Below are positions 1 to 64,000 of a stretch of DNA of 64,000 nt, one piece after another. Below the pieces are notes generated by a model that did not search any database, was not told where the DNA came from, and was given only the letters and a program-made list of their open reading frames with translations. The stretch comes from Eledone cirrhosa (Eukaryota). Location of the stretch: positions 43,214,001-43,278,000 of the forward strand of contig OZ024756.1 of NCBI GenBank assembly GCA_964016885.1, read 5' to 3'. The first letter of the stretch is position 1. Every line of letters begins with the position of its first letter. The position numbers and the translations under genes are program-made.

Positions 1-3000
1 CATTAGAGACAGACATTGGACACACACTAGAGACAGACATTGGACACACACTAGAGACAGACATTGGACACACACTAGAGACAGACATTGGTCACACACA
101 CTAGAGACAGACATTGGACACACACTAGAGACAGACATTGGACACACACTAGAGACAGACATTGGACACACTAGAGACAGACATTGGACACACACTAGAG
201 ACAGAGATTGGACACACGCTAGAGATAGACATTGGACACACTAGAGACAGACATTGGAAACACACTAGAGACAGACGTTGGACACACACTAGGGACAGAC
301 ATTGGACACACACTAGAGACAGACATTGGACACACACTAGAGACAGACATTGGACACACTAGTGACAGACATTGGACACACACTAGAGACAGACATTGGA
401 CACCCACTAGAGACAGACATTGGACACACACTAGAGATAGACATTGGACACACACTAGAGACAGACATTGGACACACACTAGAGACAGACATTGCACACA
501 CTAGAGACAGACATTGGACACACACTAGAGACAGACATTGGTCACACACTAGAGACAGACATTGGACACACACTAGAGACAGACATTAAACACACACACT
601 ACACAGACATTGGACACACACTGGAGACAGACAATGGACACACACTAGAGATAGACATTGGACACACACTAGAGAGACATTGGCCACACACTAGAGACAG
701 ACATTGGACACACACGAGAGACAGACATTGGACACACACACTAGAGACAGACATTAGACACACACACTAGAGACAGACATTGGACACACACTAGAGACAG
801 ACATTGGACACACACTAGAGACATATATTGGACACACACTAGAGACAGACATTGGACACACACTAGAGACACACATTGGACAAACACACTAGAGACAGAC
901 ATTGGACACACTAGAGTCAGACATTGGACACACACACTAGACAGACATTGGACACACTCTAGAGACAGACATTGGATACACATTAGAGACAGACATTGGA
1001 CACACTAGAGACAGATATTGGACACACTAGAGACAGACATTGGACACACACTAGAGGGGGACATTAGACACACACACTAAAGACAGACATTGGACACACA
1101 CTAGAGACAGACATTAGATACACACTAGAGACAGACATTGGACACACTAGAGACAGACATTGGACACACATTAGAGACAGACATTGGACACACACTAGAG
1201 ACAGACATTGGAGACACACTAGAGACAGACATTGGCCACATTAGAGACAGACATTGGACACACACTAGACACAGACATTGGACACACACTAGAGACAGGC
1301 ATTGGACACACTAGAGACAGACATTGGACACACACTAGAGACATACATTAGTCACACACTAGAGACAGACATTGGACACACACTAGAGACAGACATTGGA
1401 CACACACTAGAGACAGACATTGGTCACACACACTAGAGACAGACATTGGACATACATTAGAGACAGACATTGGACACACACTAGAGACAGACATTGGACA
1501 CACACTAGAGACAGACATTGGACACACACTAGAGACAGACATTGGTCACACACACTAGAGACAGACATTGGACACACACTAGGGACAGAGATTGGACACA
1601 CGATAGAGATAGACATTGGACACACTAGAGACAGACATTGGAAACACACTAGAGACGGACGTTGGACACACACTAGGGACAGACATTGGACACACACCAG
1701 AGACAGACATTGGACACACACTAGAGACAGACATTGGACACACTAGTGACAGACATTGGACACACACTAGAGACAGACATTGGACACCCACTAGAGACAG
1801 ACATTGGACACACACTAGAGATAGACATTGGACACACGCTAGAGACAGACATTGGACACACACTAGAGACAGACATTGGACACACACACTAGAGACAGAC
1901 ATTGGACATACATTAGAGACAGACATTGGACACACACTAGAGACAGACATTGGACACACACTAGAGACAGACATTGGACACACACTAGAGACAGACATTG
2001 GTCACACACACTAGAGACAGACATTGGACACACACTAGAGACAGACATTGGACACACACTAGAGACAGACATTGGACACACTAGAGACAGACATTGGACA
2101 CACACTAGAGACAGAGATTGGACACACGCTAGAGATAGACATTGGACACACTAGAGACAGACATTGGAAACACACTAGAGACAGACGTTGGACACACACT
2201 AGGGACAGACATTGGACACACACTAGAGACAGACATTGGACACACACTAGAGACAGACATTGGACACACTAGTGACAGACATTGGACACACACTAGAGAC
2301 AGACATTGGACACCCACTAGAGACAGACATTGGACACACACTAGAGATAGACATTGGACACACACTAGAGACAGACATTGGACACACACTAGAGACAGAC
2401 ATTGCACACACTAGAGACAGACATTGGACACACACTAGAGACAGACATTGGTCACACACTAGAGACAGACATTGGACACACACTAGAGACAGACATTAAA
2501 CACACACACTACACAGACATTGGACACACACTGGAGACAGACAATGGACACACACTAGAGATAGACATTGGACACACACTAGAGAGACATTGGCCACACA
2601 CTAGAGACAGACATTGGACACACACGAGAGACAGACATTGGACACACACACTAGAGACAGACATTAGACACACACACTAGAGACAGACATTGGACACACA
2701 CTAGAGACAGACATTGGACACACACTAGAGACAGACATTGGACACACACTAGAGACACACATTGGACAAACACACTAGAGACAGACATTGGACACACTAG
2801 AGTCAGACATTGGACACACACACTAGACAGACATTGGACACACTCTAGAGACAGACATTGGATACACATTAGAGACAGACATTGGACACACTAGAGACAG
2901 ATATTGGACACACTAGAGACAGACATTGGACACACACTAGAGGGGGACATTAGACACACACACTAAAGACAGACATTGGACACACACTAGAGACAGACAT

Positions 3001-6000
3001 TAGACACACACTAGAGACAGACATTGGACACACTAGAGACAGACATTGGACACACATTAGAGACAGACATTGGACACACACTAGAGACAGACATTGGAGA
3101 CACATTAGAGACAGACATTGGCCACATTAGAGACAGACATTGGACACACACTAGACACAGACATTGGACACACACTAGAGACAGGCATTGGACACACTAG
3201 AGACAGACATTGGACACACACTAGAGACAGACATTGGACACACACTAGAGACAGACATTGGACACACACTAGAGACAGACATTGGTCACACACACTAGAG
3301 ACAGACATTGGACATACATTAGAGACAGACATTGGACACACACTAGAGACAGACATTGGACACACACTAGAGACAGACATTGGACACACACTAGAGACGG
3401 ACATTGGTCACACACACTAGAGACAGACATTGGACACACACTAGAGACAGACATTGGACACACACTAGAGACAGACATTGGACACACTAGAGACAGACAT
3501 TGGACACACACTAGGGACAGAGATTGGACACACGATAGAGATAGACATTGGACACACTAGAGACAGACATTGGAAACACACTAGAGACGGACGTTGGACA
3601 CACACTAGGGACAGACATTGGACACACACTAGAGACAGACATTGGACACACACTAGAGACAGACATTGGACACAGTAGTGACAGACATTGGACACACACT
3701 AGAGACAGACATTGGACACCCACTAGAGACAGACATTGGACACACACTAGAGATTGACATTGGACACACACTAGAGACAAACATTGGACACACACTAGAG
3801 ACAGACATTGGACACACTAGAGACAGACATTGGACACACACTAGAGACAGACATTGGTCACACACTAGAGACAGACATTGGACAGACACTAGAGACAGAC
3901 ATTGGAGACACACACACTACACAGACATTGGACACACACTGGAGACAGTCAATGGACACACACTAGAGATAGACATTGGACACACACTAGAGAGACATTG
4001 GCCACACACTAGAGACAGACATTGGACACACACGAGAGACAGACATTGGACACACACACTAGAGACAGACATTAGACACACACACTAGAGACAGACATTG
4101 GACACACACTAGAGACAGACATTGGACACACACACTAGAGACATATATTGGACACACACTAGAGACAGACATTGGACACACACTAGAGACAGACATTGGA
4201 CAAACACACTAGAGGCAGACATTGGACACACTAGAGTCAGACATTGGACACACACACTAGACAGACATTGGACACACACTAGAGACAGACATTGGATACA
4301 CATTAGAGACAGACATTGGACACACTAGAGACAGATATTGGACACACTAGAGACAGACATTGGACACACACTAGACAGGGACATTAGACACACACACTAA
4401 AGACAGACATTGGACACACACTAGAGACAGACATTAGACACACACTAGAGACAGACTTTGAACACACAATAGAGACAGACATTGGACACACACTAGAGAC
4501 AGACATTGGACACACACTAGAGACAGACTTTGGACACACACTAGAGACAGACATTGGACACACACACTAGACAAACATTGGACACACACTAGAGACAGAC
4601 ATTGGACACACACTAGAGACAGACATTGGACACACACTAGAGACAGACTTTGGACACACACTAGAGACAGACATTGGACACACACACTAGACAGACATTG
4701 GACACACACTAGAGACAGACATTGGACACACACACTAGACATACATTGGACACACACCAGAGACAGACATTGGACACACACCAGAGACAGACATTGGACA
4801 CACACTAGAGACAGACATTGGACACACACTAGAGACAGATATTGGACACACTCTAGAGACAGCCATTGGACACACACTACAGACAGACATTAGACACCCA
4901 CTAGTGACAGACATTGGACACACACACTAGAGAGAGACATTTGACACACACTAGAGACAGACATTGGACACACACTAGAGACAGACATTGGACACACACT
5001 AGAGACAGACATTGGGCACACACTAGAGACAGACATTGGACACTCACTAGAGACAGACATTGGACTCACACACTAGAGACAGACATTGGACACACACTAG
5101 AGACATACATTAGTCACACACTAGAGACAGACATTGGACACACACTAGAGACAGACATTGGACACACACTAGAGACAGACATTGGTCACACACACTAGAG
5201 ACAGACATTGGACATACATTAGAGACAGACATTGGACACACACTAGAGACAGACATTGGACACACACTAGAGACAGACATTGGACACACACTAGAGACAT
5301 ACATTGGTCACACACACTAGAGACAGACATTGGACACACACTAGAGACAGATATTGGACACACACTAGAGACAGACATTGGACACACTAGAGACAGACAT
5401 TGGACACACACTAGGGACAGAGATTGGACACACGATAGAGATAGACATTGGACACACTAGAGACAGACATTGGAAACACACTAGAGACGGACGTTGGACA
5501 CACACTAGGGACAGACATTGGACACACACTAGAGACAGACATTGGACACACACTAGAGACAGACATTGGACACACTAGTGACAGACATTGGACACACACT
5601 AGAGACAGACATTGGACACCCACTAGAGACAGACATTGGACACACACTAGAGATAGACATTGGACACACACTAGAGACAGACATTGGACACACACTAGAG
5701 ACAGACATTGGAGACACACACACTACACAGACATTGGACACACACTGGAGACAGACAATGGACACACACTAGAGATAGACATTGGACACACACTAGAGAG
5801 ACATTGGCCGCACACTAGAGACAGACATTGGACACACACGAGAGACAGACATTGGACACACACACTAGAGACAGACATTAGACACACACACTAGAGACAG
5901 ACATTGGACACACACTAGAGACAGACATTGGACACACACTAGAGACATATATTGGACACACACTAGAGACAGACATTGGACACACACTAGAGACAGACAG

Positions 6001-9000
6001 TGGACAAACACACTAGAGACAGACATTGGACACACTAGAGTCAGACATTGAACACACACACTAGACAGACATTGGACACACACTAGAGACAGACATTGGA
6101 TACACATTAGAGACAGACATTGGACACACTAGAGACAGATATTGGACACACTAGAGACAGACATTGGACACACACTAGAGAGGGACATTAGACACACACA
6201 CTAAAGACAGACATTGGACACACACTAGAGACAGACATTAGACACACACTAGAGACAGACTTTGGACACACACTAGAGACAGACATTGGACACACACTAG
6301 AGACAGACATTGGACACACACTAGAGACAGACTTTGGACACACACTAGAGACAGACATTGGACACACACACTAGACAGACATTGGACACACACTAGAGAC
6401 AGACATTGGACACACATACTAGACAGACATTGGACACACACTAGAGACAGATATTGGACACACACTAGAGACAGACATTGGACACACATACTAGACAGCC
6501 ATTGGACACACACTACAGACAGACATTAGACACCCACTAGTGACAGACATTGGACACACACACTAGAGAGAGACATTGGACACACACTAGAGACAGACAT
6601 TGGACACACACTAGAGACAGACATTGGACATACACTAGAGACAGACATTGGGCACACACTAGAGACAGACATTGGACACTCACTAGAGACAGACATTGGA
6701 CTCACACACTAGAGAGAGACATTGTACACTCACTAGAGACAGACATTGGACACACACTAGAGACAGACATTGGACACACACATTAGAGACAGGCATTGCA
6801 CACACACTAGAGACAGACATTGGACACACACTAGAGACAGACACTGGACACAGACTAGAGACAGACATTGGACACACACACTAGAGACAGACATTGGACT
6901 AACACTAGAGACAGACATTGGACACTCACTAGAGACAGACATTGGACACACACCAGAGACAGACATTGGACACACACTAGAGACAGACATTGTACACACA
7001 CTAGAGACAGACATTGGACACACACACTAGAGACAGACATTGGACACACACTAGAGACAGACATTGGACACACACAAGAGACAGACATTGGACACACACT
7101 AGAGACAGACATTGGACACACACTAGAGACAGACATTGGAGACACACACTAGAGACAGACATTGGACACACACTAGAGACAGACATTGGACACACACTAG
7201 AGACAGACATTGGACACACAGTAGAGACAGACATTGGACACACACTAGAGACAGACATTGGACACACACTAGAGACAGACATTGGACACACACTAGAGAC
7301 AGACATTGGTCACACACACTAGAGACAGACATTGGACACACACTAGAGACAGACATTGGACACACACTAGAGACAGACATTGGACACACACTAGAGACAT
7401 ATATTGGACACACACTAGAGACAGACATTGGACACACATTAGAGACAGACATTGGACACACTAGAGTCAGACATTGGACACACTAGAGTCAGACATTGGA
7501 CACACACACTAGACAGACATTGGACACACACTAGAGACATATATTGGACACACACTAGAGACAGACATTGGACACACATTAGAGACAGACATTGGACACA
7601 CTAGAGACAGATATTGGACACACTAGAGACAGACATTGGACACACACTAGAGAGGGACATTAGACACACACACTAAAGACAGACATTGGACACACACTAG
7701 AGACAGACATTAGACACACACTAGAGACAGACTTTGGACACACACTAGAGACAGACATTGGACACACACTAGAGACAGACATTGGACACACACTAGAGAC
7801 AGACTTTGAACACACACTAGAGACAGACATTGGACACACACACTAGACAGACTTTGGACACACACTAGAGACAGACATTGGACACACACACTAGACAGAC
7901 ATTGGACACACACTAGAGACAGATATTGGACACACACTAGAGACAGCCATTGGACACACACTACAGACAGACATTAGACACCCACTAGTGACAGACATTG
8001 GACACACACACTAGAGAGAGACATTGGACACACACTAGAGACAGACAGTGGACACACTAGTGACAGACATTGGACACACACTAGAGACAGACATTGGACA
8101 CCCACTAGAGACAGACATTGGACACACACTAGAGATAGACATTGGACACACACTAGAGACAGACATTGGACACACACTAGAGACAGACATTGCACACACT
8201 AGAGACAGACATTGGACACACACTAGAGACAGACATTGGTCACACACTAGAGACAGACATTAAACACACACACTACACAGACATTGGACACACACTGGAG
8301 ACAGACATTGGACACACACTAGAGACAGACATTGGACACACACTAGAGAGACATTGGGCACACACTAGAGACAGACATTGGACACTCACTAGAGACAGAC
8401 ATTGGACACAGACACTAGAGAGAGACATTGTACACTCACTAGAGACAGACATTGGACACACACTAGAGACAGACATTGGACACACACTAGAGACAGACAT
8501 TGGACACACACATTAGAGACAGGCATTGCACACACACTAGAGACAGACATTGGACACACACCAGTGACAGACATTGGACACACACTAGAGACAGACATTG
8601 GACACACACCAGAGACAGACATTGGACACACACTAGAGACAGACATTGTACACACACTAGAGACAGACATTGGACACACACCAGAGACAGACATTGGACA
8701 CACACTAGAGACAGACATTGTACACACACTAGAGACAGACATTGGACACACACACTAGAGACAGACATTGGACACACACTAGAGACAGACATTGGACACA
8801 CTAGAGACAGACATTGGACACACACTAGAGACAGAGATTGGACACACGCTAGAGACAGACATTGGAAACACACTAGAGACGGACGTTGGACACACACTGG
8901 GGACAGACATTGGACACACACTAGAGACAGACATTGGACACACACTAGAGACAGACATTGGACACACTAGTGACAGACATTGGACACACACTAGAGACAG

Positions 9001-12000
9001 ACATTGGACACCCACTAGAGACAGACATTGGACACACACTAGAGATAGACATTGGACACACACTAGAGACAGATATTGGACACACACTAGAGACAGACAT
9101 TGGACACACTAGAGACAGACATTGGACACACACTAGAGACAGATATTAGACACACACACTACACAGACATTGAACACACACTGGAGACAGACAATGGACA
9201 CACACTAGAGATAGACATTGGACACACACTAGAGAGACATTGGCCACACACTAGAGACAGACATTGGACACACACGAGAGACAGACATTGGACACACACA
9301 CTAGAGACAGACATTAGACACACACACTAGAGACAGACATTGGACACACACTAGAGACAGACATTGGACACACACTAGAGACATATATTGGACACACACA
9401 AGAGACAGACATTGGACACACACTAGAGACAGACATTGGACAAACACACTAGAGAAAGACATTGGACACACTAGAGTCAGACATTGGACACACACACTAG
9501 ACAGACATTGGACACACACTAGAGACAGACATTGGATACACATTAGAGACAGACATTGGACACACTAGAGACAGATATTGGACACACTAGAGACAGACAT
9601 TGGACACACACTAGAGAGGGACATTAGACACACACACTAAAGACAGACATTGGACACACACTAGAGACAGACATTAGACACACACTAGAGACAGACTTTG
9701 GACACACACTAGAGACAGACATTGGACACACACTAGAGACAGACATTGGACACACACACCAGAGACAGACATTGGACACACACTAGAGACAGACATTGTA
9801 CACACACTAGAGACAGACATTGGACACACACACTAGAGACAGACATTGTACACACACTAGAGACAGACATTGGACACACACTAGAGACAGACATTGGACA
9901 CACACTAGAGACAGACATTGGACACACACGAGAGACAGACATTGGACACTCCCTAGAGACAGTCATTGGACACTCACTAGAGACAGACATTGGACACACA
10001 CTAGAGACAGACATTGGACACACACACTAGAGACAGACATTGGACAAACACACTAGAGACAGACATTGGACACACACTAGAGACAGACATTGGACACACA
10101 CTAGAGACAGACATTGGACACACACTAGAGACAGACATTGGACACACACGAGAGACAGACATTGGACACTCCCTAGAGACAGACATTGGACACTCACTAG
10201 AGACAGACATTGGACACACACTAGACAGACATTGGACACACACTAGAGAGAGACATTGGACACACACACTAGAGACAGACATTGGACACACACTAGAGAC
10301 AGACGTTGGACACACACTAGAGACAGCCATTGGACACACACACTAGAGACAGACTTTGGACACACACTAGAGACAGACATTGGACACACACACTAGAGAC
10401 AGACATTGGACACACACTAGAGACAGACATTGGACACACACTAGAGACAGACATTGGACACACAGTAGAGACAGACATTGGACACTCACTAGAGACAGAC
10501 ATTGGACACACACTAGAGACAGACATTGGACACACACGAGAGACAGACATTGGACACTCCCTAGAGACAGACATTGGACACTCACTAGAGACAGACATTG
10601 GACACACACTAGACAGACATTGGACACACACTAGAGAGAGACATTGGACACACACTAGAGACAGACATTGGACGCACTAGAGACAGACATTGGACACACA
10701 CTAGAGACAGACATTGGGCACACACTAGAGACAGACATTGGACACACACTAGAGACAGACATTGGACACACACACTAGAGACAGACTTTGGACACACACT
10801 AGAGACAGACATTGGACACACACACTAGAGACAGACATTGGACACACACTAGAGACAGACATTGGACACACACTAGAGACAGACATTGGACACACAGTAG
10901 AGACAGACATTGGACACTCACTAGAGACAGACATTGGACACACACTAGAGACAGACATTGGACACACACGAGAGACAGACATTGGACACTCCCTAGAGAC
11001 AGACATTGGACACACACACTAGAGACAGACATTGGACACACACTAGAGACAGACATTGGACACACACACAAGAGACAGACATTGGACACACACTAGAGAC
11101 AGACATTGGACACACACTAGAGACAGACATGGGACACACAGTAGAGACAGACATTGGACACACACTAGAGAGACATTGGCCACACACTAGAGACAGACAT
11201 TGGACACACACGAGAGACAGACTTTGGACACACACACTAGAGACAGACATTAGACACACACACTAGAGACAGACATTGGACACACACTAGAGACAGACAT
11301 TGGACACACACTAGAGACATATATTGGACACACACTAGAGACAGACATTGGACACACACTAGAGACAGACATTGGATAAAACACACTAGAGACAGACATT
11401 GGACACACTAGAGTCAGACATTGGACACACACACTAGACAGACATTGGACACACACTAGAGACAGACATTGGATACACATTAGAGACAGACATTGGACAC
11501 ACTAGAGACAGATATTGGACACACTAGAGACAGACATTGGACACACACTAGAGAGGGACATTAGACACACACACTAAAGACAGACATTGGACACACACTA
11601 GAGACAGACATTAGACACACACTAGAGACAGACTTTGGACACACACTAGAGACAGACATTGGACACACACTAGAGACAGACATTGGACACACACTAGAGA
11701 CAGACTTTGGACACACACTAGAGACAGACATTGGACACACACACTAGACAGACATTGGACACACACTAGAGACAGACATTGGACACACACACTAGACAGA
11801 CATTGGACACACACTAGAGACAGATATTGGACACACACTAGAGACAGACATTGGACACACACTAGAGACAGACATTGGACATTCACTAGAGACAGACATT
11901 GGACACACACACTAGAGAGAGACATTGTACACTCACTAGAGACAGACATTGGACACACACTAGAGACAGACATTGGACACACACTAGAGACAGACATTGG

Positions 12001-15000
12001 ACACACACATTAGAGACAGGCATTGCACACACACTAGAGACAGACATTGGACACACACCAGAGACAGACATTGGACACACACTAGAGACAGACATTGGAC
12101 ACACACCAGAGACAGACATTGGACACACACTAGAGACAGACATTGTACACACACTAGAGACAGACATTGGACACACACCAGAGACAGACATTGGACACAC
12201 ACTAGAGACAGACATTGTACACACAATAGAGACAGACATTGGACACACACACTAGAGACAGACATTGTACACACACTAGAAGCAGACATTGGACACACAC
12301 TAGAGACAGACATTGGACACACACTAGAGACAGACATTGGACACACACTAGAGACAGACATTGGAGACACACACTAGAGACAGACATTGGAGACACACAC
12401 TAGAGACAGACATTGGACACACACTAGAGACAGACATTGGACACACACTAGAGACAGACATTGGACACACAGTAGAGACAGACATTGGACACACACTAGA
12501 GACAGACATTGGACACACACTAGAGACAGACATTGGACACACACTAGAGACAGACATTGGTCACACACACTAGAGACAGACATTGGACACACACTACAGA
12601 CAGACATTGGACACACACTAGAGACAGACATTGGACACACTAGAGACAGACATTGGACATACACTAGAGACAGAGATTGGACACACGCTAGAGATAGACA
12701 TTGGACACACTAGAGACAGACATTGGAAACACACTAGAGACAGACGTTGGACACACACTAGAGACAGACATTGGACACACACGAGAGACAGACATTGGAC
12801 ACACACTAGAGACAGACATTGGACACGCTAGAGACACACATTGGACACACACTAGAGACAGACATTGGACACACACTAGAGACAGACATTGGACACACAC
12901 TAGAGACAGACATTGGACACACAGTAGAGACAGACATTGGACACACACTAGAGAGACATTGGCCACACACTAGAGACAGACATTGGACACACACGAGAGA
13001 CAGACATTGGACACACACACTAGAGACAGACATTAGACACACACACTAGAGACAGACATTGGACACACACTAGAGACAGACATTGGACACACACTAGAGA
13101 GACATTGGCCACACACTAGAGACAGACATTGGACACACACGAGAGACAGACATTGGACACACACACTAGAGACAGACATGAGACACACACACTAGAGACA
13201 GACATTGGACACACACTAGAGACAGACATTGGACACACACTAGAGACATATATTGGACACACACCAGAGACAGACATTGGACACACACTAGAGACAGACA
13301 TTGGACAAAGACACTAGAGACAGACATTGGACACACTAGAGTCAGACATTGGACACACACACTAGACAGACATTGGACACACACTAGAGACAGACATTGG
13401 ATACACATTAGAGACAGACATTGGACACACTAGAGACAGATATTGTACACACTAGAGACAGACATTGGACACACACTAGAGAGGGACATTAGACACACAC
13501 ACTAAAGACAGACACTGGACACAGACTAGAGACAGACATTGGACACACACACTAGAGACAGACATTGGACAAACACTAGAGACAGACATTGGACACTCAC
13601 TAGAGACAGACATTGGACACACACCAGAGACAGACATTGGACACACACTAGAGACAGACATTGTACACACACTAGAGACAGACATTGGACACACACACTA
13701 GAGACAGACATTGTACACACACTAGAGACAGACATTGGACACACACTAGAGACAGACATTGGACACACACTAGAGACAGACATTGGACACACACGAGAGA
13801 CAGACATTGGACACTCCCTAGAGACAGTCATTGGACACTCACTAGAGACAGACATTGGACACACACTAGAGACAGACATTGGACACACACACTAGAGACA
13901 GACATTGGACAAACACACTAGAGACAGACATTGGACACACACTAGAGACAGACATTGGACACACACTAGAGACAGACATTGGACACACACTAGAGACAGA
14001 CATTGGACACACACGAGAGACAGACATTGGACACTCCCTAGAGACAGACATTGGACACTCACTAGAGACAGACATTGGACACACACTAGACAGACATTGG
14101 ACACACACTAGAGAGAGACATTGGACACACACACTAGAGACAGACATTGGACACACACTAGAGACAGACGTTGGACACACACTAGAGACAGCCATTGGAC
14201 ACACACACTAGAGACAGACTTTGGACACACACTAGAGACAGACATTGGACACACACACTAGAGACAGACATTGGACACACACTAGAGACAGACATTGGAC
14301 ACACACTAGAGACAGACATTGGACACACAGTAGAGACAGACATTGGACACTCACTAGAGACAGACATTGGACACACACTAGAGACAGACATTGGACACAC
14401 ACGAGAGACAGACATTGGACACTCCCTAGAGACAGACATTGGACACTCACTAGAGACAGACATTGGACACACACTAGACAGACATTGGACACACACTAGA
14501 GAGAGACATTGGACACACACTAGAGACAGACATTGGACGCACTAGAGACAGACATTGGACACACACTAGAGACAGACATTGGGCACACACTAGAGACAGA
14601 CATTGGACACACACTAGAGACAGACATTGGACACACACACTAGAGACAGACTTTGGACACACACTAGAGACAGACATTGGACACACACACTAGAGACAGA
14701 CATTGGACACACACTAGAGACAGACATTGGACACACACTAGAGACAGACATTGGACACACAGTAGAGACAGACATTGGACACTCACTAGAGACAGACATT
14801 GGACACACACTAGAGACAGACATTGGACACACACGAGAGACAGACATTGGACACTCCCTAGAGACAGACATTGGACACACACACTAGAGACAGACATTGG
14901 ACACACACTAGAGACAGACATTGGACACACACACAAGAGACAGACATTGGACACACACTAGAGACAGACATTGGACACACACTAGAGACAGACATGGGAC

Positions 15001-18000
15001 ACACAGTAGAGACAGACATTGGACACACACTAGAGAGACATTGGCCACACACTAGAGACAGACATTGGACACACACGAGAGACAGACTTTGGACACACAC
15101 ACTAGAGACAGACATTAGACACACACACTAGAGACAGACATTGGACACACACTAGAGACAGACATTGGACACACACTAGAGACATATATTGGACACACAC
15201 TAGAGACAGACATTGGACACACACTAGAGACAGACATTGGATAAAACACACTAGAGACAGACATTGGACACACTAGAGTCAGACATTGGACACACACACT
15301 AGACAGACATTGGACACACACTAGAGACAGACATTGGATACACATTAGAGACAGACATTGGACACACTAGAGACAGATATTGGACACACTAGAGACAGAC
15401 ATTGGACACACACTAGAGAGGGACATTAGACACACACACTAAAGACAGACATTGGACACACACTAGAGACAGACATTAGACACACACTAGAGACAGACTT
15501 TGGACACACACTAGAGACAGACATTGGACACACACTAGAGACAGACATTGGACACACACTAGAGACAGACTTTGGACACACACTAGAGACAGACATTGGA
15601 CACACACACTAGACAGACATTGGACACACACTAGAGACAGACATTGGACACACACACTAGACAGACATTGGACACACACTAGAGACAGATATTGGACACA
15701 CACTAGAGACAGACATTGGACACACACTAGAGACAGACATTGGACATTCACTAGAGACAGACATTGGACACACACACTAGAGAGAGACATTGTACACTCA
15801 CTAGAGACAGACATTGGACACACACTAGAGACAGACATTGGACACACACTAGAGACAGACATTGGACACACACATTAGAGACAGGCATTGCACACACACT
15901 AGAGACAGACATTGGACACACACCAGAGACAGACATTGGACACACACTAGAGACAGACATTGGACACACACCAGAGACAGACATTGGACACACACTAGAG
16001 ACAGACATTGTACACACACTAGAGACAGACATTGGACACACACCAGAGACAGACATTGGACACACACTAGAGACAGACATTGTACACACAATAGAGACAG
16101 ACATTGGACACACACACTAGAGACAGACATTGTACACACACTAGAAGCAGACATTGGACACACACTAGAGACAGACATTGGACACACACTAGAGACAGAC
16201 ATTGGACACACACTAGAGACAGACATTGGAGACACACACTAGAGACAGACATTGGAGACACACACTAGAGACAGACATTGGACACACACTAGAGACAGAC
16301 ATTGGACACACACTAGAGACAGACATTGGACACACAGTAGAGACAGACATTGGACACACACTAGAGACAGACATTGGACACACACTAGAGACAGACATTG
16401 GACACACACTAGAGACAGACATTGGTCACACACACTAGAGACAGACATTGGACACACACTACAGACAGACATTGGACACACACTAGAGACAGACATTGGA
16501 CACACTAGAGACAGACATTGGACATACACTAGAGACAGAGATTGGACACACGCTAGAGATAGACATTGGACACACTAGAGACAGACATTGGAAACACACT
16601 AGAGACAGACGTTGGACACACACTAGAGACAGACATTGGACACACACGAGAGACAGACATTGGACACACACTAGAGACAGACATTGGACACGCTAGAGAC
16701 ACACATTGGACACACACTAGAGACAGACATTGGACACACACTAGAGACAGACATTGGACACACACTAGAGACAGACATTGGACACACAGTAGAGACAGAC
16801 ATTGGACACACACTAGAGAGACATTGGCCACACACTAGAGACAGACATTGGACACACACGAGAGACAGACATTGGACACACACACTAGAGACAGACATTA
16901 GACACACACACTAGAGACAGACATTGGACACACACTAGAGACAGACATTGGACACACACTAGAGACATATATTGGACACACACCAGAGACAGACATTGGA
17001 CACACACTAGAGACAGACATTGGACAAAGACACTAGAGACAGACATTGGACACACTAGAGTCAGACATTGGACACACACACTAGACAGACATTGGACACA
17101 CACTAGAGACAGACATTGGATACACATTAGAGACAGACATTGGACACACTAGAGACAGATATTGTACACACTAGAGACAGACATTGGACACACACTAGAG
17201 AGGGACATTAGACACACACACTAAAGACAGACACTGGACACAGACTAGAGACAGACATTGGACACACACACTAGAGACAGACATTGGACAAACACTAGAG
17301 ACAGATATTGGACACTCACTAGAGACAGACATTGGACACACACCAGAGACAGACATTGGACACACACTAGAGACAGACATTGTACACACACTAGAGACAG
17401 ACATTGGACACACACACTAGAGACAGACATTGTACACACACTAGAGACAGACATTGGACACACACTAGAGACAGACATTGGACACACACTAGAGACAGAC
17501 ATTGGACACACACGAGAGACAGACATTGGACACTCCCTAGAGACAGTCATTGGACACTCACTAGAGACAGACATTGGACACACACTAGAGACAGACATTG
17601 GACACACACACTAGAGACAGACATTGGACAAACACACTAGAGACAGACATTGGACACACACTAGAGACAGACATTGGACACACACTAGAGACAGACATTG
17701 GACACACACTAGAGACAGACATTGGACACACACGAGAGACAGACATTGGACACTCCCTAGAGACAGACATTGGACACTCACTAGAGACAGACATTGGACA
17801 CACACTAGACAGACATTGGACACACACTAGAGAGAGACATTGGACACACACACTAGAGACAGACATTGGACACACACTAGAGACAGACGTTGGACACACA
17901 CTAGAGACAGCCATTGGACACACACACTAGAGACAGACTTTGGACACACACTAGAGACAGACATTGGACACACACACTAGAGACAGACATTGGACACACA

Positions 18001-21000
18001 CTAGAGACAGACATTGGACACACACTAGAGACAGACATTGGACACACAGTAGAGACAGACATTGGACACTCACTAGAGACAGACATTGGACACACACTAG
18101 AGACAGACATTGGACACACACGAGAGACAGACATTGGACACTCCCTAGAGACAGACATTGGACACTCACTAGAGACAGACATTGGACACACACTAGACAG
18201 ACATTGGACACACACTAGAGAGAGACATTGGACACACACTAGAGACAGACATTGGACGCACTAGAGACAGACATTGGACACACACTAGAGACAGACATTG
18301 GGCACACACTAGAGACAGACATTGGACACACACTAGAGACAGACATTGGACACACACACTAGAGACAGACTTTGGACACACACTAGAGACAGACATTGGA
18401 CACACACACTAGAGACAGACATTGGACACACACTAGAGACAGACNNNNNNNNNNNNNNNNNNNNNNNNNNNNNNNNNNNNNNNNNNNNNNNNNNNNNNNN
18501 NNNNNNNNNNNNNNNNNNNNNNNNNNNNNNNNNNNNNNNNNNNNNNNNNNNNNNNNNNNNNNNNNNNNNNNNNNNNNNNNNNNNNNNNNNNNNNNNNNNN
18601 NNNNNNNNNNNNNNNNNNNNNNNNNNNNNNNNNNNNNNNNNNNNCATTGGACACACACACTAGAGAGAGACATTGTACACTCACTAGAGACAGACATTGG
18701 ACACACACTAGAGACAGACATTGGACACACACTAGAGACAGACATTGGACACACACTAGAGACAGACATTGGGCACACACTAGAGACAGACATTGGACAC
18801 TCACTAGAGACAGACATTGGACACACACACTAGAGAGAGACATTGTACACTCACTAGAGACAGACATTGGACACACACTAGAGACAGACATTGGACACAC
18901 ACTAGAGACAGACATGGGACACACACATTAGAGACAGGCATTGCACACACACTAGAGACAGACATTGGACACACACTAGAGACAGACACTGGACACAGAC
19001 TAGAGACAGACATTGGACACTCACTAGAGACAGACATTGGACACACACCAGAGACAGACATTGGACACACACTAGAGACAGACATTGTACACACACTAGA
19101 GACAGACATTGGACACACACACTAGAGACAGACATTGTACACACACTAGAGACAGACATTGGACACACATTAGAGACAGACATTGGACACACACTAGAGA
19201 CAGACATTGGACACACACGAGAGACAGACATTGGACACTCCCTAGAGACAGTCATTGGACACTCACTAGAGACAGACATTGGACACACACTAGAGACAGA
19301 CATTGGACAAACACACTAGAGACAGACATTGGACACACACTAGAGACAGACATTGGACACACATACTAGAGACAGACATTGGACACACACACACTAGAGA
19401 CAGACATTGGACACACACTAGAGACAGACATTGGACACACACTAGAGACAGACATTGGACACACACACTAGAGACAGACATTGGACACACACTAGAGACA
19501 GACATTGGACACACACTAGAGTCAGACATTGGACACACACACTAGAGACAGACATTGGACACACACTAGAGACAGACATTGGACACACACACTAGAGTCA
19601 GACATTGCACACACACACTAGAGACAGACATTGGACACACACTTGAGACAGACATTGGACACACACTAGAGACAGACATTGGACACACACTAGAGACAGA
19701 CATTGGACACACACTAGAGACAGACATTGGACACACACTAGAGACAGACATTGGACACACACACTAGAGTCAGAGATTGGACACACACACTAGAGACAGA
19801 CATTGGACACACACTAGAGACAGACATTGGACACACACACTAGAGTCAGACATTGCACACACACACTAGAGACAGACATTGGACACTCACTAGAGACAGA
19901 CATTGGACACACACACTAGAGACAGACATTGGACACACTAGAGACAGACATTGGACACACAGTAGAGACAGACATTGGACACACACTAGAGACAGACATT
20001 GGACACACACGAGAGACAGACATATGACACTCCCTAGAGACAGACATTGAACACACACACTAGAGACAGACATTGGACACACACTAGACAGATATTGGAC
20101 TCACACTAGAGACAGACATTGGACACACACTAGAGACAGACATTGGACACACACACTAGAGATAGACATTGGACACACACTAGAGACAGACATTGGATAC
20201 ACACTAGAGACAGACTTTGGACACACACTAGAGACAGACATTGGACACACACTAGAGACAGACATTGGACACACACACTAGAGATTGACATTGGACACAC
20301 ACTAGAGACAGACATTGGACACACACTAGAGACAGACATTGGACACACACTAGAGACAGACATTGGACACACACACTAGAGACAGACTTTGGACACACAC
20401 TAGAGACAGACATTGGACACACACGAGAGACAGACATTGGACACTCCCTAGAGACAGTCATTGGACACTCACTAGAGACAGACATTGGACACACACTAGA
20501 GACAGACATTGGACACACACACTAGAGACAGACATTGGACAAACACACTAGAGACAGACATTGGACACACACTAGAGACAGACATTGGACACACACTAGA
20601 GACAGACATTGGACACACACTAGAGACAGACATTGGACACACACACTAGAGACAGACATTGGACACACACTAGAGACAGACGTTGGACACACACTAGAGA
20701 CAGCCATTGGACACACACACTAGAGACAGACTTTGGACACACACTAGAGACAGACATTGGACACACACACTAGAGACAGACATTGGACACACACAAGAGA
20801 CAGACATTGGACACACACTAGAGACAGACATTGGACATACAATAGAGACAGACATTGGACACTCACTAGAGACAGACATTGGACACACACTAGAGACAGA
20901 CATTGGACACACACGAGAGACAGACATTGGACACTCCCTAGAGACAGACATTGGACACTCACTAGAGACAGACATTGGACACACACTAGACAGACATTGG

Positions 21001-24000
21001 ACACACACTAGAGAGAGACATTGGACACACACTAGAGACAGACATTGGACACACTAGAGACAGACATTGGACACACACTAGAGACAGACATTGGGCACAC
21101 ACTAGAGACAGACATTGGACACACACTAGAGACAGACATTGGACACACACACTAGAGCCAGACTTAGGACACACACTAGAGACAGACTTTGGACACACAC
21201 TAGAGACAGACATTGGACACACACACTAGAGACAGACATTGGACACAAACTAGAGACAGACATTGGACACACACTAGAGACAGACATTGGACACACAGTA
21301 GAGACAGACATTGGACACTCACTAGAGACAGAAATTGGACACACACTAGAGACGGACATTGGACACACACGAGAGACAGACATTGGACACTCCCTAGAGA
21401 CAGACATTGGACACTCACTAGATACAGACATTGGACACACACTAGACAGACATTGGACACACACTAGAGAGTGACATTGGACACACACTAGAGACAGACA
21501 TTGGACACACTAGAGACAGACATTGGACACACACTAGAGACAGACATTGGGCACACACTAGAGACAGACATTGGACACACACTAGAGACAGACATTGGAC
21601 ACACATACTAGAGACAGACATTGGACACACACACTAGAGACAGACATTGGACACACACTAGAGACAGACATTGGACACACACACTAGAGACAGACATTGG
21701 ACACACACTAGAGACAGACATTGGACACACACTAGAGACAGACATTGGACACACACCAGAGACAGACATTGGACACACACTAGAGACAGACTTTGGACAC
21801 ACACTAGAGACAGACATTGGACACACACTAGAGACAGACATTGGGCACACACTAGAGACAGACATTGGAACTCACTAGAGACAGACTTTGGACACACACA
21901 CTAGAGAGAGACATTGTACACTCACTAGAGACAGACATTGGACACACACTAGAGACAGACATTGGACACACACTAGATACAGCCATTGGACACACACTAC
22001 AGACAGACATTAGACACCCACTAGAGACAGATATTGGACACACACTAGAGACAGCCATTGGACACACACTACAGACAGACATTAGACACCCACTAGTGAC
22101 AGACATTGGACACACACACTAGAGAGAGACATTGGACACACACTAGAGACAGACATTGGACACACACTAGAGACAGACATTGGACACACACTAGAGACAG
22201 ACATTGGACACACACTAGAGACAGACATTGGGCACACACTAGAGACAGACATTGGACACTCACTAGAGACAGACATTGGACACACACACTAGAGAGAGAC
22301 ATTGTACACTCACTAGAGACAGACATTGGACACACACTAGAGACAGACATTGGACACACACTAGAGACAGACATGGGACACACACATTAGAGACAGGCAT
22401 TGCACACACACTAGAGACAGACATTGGACACACACTAGAGACAGACACTGGACACAGACTAGAGACAGACATTGGACACTCACTAGAGACAGACATTGGA
22501 CACACACCAGAGACAGACATTGGACACACACTAGAGACAGACATTGTACACACACTAGAGACAGACATTGGACACACACACTAGAGACAGACATTGTACA
22601 CACACTAGAGACAGACATTGGACACACACTAGAGACAGACATTGGACACACACTAGAGACAGACATTGGACACACACGAGAGACAGACATTGGACACTCC
22701 CTAGAGACAGTCATTGGACACTCACTAGAGACAGACATTGGACACACACTAGAGACAGACATTGGACAAACACACTAGAGACAGACATTGGACACACACT
22801 AGAGACAGACATTGGACACACATACTAGAGACAGACATTGGACACACACACTAGAGACAGACATTGGACACACACTAGAGACAGACATTGGACACACACT
22901 AGAGACAGACATTGGACACACACACTAGAGACAGACATTGGACACACACTAGAGACAGACATTGGACACACACTAGAGTCAGACATTGGACACACACACA
23001 CTAGAGACAGACATTGGACACACACTAGAGACAGACATTGGACACACACACTAGAGTCAGACATTGCACACACACACTAGAGACAGACATTGGACACACA
23101 CTTGAGACAGACATTGGACACACACTAGAGACAGACATTGGACACACACTAGAGACAGACATTGGACACACACTAGAGACAGACATTGGACACACACTAG
23201 AGACAGACATTGGACACACACACTAGAGTCAGAGATTGGACACACACACTAGAGACAGACATTGGACACACACTAGAGACAGACATTGGACACACACACT
23301 AGAGTCAGACATTGCACACACACACTAGAGACAGACATTGGACACTCACTAGAGACAGACATTGGACACACACACTAGAGACAGACATTGGACACACTAG
23401 AGACAGACATTGGACACACAGTAGAGACAGACATTGGACACACACTAGAGACAGACATTGGACACACACGAGAGACAGACATATGACACTCCCTAGAGAC
23501 AGACATTGAACACACACACTAGAGACAGACATTGGACACACACTAGACAGATATTGGACACACACTAGAGACAGACATTGGACACACACTAGAGACAGAC
23601 ATTGGACACACACACTAGAGATAGACATTGGACACACACTAGAGACAGACATTGGTCACACACTAGAGACAGACTTTGGACACGCACTAGAGACAGACAT
23701 TGGACACACACTAGAGACAGACATTGGACACACACACTAGAGATAGACATTGGACACACACTAGAGACAGACATTGGACACACACTAGAGACAGACATTG
23801 GACACACACTAGAGACAGACATTGGACACACACACTAGAGACAGACTTTGGACACACACTAGAGACAGACATTGGACACACACGAGAGACAGACATTGGA
23901 CACTCCCTAGAGACAGTCATTGGACACTCACTAGAGACAGACATTGGACACACACTAGAGACAGACATTGGACACACACACTAGAGACAGACATTGGACA

Positions 24001-26823
24001 AACACACTAGAGACAGACATTGGACACACACTAGAGACAGACATTGGACACACACTAGAGACAGACATTGGACACACACTAGAGACAGACATTGGACACA
24101 CACACTAGAGACAGACATTGGACACACACTAGAGACAGACGTTGGACACACACTAGAGACAGCCATTGGACACACACACTAGAGACAGACTTTGGACACA
24201 CACTAGAGACAGACATTGGACACACACACTAGAGACAGACATTGGACACACACTAGAGACAGACATTGGACACACACTAGAGACAGACATTGGACATACA
24301 GTAGAGACAGACATTGGACACTCACTAGAGACAGACATTGGACACACACTAGAGACAGACATTGGACACACACGAGAGACAGACATTGGACACTCCCTAG
24401 AGACAGACATTGGACACTCACTAGAGACAGACATTGGACACACACTAGACACACATTGGACACACACTAGAGAGAGACATTGGACACACACTAGAGACAG
24501 ACATTGGACACACTAGAGACAGACATTGGACACACACTAGAGACAGACATTGGGCACACACTAGAGACAGACATTGGACACACACTAGAGACAGACATTG
24601 GACACACACACTAGAGCCAGACTTAGGACACACACTAGAGACAGACTTTGGACACACACTAGAGACAGACATTGGACACACACACTAGAGACAGACATTG
24701 GACACAAACTAGAGACAGACATTGGACACACACTAGAGACAGACATTGGACACACAGTAGAGACAGACATTGGACACTCACTAGAGACAGACATTGGACA
24801 CACACTAGAGACAGACATTGGACACACACGAGAGACAGACATTGGACACTCCCTAGAGACAGACATTGGACACTCACTAGATACAGACATTGGACACACA
24901 CTAGACAGACATTGGACACACACTAGAGAGTGACATTGGACACACACTAGAGACAGACATTGGACACACACTAGAGACAGACATTGGACAAACACACTAG
25001 AGACAGACATTGGACACACACTAGAGACAGACATTGGACACACATACTAGAGACAGACATTGGACACACACTAGAGACAGACATTGGACACACACACTAG
25101 AGACAGACATTGGACACACACTAGAGACAGACATTGGACACACACTAGAGACAGACATTGGACATACAGTAGAGACAGACATTGGACACTCACTAGAGAC
25201 AGACATTGGACACACACTAGAGACAGACATTGGACACACACGAGAGACAGACATTGGACACTCCCTAGAGACAGACATTGGACACTCACTAGAGACAGAC
25301 ATTGGACACACACTAGACACACATTGGACACACACTAGAGAGAGACATTGGACACACACTAGAGACAGACATTGGACACACTAGAGACAGACATTGGACA
25401 CACACTAGAGACAGACATTGGGCACACACTAGAGACAGACATTGGACACACACTAGAGACAGACATTGGACACACACACTAGAGCCAGACTTAGGACACA
25501 CACTAGAGACAGACTTTGGACACACACTAGAGACAGACATTGGACACACACACTAGAGACAGACATTGGACACAAACTAGAGACAGACATTGGACACACA
25601 CTAGAGACAGACATTGGACACACAGTAGAGACAGACATTGGACACTCACTAGAGACAGACATTGGACACACACTAGAGACAGACATTGGACACACACGAG
25701 AGACAGACATTGGACACTCCCTAGAGACAGACATTGGACACTCACTAGATACAGACATTGGACACACACTAGACAGACATTGGACACACACTAGAGAGTG
25801 ACATTGGACACACACTAGAGACAGACATTGGACACACTAGAGACAGACATTGGACACACACTAGAGACAGACATTGGGCACACACTAGAGACAGACATTG
25901 GACACACACTAGAGACAGACATTGGACACACATACTAGAGACAGACATTGGACACACACACTAGAGACAGACATTGGACACACACTAGAGACAGACATTG
26001 GACACACACACTAGAGACAGACATTGGACACACACTAGAGACAGACATTGGACACACACTAGAGTCAGACATTGGACACACACACTAGAGACAGACATTG
26101 GACACACACTAGAGACAGACATTGGACACACACACTAGAGTCAGACATTGCACACACACACTAGAGACAGACATTGGACACACACTTGAGACAGACATTG
26201 GACACACACTAGAGACAGACATTGGACACACACTAGAGACAGACATTGGACACACACTAGAGACAGACATTGGACACACACTAGAGACAGACATTGGACA
26301 CACACTAGGGACAGACATTGGACAGACACACTAGAGACAGACGTTGGACACACACTAGACAGACATTGGACACACACTAGAGACAGACATTGGACAGACA
26401 CACTAGAGACAGACGTTGGACACACACTAGACAGACATTGGACACACACTAGAGACAGACATTGGACACACACGAGAGACAGACATTGGACACAGACTAG
26501 AGACAGACATTGGACACACACACTAGAGATAGACATTGGACACACACTAGAGACAGACATTGGACACACACACTAGACAGACATTGGACACACACGAGAG
26601 ACAGACATTGGACAGACACACTAGAGACAGACATTGGACACACACACTAGACAGACATTGGACACACACTAGAGACAGACATTGGACACACACGAGAGAC
26701 AAACATTGGACACATACTAGAGACAGACATTGGACACACACACTAGAGATAGACATTGGACACACACACTAGACAGATATTGGACACACACGAGAGACAG
26801 ACATTGGACACACACACTAGAGA
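1..26823. repeat. 24-bp satellite array 1 (consensus CTAGAGACAGACATTGGACACACA; 22/26-bp variants from (CA)n slippage); continues beyond the left edge
   Basis: Head-to-tail monomers, continuous apart from the N gap. Higher-order duplications show as identical ORF translations offset by 1910 (149 vs 2059), 3865 (10001 vs 13866), 3719 (13866 vs 17585), 3459 (18804 vs 22263) and 868 bp (24203 vs 25071). Confidence 0.99.
18445..18644. other. Assembly gap (200 N) inside array 1
   Basis: Exactly 200 N, probably a placeholder length, so the true array size is unknown. Confidence 0.99.
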
Positions 26824-27690
26824 GAAAGATAACACTGACACAAAGACTCACACACACACTATAGAGAAACATTGCATTACACACACACTAGAGAGAGATA
26901 TTGGACACACACACTAGAGAGAGACGTTACATACACACACTATAGAGAAACATTACACTACACACACACTAGAGAGAGATATTGGACACACACACACACA
27001 CTATAGTGAAACATTACATTACACATACATACTATAGAGAAACATTACGCACATAAACACGCGAAACTTTACATTTTATATACACACTATTGTGAAATAA
27101 TATACACACACAATATAGAGAAAGTTACACACAAAGACAGAGGAAACATTACATTACGCAGACACATACACACATATATACATACATACACACATATACA
27201 AACAGTCATACATACACATACAGACAGATATACATACATACACACACATACAAACAGTCATACATACACATACACACATATATACATACATACACACATA
27301 TACAAACAGTCATACATAAACATACACACAGATATAATCATACATACACACACATACAAACATCATACATACACATACACACACATACAGTCATACATAC
27401 ACATACACACATATATACATACATACACATACAAACAGTCATACACACACATACACACAGATATACATACATACACATACAAACAGTCATACATACACAT
27501 ACACACAGATATACATACATACACATACAAACAGTCATACATACACATAGAAACAGTTATACATACATACACACACATACAAACAGTCATACATACACAT
27601 ACACACATATATACATACATACACACACATGCAAACAGTCACACATACACACATACATACATGTGCACATATATATATATATAATATAGA
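26824..27690. repeat. Degenerate satellite edge grading into a complex CA/CATA minisatellite (ACAAACAGTCATACATACACATACAC... units)
   Basis: Decayed monomers (CTATAGAGAAACATTACA, CTAGAGAGAGATATTGGACAC) followed by CATA-rich units. Near-identical paralog at 43585-44445. Confidence 0.9.
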
Positions 27691-27771
27691 TAACATTAAA
27701 AACAATAAGTATTTCTAACTGAAATGAAACAACAAAAGTGATGACTAATGAGAAAATGGAATAAAACTTAC

Positions 27772-28098
27772 TTTTTACAGACTTTGGTGGGGATTTACCC
27801 ATACGTGTGGCACATTGAAAATTTGTTGCATCTTCGCAATTAGGGTTATTTTTCCAACACTGATACTCTCCATTCCATCGCTTATTTGCTGGTATTTTAC
27901 AGTCAAAACCAGGTGTAACTAGTCCTCTCTGAAATACTTTTGTATCTTTGTCGTAATTCAATAATAAAACCTGAGTTCCATTTCGTAGGAGTTTCAACAC
28001 ATTTAGCCTAGTTAAGTCACCATTTACCTTACATGTTATATTTATTCTAGCTGATGATCCAACTTGAAATACGGGTGTTATAGATTTGATATATATAT
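27772..28098 (-). CDS. Gene 2 exon 4: V-like immunoglobulin domain (copy A), 327 bp, phase 1-1
   Basis: Acceptor ctcctcttccatattttatataCAG at 28101-28099 and donor GTAAGT at 27771-27766. Open frame IYIKSITPVFQVGSSARINITCKVNGDLTRLNVLKLLRNG...CEDATNFQCATRMGKSPPKSVK, with a B-strand Cys and an F-strand D-x-x-x-F-x-C. Paralog at 44533-44898. Confidence 0.85.
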
Positions 28099-28419
28099 CT
28101 GTATATAAAATATGGAAGAGGAGAAAATGTTTAGACAAAGATTTATTTAAAAAATAACATATATAATGGCAGGTAGAGAAATCTAAGACGGAGAAGACAT
28201 CAATAATAGAAAAAGGAGAGAAATACAGTTGTGAATGATAGAAGAATAATAATAATAAGAAGAAGAAGAAGAAGAAGCATGGAAACATGAATTAGTATGT
28301 ATTTCAAACATAAACATATCTCACATGGAAACATACAATCATGCATATATACAAACATGTATTGATAGAGGCAGACATATATTTAAAAATATGGAATCTC
28401 TCTCATCTAATATGCCCAA

Positions 28420-28599
28420 TCTCAATTTTTTCCAATTCCAACCCACCCGTCCCCTCAGTCTATCTTATTTCTCATTCTTTCTTCTGATGAAGGACTAGCG
28501 TCCGAAACGTTAAGACCCTCTTCCTGCTATATCAAGCGTTAACCTAATATATCCCTTCCATATACTGTACCAATTGTGTGGTTATTTCTGTTTAACTTT

Positions 28600-28600
<1 letters not shown>
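28420..28600 (+). mobile_element. Penelope-like element terminal-repeat fragment carrying a hammerhead motif
   Basis: Reverse-complement homolog at 47419-47595. Contains CTGATGA-A-GGAC-TAGC-GTCC-GAAAC and ends in a (CATA)/(TA)n microsatellite. Family assignment rests on the known PLE-hammerhead association. Confidence 0.6.
28480..28515 (+). ncRNA. Candidate minimal type I hammerhead ribozyme
   Basis: TCTT-CTGATGA-A-GGAC(TAGC)GTCC-GAAAC-GTT-AAGA: core boxes, perfect 4-bp stem II, stem I TCTT/AAGA, and palindromic AACGTT in place of stem III. Confidence 0.6.
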
Positions 28601-28642
<42 letters not shown>

Positions 28643-28647
<5 letters not shown>

Positions 28648-29313
28648 ATATTTAGAAACACACAGATACATGCGGACACACACATATATACATGAATGCA
28701 TCCGCACCTAACTGTGAGTTAAGGGTGCCAACTTCACCGATGTTGCTCAATGAATGACTGGGACAGACCAATTCAGTTGAACCAGACTGAACCAGTATCA
28801 GAGTTAAAAATACATTATGAAGAGAGAAGAAACATTTAGATATAATTAGTAATAAAATGTATCATACCTAAACTGCTTCTAAATTCAACGAGTACGTAGT
28901 TTCGTGGCATAAACAAAAACAATATATCATAAAGATATAGAGTCCTTGCGAGGTCTGCCGACTTAACAAGAGGATACCTCATTTTACTAGTCTCAAGAAC
29001 GCGTCTACACGACGTGAGAAAGAATCCCAAAAGGCGGAGGGGGAGATAGTCACGCGATATAACGGTCGAGAAACAGAGCTAAGCCTCCTATAACCCCGAA
29101 GAAAATACCACGGAGGCGGAGGGGGTATTTATATCGAAGCCGTAGAAGAGGTGGTGAAGGAGGCGAGAAGTATGAGTAATGGAAGCTTTCCAGCTGTCCC
29201 CACACTTCAAAGATTGCTCGACCAGAGGGAGTTATTAACAATATATTTAGAAACACACAGATACATGTGGACACACACATATATACATGAATGCATCCGC
29301 ACCCAACTGTGAG

Positions 29314-29316
<3 letters not shown>
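28643..29316. repeat. 79-bp direct repeats (28643-28721, 29238-29316) flanking a ~516-bp unique insert, embedded in (TA)n
   Basis: The two copies differ at 2 positions. The whole block is absent from the paralogous intron (57424-57510). Confidence 0.85.
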
Positions 29317-29386
<70 letters not shown>

Positions 29387-29425
29387 CACAGAAATGTAAT
29401 ACATAAAAGAAAATAATTTGCTCAC

Positions 29426-29740
29426 TTTTATATGTAAGGAAGACTACAAAGTCAAGTTTCATATTCAATACTGAACAGGTGATGGTTATATTGGGGTAGT
29501 CTTCAATTGTTACGTTGTAGTAAAACTGTGACTCTAATGAAACATAACATTTGTTAATTTTTGGAACATTCACAGATTTTAGACTGACTTCTGTTTCGTT
29601 ACTTCCATGTGTTACACTCCATTTAAACAGGACATTCTCTTCAGAATTTGGGACAAAATTTAAATGACATCTGAAGGTAGATATCTGGTTAATTTTGTGG
29701 TTCTTAGTGTCAGACGTCAGATCTTTCAGAGCTGATTTCA
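29426..29740 (-). CDS. Gene 2 exon 3: C-type immunoglobulin domain (copy B), 315 bp, phase 1-1
   Basis: Acceptor ttttatcttttCAG at 29743-29741 and donor GTGAG at 29425-29421. Reads KSALKDLTSD...STFRCHLNF...LFKWSV...NKCYVSLES...NITITCSVLNMKLDFVVFLTYK, with Ig C...W...C spacing. Same-length paralog at 57571-57885. Confidence 0.87.
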
Positions 29741-29859
29741 CTGAAAAGATAAAATGTAAATCTTAGTAAAATAAATAATGAAATGAAACCTTGGCTGCTT
29801 TCATTGATGCAAACAACTAAAATATTGAATGTGGAGGTTGCTTCTGATAGGACACTCTG

Positions 29860-31260
29860 GAAAGCATGTGTGAGGACTCTGCCCTAACAATACTCTCATG
29901 TTGAGGAAGAGAAGAATATCACCCAAATATTTTGTGACACAGAAGCAGGGTAAATGCAATGAGGAACAAGATGTATATGACAATAACTACACACCCGCTA
30001 ATGACACCCAATCCAACAAAGGGGTCAGTTCTACAACTCAGCAGTGACATAGTAAGACAATTAAGGATACGAAGACAGACAAATCAAGTGGACTACCGGG
30101 CTTAGTTGTTGAAATGCTGAAAGCACCTGGGATGGTAGGTCACATCATAATGAACTGTATCATAAACCAAGTAATACAAAGTAATGTCATACCCAATGAC
30201 TGGTGTAGCTGGAGCATTGACAACTACTACATAAGCAAAGGAGAGGCTCTAGACAGAGAACAATATAGAGGTAACAAGTTGAGGAACCAGGTCATGAAAC
30301 TTACAGAAAGAGTTATCATTTAGCTGATTAGGGACCAAATTAAACCAAAGGGGATACAGTTCAGATTTATGCCAGGTAAACATACCACTAATGTCCTCTT
30401 CTTTGTGAGGCAAATGCAGGTAAAGTACCTAGCTAAACATAAGCCCCTCTACATGGCATTTGTTGATCTGAAGAAAGTATTTTACAAAGTCTTCCATTCC
30501 ATAATCTGGTGGGCTGTTAGAAAACTCAGCGTAGATGAGAGACTGAGGGTGGTATAAGCCATGTATTCACAATTATTATAGTGAGGAATTTAGTGTGTAA
30601 ATGTGGGTTCTTCAAGGGTCTGTTCATAGACCTCTCCTCGTTTATTATTATCTTGCAGGCTATAACATAATAGTAGTAGACTGGCTGCCCATGGGAAATC
30701 CTATATGCTGATTATCTAACTCTCATTACCTGAAATTATGGCAGAAATAGAGTACAAATTCATGCTCTAGAAGTAAAAGGTCATAAAGTCAACTAGGCAA
30801 AGACTAACTTACTAGTAATTAGAAAGGAAAACAAGGTCCTGATAGCTGTGGGGAGTAGTCTTGCTTAATGTACAGGAGATGAATGAGTAGAAATTCTATC
30901 CTGTGTTCCAAATGATGACTATAGGTATACAAGTGATGTAATGTGATCTCAGACAGCCTAACAAAGATGTAGGTTTTATAAGTGGTTGATAAATAGGAGC
31001 AGTTAACAGTAAGGGCTCAACGGAAAACAAGCTCTATTAGATAGTCAGAGGACTCCATAGAAGTAGTTGATAGCTTCTGTGACCTGCATGTGTTCGATGG
31101 CTGTGCAATAGTAGTGTGCATGCAAGGCAAAGCATCAATAAACTGTGACAAAACTGGGTATATACGGTGCAGTTACAGTGTAGAGAGGAGATTGCAGTGG
31201 TATGGACAGGTAAAGTGAATAGTGGCTGACAGGTGTGAAACATATGCAGGGTGCTCAAAG
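29860..31260 (+). mobile_element. Degenerate RTE-clade LINE reverse transcriptase relic, antisense to the host gene
   Basis: FMPGKHTTNVLFFVRQMQVKYLAKHKPLYMAFVDLKKVF matches the non-LTR RT motif. GCPWEILYADYL (~30683-30720) is a decayed YADD. Contains stops and frameshifts; boundaries approximate. Confidence 0.85.
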
Positions 31261-31361
31261 TTGATGGAAGTTATGGAAGAGGAAATCTTGGGATGAAGTG
31301 ATAAAAGCGAAACTTCCACATTTATAACTCTGAAAGGAAATGAAGCCGGATCAACATCTCT

Positions 31362-34300
31362 GACAGACATTGGACACACACTAGACAGACATTGGACACA
31401 CACTAGAGATAGACATTGGACACACACTAGAGACAGACATTGGTCACACACACTAGAGACAGACATTGGACACACACTAGAGACAGACATTGGTCACACA
31501 CACTAGAGACAGACATTGGACACACACTAGAGACAGACATTGGACACACACTAGAGACAGACATTGGTCACACGCACTAGAGACAGACATTGGACACACA
31601 CTAGAGACAGATATTGGACACACACTAGATACAGACATTGAACAATCACTAGAGACAGACATTGGACACACACACTAGAGACAGACATTGGACACACACT
31701 AGAGACAGACATTGGACACACACTAGATACAGACATTGGACACACACTAGAGACAGACATTGGACACACACTAGAGACAAACATTGGACACACACTAGAG
31801 ACAGACATTGGACACACACACTAGAGACAGACATTGGACACACACTAGAGACAGACATTGGACACACACTAGAGACAGACATTGGACACACACTAGAGAC
31901 AGACATTAGACACACACTAGAGACAGACATTGGACACACACTAGAGATAGACATTGGACACACACTAGAGACAGACATTGGACACACATTATAGACAGAC
32001 ATTGGAGACACACTAGAGACAGACATTGGACACACACTAGAGATAGACATTGGACACACACTAGATACAGACATTGGACACACACTAGAGACAGACATTG
32101 GACACACTAGAGACAGACATTGGACACACACTAGAGACAGACATTGGACACACACAGATACAGACATTGGTCACACACTAGAGACAGACATTAGACACAC
32201 ACTAGAGACAGACATTGGACACTCACTAGAGACAGACATTGGAGACACACTATAGACAGACATTGGATACACACTAGAGACAGACATTTGACACACACTA
32301 GAGACAGACATTAGACACACACTAGAGAAAGACATTAGACACACACTAGAGACAGACATTGGACACACACTAGAGACAGACATTGGACACACACTAGAGA
32401 CATATATTGGACACACACTAGATACAGACATTGGACACACACTAGAGACAGACATTGGACACACTAGAGACAGACATTGGACACACACTAGAGACAGACA
32501 TTGGACACACACAGAGACAGACATTGGTCACACACTAGAGACAGACATTAGACACACACTAGAGACAGGCATTGGACACTCACTAGAGACAGACATTGGA
32601 GACACACTATAGACAGATATTGGATACACACTAGAGACAGATATTGGACACACACTAGAGACAGACATTAGACACACACTAGAGAAAGACATTAGACACA
32701 CACTAGAGACAGACATTGGACACATACACTAGAGAGAGATATTGGACACACACTAGAGACAGACATTGGACACACACTAGAGACAGACATTGGACACACA
32801 CTAGAGACAGACATTGGACACACACTAGAGACAGACATTTGACACACACTAGAGACAGACATTAGACACACACTAGAGAAAGACATTAGACACACACTAG
32901 AGACAGACATTGGACACATACACTAAAGAGAGATATTGGACCCACACTAGAGACAGACATTGGACACACACAAGAGACAGACATTGGACACACACTAGAG
33001 ACAGACATTGGACACACACTAGAGACAGACATTTGACACACACTAGAGACAGATATTGGACACACACTAGAGACAGACATTGGACACACACTAGAGACAG
33101 ACATTGGATACACACTAGAGACAGACATTGGACACACACTAGAGAAAGACATTAGACAAACACTAGAGACAGACATTGGACACACACTAAAGACAGATAT
33201 TGGACACACACTAGAGACAGACGTTGGACACACACTAGAGTGGGACATTAGACACACACACTAGAGACAGACATTGGACACACACTAGAGAGAGACATTA
33301 GACACACACTAGAGAAAAACATTGGACACACACTAGAGACAGACATTGGACACACACACTAGAGACAGACATTGGACACACACTATAGACAGACATTGGA
33401 CACACACTAGAGACAGACATTGGACACACACTAGAGACAGACATTAGACACACACTAGAGACAGACATAGGACACACACTAGAGATAGACATTGGACACA
33501 CACTAGAGACAGACATTGGACACACATTATAGACAGACATTGGAGACACACTAGAGACAGACATTGGACAAACACTAGAGACAGACATTGGACACACACT
33601 AGATACAGACATTGGACACACTCTAGAGACAGACATTGGACACACTAGAGAGAGACATTGGACACACACTAGAGACAGACATTGGACACACACAGATACA
33701 GACATTGGTCACACACTAGAGACAGACATTAGACACACACTAGAGACAGACATTGGACACTCACTAGAGACAGACATTGGAGACACACTATAGACAGACA
33801 TTGGATACACACTAGAGACAGACATTTGACACACACTAGAGACAGACATTAGACACACACTAGAGAAAGACATTAGACACACACTAGAGACAGACATTGG
33901 ACACACACTAGAGACAGACATTGGACACACACTAGAGACAGACATTGGACACACACTAGATACAGACATTGGACACACACTAGAGACAGACATTGGACAC
34001 ACTAGAGACAGACATTGGACACACACTAGAGACAGACATTGGACACACACAGAGACAGACATTGGTCACACACTAGAGACAGACATTAGACACACACTAG
34101 AGACAGGCATTGGACACTCACTAGAGACAGACATTGGAGACACACTATAGACAGATATTGGATACACACTAGAGACAGACATTTGACACACACTAGAGAC
34201 AGACATTAGACACACACTAGAGAAAGACATTAGACACACACTAGAGACAGACATTGGACACATACACTAGAGGAAGATATTGGACACACACTAGAGACAG

Positions 34301-37300
34301 ACATTGGACACACACTAGAGACAGACATTGGACACACACTAGAGACAGACATTTGACACACACTAGAGACAGACATTAGACACACACTAGAGAAAGACAT
34401 TAGACACACACTAGAGACAGACATTGGACACATACACTATAGAGAGATATTGGACCCACACTAGAGACAGACATTGGACACACACAAGAGACAGACATTG
34501 GACACACACTAGAGACAGACATTGGACACACACTAGAGACAGACATTTGACACACACTAGAGACAGATATTGGACACACACTAGAGACAGACATTGGACA
34601 CACACTAGAGACAGACATTGGATACACACTAGAGACAGACATTGGACACACACTAGAGAAAGACATTAGACAAACACTAGAGACAGACATTGGACACACA
34701 CTAAAGACAGATATTGGACACACACTAGAGACAGACATTGGACACACACTAGAGTGGGACATTAGACACACACACTAGAGACAGACATTGGACACACACT
34801 AGAGAAAAACATTGGACACACACTAGAGACAGACATTGGACACACACTATAGACAGACATTGGACATACACTAGAGACAGACATTAAACACACGCACTAG
34901 AGACAGAAAATGGACACACACTAGAGACAGACATTGGACACACACTAGAGAGAGAGATTGGACACTCACTAGAGACAGACATTGGACACAAACACTAGAG
35001 ACAGACATTGGACACACACACTAGAGAGAGACATTGGTCACACACTAGAGACAGACATTGGACACACACACTAGGGAGAGACATTGGACACACACACTAG
35101 AGAGAGACATTGGACACACACATTAGAGACAGACATTGGACACACACTAGAGACAGACATTGGACACACACTAGAGACAGACATTGGACACACACTAGAG
35201 ACAGACAATGGACACACACTAGAGACAGACATTGGACACACACTAGAGACAGACATTAGACACACAGTAAAGACAGACATTGGACACACAGTAGAGACAG
35301 ACATTGGACACACACTAGAGACAGACATTGGACACACACTAGAGACAGACATTGGACACACACTAGAGACAGACATTGGACACACACTAGAGACAGACAT
35401 TGGACACACACTAGAGACAGACATTGGACACACACTAGAGACAGACATTAGACACACAGTAAAGACAGACATTGGACACACAGTAGAGACAGACATTGGA
35501 CACACACTAGAGACAGACATTGGACACACACTAGAAACAGACATTGGACACACACTAAAGACAGACATTGAACACACACACTAGAGAGAGACATTGGAGA
35601 CACACTAGAAACAGACATTGGACACACACACTAGAGACAGACATTGGACACACACTAGAGACAGACATTGGACACACACTAGAGACAGACATTAGACACA
35701 CAGTAGAGACAGACATTGGACACACACTAGAGACAGACATTGGACACACTAGAGACAGACATTGGACACACTAGAGACAGACATTGGACACACACTAGAG
35801 ACAGACATTGGACACACACACTAGAGAGAGACATTGGACACACACTAGAGACAGACATTGGACACACACACTAGAGAGAGACATTGGACACACACTAGAG
35901 ACAGACATTGGACACACACTAGAGACATATATTGGACACACACTAGAGACAGACATTGGACACACACTAGAGACAGACATTGGACAAACACACTAAAGAC
36001 AGACATTGGACACACTAGAGACAGACATTGGCCATACACTAGTGAGAGACATTGGACACACACTAGAGACAGACATTAGACACACACTAGAGACAGACTT
36101 TGGACACAATAAAGTCAGACATTGGACACACATACCAGACAGACATTGGACACACACTAGAGACAGACATTGGACACACATTAGAGACAGACATTGGACA
36201 CACTAGAGACAGATATTGGACACACTAGAGACAGACATTGGACACACACTAGAGAGGGACATTAGACACACACACTAGAGACAGACGTTTGACACACACT
36301 AGAGACAGACATTGGACACACACTAGAGACAGACTTTGGACACACACTAGAGACAGACATTGGAAAGACACTAGAGACAGACATTGGACACACACTAGAG
36401 ACAGACGTTGGACAAACACACTAGACAGACATTGGACACACACTAGAGACATACATTGGACACACACTAGAGACAGACATTGGACACACACTAGAGACAG
36501 ACATTGGACACACACTAGAGACAGACATTAGACACCCACTAGAGACAGACATTGGACACACACTAGAGACAGAGATTGGATACACACTAAAGACAGACAT
36601 TTGACACACACTAGAGACAGACATTGGACACACACTAGAGACAGACATTGGACACACACTAGAGACAGACATTGGACACACACGAGAGACAGACATTGGA
36701 CACACACACTAGAGACAGACATTGGGCACACACTAGAGAGAGACATTGGACACACACTCGAGACAGACATTGGACACACACACTAGAGACAGACATTGGA
36801 CACACACACTAGAGATAGACATTGGACACACACTACAGACAGACATTGCACACACACACTAGATACAGACATTGGACACACACTAGAGACAGATATTGGA
36901 CACACACTAGAGAGAGACATTGGACACACACTAGAGACAGACATTGGACACACACACTAGAGACAGACATTGGACACACACACTAGAGACAGACATTGGA
37001 CACACACACTAGAGAGAGACATTGGACACTCACTAGAGACAGACATTGGACACACACACTAGAGACAGGCATTGGACACACACTAGAGACACACATTGGA
37101 CACACACTAGAGACAGACATTGGACACACAGAGTAGAGACAGACATTGGACACACACACTAGAGAGAGACATTGGACACTCACTAGAGACAGACATTGGA
37201 CACACACACTAGAGACAGACATTGGACACACACACTAGAGATAGACATTGGACACACACTAGAGACTGACATTGGACACACACTAGAGACAGACATTGAA

Positions 37301-40300
37301 CACACACTAGAGACAGAAATTGGACACACACTAGAGACAGACATTGGACACACACGAGAGACAGACATTGGACACACACGAGAGACAGACATTGGACACT
37401 CCCTAGAGACAGACATTGGACACACACTAGAGACAGACATTAGACACACAGTAGAGACAGACATTAGACACACACTAGAGACAGACATTGGACACACACC
37501 AGAGACAGACATTGGACACACACTAGAGACAGACATTGGACACACACTAGAGACAGACATTGGGCACACACTAGAGACAGACATTGGACACACACACTAG
37601 AGAGAGACATTGGACACACACTAGAGACAGACATTAGACACACACTAGAGACAGACATTGGACACACACAGAGACAGAAAATGGACACACACTAGAGACA
37701 GACATTGGACACACACTAGAGACAGACATTGGACACACACTAGAGACAGACATTGGACACACACTAGAGACAGACATTGGACACACACTAGAGACAGACA
37801 TTAGACACACAGTAAAGACAGACATTGGACACACAGTAGAGACAGACATTGGACACACACTAGAGACAGACATTGGACACACACTAGAAACAGACATTGG
37901 ACACACACTAAAGACAGACATTGAACACACACACTAGAGAGAGACATTGGAGACACACTAGAGACAGACATTGGACACACACACTAGAGACAGACATTGG
38001 ACACACACTAGAGACAGACATTGGACACACACTAGAGACAGACATTAGACACACAGTAGAGACAGACATTGGACACACACTAGAGACAGACATTGGACAC
38101 ACTAGAGACAGACATTGGACACACTAGAGACAGACATTGGACACACACTAGAGACAGACATTGGACACACACACTAGAGAGAGACATTGGACACACACTA
38201 GAGACAGACATTGGACACACACACTAGAGACAGACATTGGACACACACTAGAGACAGTCATTGGACACACACTAGAGACAGACATTGGACACACACTAGA
38301 GACAGACATTGGACACACACACTAGAGACAGACATTGGCCACACACTAGAGACAGACATTGGACACACACTAGAGGCAGACATTGGACATACACTAGAGA
38401 CAGACATTAAACACACACACTAGAGACAGAAAATGGACACACACTAGAGACAGACATTGGACACACACTAGAGAGAGACATTGGACACTCACTAGAGACA
38501 GACATTGGACACAAACAATAGAGACAGACATTGGACACACACACTAGAGAGAGACATTGGACACACACACTAGAGAGAGACATTGGACACACACACTAGA
38601 GAGAGACATTGGACACACACACTAGAGACAGACATTGGACACACACACTAGAGATAGACATTGGACACACACTAGAGACTGACATTGGACACACACTAGA
38701 GACAGACATTGAACACACACTAGAGACAGAAATTGGACACACACTAGAGACAGACATTGGACACACACTAGAGACAGACATTGGACACACACACTAGAGA
38801 CAGACATTGGACACACACACTAGAGACAGACATTGGACACACACACTAGAGAGAGACATTGGACACTCACTAGAGACAGACATTGGACACACACACTAGA
38901 GACAGGCATTGGACACACACTAGAGACACACATTGGACACACACTAGAGACAGACATTGGACACACAGAGTAGAGACAGACATTGGACACACACACTAGA
39001 GAGAGACATTGGACACTCACTAGAGACAGACATTGGACACACACACTAGAGACAGACATTGGACACACACACTAGAGATAGACATTGGACACACACTAGA
39101 GACTGACATTGGACACACACTAGAGACAGACATTGAACACACACTAGAGACAGAAATTGGACACACACTAGAGACAGACATTGGACACACACGAGAGACA
39201 GACATTGGACACACACGAGAGACAGACATTGGACACTCCCTAGAGACAGACATTGGACACACACTAGAGACAGACATTAGACACACAGTAGAGACAGACA
39301 TTAGACACACACTAGAGACAGACATTGGACACACACCAGAGACAGACATTGGACACACACTAGAGACAGACATTGGACACACACTAGAGACAGACATTGG
39401 GCACACACTAGAGACAGACATTGGACACACACACTAGAGAGAGACATTGGACACACACTAGAGACAGACATTAGACACACACTAGAGACAGACATTGGAC
39501 ACACACAGAGACAGAAAATGGACACACACTAGAGACAGACATTGGACACACACTAGAGACAGACATTGGACACACACTAGAGACAGACATTGGACACACA
39601 CTAGAGACAGACATTGGACACACACTAGAGACAGACATTAGACACACAGTAAAGACAGACATTGGACACACAGTAGAGACAGACATTGGACACACACTAG
39701 AGACAGACATTGGACACACACTAGAAACAGACATTGGACACACACTAAAGACAGACATTGAACACACACACTAGAGAGAGACATTGGAGACACACTAGAG
39801 ACAGACATTGGACACACACACTAGAGACAGACATTGGACACACACTAGAGACAGACATTGGACACACACTAGAGACAGACATTAGACACACAGTAGAGAC
39901 AGACATTGGACACACACTAGAGACAGACATTGGACACACTAGAGACAGACATTGGACACACTAGAGACAGACATTGGACACACACTAGAGACAGACATTG
40001 GACACACACACTAGAGAGAGACATTGGACACACACTAGAGACAGACATTGGACACACACACTAGAGACAGACATTGGACACACACTAGAGACAGTCATTG
40101 GACACACACTAGAGACAGACATTGGACACACACTAGAGACAGACATTGGACACACACACTAGAGACAGACATTGGCCACACACTAGAGACAGACATTGGA
40201 CACACACTAGAGGCAGACATTGGACATACACTAGAGACAGACATTAAACACACACACTAGAGACAGAAAATGGACACACACTAGAGACAGACATTGGACA

Positions 40301-43300
40301 CACACTAGAGAGAGACATTGGACACTCACTAGAGACAGACATTGGACACAAACAATAGAGACAGACATTGGACACACACACTAGAGAGAGACATTGGACA
40401 CACACACTAGAGAGAGACATTGGACACACACACTAGAGAGAGACATTGGACACACACACTAGAGACAGACATTGGACACACACTAGAGACAGACATTGGA
40501 CACACACTAAAGACAGACATTGAACACACACACTAGAGAGAGACATTGGAGACACACTAGAGACAGACATTGGACACACACACTAGAGACAGACATTGGA
40601 CACACACTAGAGACAGACATTGGACACACACTAGAGACAGACATTAGACACACAGTAGAGACAGACATTGGACACACACTAGAGACAGACATTGGACACA
40701 CTAGAGACAGACATTGGACACACTAGAGACAGACATTGGACACACACTAGAGACAGACATTGGACACACACACTAGAGAGAGACATTGGACACACACTAG
40801 AGACAGACATTGGACACACACACTAGAGACAGACATTGGACACACACTAGAGACAGACATTGGACACACACTAGAGACAGACATTGGACACACACTAGAG
40901 ACAGACATTGGACACACACACTAGAGACAGACATTGGGCACACACTAGAGACAGACATTGGACACACACTAGAGGCAGACATTGGACATACACTAGAGAC
41001 AGACATTAAACACACACACTAGAGACAGAAAATGGACACACACTAGAGACAGACATTGGACACACACTAGAGAGAGACATTGGACACTCACTAGAGACAG
41101 ACATTGGACACAAACAATAGAGACAGACATTGGACACACACACTAGAGAGAGACATTGGACACACACTAGAGACAGACATTGGACACACACACTAGAGAG
41201 AGACATTGGACACACACACTAGAGAGAGACATTGGACACACACACTAGAGACAGACATTGGACACACACTAGAGACAGACATTGGACACACACTAGAGAC
41301 AGACAATGGACACACACTAGAGACAGACATTGGACACACACTAGAGACAGACATTGGACAAACACTAGAGACAGACATTAAACACACAGTAGAGACAGAC
41401 ATTGGACACACACACTAGAGAGAGACATTGGACACACACTAGAGACAGACATTCCACACACACACTAGAGAGATACATTGGACACACACTAGTGACAGAC
41501 ATTTGACACACACACTAGAGACAGACATTGGAGACATACTAGACAGACATTGGACACACACTATACACAGACATTGGACACACACTAGAGAGGGACATTA
41601 GACACACACACTAGAGACAGACTTTTGACACACACTAGAGACAGACATTGGACACACACACTAGAGACAGACATTGGGCACACACTAGAGACAGACATTG
41701 GACACACACTAGAGACAGACATTGGACAGACACTAGAGACAGACATTGGACACACACTAGAGACAGACATTGGACACACACACTAGACAGACATTGGACA
41801 CACACTAGAGACAGATATTGGACACACACTAGAGACAGACATTGGACACACACTAGAGACAGACATTGAACACACACTAGAGACAGACATTAGACACACA
41901 CACTAGACAGACATTGGGCACACACTAGAGACAGATATTGGACACACACTAGAGACAGACATTGGACACACACTAGAGACAGACATTGGACAGACACTAG
42001 AGACAGACATTGGACACACACTAGAGACAGACATTGGACACATACACTAGACAGACATTGGACACACACTAGAGACAGATATTGGACACACACTAGAGAC
42101 AGACATTGGACAGACACTAGAGACAGACATTGGACACACACTAGAGACAGACATTGGACACACACACTAGAGACATATATTGGACACACACTAGAGGCAG
42201 ACATTGGGCACACACTAGAGACAGACATTGGGCACACACTAGAGACAGACATTGGACAAACACACTAGAGACAGACATTGGACACACTAGAGACAGACAT
42301 TGGACATACACTAGTGAGAGACATTGGACACACACTAGAGACAGACATTAGAGACAGACATTGGACACTCACTCGAGACAGACATTGGACACACACACTA
42401 GAGACAGACATTAGACACACACACTAGAGAGAGACATTGGACACACACTAGAGACAGACATTGCACACACACACTAGATACAGACATTGGACACACACTA
42501 GAGACAGATATTGGACACACACTAGAGAGAGACATTGGACACACACTAGAGACAGACATTGGACACACACACTAGAGACAGACATTGGACACACACACCA
42601 GAGAGAGACATTGGACACTCACTAGAGACAGACATTGGACACACACACTAGAGACAGACATTGGACACACACACTAGAGACAGACATTGGACACACACAC
42701 TAGAGAGACATTGGACACTCACTAGAGACAGACATTGGACACACACACTAGAGACAGACCTTGGACACACACTAGAGACAGACATTGGAAACACACACTA
42801 GAGAGAGACATTGGACACTCATTAGAGACAGACATTGGACACACACACTAGAGACAGACATTGGACACACACTAGAGACAGACATTGGACACACACACTA
42901 GAGACAGACATTGGACACACACTAGAGACAGACATTGGACACACACTAGATACAGACATTGGACACACACTAGAGACAGACATTGGACACACACTAGAGA
43001 CAGACATTGGACACACACACTAGAGACAGACATTGGAAACACACACTAGAGAGAGACATTGGACACTCATTAGAGACAGACATTGGACACACACACTAGA
43101 GACAGACATTGGACACACACTAGAGACAGACATTGGACACACACTAGATACAGACATTGGACACACACTAGAGACAGACATTGAACACACACTAGAGACA
43201 GACATTGGACACACACTAGAGACAGACATTGGACACACACACTAGAGAGAGACATTGGACACTCACTAGAGACAGACATTGGACACACATTAGAGACAGA

Positions 43301-43584
43301 CATTAGACACACACTAGAGACAGACATTGGATGCGTACTAGAGACAGACATTGGGCACACACTAGAAACAGACATTGGACACACACTAGAGACAGACATT
43401 GGACACACACGAGAGACAGACATTGGACACTCACTAGAGACAGACATTGGAGACACACACTAGAGACAGTCATTGGACACACACTAGAAACAGACATTGG
43501 ACACACACTAGAGACAGACATTGGACACACTAGAGACAAACATTGGACACACTAGAGACAGACATTGGACACACACACTAGAGA
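31362..43584. repeat. 24-bp satellite array 2 (~12.2 kb, complete), inside the V-to-C intron of gene 2
   Basis: Same monomer and orientation as array 1. Internal duplications offset by 1538 (32171 vs 33709), 1837 (36983 vs 38820) and 762 bp (39745 vs 40507). Confidence 0.99.
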
Positions 43585-44445
43585 GAAAGATAACACTGAC
43601 ACAAAGACTCACACACACACTATAGAGAAACATTGCATTACACACACACTAGAGAGAGATATTGGACACACACACTAGAGAGAGACGTTACATACACACA
43701 CTATAGAGAAACATTACACTACACACACACTAGAGAGAGATATTGGACACACACACACACACTATAGTGAAACATTACATTACACATACATACTATAGAG
43801 GAACATTACGCACATAAACACGCGAAACTTTACATTTTATATACACACTATAGTGAAATGATACACACACACTTTATAGAGAAAGATACACACAAAGACA
43901 GAGGAAACATTACATTACGCAGACACATACACACATATATACATACATACACACATATACAAACAGTCATACATACACATACAGACAGATATACATACAT
44001 ACACACACATACAAAAAGTCATACATACACATACACATATATACATACATACACACATATACAAACAGTCATACATACACATACACACAGATATAATCAT
44101 ACATACACACACATAAAAACATCATACATACACATACACACACATACAGTCATACATACACATACACACATATATACATACATACACATACAAACAGTCA
44201 TACACACACATACACACAGATATACATACATACACATACAAACAGTCATACATACACATACACACAGAAATACATACATACACATACAAACAGTCATACA
44301 TACACATACAAACAGTTATACATATATACACACACATACAAACAGTCATACATACACATACACACATATATACATACATACACACACATGCAAACAGTCG
44401 CACATACACACATACATACATGTGCACACACATATATATATATAA
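43585..44445. repeat. Degenerate satellite edge plus CA/CATA minisatellite (paralog of 26824-27690)
   Basis: Colinear and near-identical to 26824-27690. Confidence 0.9.
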
Positions 44446-44532
44446 TATAGATAACATTAAAAACAATAAGTATTTCTAACTGAAATGAAACAACAAAAGT
44501 GATGACTAATGAGAAAATGGAATAAAACTTAC

Positions 44533-44898
44533 TTTTTACAGACTTTGGTGGGGATATTTCGTTATTTGTGGCACATTGAAAATTTGTTGCATCTTCGCAA
44601 TTAGGGTTATTTTTCCAGCACTGATACTCTCCATTCCATCCCTTATTTGCTGGTATTTTACAGTCAAAACCAGGTGTAACTACTCCTCTCTGAAATCCAC
44701 CTGTAGCTTTGTTGTAATTCAATTGTAAAACCTGAGTTCCATTTCGTAGGAGTCTCAAGACAGTTACCACATTTAAGTCACCAGTTAGCTTACATGTTAT
44801 ATTTATTCTAGCTGATGATCCAACTTCAAATTCAGGTGTTATATTTATTCTAGCTGATGATCCATCTTCAAATTCAGGTGTTATATTTAGTGATACCC
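44533..44898 (-). CDS. Gene 2 exon 2: V-like immunoglobulin domain (copy A'), 366 bp, phase 1-1, with an in-frame 42-bp tandem duplication
   Basis: Acceptor cttccatattttatataTAG at 44901-44899 and donor GTAAGT at 44532-44527. Reads GVSLNITPEFEDGSSARINITPEFEVGSSARINITCKLTGDL...CEDATNFQCATNNEISPPKSVK. Confidence 0.85.
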
Positions 44899-45886
44899 CT
44901 ATATATAAAATATGGAAGAGCAGAAAATGATTAGACAAAGATTTATTTAAAAAATAACATATATAATGGCAGGTAGAGAACAACTAAGACGGAGAAGAAA
45001 TCAATAATAGAAAAAGAAGAGAAAATACAGTTGTGAATGATAAAATAAGGAGAAGTTGTGAATGATAAAACTGAAGATGAAAAAGAAGAGGAGGAAGAAA
45101 AAAAAAGAAAAGAAAAATGAAGAAAAAAGGTGAAGAAGAAGAAAGACAAAGAAGAAGAATCATGTAGACTGATGGAGAGAAACATGGAGTATGAGGTGGT
45201 GTGTGTGTGACAGTAAAATGTGTATCTCCTTTGTTAGATTGGTTTCCCCATTAGAGGTAAGTCGGTTCAGGTGACCATGCCTTTCTCATATAGAACTATT
45301 TCTGGCTAGGTTTCTACAGCTGGATGCCCTTCATATTTGTAGTGTGGTGGGTACTTTTTGTTGTGACACCTACATGACCACTGTAGTTATATATACAACG
45401 TTGACTGGTAACTCTGAAGATATGTGCTAACATTTATTGCATTTACAGAAAGTTTTTAATGATTTATGTTGGCAATTGAAGAGTCAATCATGCTAGGAAT
45501 TTTGTAGGCCCTTTCCAGTTACTTTGGGGCCACGCTGTATATTGGAAATTGGAAATGTTCAAACCTTTTAAAAGTTTCTTTCGTTCTGTGTGATCTGTAG
45601 AATTGACGTGACTTATTAGCGTCTAAGGAAATCCGGGGGAAAAAACCCCTACAGAAAAATCCAGAGAGTCAGAAAAAAGGACAATCAGGCAGATATGTAG
45701 AGTTATAGTTGACTAATATCTGACATCCCTTGGGACCGGGGGTGTAACTAGGTAAAATAGCATTTATGGCAAGCAATGAAATTCTGCCAAAACAACTGAC
45801 ACCCATCTTTCTTTTAGATAACCATGAAATCAGCTCAAAAATACGAATCACGCCGTTGTGAAATAACTATATATATATATATATGT

Positions 45887-46030
45887 ATAATTGCTTCTAC
45901 TTTTGGCACAAGGCCAGCAATTATCACAGTGTATTACTGGTACTTTATTTTATCGACCCCGTAAGGATGAAAGGCAAAGTTAACCTCGGCGGGATTTGAA
46001 CTCAGTCCATAAAGGGACGTAACTGTGCTA
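45887..46030 (-). mobile_element. tRNA-derived SINE, 5'-truncated
   Basis: Reverse complement of the family at 47887 and 53920 (GAGTTCAAATCCCGCCGAGGTTAACTTTGCCTTTCATCCTTACGGGGTCGATAAAATAAAGTACCAG). Confidence 0.85.
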
Positions 46031-46049
46031 ATGGTTTCTAATTGGATAT

Positions 46050-46215
46050 AGAGTGTATAAGAGAAGACTGTGTTGGTATGAACATGTGATGTCTATGGAA
46101 GGTAACAACAGAGAATCTATTGGAAGAGGTAGATCTAAGGAAACATGGCAGGAAGTAGTGAAGACTGACCTTCAAAAGACACGACTGAAGGGAGTAGCCA
46201 TATGCTGTACTGAAG
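46050..46215 (+). mobile_element. RTE LINE 3'-end fragment
   Basis: RRLCWYEHVMSM...GRGRSKETWQEVVKTDL resembles the RTE C-terminal RRLRWxGHVxRM...GRPxxTW motif. Confidence 0.7.
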
Positions 46216-46339
46216 ACCTTCCTAATACTTTTTAATGAGCAGAAGAGGTGTAGCCATTATCTTCAGACTGAAGACTTGTCACAAACACATACAAACTGAC
46301 TGACATTTATAACACACTACATTCTTAAATTCAAGCGTC

Positions 46340-46493
46340 AGACATCATGCTTTGCAACATAGAGATATGACCCTTTATGTTCAAATACCGCCGAGGTTGG
46401 CTTTGCATTTCATCCTTACGGGGTCGATAAAATAAGGTACCAGTAATGCACTGGGATAATTGCTGGCCTTGTGCCAAAAGTAAAAGCAATTAT
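46340..46493 (+). mobile_element. tRNA-derived SINE, inverted relative to 45887-46030
   Basis: Same family core and tail (GCTGGCCTTGTGCCAAAAGTAAAAGCAATTAT). Confidence 0.85.
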
Positions 46494-46705
46494 TACTATT
46501 GATCTCAAACAGGTATTAATATACAAAGTTAGAAGACTAACAAGGGACGGAACTGTAACTGATGAAAGCTGAACCATGTATATTTGGCTGGTAGGGCTAA
46601 TGTCTTACCTGGGCATATATTGAGGGGGAGGGATGAGGGGGGAGAGAGAGGTAGAGATGAGGGGGAGAGAGAGGAAAAAAGGAAAATAAAAGGGGGAAAC
46701 AGAGT

Positions 46706-46930
46706 TATAATCGTTTCTGATTAAGGAACAAAGCCAGCAATTTTAGGGGTGAGGAAAATTTAATTAAATCGACCATAGGGCGTGACTGATACTTTATTTT
46801 ATCGACCCTGTAAGGAGGAAAGGCAAAGCTAACCACGGCTGGATTTGAACTGAAAATGTAAAGGGTTATAACTCTATGTCGCGAAGTAGCGTGCCCGTCA
46901 CTCTACCGATTATCGCTACTCCACTACCTG
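46706..46930 (-). mobile_element. tRNA-derived SINE, older or diverged subfamily
   Basis: Core TACTTTATTTTATCGACCCTGTAAGGAGGAAAGGCAAAG...GGATTTGAAC plus a tRNA-like head. Confidence 0.75.
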
Positions 46931-47044
46931 CGTGTAAGAGAGGAGGAAAGTGTATATAACAGAGAGAGAGAGAGAGATGCGGAGTGTGTAAAAGACAGAG
47001 AGAGCAACATGGGGAAAATTAAATTGTCTTTTGTCTTAACTTAC

Positions 47045-47165
47045 CGCCTGAAGTGGAACGAGCCATCATCATCATCACCATAACTATTACCATAGTCCTC
47101 AACAGGTTGGGCAGAAATAAGCGCCGACTGCCCCCATCAACAGTTGTAATATAACAGCAAGACAT
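47045..47165 (-). CDS. Gene 2 exon 1: signal-peptide exon (MSCCYITTVDGGSRRLFLPNLLRTMVIVMVMMMMARSTSG); alternative start at ATG 47093
   Basis: ATG at 47165 is in frame with hydrophobic MVIVMVMMMMA and a small-residue c-region STSG. Phase-1 donor GTAAGT at 47044-47039 splices in frame (G+GG) to the V exon at 44898. Confidence 0.75.
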
Positions 47166-47333
47166 ACTTTGATCCACGTAAAATAGGAATTGTAACAGAA
47201 ATAAAAAAATATTTTACAATAGATTTTCTTGTCTAATTAATGTCTGTGGTGTAATAAAATTAATTAAAAGAAATGTACAAATTATAAGGTAATAAAACAG
47301 GTTAATCTAAACATAAGTATTGTGTATATGTGA

Positions 47334-47335
<2 letters not shown>

Positions 47336-47418
<83 letters not shown>
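47336..47418. repeat. (GT)n microsatellite
   Basis: Perfect dinucleotide run about 170 bp upstream of the gene 2 ATG. Confidence 0.98.
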
Positions 47419-47421
<3 letters not shown>

Positions 47422-47595
47422 AAGAGTATACAGAAGTAACAACACAATCGGTACAGTATGTGGAAGGTATTTATTTGGTTAACGATTGAAATATCAGGAA
47501 GAGGGTCTTACCGTTTCGGACGCTAGTCCTTCATCAGAAGAAAGAAAGAAAAATAAGAATAGATTGGAGGGACGGGCGGGTTGGAATTGAAAAAA
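47419..47595 (-). mobile_element. Penelope-like terminal-repeat fragment (second copy) with hammerhead motif at 47541-47506
   Basis: Minus strand reads TCTT-CTGATGA-A-GGAC-TAGC-GTCC-GAAAC-GGT-AAGA. Homologous to 28420-28600 and abuts the (CA)n tract. Confidence 0.6.
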
Positions 47596-47886
47596 TGTCT
47601 TTAGATAAAAATAATAGGTCCATTCATGTTGACATCCCTTCGAAAATTGTTGATACTGGCGTTTTGTGTATGATTTATTTTTTTAGAAAAGTGGATGATG
47701 GAGCGCGTCTACCTGAAATGAAAAAAACAACCGTTTTGGAGAAAGAGCTATACTTGTGCGCGTGCGTATGCATGTGTGTTCGTACGAAGCTAAGCGGAAA
47801 TGTGTGTGTATATGTAAGTAAAAATGTGTGTGTGTGTGTGTGTGCTTGTAAGTGCGAAGCTATCAGTAAAACTATGTTAATATAAG

Positions 47887-48076
47887 GGCGGTGGATTGGC
47901 AGTATCGGTAGAGAGTCGGACACCATTCTTTGAAGCATAGAGTTACGTCCCTTTATGATCTGATTTCAAATTCCGCCGAGGTTAACTTTGCCTTTCATCC
48001 TTACGGGGTCGATAAAATAAAGTACCAGTAATGTACTGCGTAATTGCTGGCCTTGTGCCAAAAGTAGAAACAAATA
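47887..48076 (+). mobile_element. Near full-length tRNA-derived SINE
   Basis: A-box-like TGGCAGTATCGG, B-box-like TTCAAATTCC, conserved body and A-rich tail; multiple dispersed copies in the window. Confidence 0.88.
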
Positions 48077-48129
48077 TAAGGGTGTGTATGTAAAGGGAAA
48101 AGTGGAGTTTGCATATTTTGTCGGTCTGT

Positions 48130-48530
48130 ATTAGTTGTCAGAGAATATGTTTCTGCCCATAAAAGAGCCATAGGAATCTAGGGGTGAATGTACAAGCCCG
48201 TGTGATAATGGACGGGGTATTAAAGAAATTGGGGAGGTGAGTTGAGTCCATGAGGGAAATAGAACCCAAGGCGGTGAATCAGATATAATTGTGTGAGTTG
48301 TTAAATCGTGACGTTCTTTCTTGAAAATATCGAAAAATGCATAATATGACAAAGTTAGTTTTCCTTGTTTTCTTAAATCCCAGAATGAAAGTAGTTAAAA
48401 TAATCCGTATGTGAATAAACAACACATATACCCCATATATATTTCTCTAGAGTGGTGAGCGTGTATTAGAGAAAAATATATTTTGAAATGAAATCTAAAA
48501 ACAAAAGAAGAACGACCAACTTTTAAAAAT
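48130..48530 (-). mobile_element. Possible highly decayed LINE fragment (post-RT region of an I/Nimb-like element)
   Basis: Only a ...TIISDSPPW... motif reminiscent of the RT-RNase H linker; weak. Confidence 0.25.
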
Positions 48531-48825
48531 GGAACAAGTTGCAGGTAATATAGTAACAGGTTATTTTTCCTCAACTGATTTGTCTTGTAAATTAGTAGCA
48601 GCACAAATACACACTTACGTATGTAGCGTTCCAAATGTTATGATCAAAGAACGCCGTCTTATCATCTAACTCTCTGTAACAGAGTTTAATTATTTTTTCT
48701 TCTTAAAATCCCAATAAAATTTTCTCTCTCCTTATTGACATGTATTTCTTTTTCTCCCCCTGTCTAGACACGTCTTTCTTTCTCTCCCACTCACTTCCCT
48801 GGTCTTTAGTTCTCTCTATCGATTT

Positions 48826-49741
48826 CTCTCACATTCTTTCATCTCTCCGTCTCTCTATTTCTCTTTCTCTCACATCCTCTATGTCCTTCTCTATAGAATG
48901 GAGAAAGAGAGATAATTCCAAAACAAAATGGCCTGATTGTTTTCAAATGATAACTGGAAAATAATTAACATTGAATTCCATATAAATTACTGTTTTGTTT
49001 CATTTTTCTTCTTTCATATTTCCACCCATATTTGCAAAGTTAACCTTGGCGGGATAATAAATGATTCTTTTGCAAGCAAACCTCAATACGCTATGTTTTT
49101 TTTAGAAGACTATCGGCATCGTTTTGTTCTAGCAGTGACACAGAGAATCAAAATGATATTTGTTTTTTTTTTTGTGGCTTGCCTTACTGATGTATCAGGG
49201 TTTGCTTGTGAGGGTGCTTGGTTGCTCCAGCGCCTTAGCCTCGCTATCACCAGTAATAATGCTGCCAGCATATTGGCTTGCCTCAAAAAGTTTTAGAGGG
49301 CGGTTCCGGCACCCATTGAGGTGTGTGACTGATTGACAAACTTAATGTTGAATTAATATTTTTTTCGATTTGATTCTATATTTTTATGTGAAATAGTTAT
49401 GTAATTAAGCAGTATATATATTATTTGTGTGTATAGTTTCATTCTGCGAAAGTGCATGGAATAGTGGTTAGAGCGTTGGGCTAACTTCGTTATTCTACTC
49501 TCACATTCTTTCATCTCTCTGTCTCTCTAATTCTCTTTTACTATCTCTTTCTCTCACATCCCCTCTCTTTCTCGTAATCATACACTATGTCCTTCTCTAT
49601 AGAATGGAGAAAGAGAGATAATTCCAAAACAAAATGGCCAGATTGTTTTTAAATGATAACAGGAAAATAAATAATTCTATATAAATTACTGTTTCGTTTC
49701 ATTTTTCTTCTTTCATATTTCCACCAATATTTGCAAAGTTA
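48826..49741. repeat. ~215-240-bp dispersed direct repeat (48826-49041 and ~49498-49741)
   Basis: Shared CTCACATTCTTTCATCTCTC...CTATAGAATGGAGAAAGAGAGATAATTCCAAAACAAAATGGCC...TATTTGCAAAGTTA. Confidence 0.85.
49034..49349 (+). mobile_element. Composite repeat: SINE fragment joined to the 3' tail of a CRE/NeSL-like (REL-endonuclease) non-LTR element; second copy at 53361-53615
   Basis: EGAWLLQRLSLAITSNNAASILACLKKF* resembles the C-terminal QRxSxAIQRGNAASxLG motif of such elements. Two diverged colinear copies. Confidence 0.6.
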
Positions 49742-49823
49742 TTTATATATCTGTCAATTAATATATTGTCTGTAATTTTATGAAATTTCGTAATTACAAT
49801 GAATTCGTTAGTTTTATATCGAA

Positions 49824-50819
49824 CTAGCATTAAAGCCCGGCGTTGCTCGGGGTCATTAAGTTACCAAAGTTAGGTTGCACCACCCATTTTATGGCAGCAC
49901 TTTTTTGTCTGCCAGGCACTGGGTGAATGAATTGCAGACCTGAAAGCATGAGCTTCGCCAGCAGTGACAATTGTAGTTTCGCCTATGGATATTATCTCTG
50001 TGCAAAAAAGTGTTGAAATTTATTGTTTCACAGTACTTGCGCAACACGCGCGTAGACGATGCCAGCCGAACAACAGAGCTGCGATGGAGTTGTTCTGCAT
50101 GGTTGTCTGTGTGTTTTCTAAATTTAAGACAGTAGGGAGGGTTGTGATATGAGGGAGAGTTAGCTGTTGTTTCTAGCAGGTTTAGTGACCTCATAGAGGA
50201 TATGTGTTTTCTAAATTGAAGACAGTAGGGAGTGGTGTGATATGGGGGAGAGTTAGCTGCTGTTTCTAGCAGGTTTAGTGACCTCATAGAAGATATGTTT
50301 TCTAAATTTAAGACAGTAGGGAGGGGTGTGATATGGAAGAGAGTTAGCTGCTGTTTCTAGCAGGTTTAGTAACCTCATAGATGATATGTGTTTTCTAAAT
50401 TTAAGACAGTAGGGAGTGGTGTGGGGAGGGGTGTGATATGGGGGAGAGTTAGCTGCTGTTTCTAGCAAGTTTCGTAACCTCATAGACGATATGTGTTTTC
50501 TAAATTTAAGACAGTGGGGAGTGGTGTGAACGGACAGTATCACCATCAAGCTTGGAAAGAGAAAGTAGCAGAAAGTATGAAGTTGTATAGATTTTGAATG
50601 GTAGTAGAAAGAGTTCAGCAGTTTAAATGAGAGAGAAAAATCGTAAAATATTGAGTTTTATCTATTTTTTGCGTAATTGTGGGGGAAATTGAAAAAATTA
50701 TCTGCATCAAAACGCAATCGAAACTGTTTCGAATGCTGAATTGTAAATTTCAATTGAAAAAATTCTATATCGTAGATTTCTATAACGAAGGAACATGACC
50801 ACACACTGAGCTTTATAGA
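49824..50819 (-). mobile_element. Non-autonomous Helitron (family 2), ~1.0 kb
   Basis: Minus strand starts A|TCTATAAAGCT at 50819. It ends with hairpin CCCGAGCAACGCCGGG followed by CTAG|T at 49824. Confidence 0.75.
50107..50528. repeat. ~93-bp tandem repeat (~4.5 copies) inside the Helitron
   Basis: CTAAATT landmark at 50118, 50211, 50302, 50395 and 50500. Confidence 0.93.
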
Positions 50820-50822
50820 TTA

Positions 50823-51880
50823 CTAGCAGTAAAGCCCGGCGTTGCTCGGGGTCGCTCAGTAGCTGTGTTAAAGTTACAATGTTAAGTTTCTTTTTTGGCT
50901 TAAAGTCTGTCTGCACGACTGTCTGTCTGCACGCCTAACGAAATTTACAGATACATATATTTTAAATAAACTTATATAATTTTTGCTTTTTTTTACGAAA
51001 TATTTGCTTGTTTTACGTAGTCTTTAAATAGACTTGTTTTCAAGTAATAATATTGTTTTAAAAGGCTTTTAAATGGAAATGAAGCAAAACGGAAGCTTAG
51101 TGTTCGAACTGATGAATTTTGCAGGTCAAAATTTTGCTGGCTCGACAACTGTTCGTGTATTATGTTAATGTCATTTTAAACGCTGAGAAAGGCAGCGTAA
51201 TTTTTTTAATTTTTGCACGCAGAAAATGTAAACAGAACGTAAGACGCTCAATGTAAACAGAACAAAGGGAAATAACTCGTCACTTACGCTCAAAAATCGA
51301 TACATTAGATTCGATTTCGTCACATAGGGTGGGTCAATTTGAAATATTTTTTTTCCGATATTTTCGCTAGGGTTCAAGGTACAAGTATAGCAATTTCGGT
51401 GCAATTCCGTCAGAGATTCTAAGAGGAGATGTGTGCCAAAAATCGATAGACAGACAGACAACCACAGCTTTATATATATATATATAGATATATATAAAGC
51501 TGTGGTTGTCTGATGAATTTTGCAGGTCAAAATTTTGCTGGCTCGACAACTGTTCGTGTATTGTGTTAATGTCCTTTTAAACGCTGAGAAAGCCAGCGTA
51601 ATTTTTTTAATTTTTGCACGCAGAAAATGTAAACAGAACGTAAGACGCTCAATGTAAACAGAACAAAGGGAAATAACTTGTCACTTACGCTCAAAAATCG
51701 ATACATTAGATTCGATTTCGTCACATAGGGTGGGTCAATTTGAAATATTTTTTTTCCGATATCTTCGCTAGGGCTCAAGGTACAAGTATAGCAATTTCGG
51801 TGCAATTCCGTCAGAGATTCTAAGAGGAGATGTGTGCCAAAAATCGATAGACAGACAGACAACCACAGCTTTATATATAT
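50823..51880 (-). mobile_element. Non-autonomous Helitron (family 1), copy 1, with internally duplicated 5' segment
   Basis: 3' hairpin CCCGAGCAACGCCGGG plus CTAG|T at 50823. 5' end TATATATATAAAGCTGTGGTTGTCTGTCTGTC. The ~370-bp 5' segment is present twice (51110-51488, 51510-51880). Confidence 0.8.
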
Positions 51881-51881
51881 A

Positions 51882-53268
51882 CTAGCAGTAAATCCCGGCG
51901 TTGCTCGGGGTCGCTCAGTAGCTGTGTTAAAGTTACAATGTTAAGTTTCTTTCTTGGCTTAAAAACTGTAGTGTCTACTGTGCAGACTTGCATGCGGTGT
52001 TTTTGATTAATATTCCCTCAACCAACAATATGCCTTATGAAGTTAAGAAAACATAACGATAACCCGAATGTTATAACAAAAGAGGATGCTGGGGATAGAA
52101 ACTGCACTGGTTATTTATTAACAAAGATCGAAAATGTAAACACTGCAACGCAGAGAAAAACATTAGCGTAACCAAATTATCAGTTATGTCTGTCTGCACG
52201 CCTATATCACCTCTCTGCACGACTGTCTGTCTGCACGCCTATATCACCTCTCTGCACGACTATCTGTCTGCACGCCTATATCACCTCTCTGCACGACTGT
52301 CTGTCTGCACGCCTATATCACCTCTCTGCACGACTATCTGTCTGCACGCGTATATCACCTCTCTGCACGACTGTCTGTCTGCACGACTGTCTGTCTGCAC
52401 GCCTAACGACGAAATATTTGCTTGTTTTACGTAGTCTTTAAATAGACTTGTTTTCAAGTAAAAATATTGTTTTAAAATGCTTTTAAATGGAAATGAAGCA
52501 AAACGGAAGCCTAGTGTTCGAACTGATGAATTTTGTAGGTCAATATTTTGCTGGCTCGACAACTGTTCGTGTATTGTGTTAATGTCATTTTAAACGCTGA
52601 GAAAGCCAGCGTAATTTTTTACGTAAGACGCTCAATGTAAACAGAACAAAGGGAAATAACTGATAACTTACGCTCAAAAATCGATACATTATATTCGATT
52701 TCGTCACATAGGGTGGGTCAATTTGAAATTTTTTTTTCCGATGTCTTCGCTAGGGCTCAATGTACAAGTATAGCAATTTCGGTGCAATTCCGTCAGAGAT
52801 TCTAAGAGGAGATGTGTGCCAAAAATCGATAGACAGATAGACAACCACAGTTTTATATATATAGATATATAGATATATATAAAGCTGTGGTTGTCTGATG
52901 AATTTTGCAGGTCAAAATTTTGCTGGCTCGACAACTGTTCGTGTATTGTGTTAATGTCACTTTAAACGCTGAGAAAGCCAGCGTAATTTTTTTAATTTTT
53001 GCACGCAGAAAATGTAAACAGAACGTAAGACGCTCAATGTAAACAGAACAAAGGGAAATAACTCGTCACTTACGCTCAAAAATCGATACATTAGATTCGA
53101 TTTCGTCACATAGGGTGGGTCAATTTGAAATATTTTTTTTCCGATATCTTCGCTAGGGCTCAAGGTACAAGTATAGCAATTTCGGTGCAATTCCGTCAGA
53201 GATTCTAAGAGGAGATGTGTGCCAAAAATCGATAGACAGACAGACAACCACAGCTTTATATATATAGA
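51882..53268 (-). mobile_element. Non-autonomous Helitron (family 1), copy 2, head-to-tail with copy 1
   Basis: 5' A|TCTATATATATAAAGCTGTGG at 53268 and 3' hairpin plus CTAG|T at 51882. Same doubled 5' segment (52523-52866, 52895-53268). Confidence 0.82.
52187..52405. repeat. 37-bp tandem repeat (~5.5 copies) inside Helitron copy 2
   Basis: CTGTCTGTCTGCACGCCTATATCACCTCTCTGCACGA with period 37 (52201, 52238, 52275, 52312, 52349). Confidence 0.95.
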
Positions 53269-53608
53269 TAATAATAATTGTTTTTGCTTTTGACACAAGG
53301 CCAGCAATTATTTAAGTTTATTACTGGTACTTTATTTTATAGACATCGTAATGATGAAAGGCAAATTTAACCTTGGCGGGATAATAAATGATTCTTTTGC
53401 AAGCAAACCTCCCCAATACGCTATTTTTTTAGATGACTATCGTCATTCTTTTTTTTTTGTGGCTTGCCTTACTTTTATATCAAGTGTTGCGTGTGAGGGT
53501 GCTTGGTTGCTCCAGCGCCTTAGCCACGCCATCACCATATTGTCTTGCCTCAAAAAGTATTAGAGGGTAGTTCCGACACTCCTTGAGATTGTGACTGATT
53601 GACAAACT

Positions 53609-53915
53609 TAATGTTTGGGAGGGTCATGCTGCCAATTAAAAACACACACGCACCTATTGGTTTTCACTTCAATTTATTATAAATTATGAACACATAAAAA
53701 CAAAGTGGTGTAGGACAGAACAAAGGAGAGACACAAAATAACAAATCTTTCACTGAAGAAGTTACAGAATGTGTGACGAAAGAGCTTTGACAATAAACAA
53801 ATAAACAACCATCTGGTTATTAAACTAACCGATTGGGAGTTTATAATAAACTGAAGTGAAAACTAACAGGTGCATTTGTTTTTATTGGCAGCATGACTCT
53901 CAAACTATAACATTA
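53609..53915. mobile_element. MITE-like element with ~75-bp imperfect terminal inverted repeats
   Basis: GGGTCATGCTGCCAATTAAAAAC...GTTTTCACTTCAATTTATTATAAA (53609-53685) is the reverse complement of TTTATAATAAACTGAAGTGAAAAC...TTTTTATTGGCAGCATGACTC (53838-53915). TA at both ends. Diverged partial relative near 54817-54900. Confidence 0.7.
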
Positions 53916-53919
53916 TATA

Positions 53920-54100
53920 TGGATTGGCAGTATCGGTAGAGAGTCGGACGCCATGCTCTCCAGCATAGTTACGTCCCTTTACGATCTGAGTTCAAATCCC
54001 GCCGAGGTTAACTTTGCCTTTCATCCTTACGGGGTCGATAAAATAAAGTACCAGTAATGCACTGGGTATTTGCTGGCCTTGTGCCTAAAGTAGAAAAAAT
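53920..54100 (+). mobile_element. tRNA-derived SINE
   Basis: TGGCAGTATCGG A-box, GAGTTCAAATCCC B-box and family body. Confidence 0.88.
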
Positions 54101-54179
54101 TATATATAAATAAAGAGAGAGAGTGAGAGAGAGAATTATAGTATTATTCAATTTCCGTTAGTGTAATCAATTAATTGTA

Positions 54180-54350
54180 GTCGACAGTAATGGTAGTGGT
54201 GTTGTAGTTGTTGTTGTCGTTGGTAGTGGTGTGGTAGTCAACAGCAGTGGTGGTGGTAGTGGTGTTGCTGTCGTTGATAGTGTGGTAGTCAACAGTAATG
54301 GTGGTGGTGGTGGTGTTGTAGATTTTCTTGTTGTTGTTACCACTGTTGTT
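54180..54350. repeat. Degenerate (GGT/GTT/AGT)n trinucleotide tract, in the predicted 3' UTR of gene 1
   Basis: Low-complexity triplet repeats. Confidence 0.8.
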
Positions 54351-54387
54351 CTTTTTGTTCCTGTATGGGTTTTATCTTAATTGATGC

Positions 54388-54393
54388 TCAACC
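54388..54393 (-). CDS. Gene 1 predicted terminal coding exon (Gly-stop, then 3' UTR)
   Basis: Strong acceptor ctgttttgcttattttccaaCAG at 54396-54394, then GGT TGA in phase 0 matching the upstream micro-exon. Confidence 0.45.
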   Translation of the reverse strand, partial: G

Positions 54394-54478
54394 CTGTTGG
54401 AAAATAAGCAAAACAGTTGTCAGATATGTTGTCTCTACTGCCACACACTGTAATAAACAACCTTTAATTTAGTCTCTC

Positions 54479-54610
<132 letters not shown>

Positions 54611-54774
54611 TAGGAGGTGAGTTTTATTGTAGTACAATAAAGCAATGCAGATATCGGTTAAGAAGCACTCTACAGTTTGTAGGACTGGAGTATACATAAT
54701 ATATAAGATCAAAAGATGGTTACATTGAAATGCGCATAATAAAATACATGGAACTCTTTTAACCATCTTTTGAT

Positions 54775-54820
<46 letters not shown>

Positions 54821-54937
54821 TTGGGGAGGGTCATATTTGCGTAATATTGCCAGAATTAATAACAGAACACACTCACTGTTTGGTTGGTTTTCGCTTCTCG
54901 CTGTCTTTTATATATATATATCTGCGATCTAACTTAC

Positions 54938-54960
54938 TCGGTCCTCAATGTTGCCATTGA
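54938..54960 (-). CDS. Gene 1 predicted 23-bp cytoplasmic micro-exon (F-NGNIEDR), phase 1-0
   Basis: CAG at 54963-54961 and consensus GTAAGT at 54937-54932; frame-compatible with neighbouring exons. Confidence 0.5.
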
Positions 54961-55499
54961 CTGACCGGCGGTCAAAAATAATACAGATACAATATAGACA
55001 CAAACGCATATATATAGTTTACATAATTTACATAAATCTTTCGTTGCACATCTGCAACATCGTCAGTGGTGTTATATTCATTGTTCCTCCTGTTGTGTTG
55101 TATGTCTACGCCATTTTTTTTTTGTTCAGTCTGTCTATATATTTATTTATTTATTTGCTTGTTTGTTTATCTTATTTTATTTTGTCTTCTTTGCGCATGC
55201 GTTTGCGTTTATATATATATATAGTAATGCGTTTATATATATATATATATAGTAATAATAATAAATTTGAAGACTAAAATCCAAAGAGGGTTCGATAAGG
55301 ATAAATATATATCAAATATATATATCAAATATATAAGAACCGTAGAGCAAATATATATATATATATATGAAAGCATGGAAAAGCCGTCGTAAAAACGATG
55401 ATGGTGAATTCATGGCTTTACTCAAATTCATGGTGCTAATAATTTCATAGACTGAGCTGTTTTTACATACACAACTTCTATGAATATTTAACATGTGGA

Positions 55500-55655
55500 G
55501 GTTATGACACTTTCCTTTGGCTGAATAGCATCTAGATGTTAAGACACCTTCACTGGGCTGGATAAGCTCTTGATGTAAAGACACCTTCACTGGGCTAAAT
55601 AAATTCTGGATGTTAAAACACCTGCCAAGGGCTGGATATCACATGGATGTTAAGT
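55500..55655. repeat. Diverged 37-bp tandem repeat (~4 copies)
   Basis: GATG-led landmark (GATGT(T/A)AA(G/A)ACACC) at 55535, 55572, 55609, with a truncated GATGTTAAG at 55646. Confidence 0.8.
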
Positions 55656-55805
55656 GTTCAAAAGAGAAGACTGCGCTGGTATGGACATCTGATATGTATA
55701 GATGATGACCATTTGGTGGAAAAGTGCCGAGAAATCCCAGTTGAAGAAAGCTGCCGTAAGGGTAGACCAAGGACAACCTAAGCAGAGGTGATGAGAGCTA
55801 ATGAC
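55656..55805 (+). mobile_element. RTE LINE 3'-end fragment
   Basis: KRRLRWYGHLICIDDDHLVEKCREIPVEESCRKGRPRTT, the RTE C-terminal motif. Confidence 0.75.
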
Positions 55806-56062
55806 AATTGAAGAGAGAATAAAACATACGGCAAGACATGTTTTTAAGGGAACAACTTAAAAGAAGAAGTTAAAATTAACAAAATTGCTTAAGACTAGTG
55901 GTTTAAATTATATTTTCTTGTTTTAATGTTCTATATCATGTGGTAAGTGGTAACTAAATAATTGACATCAGGAAGGGCATCTGGATGTAAAACATTGTCA
56001 CAAAACATCACATACAAACATGATAGATGGAAAAGTGAACATAAAAACGATAATGTACTTAC

Positions 56063-56088
56063 ATTTCCTTCTCTTCACAACAAGACTT
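56063..56088 (-). CDS. Gene 1 26-bp juxtamembrane micro-exon (R-SLVVKRRK), phase 2-1
   Basis: ttttttaatTAG at 56091-56089 and GTAAGT at 56062-56057. A 100-bp intron separates it from the TM exon. Encodes a basic cluster typical of the cytoplasmic side. Confidence 0.7.
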
Positions 56089-56188
56089 CTAATTAAAAAA
56101 CTGTAGTTATATTTATATTAAATTTATCTGAAATCATTACAGCTTGTTAGAGAAAAATATTTAAATCTGAAAGTTGTATATTACTAAC

Positions 56189-56303
56189 CTGTTGACTCCT
56201 TTAACTGGTAAATAACAAAGAACTAAATAAAAAAAGACAAGTACGTTAAATGCTATAACTCCAAGGTTGATACCAGCAATAGTTCCACGACTTGATTCAC
56301 CAG
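56189..56303 (-). CDS. Gene 1 transmembrane exon (T-GESSRGTIAGINLGVIAFNVLVFFYLVLCYLPVKGVNR), phase 1-2
   Basis: Acceptor ctcctgttttctatcttgaTAG at 56306-56304 and donor AG|GTTAGT at 56188-56183. About 23 hydrophobic residues, in frame with the C exon at 57571. Confidence 0.78.
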
Positions 56304-56352
56304 CTATCAAGATAGAAAACAGGAGCAATATGTTTATTTCTAATATAGCCAC

Positions 56353-56650
56353 ATGATTTCAAATTTGGTGGGAGGGTTATAGTTGATTATATGAACCCCA
56401 GTATTTCACTGGTACTTTATTTTATCAATCCCAGAAAGGTGAAAAACCAAGTTGTCCTCAACAGGATTTAAAGTCAGAAAGTATAGAAGCAGGATAAATA
56501 CCACAAAGCATTTTGTCCAACGTTCTAACAACAGAAATAATAATAATTTCTAACATTTTAAATAATTTTTTATACAAGGCCAACAATATAGAGGAAGAGG
56601 AAAATCTATTTTCAACCCCAATATTTAACTGGTACTTTATTTTATTAATC
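56353..56650 (-). mobile_element. Two diverged SINE fragments (~56353-56530 and ~56570-56650)
   Basis: ACCCCAGTATTTCACTGGTACTTTATTTTATCAATCCCAGAAAGG core in the first; a truncated ACCCCAATATTTAACTGGTACTTTATTTTAT copy in the second. Confidence 0.65.
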
Positions 56651-56829
56651 ACAGCTTTGACACTACGGACATCTCATCAGAATGTCTCAAGAACTAATCA
56701 CCGGACTGATTTTATGGGGGCAAAACTAAACGGCAAGAGACCCAAGTGTAGACACCTAGCAAGATGTTTGGATAACATCCATGAGCTCAGCTGGTCTCAC
56801 TTGGAGATCCAGCCAAATCAGTTGGAGAT

Positions 56830-57115
56830 AGTGTGTGCTGGGTATTTTTGTTACGACACCTACATGACCAATTTACAGTGTGGATTGGGTACTTTTGGTC
56901 GTTGCTCCTACACGACCACTTACAGTGTGGGCTGAGAGCTTTTGTTGGGACACCTACATGACCACTTTACAGTGTGGGCTGGGAGCTTTTGTTGGGACAC
57001 CTATATGACCACTTTACAGTGTGGGCTGGGTGCCTTTTACTAGGCACCAAAACACTCAACTGCCAGTTTGGACTGGGCGCGTTTCGTTGTGACACCTATA
57101 TGACAACTTTACACC
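56830..57115. repeat. ~47-bp tandem repeat (~6 diverged copies); single related unit at ~45340-45385
   Basis: GACACCTACATGACCACTTTACAGTGTGGGCTGGG units with CCTA landmark at 56859, 56907, 56953, 57000 and 57095. Confidence 0.8.
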
Positions 57116-57436
57116 ATAGACGTGGGTCTAAGGTGAGACCTTAATTGTGTCAGTGATAATGAAGGTGGTAGAGTGGTTACAATGATGATGATGATGAACA
57201 TGGTTGTAGTGGCAGTCATAGTGATAGAAGTTAAACTGATCAAGATTATGAAATATAAATCCAAACACAAACACAGCAGTTCAGAAATATGTACACACTT
57301 AATCAAATATATGAATAATTATGTATTTTAAACATATACATACCTCACATGGAAACATACAATCATGCATATATACACACATGCATGTATTGATAGAGGC
57401 AGACATGTATATAAAAATATGGAGTGATGCAGTGAC

Positions 57437-57526
<90 letters not shown>

Positions 57527-57570
57527 ATACACACACAAATGTAATACATAAAAGAAAATGATTTGCTTAC

Positions 57571-57885
57571 TTTTATCTTTAATGTAGACTACAAAGTCAA
57601 GTTTCATTTTCAATACTGAACAGGTGATGGCTATATCGGGGTAGTCTGCAATTGTTACGTTGTAGTCAAACTGTGACTCTAATGAAACATAACAGTTGTT
57701 AGTTTTTGGAACATTCACAGTTTCTCGACTGACTTCTGTTTCGTTACTTCCATGTGTTACACTCCATTTAAACAGGACAATCTCTTCAGAATTTGGGACA
57801 AAATTTAAATGACATCTGAAGGTAGATATCTGGTTAATTTTGTGGTTCTTAGTGTCAGACGTCAGATCTTTCATATAAGATTTAG
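57571..57885 (-). CDS. Gene 1 C-type immunoglobulin domain exon (copy B'), 315 bp, phase 1-1
   Basis: Acceptor ttttatattttCAG at 57888-57886 and donor GTAAGC at 57570-57565. Reads KSYMKDLTSD...FRCHLNF...FKWSV...NNCYVSLES...AITCSVLKMKLDFVVYIKDK. Confidence 0.87.
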
Positions 57886-57914
57886 CTGAAAATATAAAAT
57901 GTAAAATAAATAAT

Positions 57915-58092
57915 TGTTTCTACTTTTTGGCACAAGGCCAGCAATTACGCAGTGCCTTACTGGTACTTTATTTTATCGACCCCATAAGGATGAAAGGCAA
58001 AGTTAACCTCGGCGGGATTTGAACTCAGAATGGCAAGGGTCGTAACTCTATGCGTCAAAGCATGGCGTCCAACCCTCTACCGATACTGCCTA
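57915..58092 (-). mobile_element. tRNA-derived SINE with 13-bp target-site duplication
   Basis: TAAAATAAATAAT at 57902-57914 and 58093-58105. Single empty site in the paralog at ~29767-29779. Confidence 0.92.
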
Positions 58093-58189
58093 TAAAATAA
58101 ATAATGAAATGAAATCTTGGCTGGTTTCATTGATACAAACAACCAAAATGTTGAATGGGGACGTTGCTTCTGATAGGACACTCTGGAAG

Positions 58190-59640
58190 GCATGTGTGAG
58201 GACTCTGCCCTAACAATACTCTCATGTTGAGGAAGAGAAGAAAATCACCCAAATATTTTGTGACACAGAAGCAGGGTAAATGTAATGAGGAACAAGATCT
58301 ATATGACAATAACTACACACCCACTAATGACACTCAATCCAACAAAGGGATCATCTGTACAACTCAGCTGTGACATAGTAAGACAATTAAGGATACAAAG
58401 ACAGACAAATCAAGTGGACTACCGGGCTTAGTTGTTGAGATGCTGAAAGCATCTTGGATGGTAGGTCACATCATAATGAACTGTATCATAAACCAAGTAA
58501 TACAAAGTAATGTCATACCCAATGACTGGTGTAGCTGGAGCATTGACAACTACTACATAAGCAAAGGAGGGGCTGTAGACAGAGAACAATATAGAGGTAA
58601 CAAGTTGAGGAACCAGGTCATGAAACTTACAGAAAGAGTTATCATGTAGCTGATTATGGACCAAATTAACCCAAAGGGGATACAGTTCAGATTTATGCCA
58701 GGTAAACATACCACAAATGTCCTCTTCCTTGTGAGGCAAATGCAGGTAAAGTACCTAGCTAAACATAAGCCCCTCTACATGGCATTTGTTGATCTGAATA
58801 AAGTATTTTACAAAGTCTCCCATTCCATAATCTGGTGGGCTGTTAGAAAACTAGGGGTAAATGAGAGATTTCTGAAGGTGGTATAAGCCATGTATTCACA
58901 ATTATTATAGTGAGGAATTTAGTGTGTAAATGTGGGTTCTTCAAGGGTCTGTTCATAGACCTCTCCTCGTTTATTATTATCTTGCAGGCTATAACAGAAT
59001 AGTAGTAGACTGGCTGCCCATGGGAAAGCCTATATGCTGATTATCTAACTCTCATTACCTGAAATTATAGCAGAAATAGAGTACAAATTCATGCTCTAGA
59101 AGTAAAAGGTCATAAAGTCAAACTAAACAAAGACTAACTTACTAGTAATTAGAAAGGAAAGCCTAAAATGTTAGTAATTAGAAAGGAAAACAAGGTCCTG
59201 ATAGCTGTGGGGAGTAGTCTTGTTTAATGTACAGGAGATGAATGAGTAGAAATTCTATCCTGTGTTCCAAATGATGACTATAGGTATACAAGTGATGTAA
59301 TATGATCTCAGACAGCCTAACAAAATGTAGGTTTTATAAGTGGTTGATAAATAGGAGCAGTTAACAATAAAAACTCAACGGAAAACAGGCTCTATTAGAT
59401 AGTCAAAGGACTCCATAGAAGTATTTGATAGCTTCTGTTACCTGCATGTGTTTCATGGCTGTGCAATAATAGTGTGCATGCAGGGCAGAGCATCAATGAA
59501 CTGTGAGAAAACTGGGTATATACGGTGCAGGTACAGTGTAGAGGAGAGGATATTGCAGTGGTATGGACAGGTAAAGTGCATAGTGGCTGACAGCTGTGAA
59601 AAATGTGCAGGGTGCTCAAAGTTGATGGAAGTTATGGAAG
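58190..59640 (+). mobile_element. Degenerate RTE-clade LINE relic (paralog of 29860-31260)
   Basis: FRFMPGKHTTNVLFLVRQMQVKYLAKHKPLYMAFVDL. Colinear with the first copy and shares its lesions, so it was duplicated with the gene rather than transposed separately. Confidence 0.85.
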
Positions 59641-59750
59641 AGGAAATCTTAGGATGAAGTGATAAAAGCTAACCTTGGACATTTATAACTCTGAAAGGAA
59701 ATGAAGCAGGATCAACATCTCTGTCGTAGCAGAAGACCTACCTTACAATT

Positions 59751-62700
59751 ACACACACTAGAGACAGACATTGGACACACACACTAGTGACAGACATTGG
59801 ACACACACTGGAGACATACATTGGACACACACACTAGTGACAGACATTGGACACACACTAGAGACAGACATTGGACACACACTAGAGACATACATTGGAC
59901 ACATACTAGAGACAGACATTGAACACACACTAGAGAGAGAAATTGGACATACACTAGAGAGAGACATTGGACACACACTAGACAGACATTGGACACACAC
60001 CAGAGACAGACATTAGACACATACTAGAGACAGACATTAGACACACTAGAGCCAGACATTGGACACACACTAGAGACAGACATTGGACACACACTAGATA
60101 CAGACATTGGACACACACTAGAGACAGACGTTGGATACGCACTAGATACAGGCATTGGACACACACTAGAGATAGACATTGGACACACACTAGAGACAGA
60201 CATTGGACACACACTAGATACAGACATTGGACACACACTAGAGACAGACATTGGACACACACTAGATACAGACATTGGACACACACTAGAGATAGACGTT
60301 GGACACACACTAGAGACAGACATTGGAGACACACTAGAGAAAGACATTGGACACACACTGGAGACAGACATTGGACACACACTAGAGACAGACATTGGAC
60401 ACACACTAGAGAGAGACATTGCACACACACTAGAGTCAGACATTGGATACACACTAGAGACAGACATTGGACACACACTAGAGAGAGAAATTGGACACAC
60501 ACTAGAGAGAGACATTGCACACACACTAGAGTCAGACATTGGATACACACTAGAGACAGACATTGGACACACACTAGAGACAGACATTGGAGACGCACAC
60601 TAGATACAGACATTGGACACACACTAGAGACAGACATTGGACACACACTAGAGACAGACATTGGACACACACTAGAGACAGACATTGGACACACACTAGA
60701 GACAGACATTGGACACACACTAGATACAGACATTGGACACACACTAGAGACAGACATTGGACACACACTAGATACAGACATTGGACACACACTAGAGATA
60801 GACATTGGACACACACTAGAGACAGACATTGGACACATACTAAATACAGACATTGGACACACACTAGAGACAGACATTGGACACACACACTAGACAGACA
60901 TTGGACACACACTAGAGACAGACGTTGGAAACACACTAGAGACAGACATTGGATACACACACTAGAGACAGACATTGGACACACACTAGAGACAGACATT
61001 GGAGACACACACTAGATACAGACATTGGACACACACTAGAGACAGACATTGGACACACACTAGATACAGACATTGGACACACACTAGAGATAGACATTGG
61101 ACACACACTAGAGACAGACATTGGACACACACTAGATACAGACATTGGACACACACTAGAGACAGACATTGGACACACAGACTAGAGACAGACATTGGAC
61201 ACACACTAGAGACAGACATTGGACACACACTAGATACAGACATTGGACACACACTAGAGATAGACATTGGACACACACTAGAGACAGACATTGGATACAC
61301 ACACTAAAGACAGACATTGGACACACTAGAGACAGACATTGGAGACACACACTAGATACAGACATTGGACACGCACTAGAGATAGACATTGGACACACAC
61401 TAAAGACAGACATTGGACACACACTAGATACAGACATTGGACACACACTAGAGACAGACATTGGACACACACACTAGACAGACATTGGACACACACTAGA
61501 GACAGATATTGGAAACACACTAGAGACAGACTTGGACACACACACTAGAGACAGGCATTGGACACACACTAGAGACAGACATTGGACACACACTAGAGAC
61601 AGACATTGGACACACACTAGAGACAGACATTGGAGACACACACTAGATACAGACATTGGACACACACTAGAGACAGACATTGGACACACACACTAGATAC
61701 AGACATTGGACACACACTAGAGATAGACATTGGACACACACTAGAGACAGACATTGGACACACACTAGAGATAGACATTGGACACACACTAGAGACAGAC
61801 ATTGGACACACACTAGAGACAGACATTGGAGACACACACTAGAGACAGACATTGGAAACACACTAGAGACAGACATTGGACACACACTAGATACAGACAT
61901 TGGACACACATTAGAGATAGACATTGGACACACACAAGAGACAGACATTGGACACACACTAGAGACAGACATTGGACACACACTAGAGACAGACATTGGA
62001 CACACACTAGAGACAGACATTGGACACACACTAGAGAGAGACATTGCACACACACAAGAGCACAGACATTGGACACCCACTGGAGACAGACATTGGACAC
62101 ACACTAGAGACAGACATTGGACACACACTAGAGAAAGACATTGGACACACACTAGAGACAGACATTGGACACACATTAGAGACAGACATTGGACACACAC
62201 ACTAGAGACAGAGATTGGACACCCACTAGAGACAGACATTGGAGACACACACTAGAGACAGTCATTGGACACACACTAGAGATAGATATTGTATACATTA
62301 GAGACAGACATTGGACAAACACTAGAGACAAACATTGGACACACTAGAGACAGTCATTGGACACACACTAGAGACAGACATTGGACACACACTAGAGACA
62401 GACATTGGAAACACACTAGAGACAGACATTGGACACACACTAGAGACAGGCATTGGACACACACTAGAGACAGACATTAGACACACACTAGAGACAGACA
62501 TTGGACACACACACTAGAGACAGACATTGGACACACACTAGAGACAGACATTAGACATACACACTAGAAACAGACATTGGACACTCACTAGAGACAGACA
62601 TTAGACACACACTAGAGACAGACATTAGACACACACACTAGAGACAGACATTGGACACACACTAGAGACAGACATTAGACATACACACTAGAAACAGACA

Positions 62701-64000
62701 TTGGACACACACTAGAGACAGACATTGGACACACACTAGAGACAGACATTAGACACACGCTAGAGACAGACGTGGGACACACACACTAGAGACAGACAAT
62801 GTACACACACTAGAGACAGACATTGTACACATACTAGAGACAGACATTGGACACACACACTAGAGACAGACGTTTAGAGACACATTAGAGACAGATATTA
62901 GACACACGCTAGAGACAGACATTGGACACACACACTAGAGACAGACATTGGACACACACTAGAGACTGACATTGGACACACACACTAGAGAGACATTGGA
63001 GACACACTAGAGACAGGCATTGGACACACACTAGAGATAGACATTGGACACACACTAGAGACACACATTGGACACACACTATAGACAGACATTGGACACA
63101 CATTTTAGACAGACATTAGACACGCACTAGAGACACATTGGACACACACTAGAGACAGACATTGGACACACACTAGAGAGAGACATTAGACACACAGTAG
63201 AGACAGACATTGGACAGACACTAGAGACAGACATTGGACATACACTAAAGACAGACATTAGACACACACTAGAGACATAAATTGGACACACACACTAGAG
63301 ACAGACATTGGACACACACTAGAGACAGACATTGGACACATATTAGAGACTGACATTGGACACACACTAGAGACAGACATTGGACACACACTAGAGACAG
63401 ACATTGGACACACACTAGAGACAGACATTGGACACACATTCGAGACAGATATTGGACACACATTAGAGACAGACATTGGACACACACTAGAGAGAGAAAT
63501 TGGACACACACTAGAGAGAGACATTGCACACACACAAGAGCACAGACATTGGACACACACTAGAGACAGACATTGGACACACACTAGAGACAGACATTGG
63601 ACACACACTAGAGACAGACATTGGACACACACTAGAGACAGACATTGGAGACACACACTAGATACAGACATTGGACACACACTAGAGACAGACATTGGAC
63701 ACACACCAGATACAGACATTGGACACACACTAGAGATAGACATTGGACACACACTAGAGACAGACATTGGACACATACTAAATACAGACATTGGACACAC
63801 ACTAGAGACAGACATTGGACACACACACTAGACAGACATTGGACACACACTAGAGACAGACATTGGAAACACACTAGAGACAGACATTGGATACACACAC
63901 TAGAGACAGACATTGGACACACACTAGAGACAGACATTGGAGACACACACTAGATACAGACATTGGACACACACTAGAGACAGACATTGGACACACACTA
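59751..64000. repeat. 24-bp satellite array 3, in the intron upstream of the gene 1 C exon; continues beyond the right edge
   Basis: Same monomer and orientation, enriched in the CTAGATACAG variant. Internal duplication offset ~3058 bp (60574 vs 63632). Confidence 0.99.

What the first reader, a model, noticed from the sequence alone, without database searches (positions are those of the whole stretch)
27772..44898. V-exon paralogs are hypervariable in three CDR-like patches, with almost no silent change
By-eye alignment from ITP onward gives about 20 amino-acid replacements against about 3 purely silent codon changes (Pro CCC/CCT, Val GTG/GTC, Cys TGT/TGC). Replacements cluster after the B-strand Cys (VNGDLTRLNVLK vs LTGDLNVVTVLR), in the C'-C'' region (LLNYDKDTKVF vs QLNYNKATGGF) and after the F-strand Cys (RMGK vs NNEI). 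The framework and the adjacent intron (27690-27771 vs 44450-44532) are essentially identical. Exons more diverged than introns, concentrated in BC/C'C''/FG loops, is the expected signature of diversifying selection on a ligand-binding face.
Basis: partly seen in the sequence, partly recalled or inferred. Interest (0 to 1): 0.85.

Follow-up and report, generated by a model that had tools for sequence, protein, structure and literature searches.

The report
Octopus receptors with antibody-like variable loops
Two exons of an unnamed octopus-type cell-surface protein differ mainly in three loops that are predicted to match the spots where antibodies vary, and across ten near-identical copies in the same gene cluster these changes outrun neutral drift, so the family is likely a recognition molecule pushed to keep changing, probably by microbes or parasites.

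Summary
In detail: exactly 20 replacements and 3 silent codons, 16 of 20 in three patches, adjacent intron identical. The pair alone is not significant (dN/dS 1.6, p 0.26). The exons lie in a 1.2 Mb cluster of 13 leader-(V-C)n-TM units and are predicted domains 1 and 3 of one gene, not two genes. Relatives are uncharacterised octopod proteins. A model and a conserved motif place the patches at the BC, C'C'' and FG loops. Across ten close V exons, 87 of 101 distinct changes alter amino acids and 53% of them fall in tip loops; neutral simulations with recombination rarely reach either. C exons show the same excess, so selection is not V-only. Ligand, tissue and expression are unknown. It works like CEACAM or Alr but is a member of neither. 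This scan noted neighbouring genes of this cluster, and a similar pattern elsewhere in this genome, before.

The parts
47045..47165 (-). Leader exon (predicted signal peptide, 40 aa, phase-1 donor) of the gene that holds both V exons (G6)
   Evidence: same leader type at the N-terminus of annotated octopod homologs
48618..48730 (-). Putative 5'UTR exon ending at a GTAAGT donor near 48618; start not defined
   Evidence: repeated upstream of 11 leaders; inferred, no RNA
44533..44898 (-). V exon 1 (N-terminal V-like Ig domain of G6), 366 nt, phase 1-1
44795..44889 (-). In-frame 42-nt tandem duplication at the start of V exon 1; also in the first V exon of the upstream gene G5
44753..44788 (-). 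Patch 1 in V1, predicted BC loop (CDR1-equivalent)
44696..44725 (-). Patch 2 in V1, predicted C' strand end and C'C'' loop (CDR2-equivalent)
44555..44566 (-). Patch 3 in V1, predicted FG loop (CDR3-equivalent)
44451..44532 (-). Intron start after V1, identical to 27690-27771; first 75 nt carry no substitution in ten copies
31200..43600 (.). 24-bp satellite array inside the V1-C1 intron (ends approximate)
29426..29740 (-). C exon 1 (C2-type Ig-like domain of G6), 315 nt, phase 1-1
28099..29425 (-). 1327-nt C-to-V intron without leader or TM exon; related junction in two other genes of the cluster
27772..28098 (-). V exon 2 (third Ig domain of G6), 327 nt, phase 1-1
27992..28027 (-). Patch 1 in V2, predicted BC loop
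27935..27964 (-). Patch 2 in V2, predicted C'/C'C'' region
27794..27805 (-). Patch 3 in V2, predicted FG loop
27690..27771 (-). Intron start after V2
1..26800 (.). Start of a 495-kb stretch, 99.5% 24-bp satellite, between V2 and the next C exon; one assembly gap at 18445-18644 (end approximate)
57571..57885 (-). Last C exon of the upstream gene G5
56189..56303 (-). TM exon of G5; 115 nt, reading shifted in its second half relative to canonical copies, still hydrophobic
54377..54393 (-). Start of the putative last exon of G5; stop within a few codons
   Evidence: inferred

Best explanation
The two exons are predicted V-type Ig domains 1 and 3 of one gene in an octopod cluster of leader-(V-C)n-anchor genes, amino-acid changes in the cluster's V and C exons exceed neutral expectation and pile up in the predicted tip loops of V, and the likely driver is an arms race with a microbial or parasite ligand that grips these surface proteins. 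Shown from sequence: exon order, the excess of replacements, mosaic exchange of patches between copies, near-identical leaders and intron edges, and truncated or shifted TM exons in the central genes. Predicted: the V fold and the loop assignment. Inferred: unequal crossing-over fused V-C-TM units into V-C-V-C genes; gene conversion evens out flanks and deals loop variants among copies while selection keeps the differences; the tail-less or short-tailed central copies would act as decoys or adhesion variants beside tailed members, as in CEACAMs. Untested: expression, tissue, ligand.
For: Cluster: 17 V, 17 C, 12 leader and 13 TM copies, all on one contig stretch; no leader or TM between the two V exons or in the 495 kb after V2. 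Homologs with the same leader, five V cysteines, V-C junction and TM: 36 hits; 19 of 20 looked up are named, all uncharacterised octopod proteins. Fold: model pLDDT 85.6; Z 11.7, rmsd 2.2, 97 aligned to a VHH. Selection: ten close V exons have 87 replacement and 14 silent distinct changes (codons 6-108), ten close C exons 78 and 12; binomial p 0.0004-0.045 (V) and 0.0008-0.035 (C) over 12 mutation settings; strictly neutral simulations with recombination reach the V+C share in 1 of 996, 0 of 537, 2 of 617 runs and the V share in 10, 3, 15; segment-tree LRT 13.7 reached in 1 of 48 null runs. Location: 53% of replacements in four distal loops that hold 29% of codons; best of 103 circular shifts; reached in 0, 4, 2 of the same simulations; the patches are also the variable ones in 7 other close and 6 distant exons (p 8e-5, 1e-6). 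No stop among about 190 changes, about 12 expected. Conversion: PHI p 0.0002; nearest relative changes from segment to segment; leaders 93-99% identical where V exons are 68-77%. Analogy: CEACAM N-domains, positive selection plus conversion driven by bacterial adhesins (PMC8860441, passages).
Against: Nothing here identifies the ligand or tissue; sperm-egg, self-recognition or neural roles would leave the same signature. The pair itself is not significant (p 0.26) and the three patches alone give p 0.053 for N over S. The framework also shows a ratio of 1.5 and the C exons 1.8, so the excess is not confined to a V binding face. Loops tolerate change in any case. All copies come from one assembly; 3 of 34 Ig exons are broken and were left out of the counts. 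G6's own TM exon ends in a stop and its V2-C2 link crosses a gap in 495 kb of satellite, so G6 may be decaying or mis-joined. The one tailed homolog examined has tyrosines but no canonical ITIM.
Confidence: 0.55

Rival explanations
1. The family is a self/non-self or cell-identity code: each copy binds its own kind in trans, and selection favours new specificities, as for Hydractinia Alr2.
For: Same signature as Alr2, where one side of the N-terminal V domain is under positive selection and point mutations create new homophilic specificities (PMC8282982, abstract). Many homologs end in GPI-like or short tails, as adhesion molecules do. Many copies with combinatorial patches.
Against: Alr variation is mainly allelic in a colonial animal; here the variation seen is among copies in a solitary animal. 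Alr V domains lack the B/F cysteines and carry an Fn3-like stalk (PMC9546547, passages); neither holds here.
Confidence: 0.2
2. The proteins act in reproduction (sperm-egg, sperm-female tract or spermatophore recognition), and sexual conflict drives the divergence.
For: Reproductive surface proteins commonly show dN/dS above 1 and concerted evolution of repeats (own knowledge; PMC2704960 seen as search listing only). Selection covers both V and C domains.
Against: No expression data point to it. A 13-unit cluster with gain and loss of copies fits pathogen-driven families better (own knowledge).
Confidence: 0.12
3. The pattern is neutral or relaxed evolution of redundant copies: gene conversion wipes clean the introns and framework and leaves old, tolerant loops looking hypervariable.
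For: Conversion is shown. Silent divergence in distant exons (0.2-0.3) far exceeds that of their intron edges (about 0.04-0.05). Central TM exons are shifted or truncated and 3 Ig exons are broken. Single-tree site tests are inflated.
Against: Neutral evolution with conversion gives a replacement share of 0.75-0.78, not 0.86. The excess survives removal of multi-base changes (V 68:9, C 70:8; p 0.001-0.025; observed-data part). No stops or frameshifts in 20 close exons.
Confidence: 0.08
4. The exons are alternative cassettes of one locus (Dscam- or protocadherin-like) that splice to shared constant exons, or the copies are assembly artefacts.
For: Conserved intron edges flank every V exon. Two units lack parts (no V in G8, no C/TM in G10) and one leader is missing at a gap.
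Against: Leaders (12) and TM exons (13) are repeated throughout, so there is no single constant region. Distinct variants are present in read-derived contigs.
Confidence: 0.05

Closest known systems
Uncharacterised octopod V-C proteins (Argonauta hians GAB1601880.1 'LOC115221679' type; Octopus bimaculoides LOC106878948/52/54; O. sinensis LOC118766833; O. vulgaris CAI97377xx)
   Same: Same leader type, five V cysteines, V-C junction and, in the tailed members, nearly the same TM; clustered on one contig per species where contig lengths are given.
   Different: Only 22-37% identical in V. Those records carry no function and no analysis of selection was found. Here several genes are V-C-V-C or longer, with shifted TM exons and satellite-filled introns.
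Mammalian CEACAM family
   Same: Clustered genes with an N-terminal IgV-like domain, IgC-like domains and TM or GPI anchor; positive selection and gene conversion shuffle the V domain; decoy members (PMC8860441, passages).
   Different: No sequence match. CEACAM N-domains lack the B-F disulfide and bind with the GFCC' sheet (recalled); here the disulfide motif is present, variation peaks in tip loops, V-C pairs repeat, and C domains are also selected.
Hydractinia Alr1/Alr2 family
   Same: Invertebrate cluster of single-pass IgSF genes, one domain per exon, N-terminal V-set domain under positive selection (PMC9546547 passages; PMC8282982 abstract).
   Different: [quoted passage not shown] Homophilic binding is shown for Alr2 and untested here.
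Biomphalaria polymorphic transmembrane clusters (GRC, PTC2)
   Same: Molluscan clusters of hyperdiverse single-pass proteins tied to parasite resistance (PMC7494358, passages).
   Different: In PTC2 synonymous divergence exceeds nonsynonymous and the diversity is allelic; the passages seen do not describe Ig domains.
Vertebrate antibody and TCR V domains
   Same: V fold (Z 11.7 to a VHH) with variation at the BC, C'C'' and FG loops.
   Different: Germline copies only; the exon encodes the whole domain and ends in a splice donor; no C-strand Trp; three extra cysteines.

Membership tests
Ig superfamily, V-set-like domain | V-type beta-sandwich with C' and C'' strands | tested here: met
   Predicted model, nine strands, pLDDT 85.6; Z 11.7, rmsd 2.2, 97 aligned to a VHH; feature search points to mollusc proteins and V-set clusters
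Ig superfamily, V-set-like domain | B-strand and F-strand cysteines with D-x-x-x-Y/F-x-C before the F cysteine | tested here: met
   C22 and C95 invariant in 16 exons; homologs read D-x-A-x-Y-x-C at this place
Ig superfamily, V-set-like domain | C-strand tryptophan | tested here: not met
   No Trp in the predicted C strand (residues 33-38) in 16 of 16 exons
Ig superfamily, V-set-like domain | Pfam V-set or ig score above cut-off | tested here: not met
   No V-set hit; PF00047 in 3 of 16 at best E 0.025, and below its cut-off where the score is shown
Uncharacterised octopod V-C family (LOC115221679-like) | Leader, five-Cys V, three-Cys C, TM or GPI-like end | tested here: met
   37% over 89 aa, E 2e-16; 25% over 105 aa, E 9e-12
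Rearranging antigen receptors (Ig/TCR) | V segment ends after the F strand, followed by a recombination signal and J segments | tested here: not met
   Exon includes the predicted G strand and ends in GTAAG; no heptamer in the 85 intron bases aligned (heptamer recalled)
CEACAM | IgV-like N-domain, IgC-like domains, TM or GPI anchor, tandem cluster | tested here: met
   definition from PMC8860441 passages
CEACAM | N-domain without B-F disulfide and with sequence homology to CEACAM1 | tested here: not met
   B and F cysteines present; no CEACAM among PDB sequence hits at E up to 10; the missing disulfide is recalled
CEACAM | Bound by bacterial adhesins | not testable with these tools
   Needs binding assays
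Hydractinia Alr | V domain lacking pin cysteines; I-set plus Fn3-like stalk | tested here: not met
   PMC9546547 passages: cysteines present, TM follows C directly in homologs
Hydractinia Alr | Allele-specific homophilic binding | not testable with these tools
   Needs aggregation assays
Molluscan FREP/VIgL | C-terminal fibrinogen or lectin domain | tested here: not met
   TM exon follows C; no fibrinogen family in 6 full-length homologs, one weak lectin hit at E 0.021 lying inside the C domain
Dscam / clustered-protocadherin cassette loci | Many variable cassettes, one shared constant region | tested here: not met
   12 leaders and 13 TM copies interspersed; splicing itself not seen
Paired activating/inhibitory receptors | A member with ITIM and members with charged TM or no tail | tested here: inconclusive
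   Tail-less or short-tailed forms and polar TM residues are present; no canonical ITIM in the two homolog tails scanned; full tails of this genome's genes not reconstructed

The most novel reading that the evidence does not exclude
Octopods have a germline 'antibody-like' repertoire: a V-domain receptor family whose three CDR-equivalent loops are under positive selection and are dealt out among copies by gene conversion as separate modules, with V-C units stacked by gene fusion so that one molecule carries two or three different specificities; it would be a variable recognition system of cephalopod immunity or self-recognition, and between-individual or somatic variation is not excluded.
Probability: 0.25. 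Interest if true: 0.85.

Novelty: new variant of a known kind. Interest (0 to 1): 0.6.

Why it matters
No variable recognition receptor of cephalopods turned up in the literature searches run here, and a 2025 review of invertebrate IgSF proteins does not mention octopus or cephalopods (PMC11999971, word counts). This family gives a named set of exons, loops and codons to test. Positive selection at all three CDR-equivalent loops of an invertebrate V domain, with loop variants exchanged between copies, would be a convergent route to antibody-like diversity without rearrangement. The locus also shows in one place why 'exons diverge faster than introns' and single-tree PAML results mislead when conversion is active. 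The general kind, a fast-evolving Ig receptor cluster, is well known in vertebrates and cnidarians, and the function is not shown.

Tried and rejected
Pair-only test: not significant. Single-tree site models: large LRTs (32-56) set aside as main evidence because recombining null data pass the nominal cut-off in 13 of 21 runs. My first simulator had a numerical fault: the simulation results are discarded and replaced; their observed-data lines stand. One giant many-domain gene: rejected once leader and TM copies were found. Patch 3 lying after the G strand: considered from the GEYQC motif, rejected. Read-through of the conserved intron as a TM: the frame is open and hydrophobic in the close copies, but not in several distant ones, and AT-rich introns read so by chance; not pursued. 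Word-based protein searches found nothing; the full profile search did. Pfam and PDB sequence searches gave no hit above cut-off. The C-domain model's best fold hits were bacterial Ig-like domains, not informative. No RNA holder listed, which is no evidence on expression. A two-copy complex prediction of one V domain gave no answer. The wide structural search was not run. Codons 1-5 were dropped from V tests, and three broken exons from all counts. Supplements of papers were not read; tables of octopus gene lists could mention these loci.
Full report
1. The observation. Both exons are on the minus strand with canonical splice ends in phase 1-1: V1 at 44898-44533 and V2 at 28098-27772. The next 82 intron bases are identical and the preceding 99 differ at 4. 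Per site the pair gives dN 0.114, dS 0.071, ratio 1.6, p 0.26, so the pair alone does not show selection and silent change is not unusually low. Read-derived contigs of three runs of one sample cover introns and repeats, so they behave as DNA; they contain both versions.

2. What the exons belong to. A genome search found 17 V-like and 16 C-like exons, all within about 1.15 Mb of one contig; a profile scan added one broken C exon. 31 of these 34 are intact with phase 1-1 ends. Repeated leader (12), TM (13) and short terminal exons divide the array into 13 units. Four units carry two or three V-C pairs. In the window the order is: last C, TM and end of gene G5; then leader (47165-47045), V1, C1 (29740-29426), V2 of gene G6. 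No leader or TM copy lies between V1 and V2, and that stretch has no gap. The next C and TM lie 495 kb on, across 99.5% satellite with one gap. Three short C-to-V introns share a related junction, which fits fusion of V-C-TM units by unequal crossing-over (inference). The models rest on DNA only; no RNA holder was listed.

3. Relatives and fold. A profile of 16 V exons found 36 proteins. Of 20 looked up, 19 are named, all uncharacterised or generically named proteins of three Octopus species and Argonauta. They show the same leader, V, C and, in tailed members, nearly the same TM, which supports the exon chain. Many end in a GPI-like hydrophobic stretch. The V model (pLDDT 85.6) aligns end to end with a VHH at Z 11.7, rmsd 2.2, 97 residues. 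Homologs read D-x-A-x-Y-x-C at the fifth cysteine, which makes C95 the F-strand cysteine; a weak match to an antibody light chain gives the same register (E 0.85). The domain lacks the C-strand Trp and has three extra cysteines. The C exon models as a seven-stranded sandwich with C2-set look-alikes (weak recognition score).

4. Selection. Recombination among copies is strong (PHI p 0.0002): V2 matches one copy in the BC segment (1 difference, others 9-11) and differs from it by 12 in the FG segment. Single-tree site models give LRTs of 32-56, but recombining null data pass the nominal cut-off in 13 of 21 runs, with a maximum of 29.6 against 39.9 observed. I therefore counted distinct changes per codon, which does not depend on a tree. 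Ten close V exons: 87 replacement, 14 silent; ten close C exons: 78 and 12. Binomial p is 0.0004-0.045 for V and 0.0008-0.035 for C over 12 mutation settings. With single-base steps only it is 68:9 and 70:8 (observed part). Strictly neutral simulations with recombination and uneven depth reach the V+C share in 1 of 996, 0 of 537 and 2 of 617 runs, and the V share in 10, 3 and 15. With a tree per segment the LRT is 16.3 or 13.7, the latter reached in 1 of 48 null runs; for C it is 18.8. dN exceeds dS in 44 of 45 close and 72 of 75 other V pairs, and 42 of 45 and 60 of 60 C pairs; pairs are not independent. No stop occurs among about 190 changes where about 12 are expected; three broken exons elsewhere in the cluster were left out.

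5. Where the changes are. With loops defined from the model, distal loops (BC, C'C'', DE, FG; 30 codons) carry 1.54 replacements per codon, proximal loops 0.47 and strands 0.59. The distal share, 53%, is the best of 103 circular shifts and is reached in 0, 4 and 2 of the simulations above. The pair's patches are also the variable ones in 7 other close exons and 6 distant exons. Four of five sites with posterior above 0.9 under segment trees (30, 53, 71, 99) are in the four distal loops; the fifth is 11. Alternating positions of strands B, E, F and G, anchored on the cysteines by me and not taken from coordinates, show no change. Against: the N/S ratio inside the three patches alone gives p 0.053, the framework ratio is still 1.5, and C exons are as enriched as V exons.

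6. Gene conversion. The first 75 intron bases after V carry no substitution in ten copies. Leaders are 93-99% identical among genes whose V exons are 68-77% identical. For four distant exons, silent sites in unchanged codons differ from V2 at 0.20-0.30 while intron edges differ at about 0.04-0.05. So flanks are being evened out, and 'exon above intron' is not independent proof of selection. It does not explain the replacement excess.

7. Mechanism. Most likely: copies arise and fuse by unequal crossing-over; conversion homogenises flanks and moves loop variants between copies; selection keeps new tip surfaces. In the central genes the TM exon is shifted or ends in a stop, leaving short or no tails; for G6 the product would end in a hydrophobic stretch. 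That resembles CEACAMs, where positive selection and conversion of the N-domain are driven by bacterial adhesins and decoys exist (PMC8860441, passages). I put a microbial or parasite ligand at 0.55, a self-recognition code as in Alr2 (PMC8282982, abstract) at 0.2, reproduction at 0.12, neutral decay at 0.08, cassette splicing or artefact at 0.05. That selection has acted I put near 0.9.

8. Membership and novelty. It is a member of an unnamed octopod V-C family. It fails defining tests for antigen receptors, CEACAM, Alr (PMC9546547, passages), FREP/VIgL and Dscam-type loci. Snail PTC2 genes differ in having synonymous above nonsynonymous divergence (PMC7494358, passages). Searches for a description found none (five locus ids); PMC11999971, PMC11431876 and PMC11703226 were checked by passages and say nothing on it; PMC5112662 and PMC2704960 were seen as listings only. 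The library lacks most subscription papers. Earlier notes of this scan describe neighbouring genes of the cluster in similar terms; they are not independent support, and my gene map was made before I saw them.

9. Verdict. Real feature, interpretation supported with amendments, function open. New variant of a known kind; interest 0.6.

Noticed in passing
window 1-26800, 31200-43600, 59751-64000 and G000:C17:42746448-43241771: A 24-bp satellite fills introns of the central genes: about 110, 118 and 495 kb between V and C exons, all in one orientation; it is nearly absent from the flanking, older genes of the cluster.
   Followed up: partly
window 56189-56303 and five other TM copies (G000:C17 42.716, 42.731, 42.745, 43.440, 43.640 Mb): A TM-exon subtype differs in the length of a T run, giving three reading outcomes (open, stop after the hydrophobic stretch, earlier stop), with Asn or Lys in the membrane span; could be tail loss or GPI conversion, or homopolymer error.
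   Followed up: partly
G000:C17:43664241-43715000: One V-C-TM unit lies on the opposite strand just beyond an assembly gap, with about 98% identity over 5 kb to the neighbouring gene; inverted duplicate or misplaced haplotype.
   Followed up: partly
window 27690-27771 and 44451-44532: The conserved intron start is an open, hydrophobic continuation of the V frame in close copies and its indels are multiples of three; could allow a membrane-anchored V-only form, or be chance.
   Followed up: no
L017, L028 and G000:C17:42560250-42560556: Three broken Ig exons; two units lack parts (leader-C-TM without V; leader-V only).
   Followed up: partly
V residues C66, C80, C87 and C residue C64: Extra invariant cysteines in V and C across octopods; a D-E disulfide and a V-C interdomain bond are possible.
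   Followed up: no
C exons, residues 3, 35, 53, 55, 57 and 98-103: Variable sites of the C domain alternate along one predicted strand, which suggests a second surface under selection (site list from a single-tree model).
   Followed up: partly
L120:5127-5336: An exon weakly like the ABC-transporter TMD0 domain (E 0.017, below cut-off) marks the probable next gene below the cluster.
   Followed up: partly
window 28650-29310: A high-copy element of about 600 bp, flanked by a direct repeat and TA runs, sits in the C1-V2 intron of G6 and is missing from the related introns of G4 and G5.
   Followed up: no

Follow-up and report, generated by a model that had tools for sequence, protein, structure and literature searches.

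The question raised by this locus is whether an intron that appears to have been assembled from two others is a genuine feature of a cluster of immunoglobulin (Ig) receptor genes in the octopus Eledone cirrhosa, and whether the join has given rise to a longer receptor. Approximately 45 kb of the AT-rich 64,000-nt stretch analysed (hereafter the window) consists of a 22/24/26-bp satellite, and the minus-strand exons are confined to two satellite-free islands, 27020-31332 and 43781-59733. In the direction of transcription, the order is C0 (57571-57885, recognised by its match to family proteins) and TM (56189-56303) of an upstream gene, a leader or signal exon (47045-47165; 40 codons, phase 1; 46% identity to the leader of P0018 by tblastn, E 0.004), V1 (44533-44898; 366 nt), a satellite intron, C1 (29426-29740; intact, 315 nt, C-like Ig), the chimeric intron, and V2 (27772-28098; intact, 327 nt, V-type Ig). 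V1 carries an in-frame 39-nt tandem duplication at its 5' end, where the domain starts (44792-44869), that adds 13 residues. The upstream gene's TM exon is degenerate, with two Asn in the helix at positions that are hydrophobic in relatives and a one-base shift against the family reading, from which it departs after a T run; the family-like frame has a stop where relatives have Trp. This exon may have decayed or been remodelled, or the T run may be a homopolymer error. A candidate small post-TM exon (56063-56100, minus strand) was proposed from splice signals and frame.

Every V-to-C intron is filled by the same satellite, in lengths from 12 kb to 27 kb or more, and each array has higher-order repeats of its own (~1.5-4 kb). 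The arrays occupy 1-26830 (after V2, with an assembly gap of 200 N at 18445-18644), 31350-43700 (between V1 and C1) and 59735-64000 (upstream of C0, whose V exon lies beyond the window), and might serve crossovers that bring V and C exons of different paralogs together. The pre-C intron (29767-31332) is common to C1 and C0, is 95.6% identical to 58093-59693 at aligned bases, and contains a decayed fragment that we take to be a LINE-like reverse transcriptase. An Rfam scan of 27000-60000 returned 0 matches.

The chimeric intron is present in the assembly as the earlier note had claimed, extending over 28099-29425 (minus strand; 1327 nt, GT..AG, phase 1). Its left arm (28099-28275), which provides the polypyrimidine tract and the 3' splice site, is derived from the intron preceding V1 (parent segment 44899-45186) and is identical to 44910-45045 at 128 of 134 aligned bases, while its right arm (28287-28395) is derived from the intron that follows C0 and leads to TM, and is identical to 57311-57423 at 101 of 109 aligned bases. 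The left arm belongs to a longer alignment of 27020-28246 with 43781-45048 (92.0%, 1270 columns) that takes in the V exon with the introns following and preceding it; C1 likewise aligns to C0, as do the introns upstream of each. Derivation of ~28290-28396 from the intron after C0 was upheld in full, at 89.4% over 113 columns (E 5e-36). The note's counterpart claim, that 28099-~28288 corresponds to 44899-~45186, is borne out by the 92% match, but firm homology extends only to ~28246-28275 (45048-45089), and the 45186 limit rests on one 8-mer past a degenerate purine repeat. The ~12 kb said to be missing does lack a counterpart at the join: the segment 45187-57310 (12,124 bp) comprises intergenic DNA, a TM exon (56303>56189) that matches family proteins and a leader exon (47165>47045) that does so too, but the tail exons placed there are unconfirmed.

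The best local score between the two parent introns is 26, within the range given by 200 shuffles (mean 23.8, maximum 35); they share no homology, and the join is therefore non-homologous; homologous unequal crossover at the junction is ruled out. The breakpoint described as readable is indeed visible, but it is resolved only to ~10-40 bp because it lies where an (AAT)n(AAG)n repeat ends, and the best split position is flat across 28275-28286. The junction zone (28276-28290) contains microhomologies of 3-4 bp and an 11-mer (28278-28288) that recurs without change at 28324-28334, 46 bp away, and has only three copies in the window. The junction 11-mer resembles a templated insertion, but among control 11-mers 378 of 11,280 (3.4%) likewise have a copy within 60 bp, in a set inflated by minisatellites, and an 8-mer at 45179 of the left parent offers an alternative reading. 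An ATG at 28288, within the junction, opens a stop-free, Phe/Leu-rich frame into V2 (28097-28288, minus strand).

The remainder of the chimeric intron is mostly an insertion of ~920 bp (28396-29314) that is absent after C0 and consists of high-copy repeats: a repeat at ~28427-28611, presumably SINE-like, (TA)n, and an element bounded by direct repeats of 79 bp (28643-28721 and 29238-29316). This last element (28643-29316, ~670 bp) is of very high copy, lies between (TA)n runs and has terminal repeats 97% alike. Summed DNA contig depth reaches 1e5-1e6 over the insertion versus tens to hundreds in exons and arms.

The coding consequences of the join were as proposed: every Ig exon is phase 1-1, the predicted C1-to-V2 joint reads A+AT = Asn, and the joined leader-V1-C1-V2 runs for 1129 nt (376 codons) with no stop. 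All four exons are intact with canonical splice sites, and the V2 acceptor equals that of V1, with a pyrimidine fraction of 0.73 and 40 nt free of AG upstream. The same-phase exons, intronic breakpoint and retained frame seen here are those of exon shuffling. When the stretch from C1 to V2 was searched by tblastn with family proteins, neither a leader nor a TM exon turned up, save for a low-complexity match over the junction repeat. The V-C-V portion lies in the window, while any fourth domain (C2) would lie outside it, on the far side of 27 kb or more of satellite that includes the 200-N gap.

Pfam placed none of the four window domains in a family above cut-off, and among 19 relatives no Ig family reached that level; word-index protein searches gave no match. 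A full HMMER scan with V2 returned 34 matches with 26-39% identity in V, five of which (P0009, P0011, P0019, P0025 and P0027) were rejected as short matches in long repeat proteins without a V/C profile match, leaving a family set of 29. The 20 matches that were looked up are all octopod and uncharacterised (10 from O. bimaculoides, 7 from O. vulgaris, 2 from O. sinensis and 1 from Argonauta hians); some are models named after LOC115221679, and the apparent placement of many on one contig per species suggests that they are clustered. No description of this family was found in the literature at title and abstract level, nor any match for six LOC identifiers of relatives; differential-expression supplements may list the genes. 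These proteins share a V domain with five Cys, a C domain with three Cys, a long leader and the TM start, and most comprise a leader and one V-C unit followed by a TM or GPI-like hydrophobic end. The V-C-TM ground plan from which the earlier note had set out is found in P0013 and P0016, and the window leader and TM start match P0018 and P0013. P0013, from Argonauta hians, is a TM-type protein with a long Tyr-rich cytoplasmic tail, suggesting that phosphotyrosine signalling may occur in the family.

The five Cys of the V domain are near-invariant and accompany a C-W-K motif (Cys/Trp columns conserved in 24/25 to 27/27 rows), and neither V1 nor V2 has lost any of these Cys or the Trp. C1 and C0 have the three Cys and Trp of the C domain and are ~41-43% identical to P0033 and P0015. 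In a model of P0016 (mean pLDDT 84), the first domain is V-type and the second has seven strands; the first superimposes on antibody and TCR V domains with Z ~13 and an rmsd of 1.7-2.1 A over ~100 residues. On this model, the V domain is predicted to have a V-type fold, with nine-strand V topology including C' and C'' and the B-F disulfide. V2 resembles V-set clusters by features (0.90-0.93); canonical V-set features were looked for, and there is no Trp in strand C and no Pfam V-set score above cut-off. Folding V2 from its single sequence was useless (pLDDT 38). Atlas matches of the C domain are divided between the C1-set and CD80-like C2-set, with a recognition value of 2141, below the 2300 mark. 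Together, features, profiles and the fold of a relative support the Ig identity assigned to the V and C exons. An odd Cys in the V EF loop and another in the C DE loop co-occur in 19 of the 20 rows with both domains and probably form an inter-domain disulfide; with such a bond, V-C would most naturally be duplicated as one unit, and a C domain would be expected after V2.

Variation in domain number, also claimed previously, recurs in the family, with repeated modules in 6 of the 29 gene models: P0001, P0002 (five V-C units), P0003, P0004, P0015 and P0020 (V-C-C). In P0001 and P0015 a C domain is followed directly by a V domain. All six are predicted models of a single O. vulgaris annotation, in which neighbouring genes may have been merged; the five V-C-stalk units of P0002, the mixed-lineage V-C array of P0001 and the V-C-C of P0020 could each reflect either an independent duplication of modules or such a merge. 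The V tree places V1 beside V2 as its sister (100/99) and groups the five P0002 V domains together with P0034, from which it follows that the module repeats arose independently.

The two window modules have diverged in an uneven manner. V1 and V2 differ by 30 substitutions in 103 codons, and C0 and C1 by 19 substitutions. For V1/V2, pN is 10.5% and pS 7.1% (dN/dS 1.5, P 0.30, not significant); for C0/C1, dN/dS is 4.8 (P 0.07). Nonsynonymous divergence of V1/V2 is about four times higher than the 2.4% of the flanking introns (21/884; P 5e-7). Amino-acid differences cluster in the CDR-equivalent loops: BC, C'C'' and FG together differ at 10 of 18 positions, the rest of the domain at 11 of 86 (P 2e-4), with loop limits taken from the structural model of a relative. 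This is the pattern of diversifying selection on a putative ligand-binding surface, or of patchy conversion from paralogs under such selection, and it does not prove present use of V2. Divergence greater in exons than in introns may also be obtained by gene conversion, and that between V1 and V2 may be older than the join.

The explanation that we consider probable, though with reserve, is a germline rearrangement in a tandem octopod V-C cluster, in which a non-homologous intron join has most likely yielded a longer receptor for surface recognition. The anatomy of the locus, the open frame, the family, the fold of a relative and the loop-focused divergence are observed directly, and the repair pathway, the splicing, C2 and the function are inferred. 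A break in a C-to-TM intron would have been joined, without long homology, to the intron that immediately precedes a V exon, by microhomology-mediated end joining or a template switch, an end-joining label that we assume for this junction. The hybrid intron would retain the donor of the C exon and the acceptor region of the V exon, and, since every Ig exon is phase 1-1, a single gene would read leader-V1-C1-V2 and then probably C2 and an anchor beyond the window. The product would act in immune or self/non-self recognition and present two distinct V binding surfaces, or would consist of V-C and V-C-V-C isoforms formed by module skipping.

There are two potential causes of such a join, an internal tandem duplication of a V-C module and a deletion that fused neighbouring genes, and both yield an identical junction. 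We lean very slightly towards duplication. Internal duplication requires the V flanks to be younger than the C flanks, and the introns flanking V do differ less (2.4%) than those flanking C (4.6%; P 0.005). The pre-V intron alone, at 4.5%, is similar to the C0/C1 introns and fits deletion equally well; together with the distance of V2, which is farther from V1 than is the V of a transcript described below, it fits fusion of an older paralog followed by conversion. The satellite arrays do not discriminate between deletion and duplication, since they are internally homogenised and alike only near their ends.

Read data came from 4 of 15 runs (X1, X2, X4 and X13) at 90% likeness, X1 and X2 being DNA-like and from one sample, possibly the assembly's own. 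V2-specific contigs of 163-166 nt occur with 0 differences in X1 and X2 (depth 12.9 and 11.5), and C1-specific contigs occur in X1 at depths of 23 and 27, about twice that of the V2 type, a ratio that argues weakly for duplication. Because each has its own substitutions and exact specific contigs, V2 and C1 are true diverged copies and not assembler duplicates. Summed read depth, which is no copy number, suggests several further paralogs. X4 is a separate sample (S2), called RNA-like solely from exon-restricted depth (exons and repeats covered, unique intron not). In its main contig the 3' end of a V exon is spliced to a C exon with a C0-like start (8 of 11 letters, and the twelfth), confirming V-to-C splicing and expression of the family.

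These transcripts also bear on the strongest alternative, which we regard as unlikely: that the junction is real but V2 is unused, the locus being silent or a pseudogene or C1 skipping V2 or terminating, with the V2 loops inherited, after deletion, from an earlier separate gene. The X4 contig joins a V1-like V (V1's letters at 21 of 30 listed variants, new letters at 9) to a C that is neither C0 nor C1, and then runs for 252 nt that are found nowhere on the window and are not V sequence; their three-base overhang fits a TM-exon or V1-type start and not that of V2. The C-to-V splice 29426>28098, expected in transcripts if the longer receptor is made, was sought and no such joint was seen in X4, a sample without V2 or C1 alleles. 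This counts against dominant C-to-V splicing in that sample, which may lack the locus. However, X4 comes from another sample whose alleles differ from every window copy, with the listed V2- and C1-specific alleles absent, and contigs drop rare forms. RNA editing is an unlikely source of the X4 differences, as only 3 of the 9 novel V variants are G on the transcript. Disuse of V2 would also agree with the degenerate upstream TM exon, which indicates that decay occurs in the cluster, and with the ~920 bp of repeats inserted in the intron; yet the coding exons and splice sites noted above are undamaged, and the sole sense-strand AATAAA of the chimeric intron (28147) is part of the arm that stems from the pre-V intron.

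It is improbable that the junction is a misassembly or chimeric read, in which V2 and C1 exist but are not adjacent. The cluster is satellite-rich and paralogous, a scaffold gap lies 9.6 kb away, and the junction adjoins a simple repeat; no contig or read bridging it was found among those listed, because the adjoining repeat (28233-28285) is masked, and the RAD run X13, with no depth at 28197-28409, is uninformative on the junction. However, the parent introns offer no overlap usable by an assembler, each arm has its own substitutions, and the junction 11-mer occupies a position from which it is absent in both parents. Least of all do we expect V2 to start a separate gene through a new, unspliced hydrophobic leader in frame from the junction ATG, since, although that frame is stop-free to V2 and opens with a Phe/Leu run, ~10% of shuffles and resamples open too (526/5000 and 483/5000), X4 depth is zero over 28126-28409, and there is no promoter evidence.

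The preferred reading, a germline join that lengthened a receptor gene, has parallels in known systems. In the portion of the 4Ig B7-H3 (CD276) account available, V-C-V-C arises by tandem exon duplication, with short and long forms made by alternative splicing (PMC3172298). The octopus gene similarly repeats a V-C module within one gene, with an ectodomain of V and C1/C2-like domains, and short and long splice forms are a plausible outcome for it too. In contrast to B7-H3, where the available portion describes an old, mammal-wide event, the octopus join, whose introns have diverged by 2-5% and whose junction can still be seen, is young, and the V loops differ strongly between copies. No homology to B7 was detected, the 20 looked-up matches (of 34) being all octopod and none named B7, and the likeness is one of architecture only. 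Hybrid KIR genes, as partially sourced here, result from repeat (Alu)-associated recombination between paralogs (PMC2816608); there too, deletion or duplication in a tandem Ig-receptor cluster yields chimeric genes, whereas the introns joined in the octopus are non-homologous and the join adds domains.

Among invertebrates, the parts available of the accounts of Hydractinia Alr (PMC9546547) and Botryllus FF/FcoR (PMC12582321) likewise describe clustered, lineage-specific, divergent IgSF genes with V-type domains, pseudogenes and copy-number variation. In Alr proteins an EF-loop Cys is predicted to bond to the next domain (PMC9546547), which parallels the V-C disulfide proposed above. Unlike the octopod proteins, however, Alr has V, I and Fn3-like domains (PMC9546547) and FcoR is Ig-Sushi-Ig-Ig (PMC12582321), and no homology to either was found. 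The resemblance of the octopod family to Alr and FF/FcoR, as far as these sources extend, is in organisation only, with no known allorecognition role in octopus, and the gene belongs to none of the B7-H3, KIR, Alr or FF/FcoR families.

The rearrangement itself is ordinary exon shuffling, already known from 4Ig B7-H3 and hybrid KIR genes, and the junction, as a clean and young instance of a textbook process, is of modest interest alone; the host family is more interesting. Cephalopod immune and self-recognition receptors are poorly known (octopus, cephalopod and squid are unmentioned in the main text of a 2025 review of invertebrate IgSF; PMC11999971), and octopod V-C paralogs differ at antibody-type binding loops. 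Indirect signs that may bear on a recognition role are the loop-focused divergence and the Tyr-rich tail of P0013. We suggest tentatively, as a possibility somewhat to be doubted, that octopods possess clustered germline V-C receptors that diversify by hypervariable CDR-equivalent loops and by gain and loss of disulfide-locked V-C modules, with this gene an expressed, polymorphic, two-specificity V-C-V-C member serving immune or self/non-self recognition. The cluster offers concrete candidates and a PCR-typable structural variant for tests of recognition in cephalopods.

Other features were observed between the exons of the upstream gene and the leader. A diverged duplicate pair in the intergenic DNA (49034-49349 and 53361-53615, 73%) has no match to family proteins, and repeated blocks of ~370 bp occupy 50995-53270. 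On the minus strand, 54191-54358 is an open Thr/Pro-rich stretch with a weak, low-complexity match to the stalk of P0034, and is either a simple repeat or an exon.
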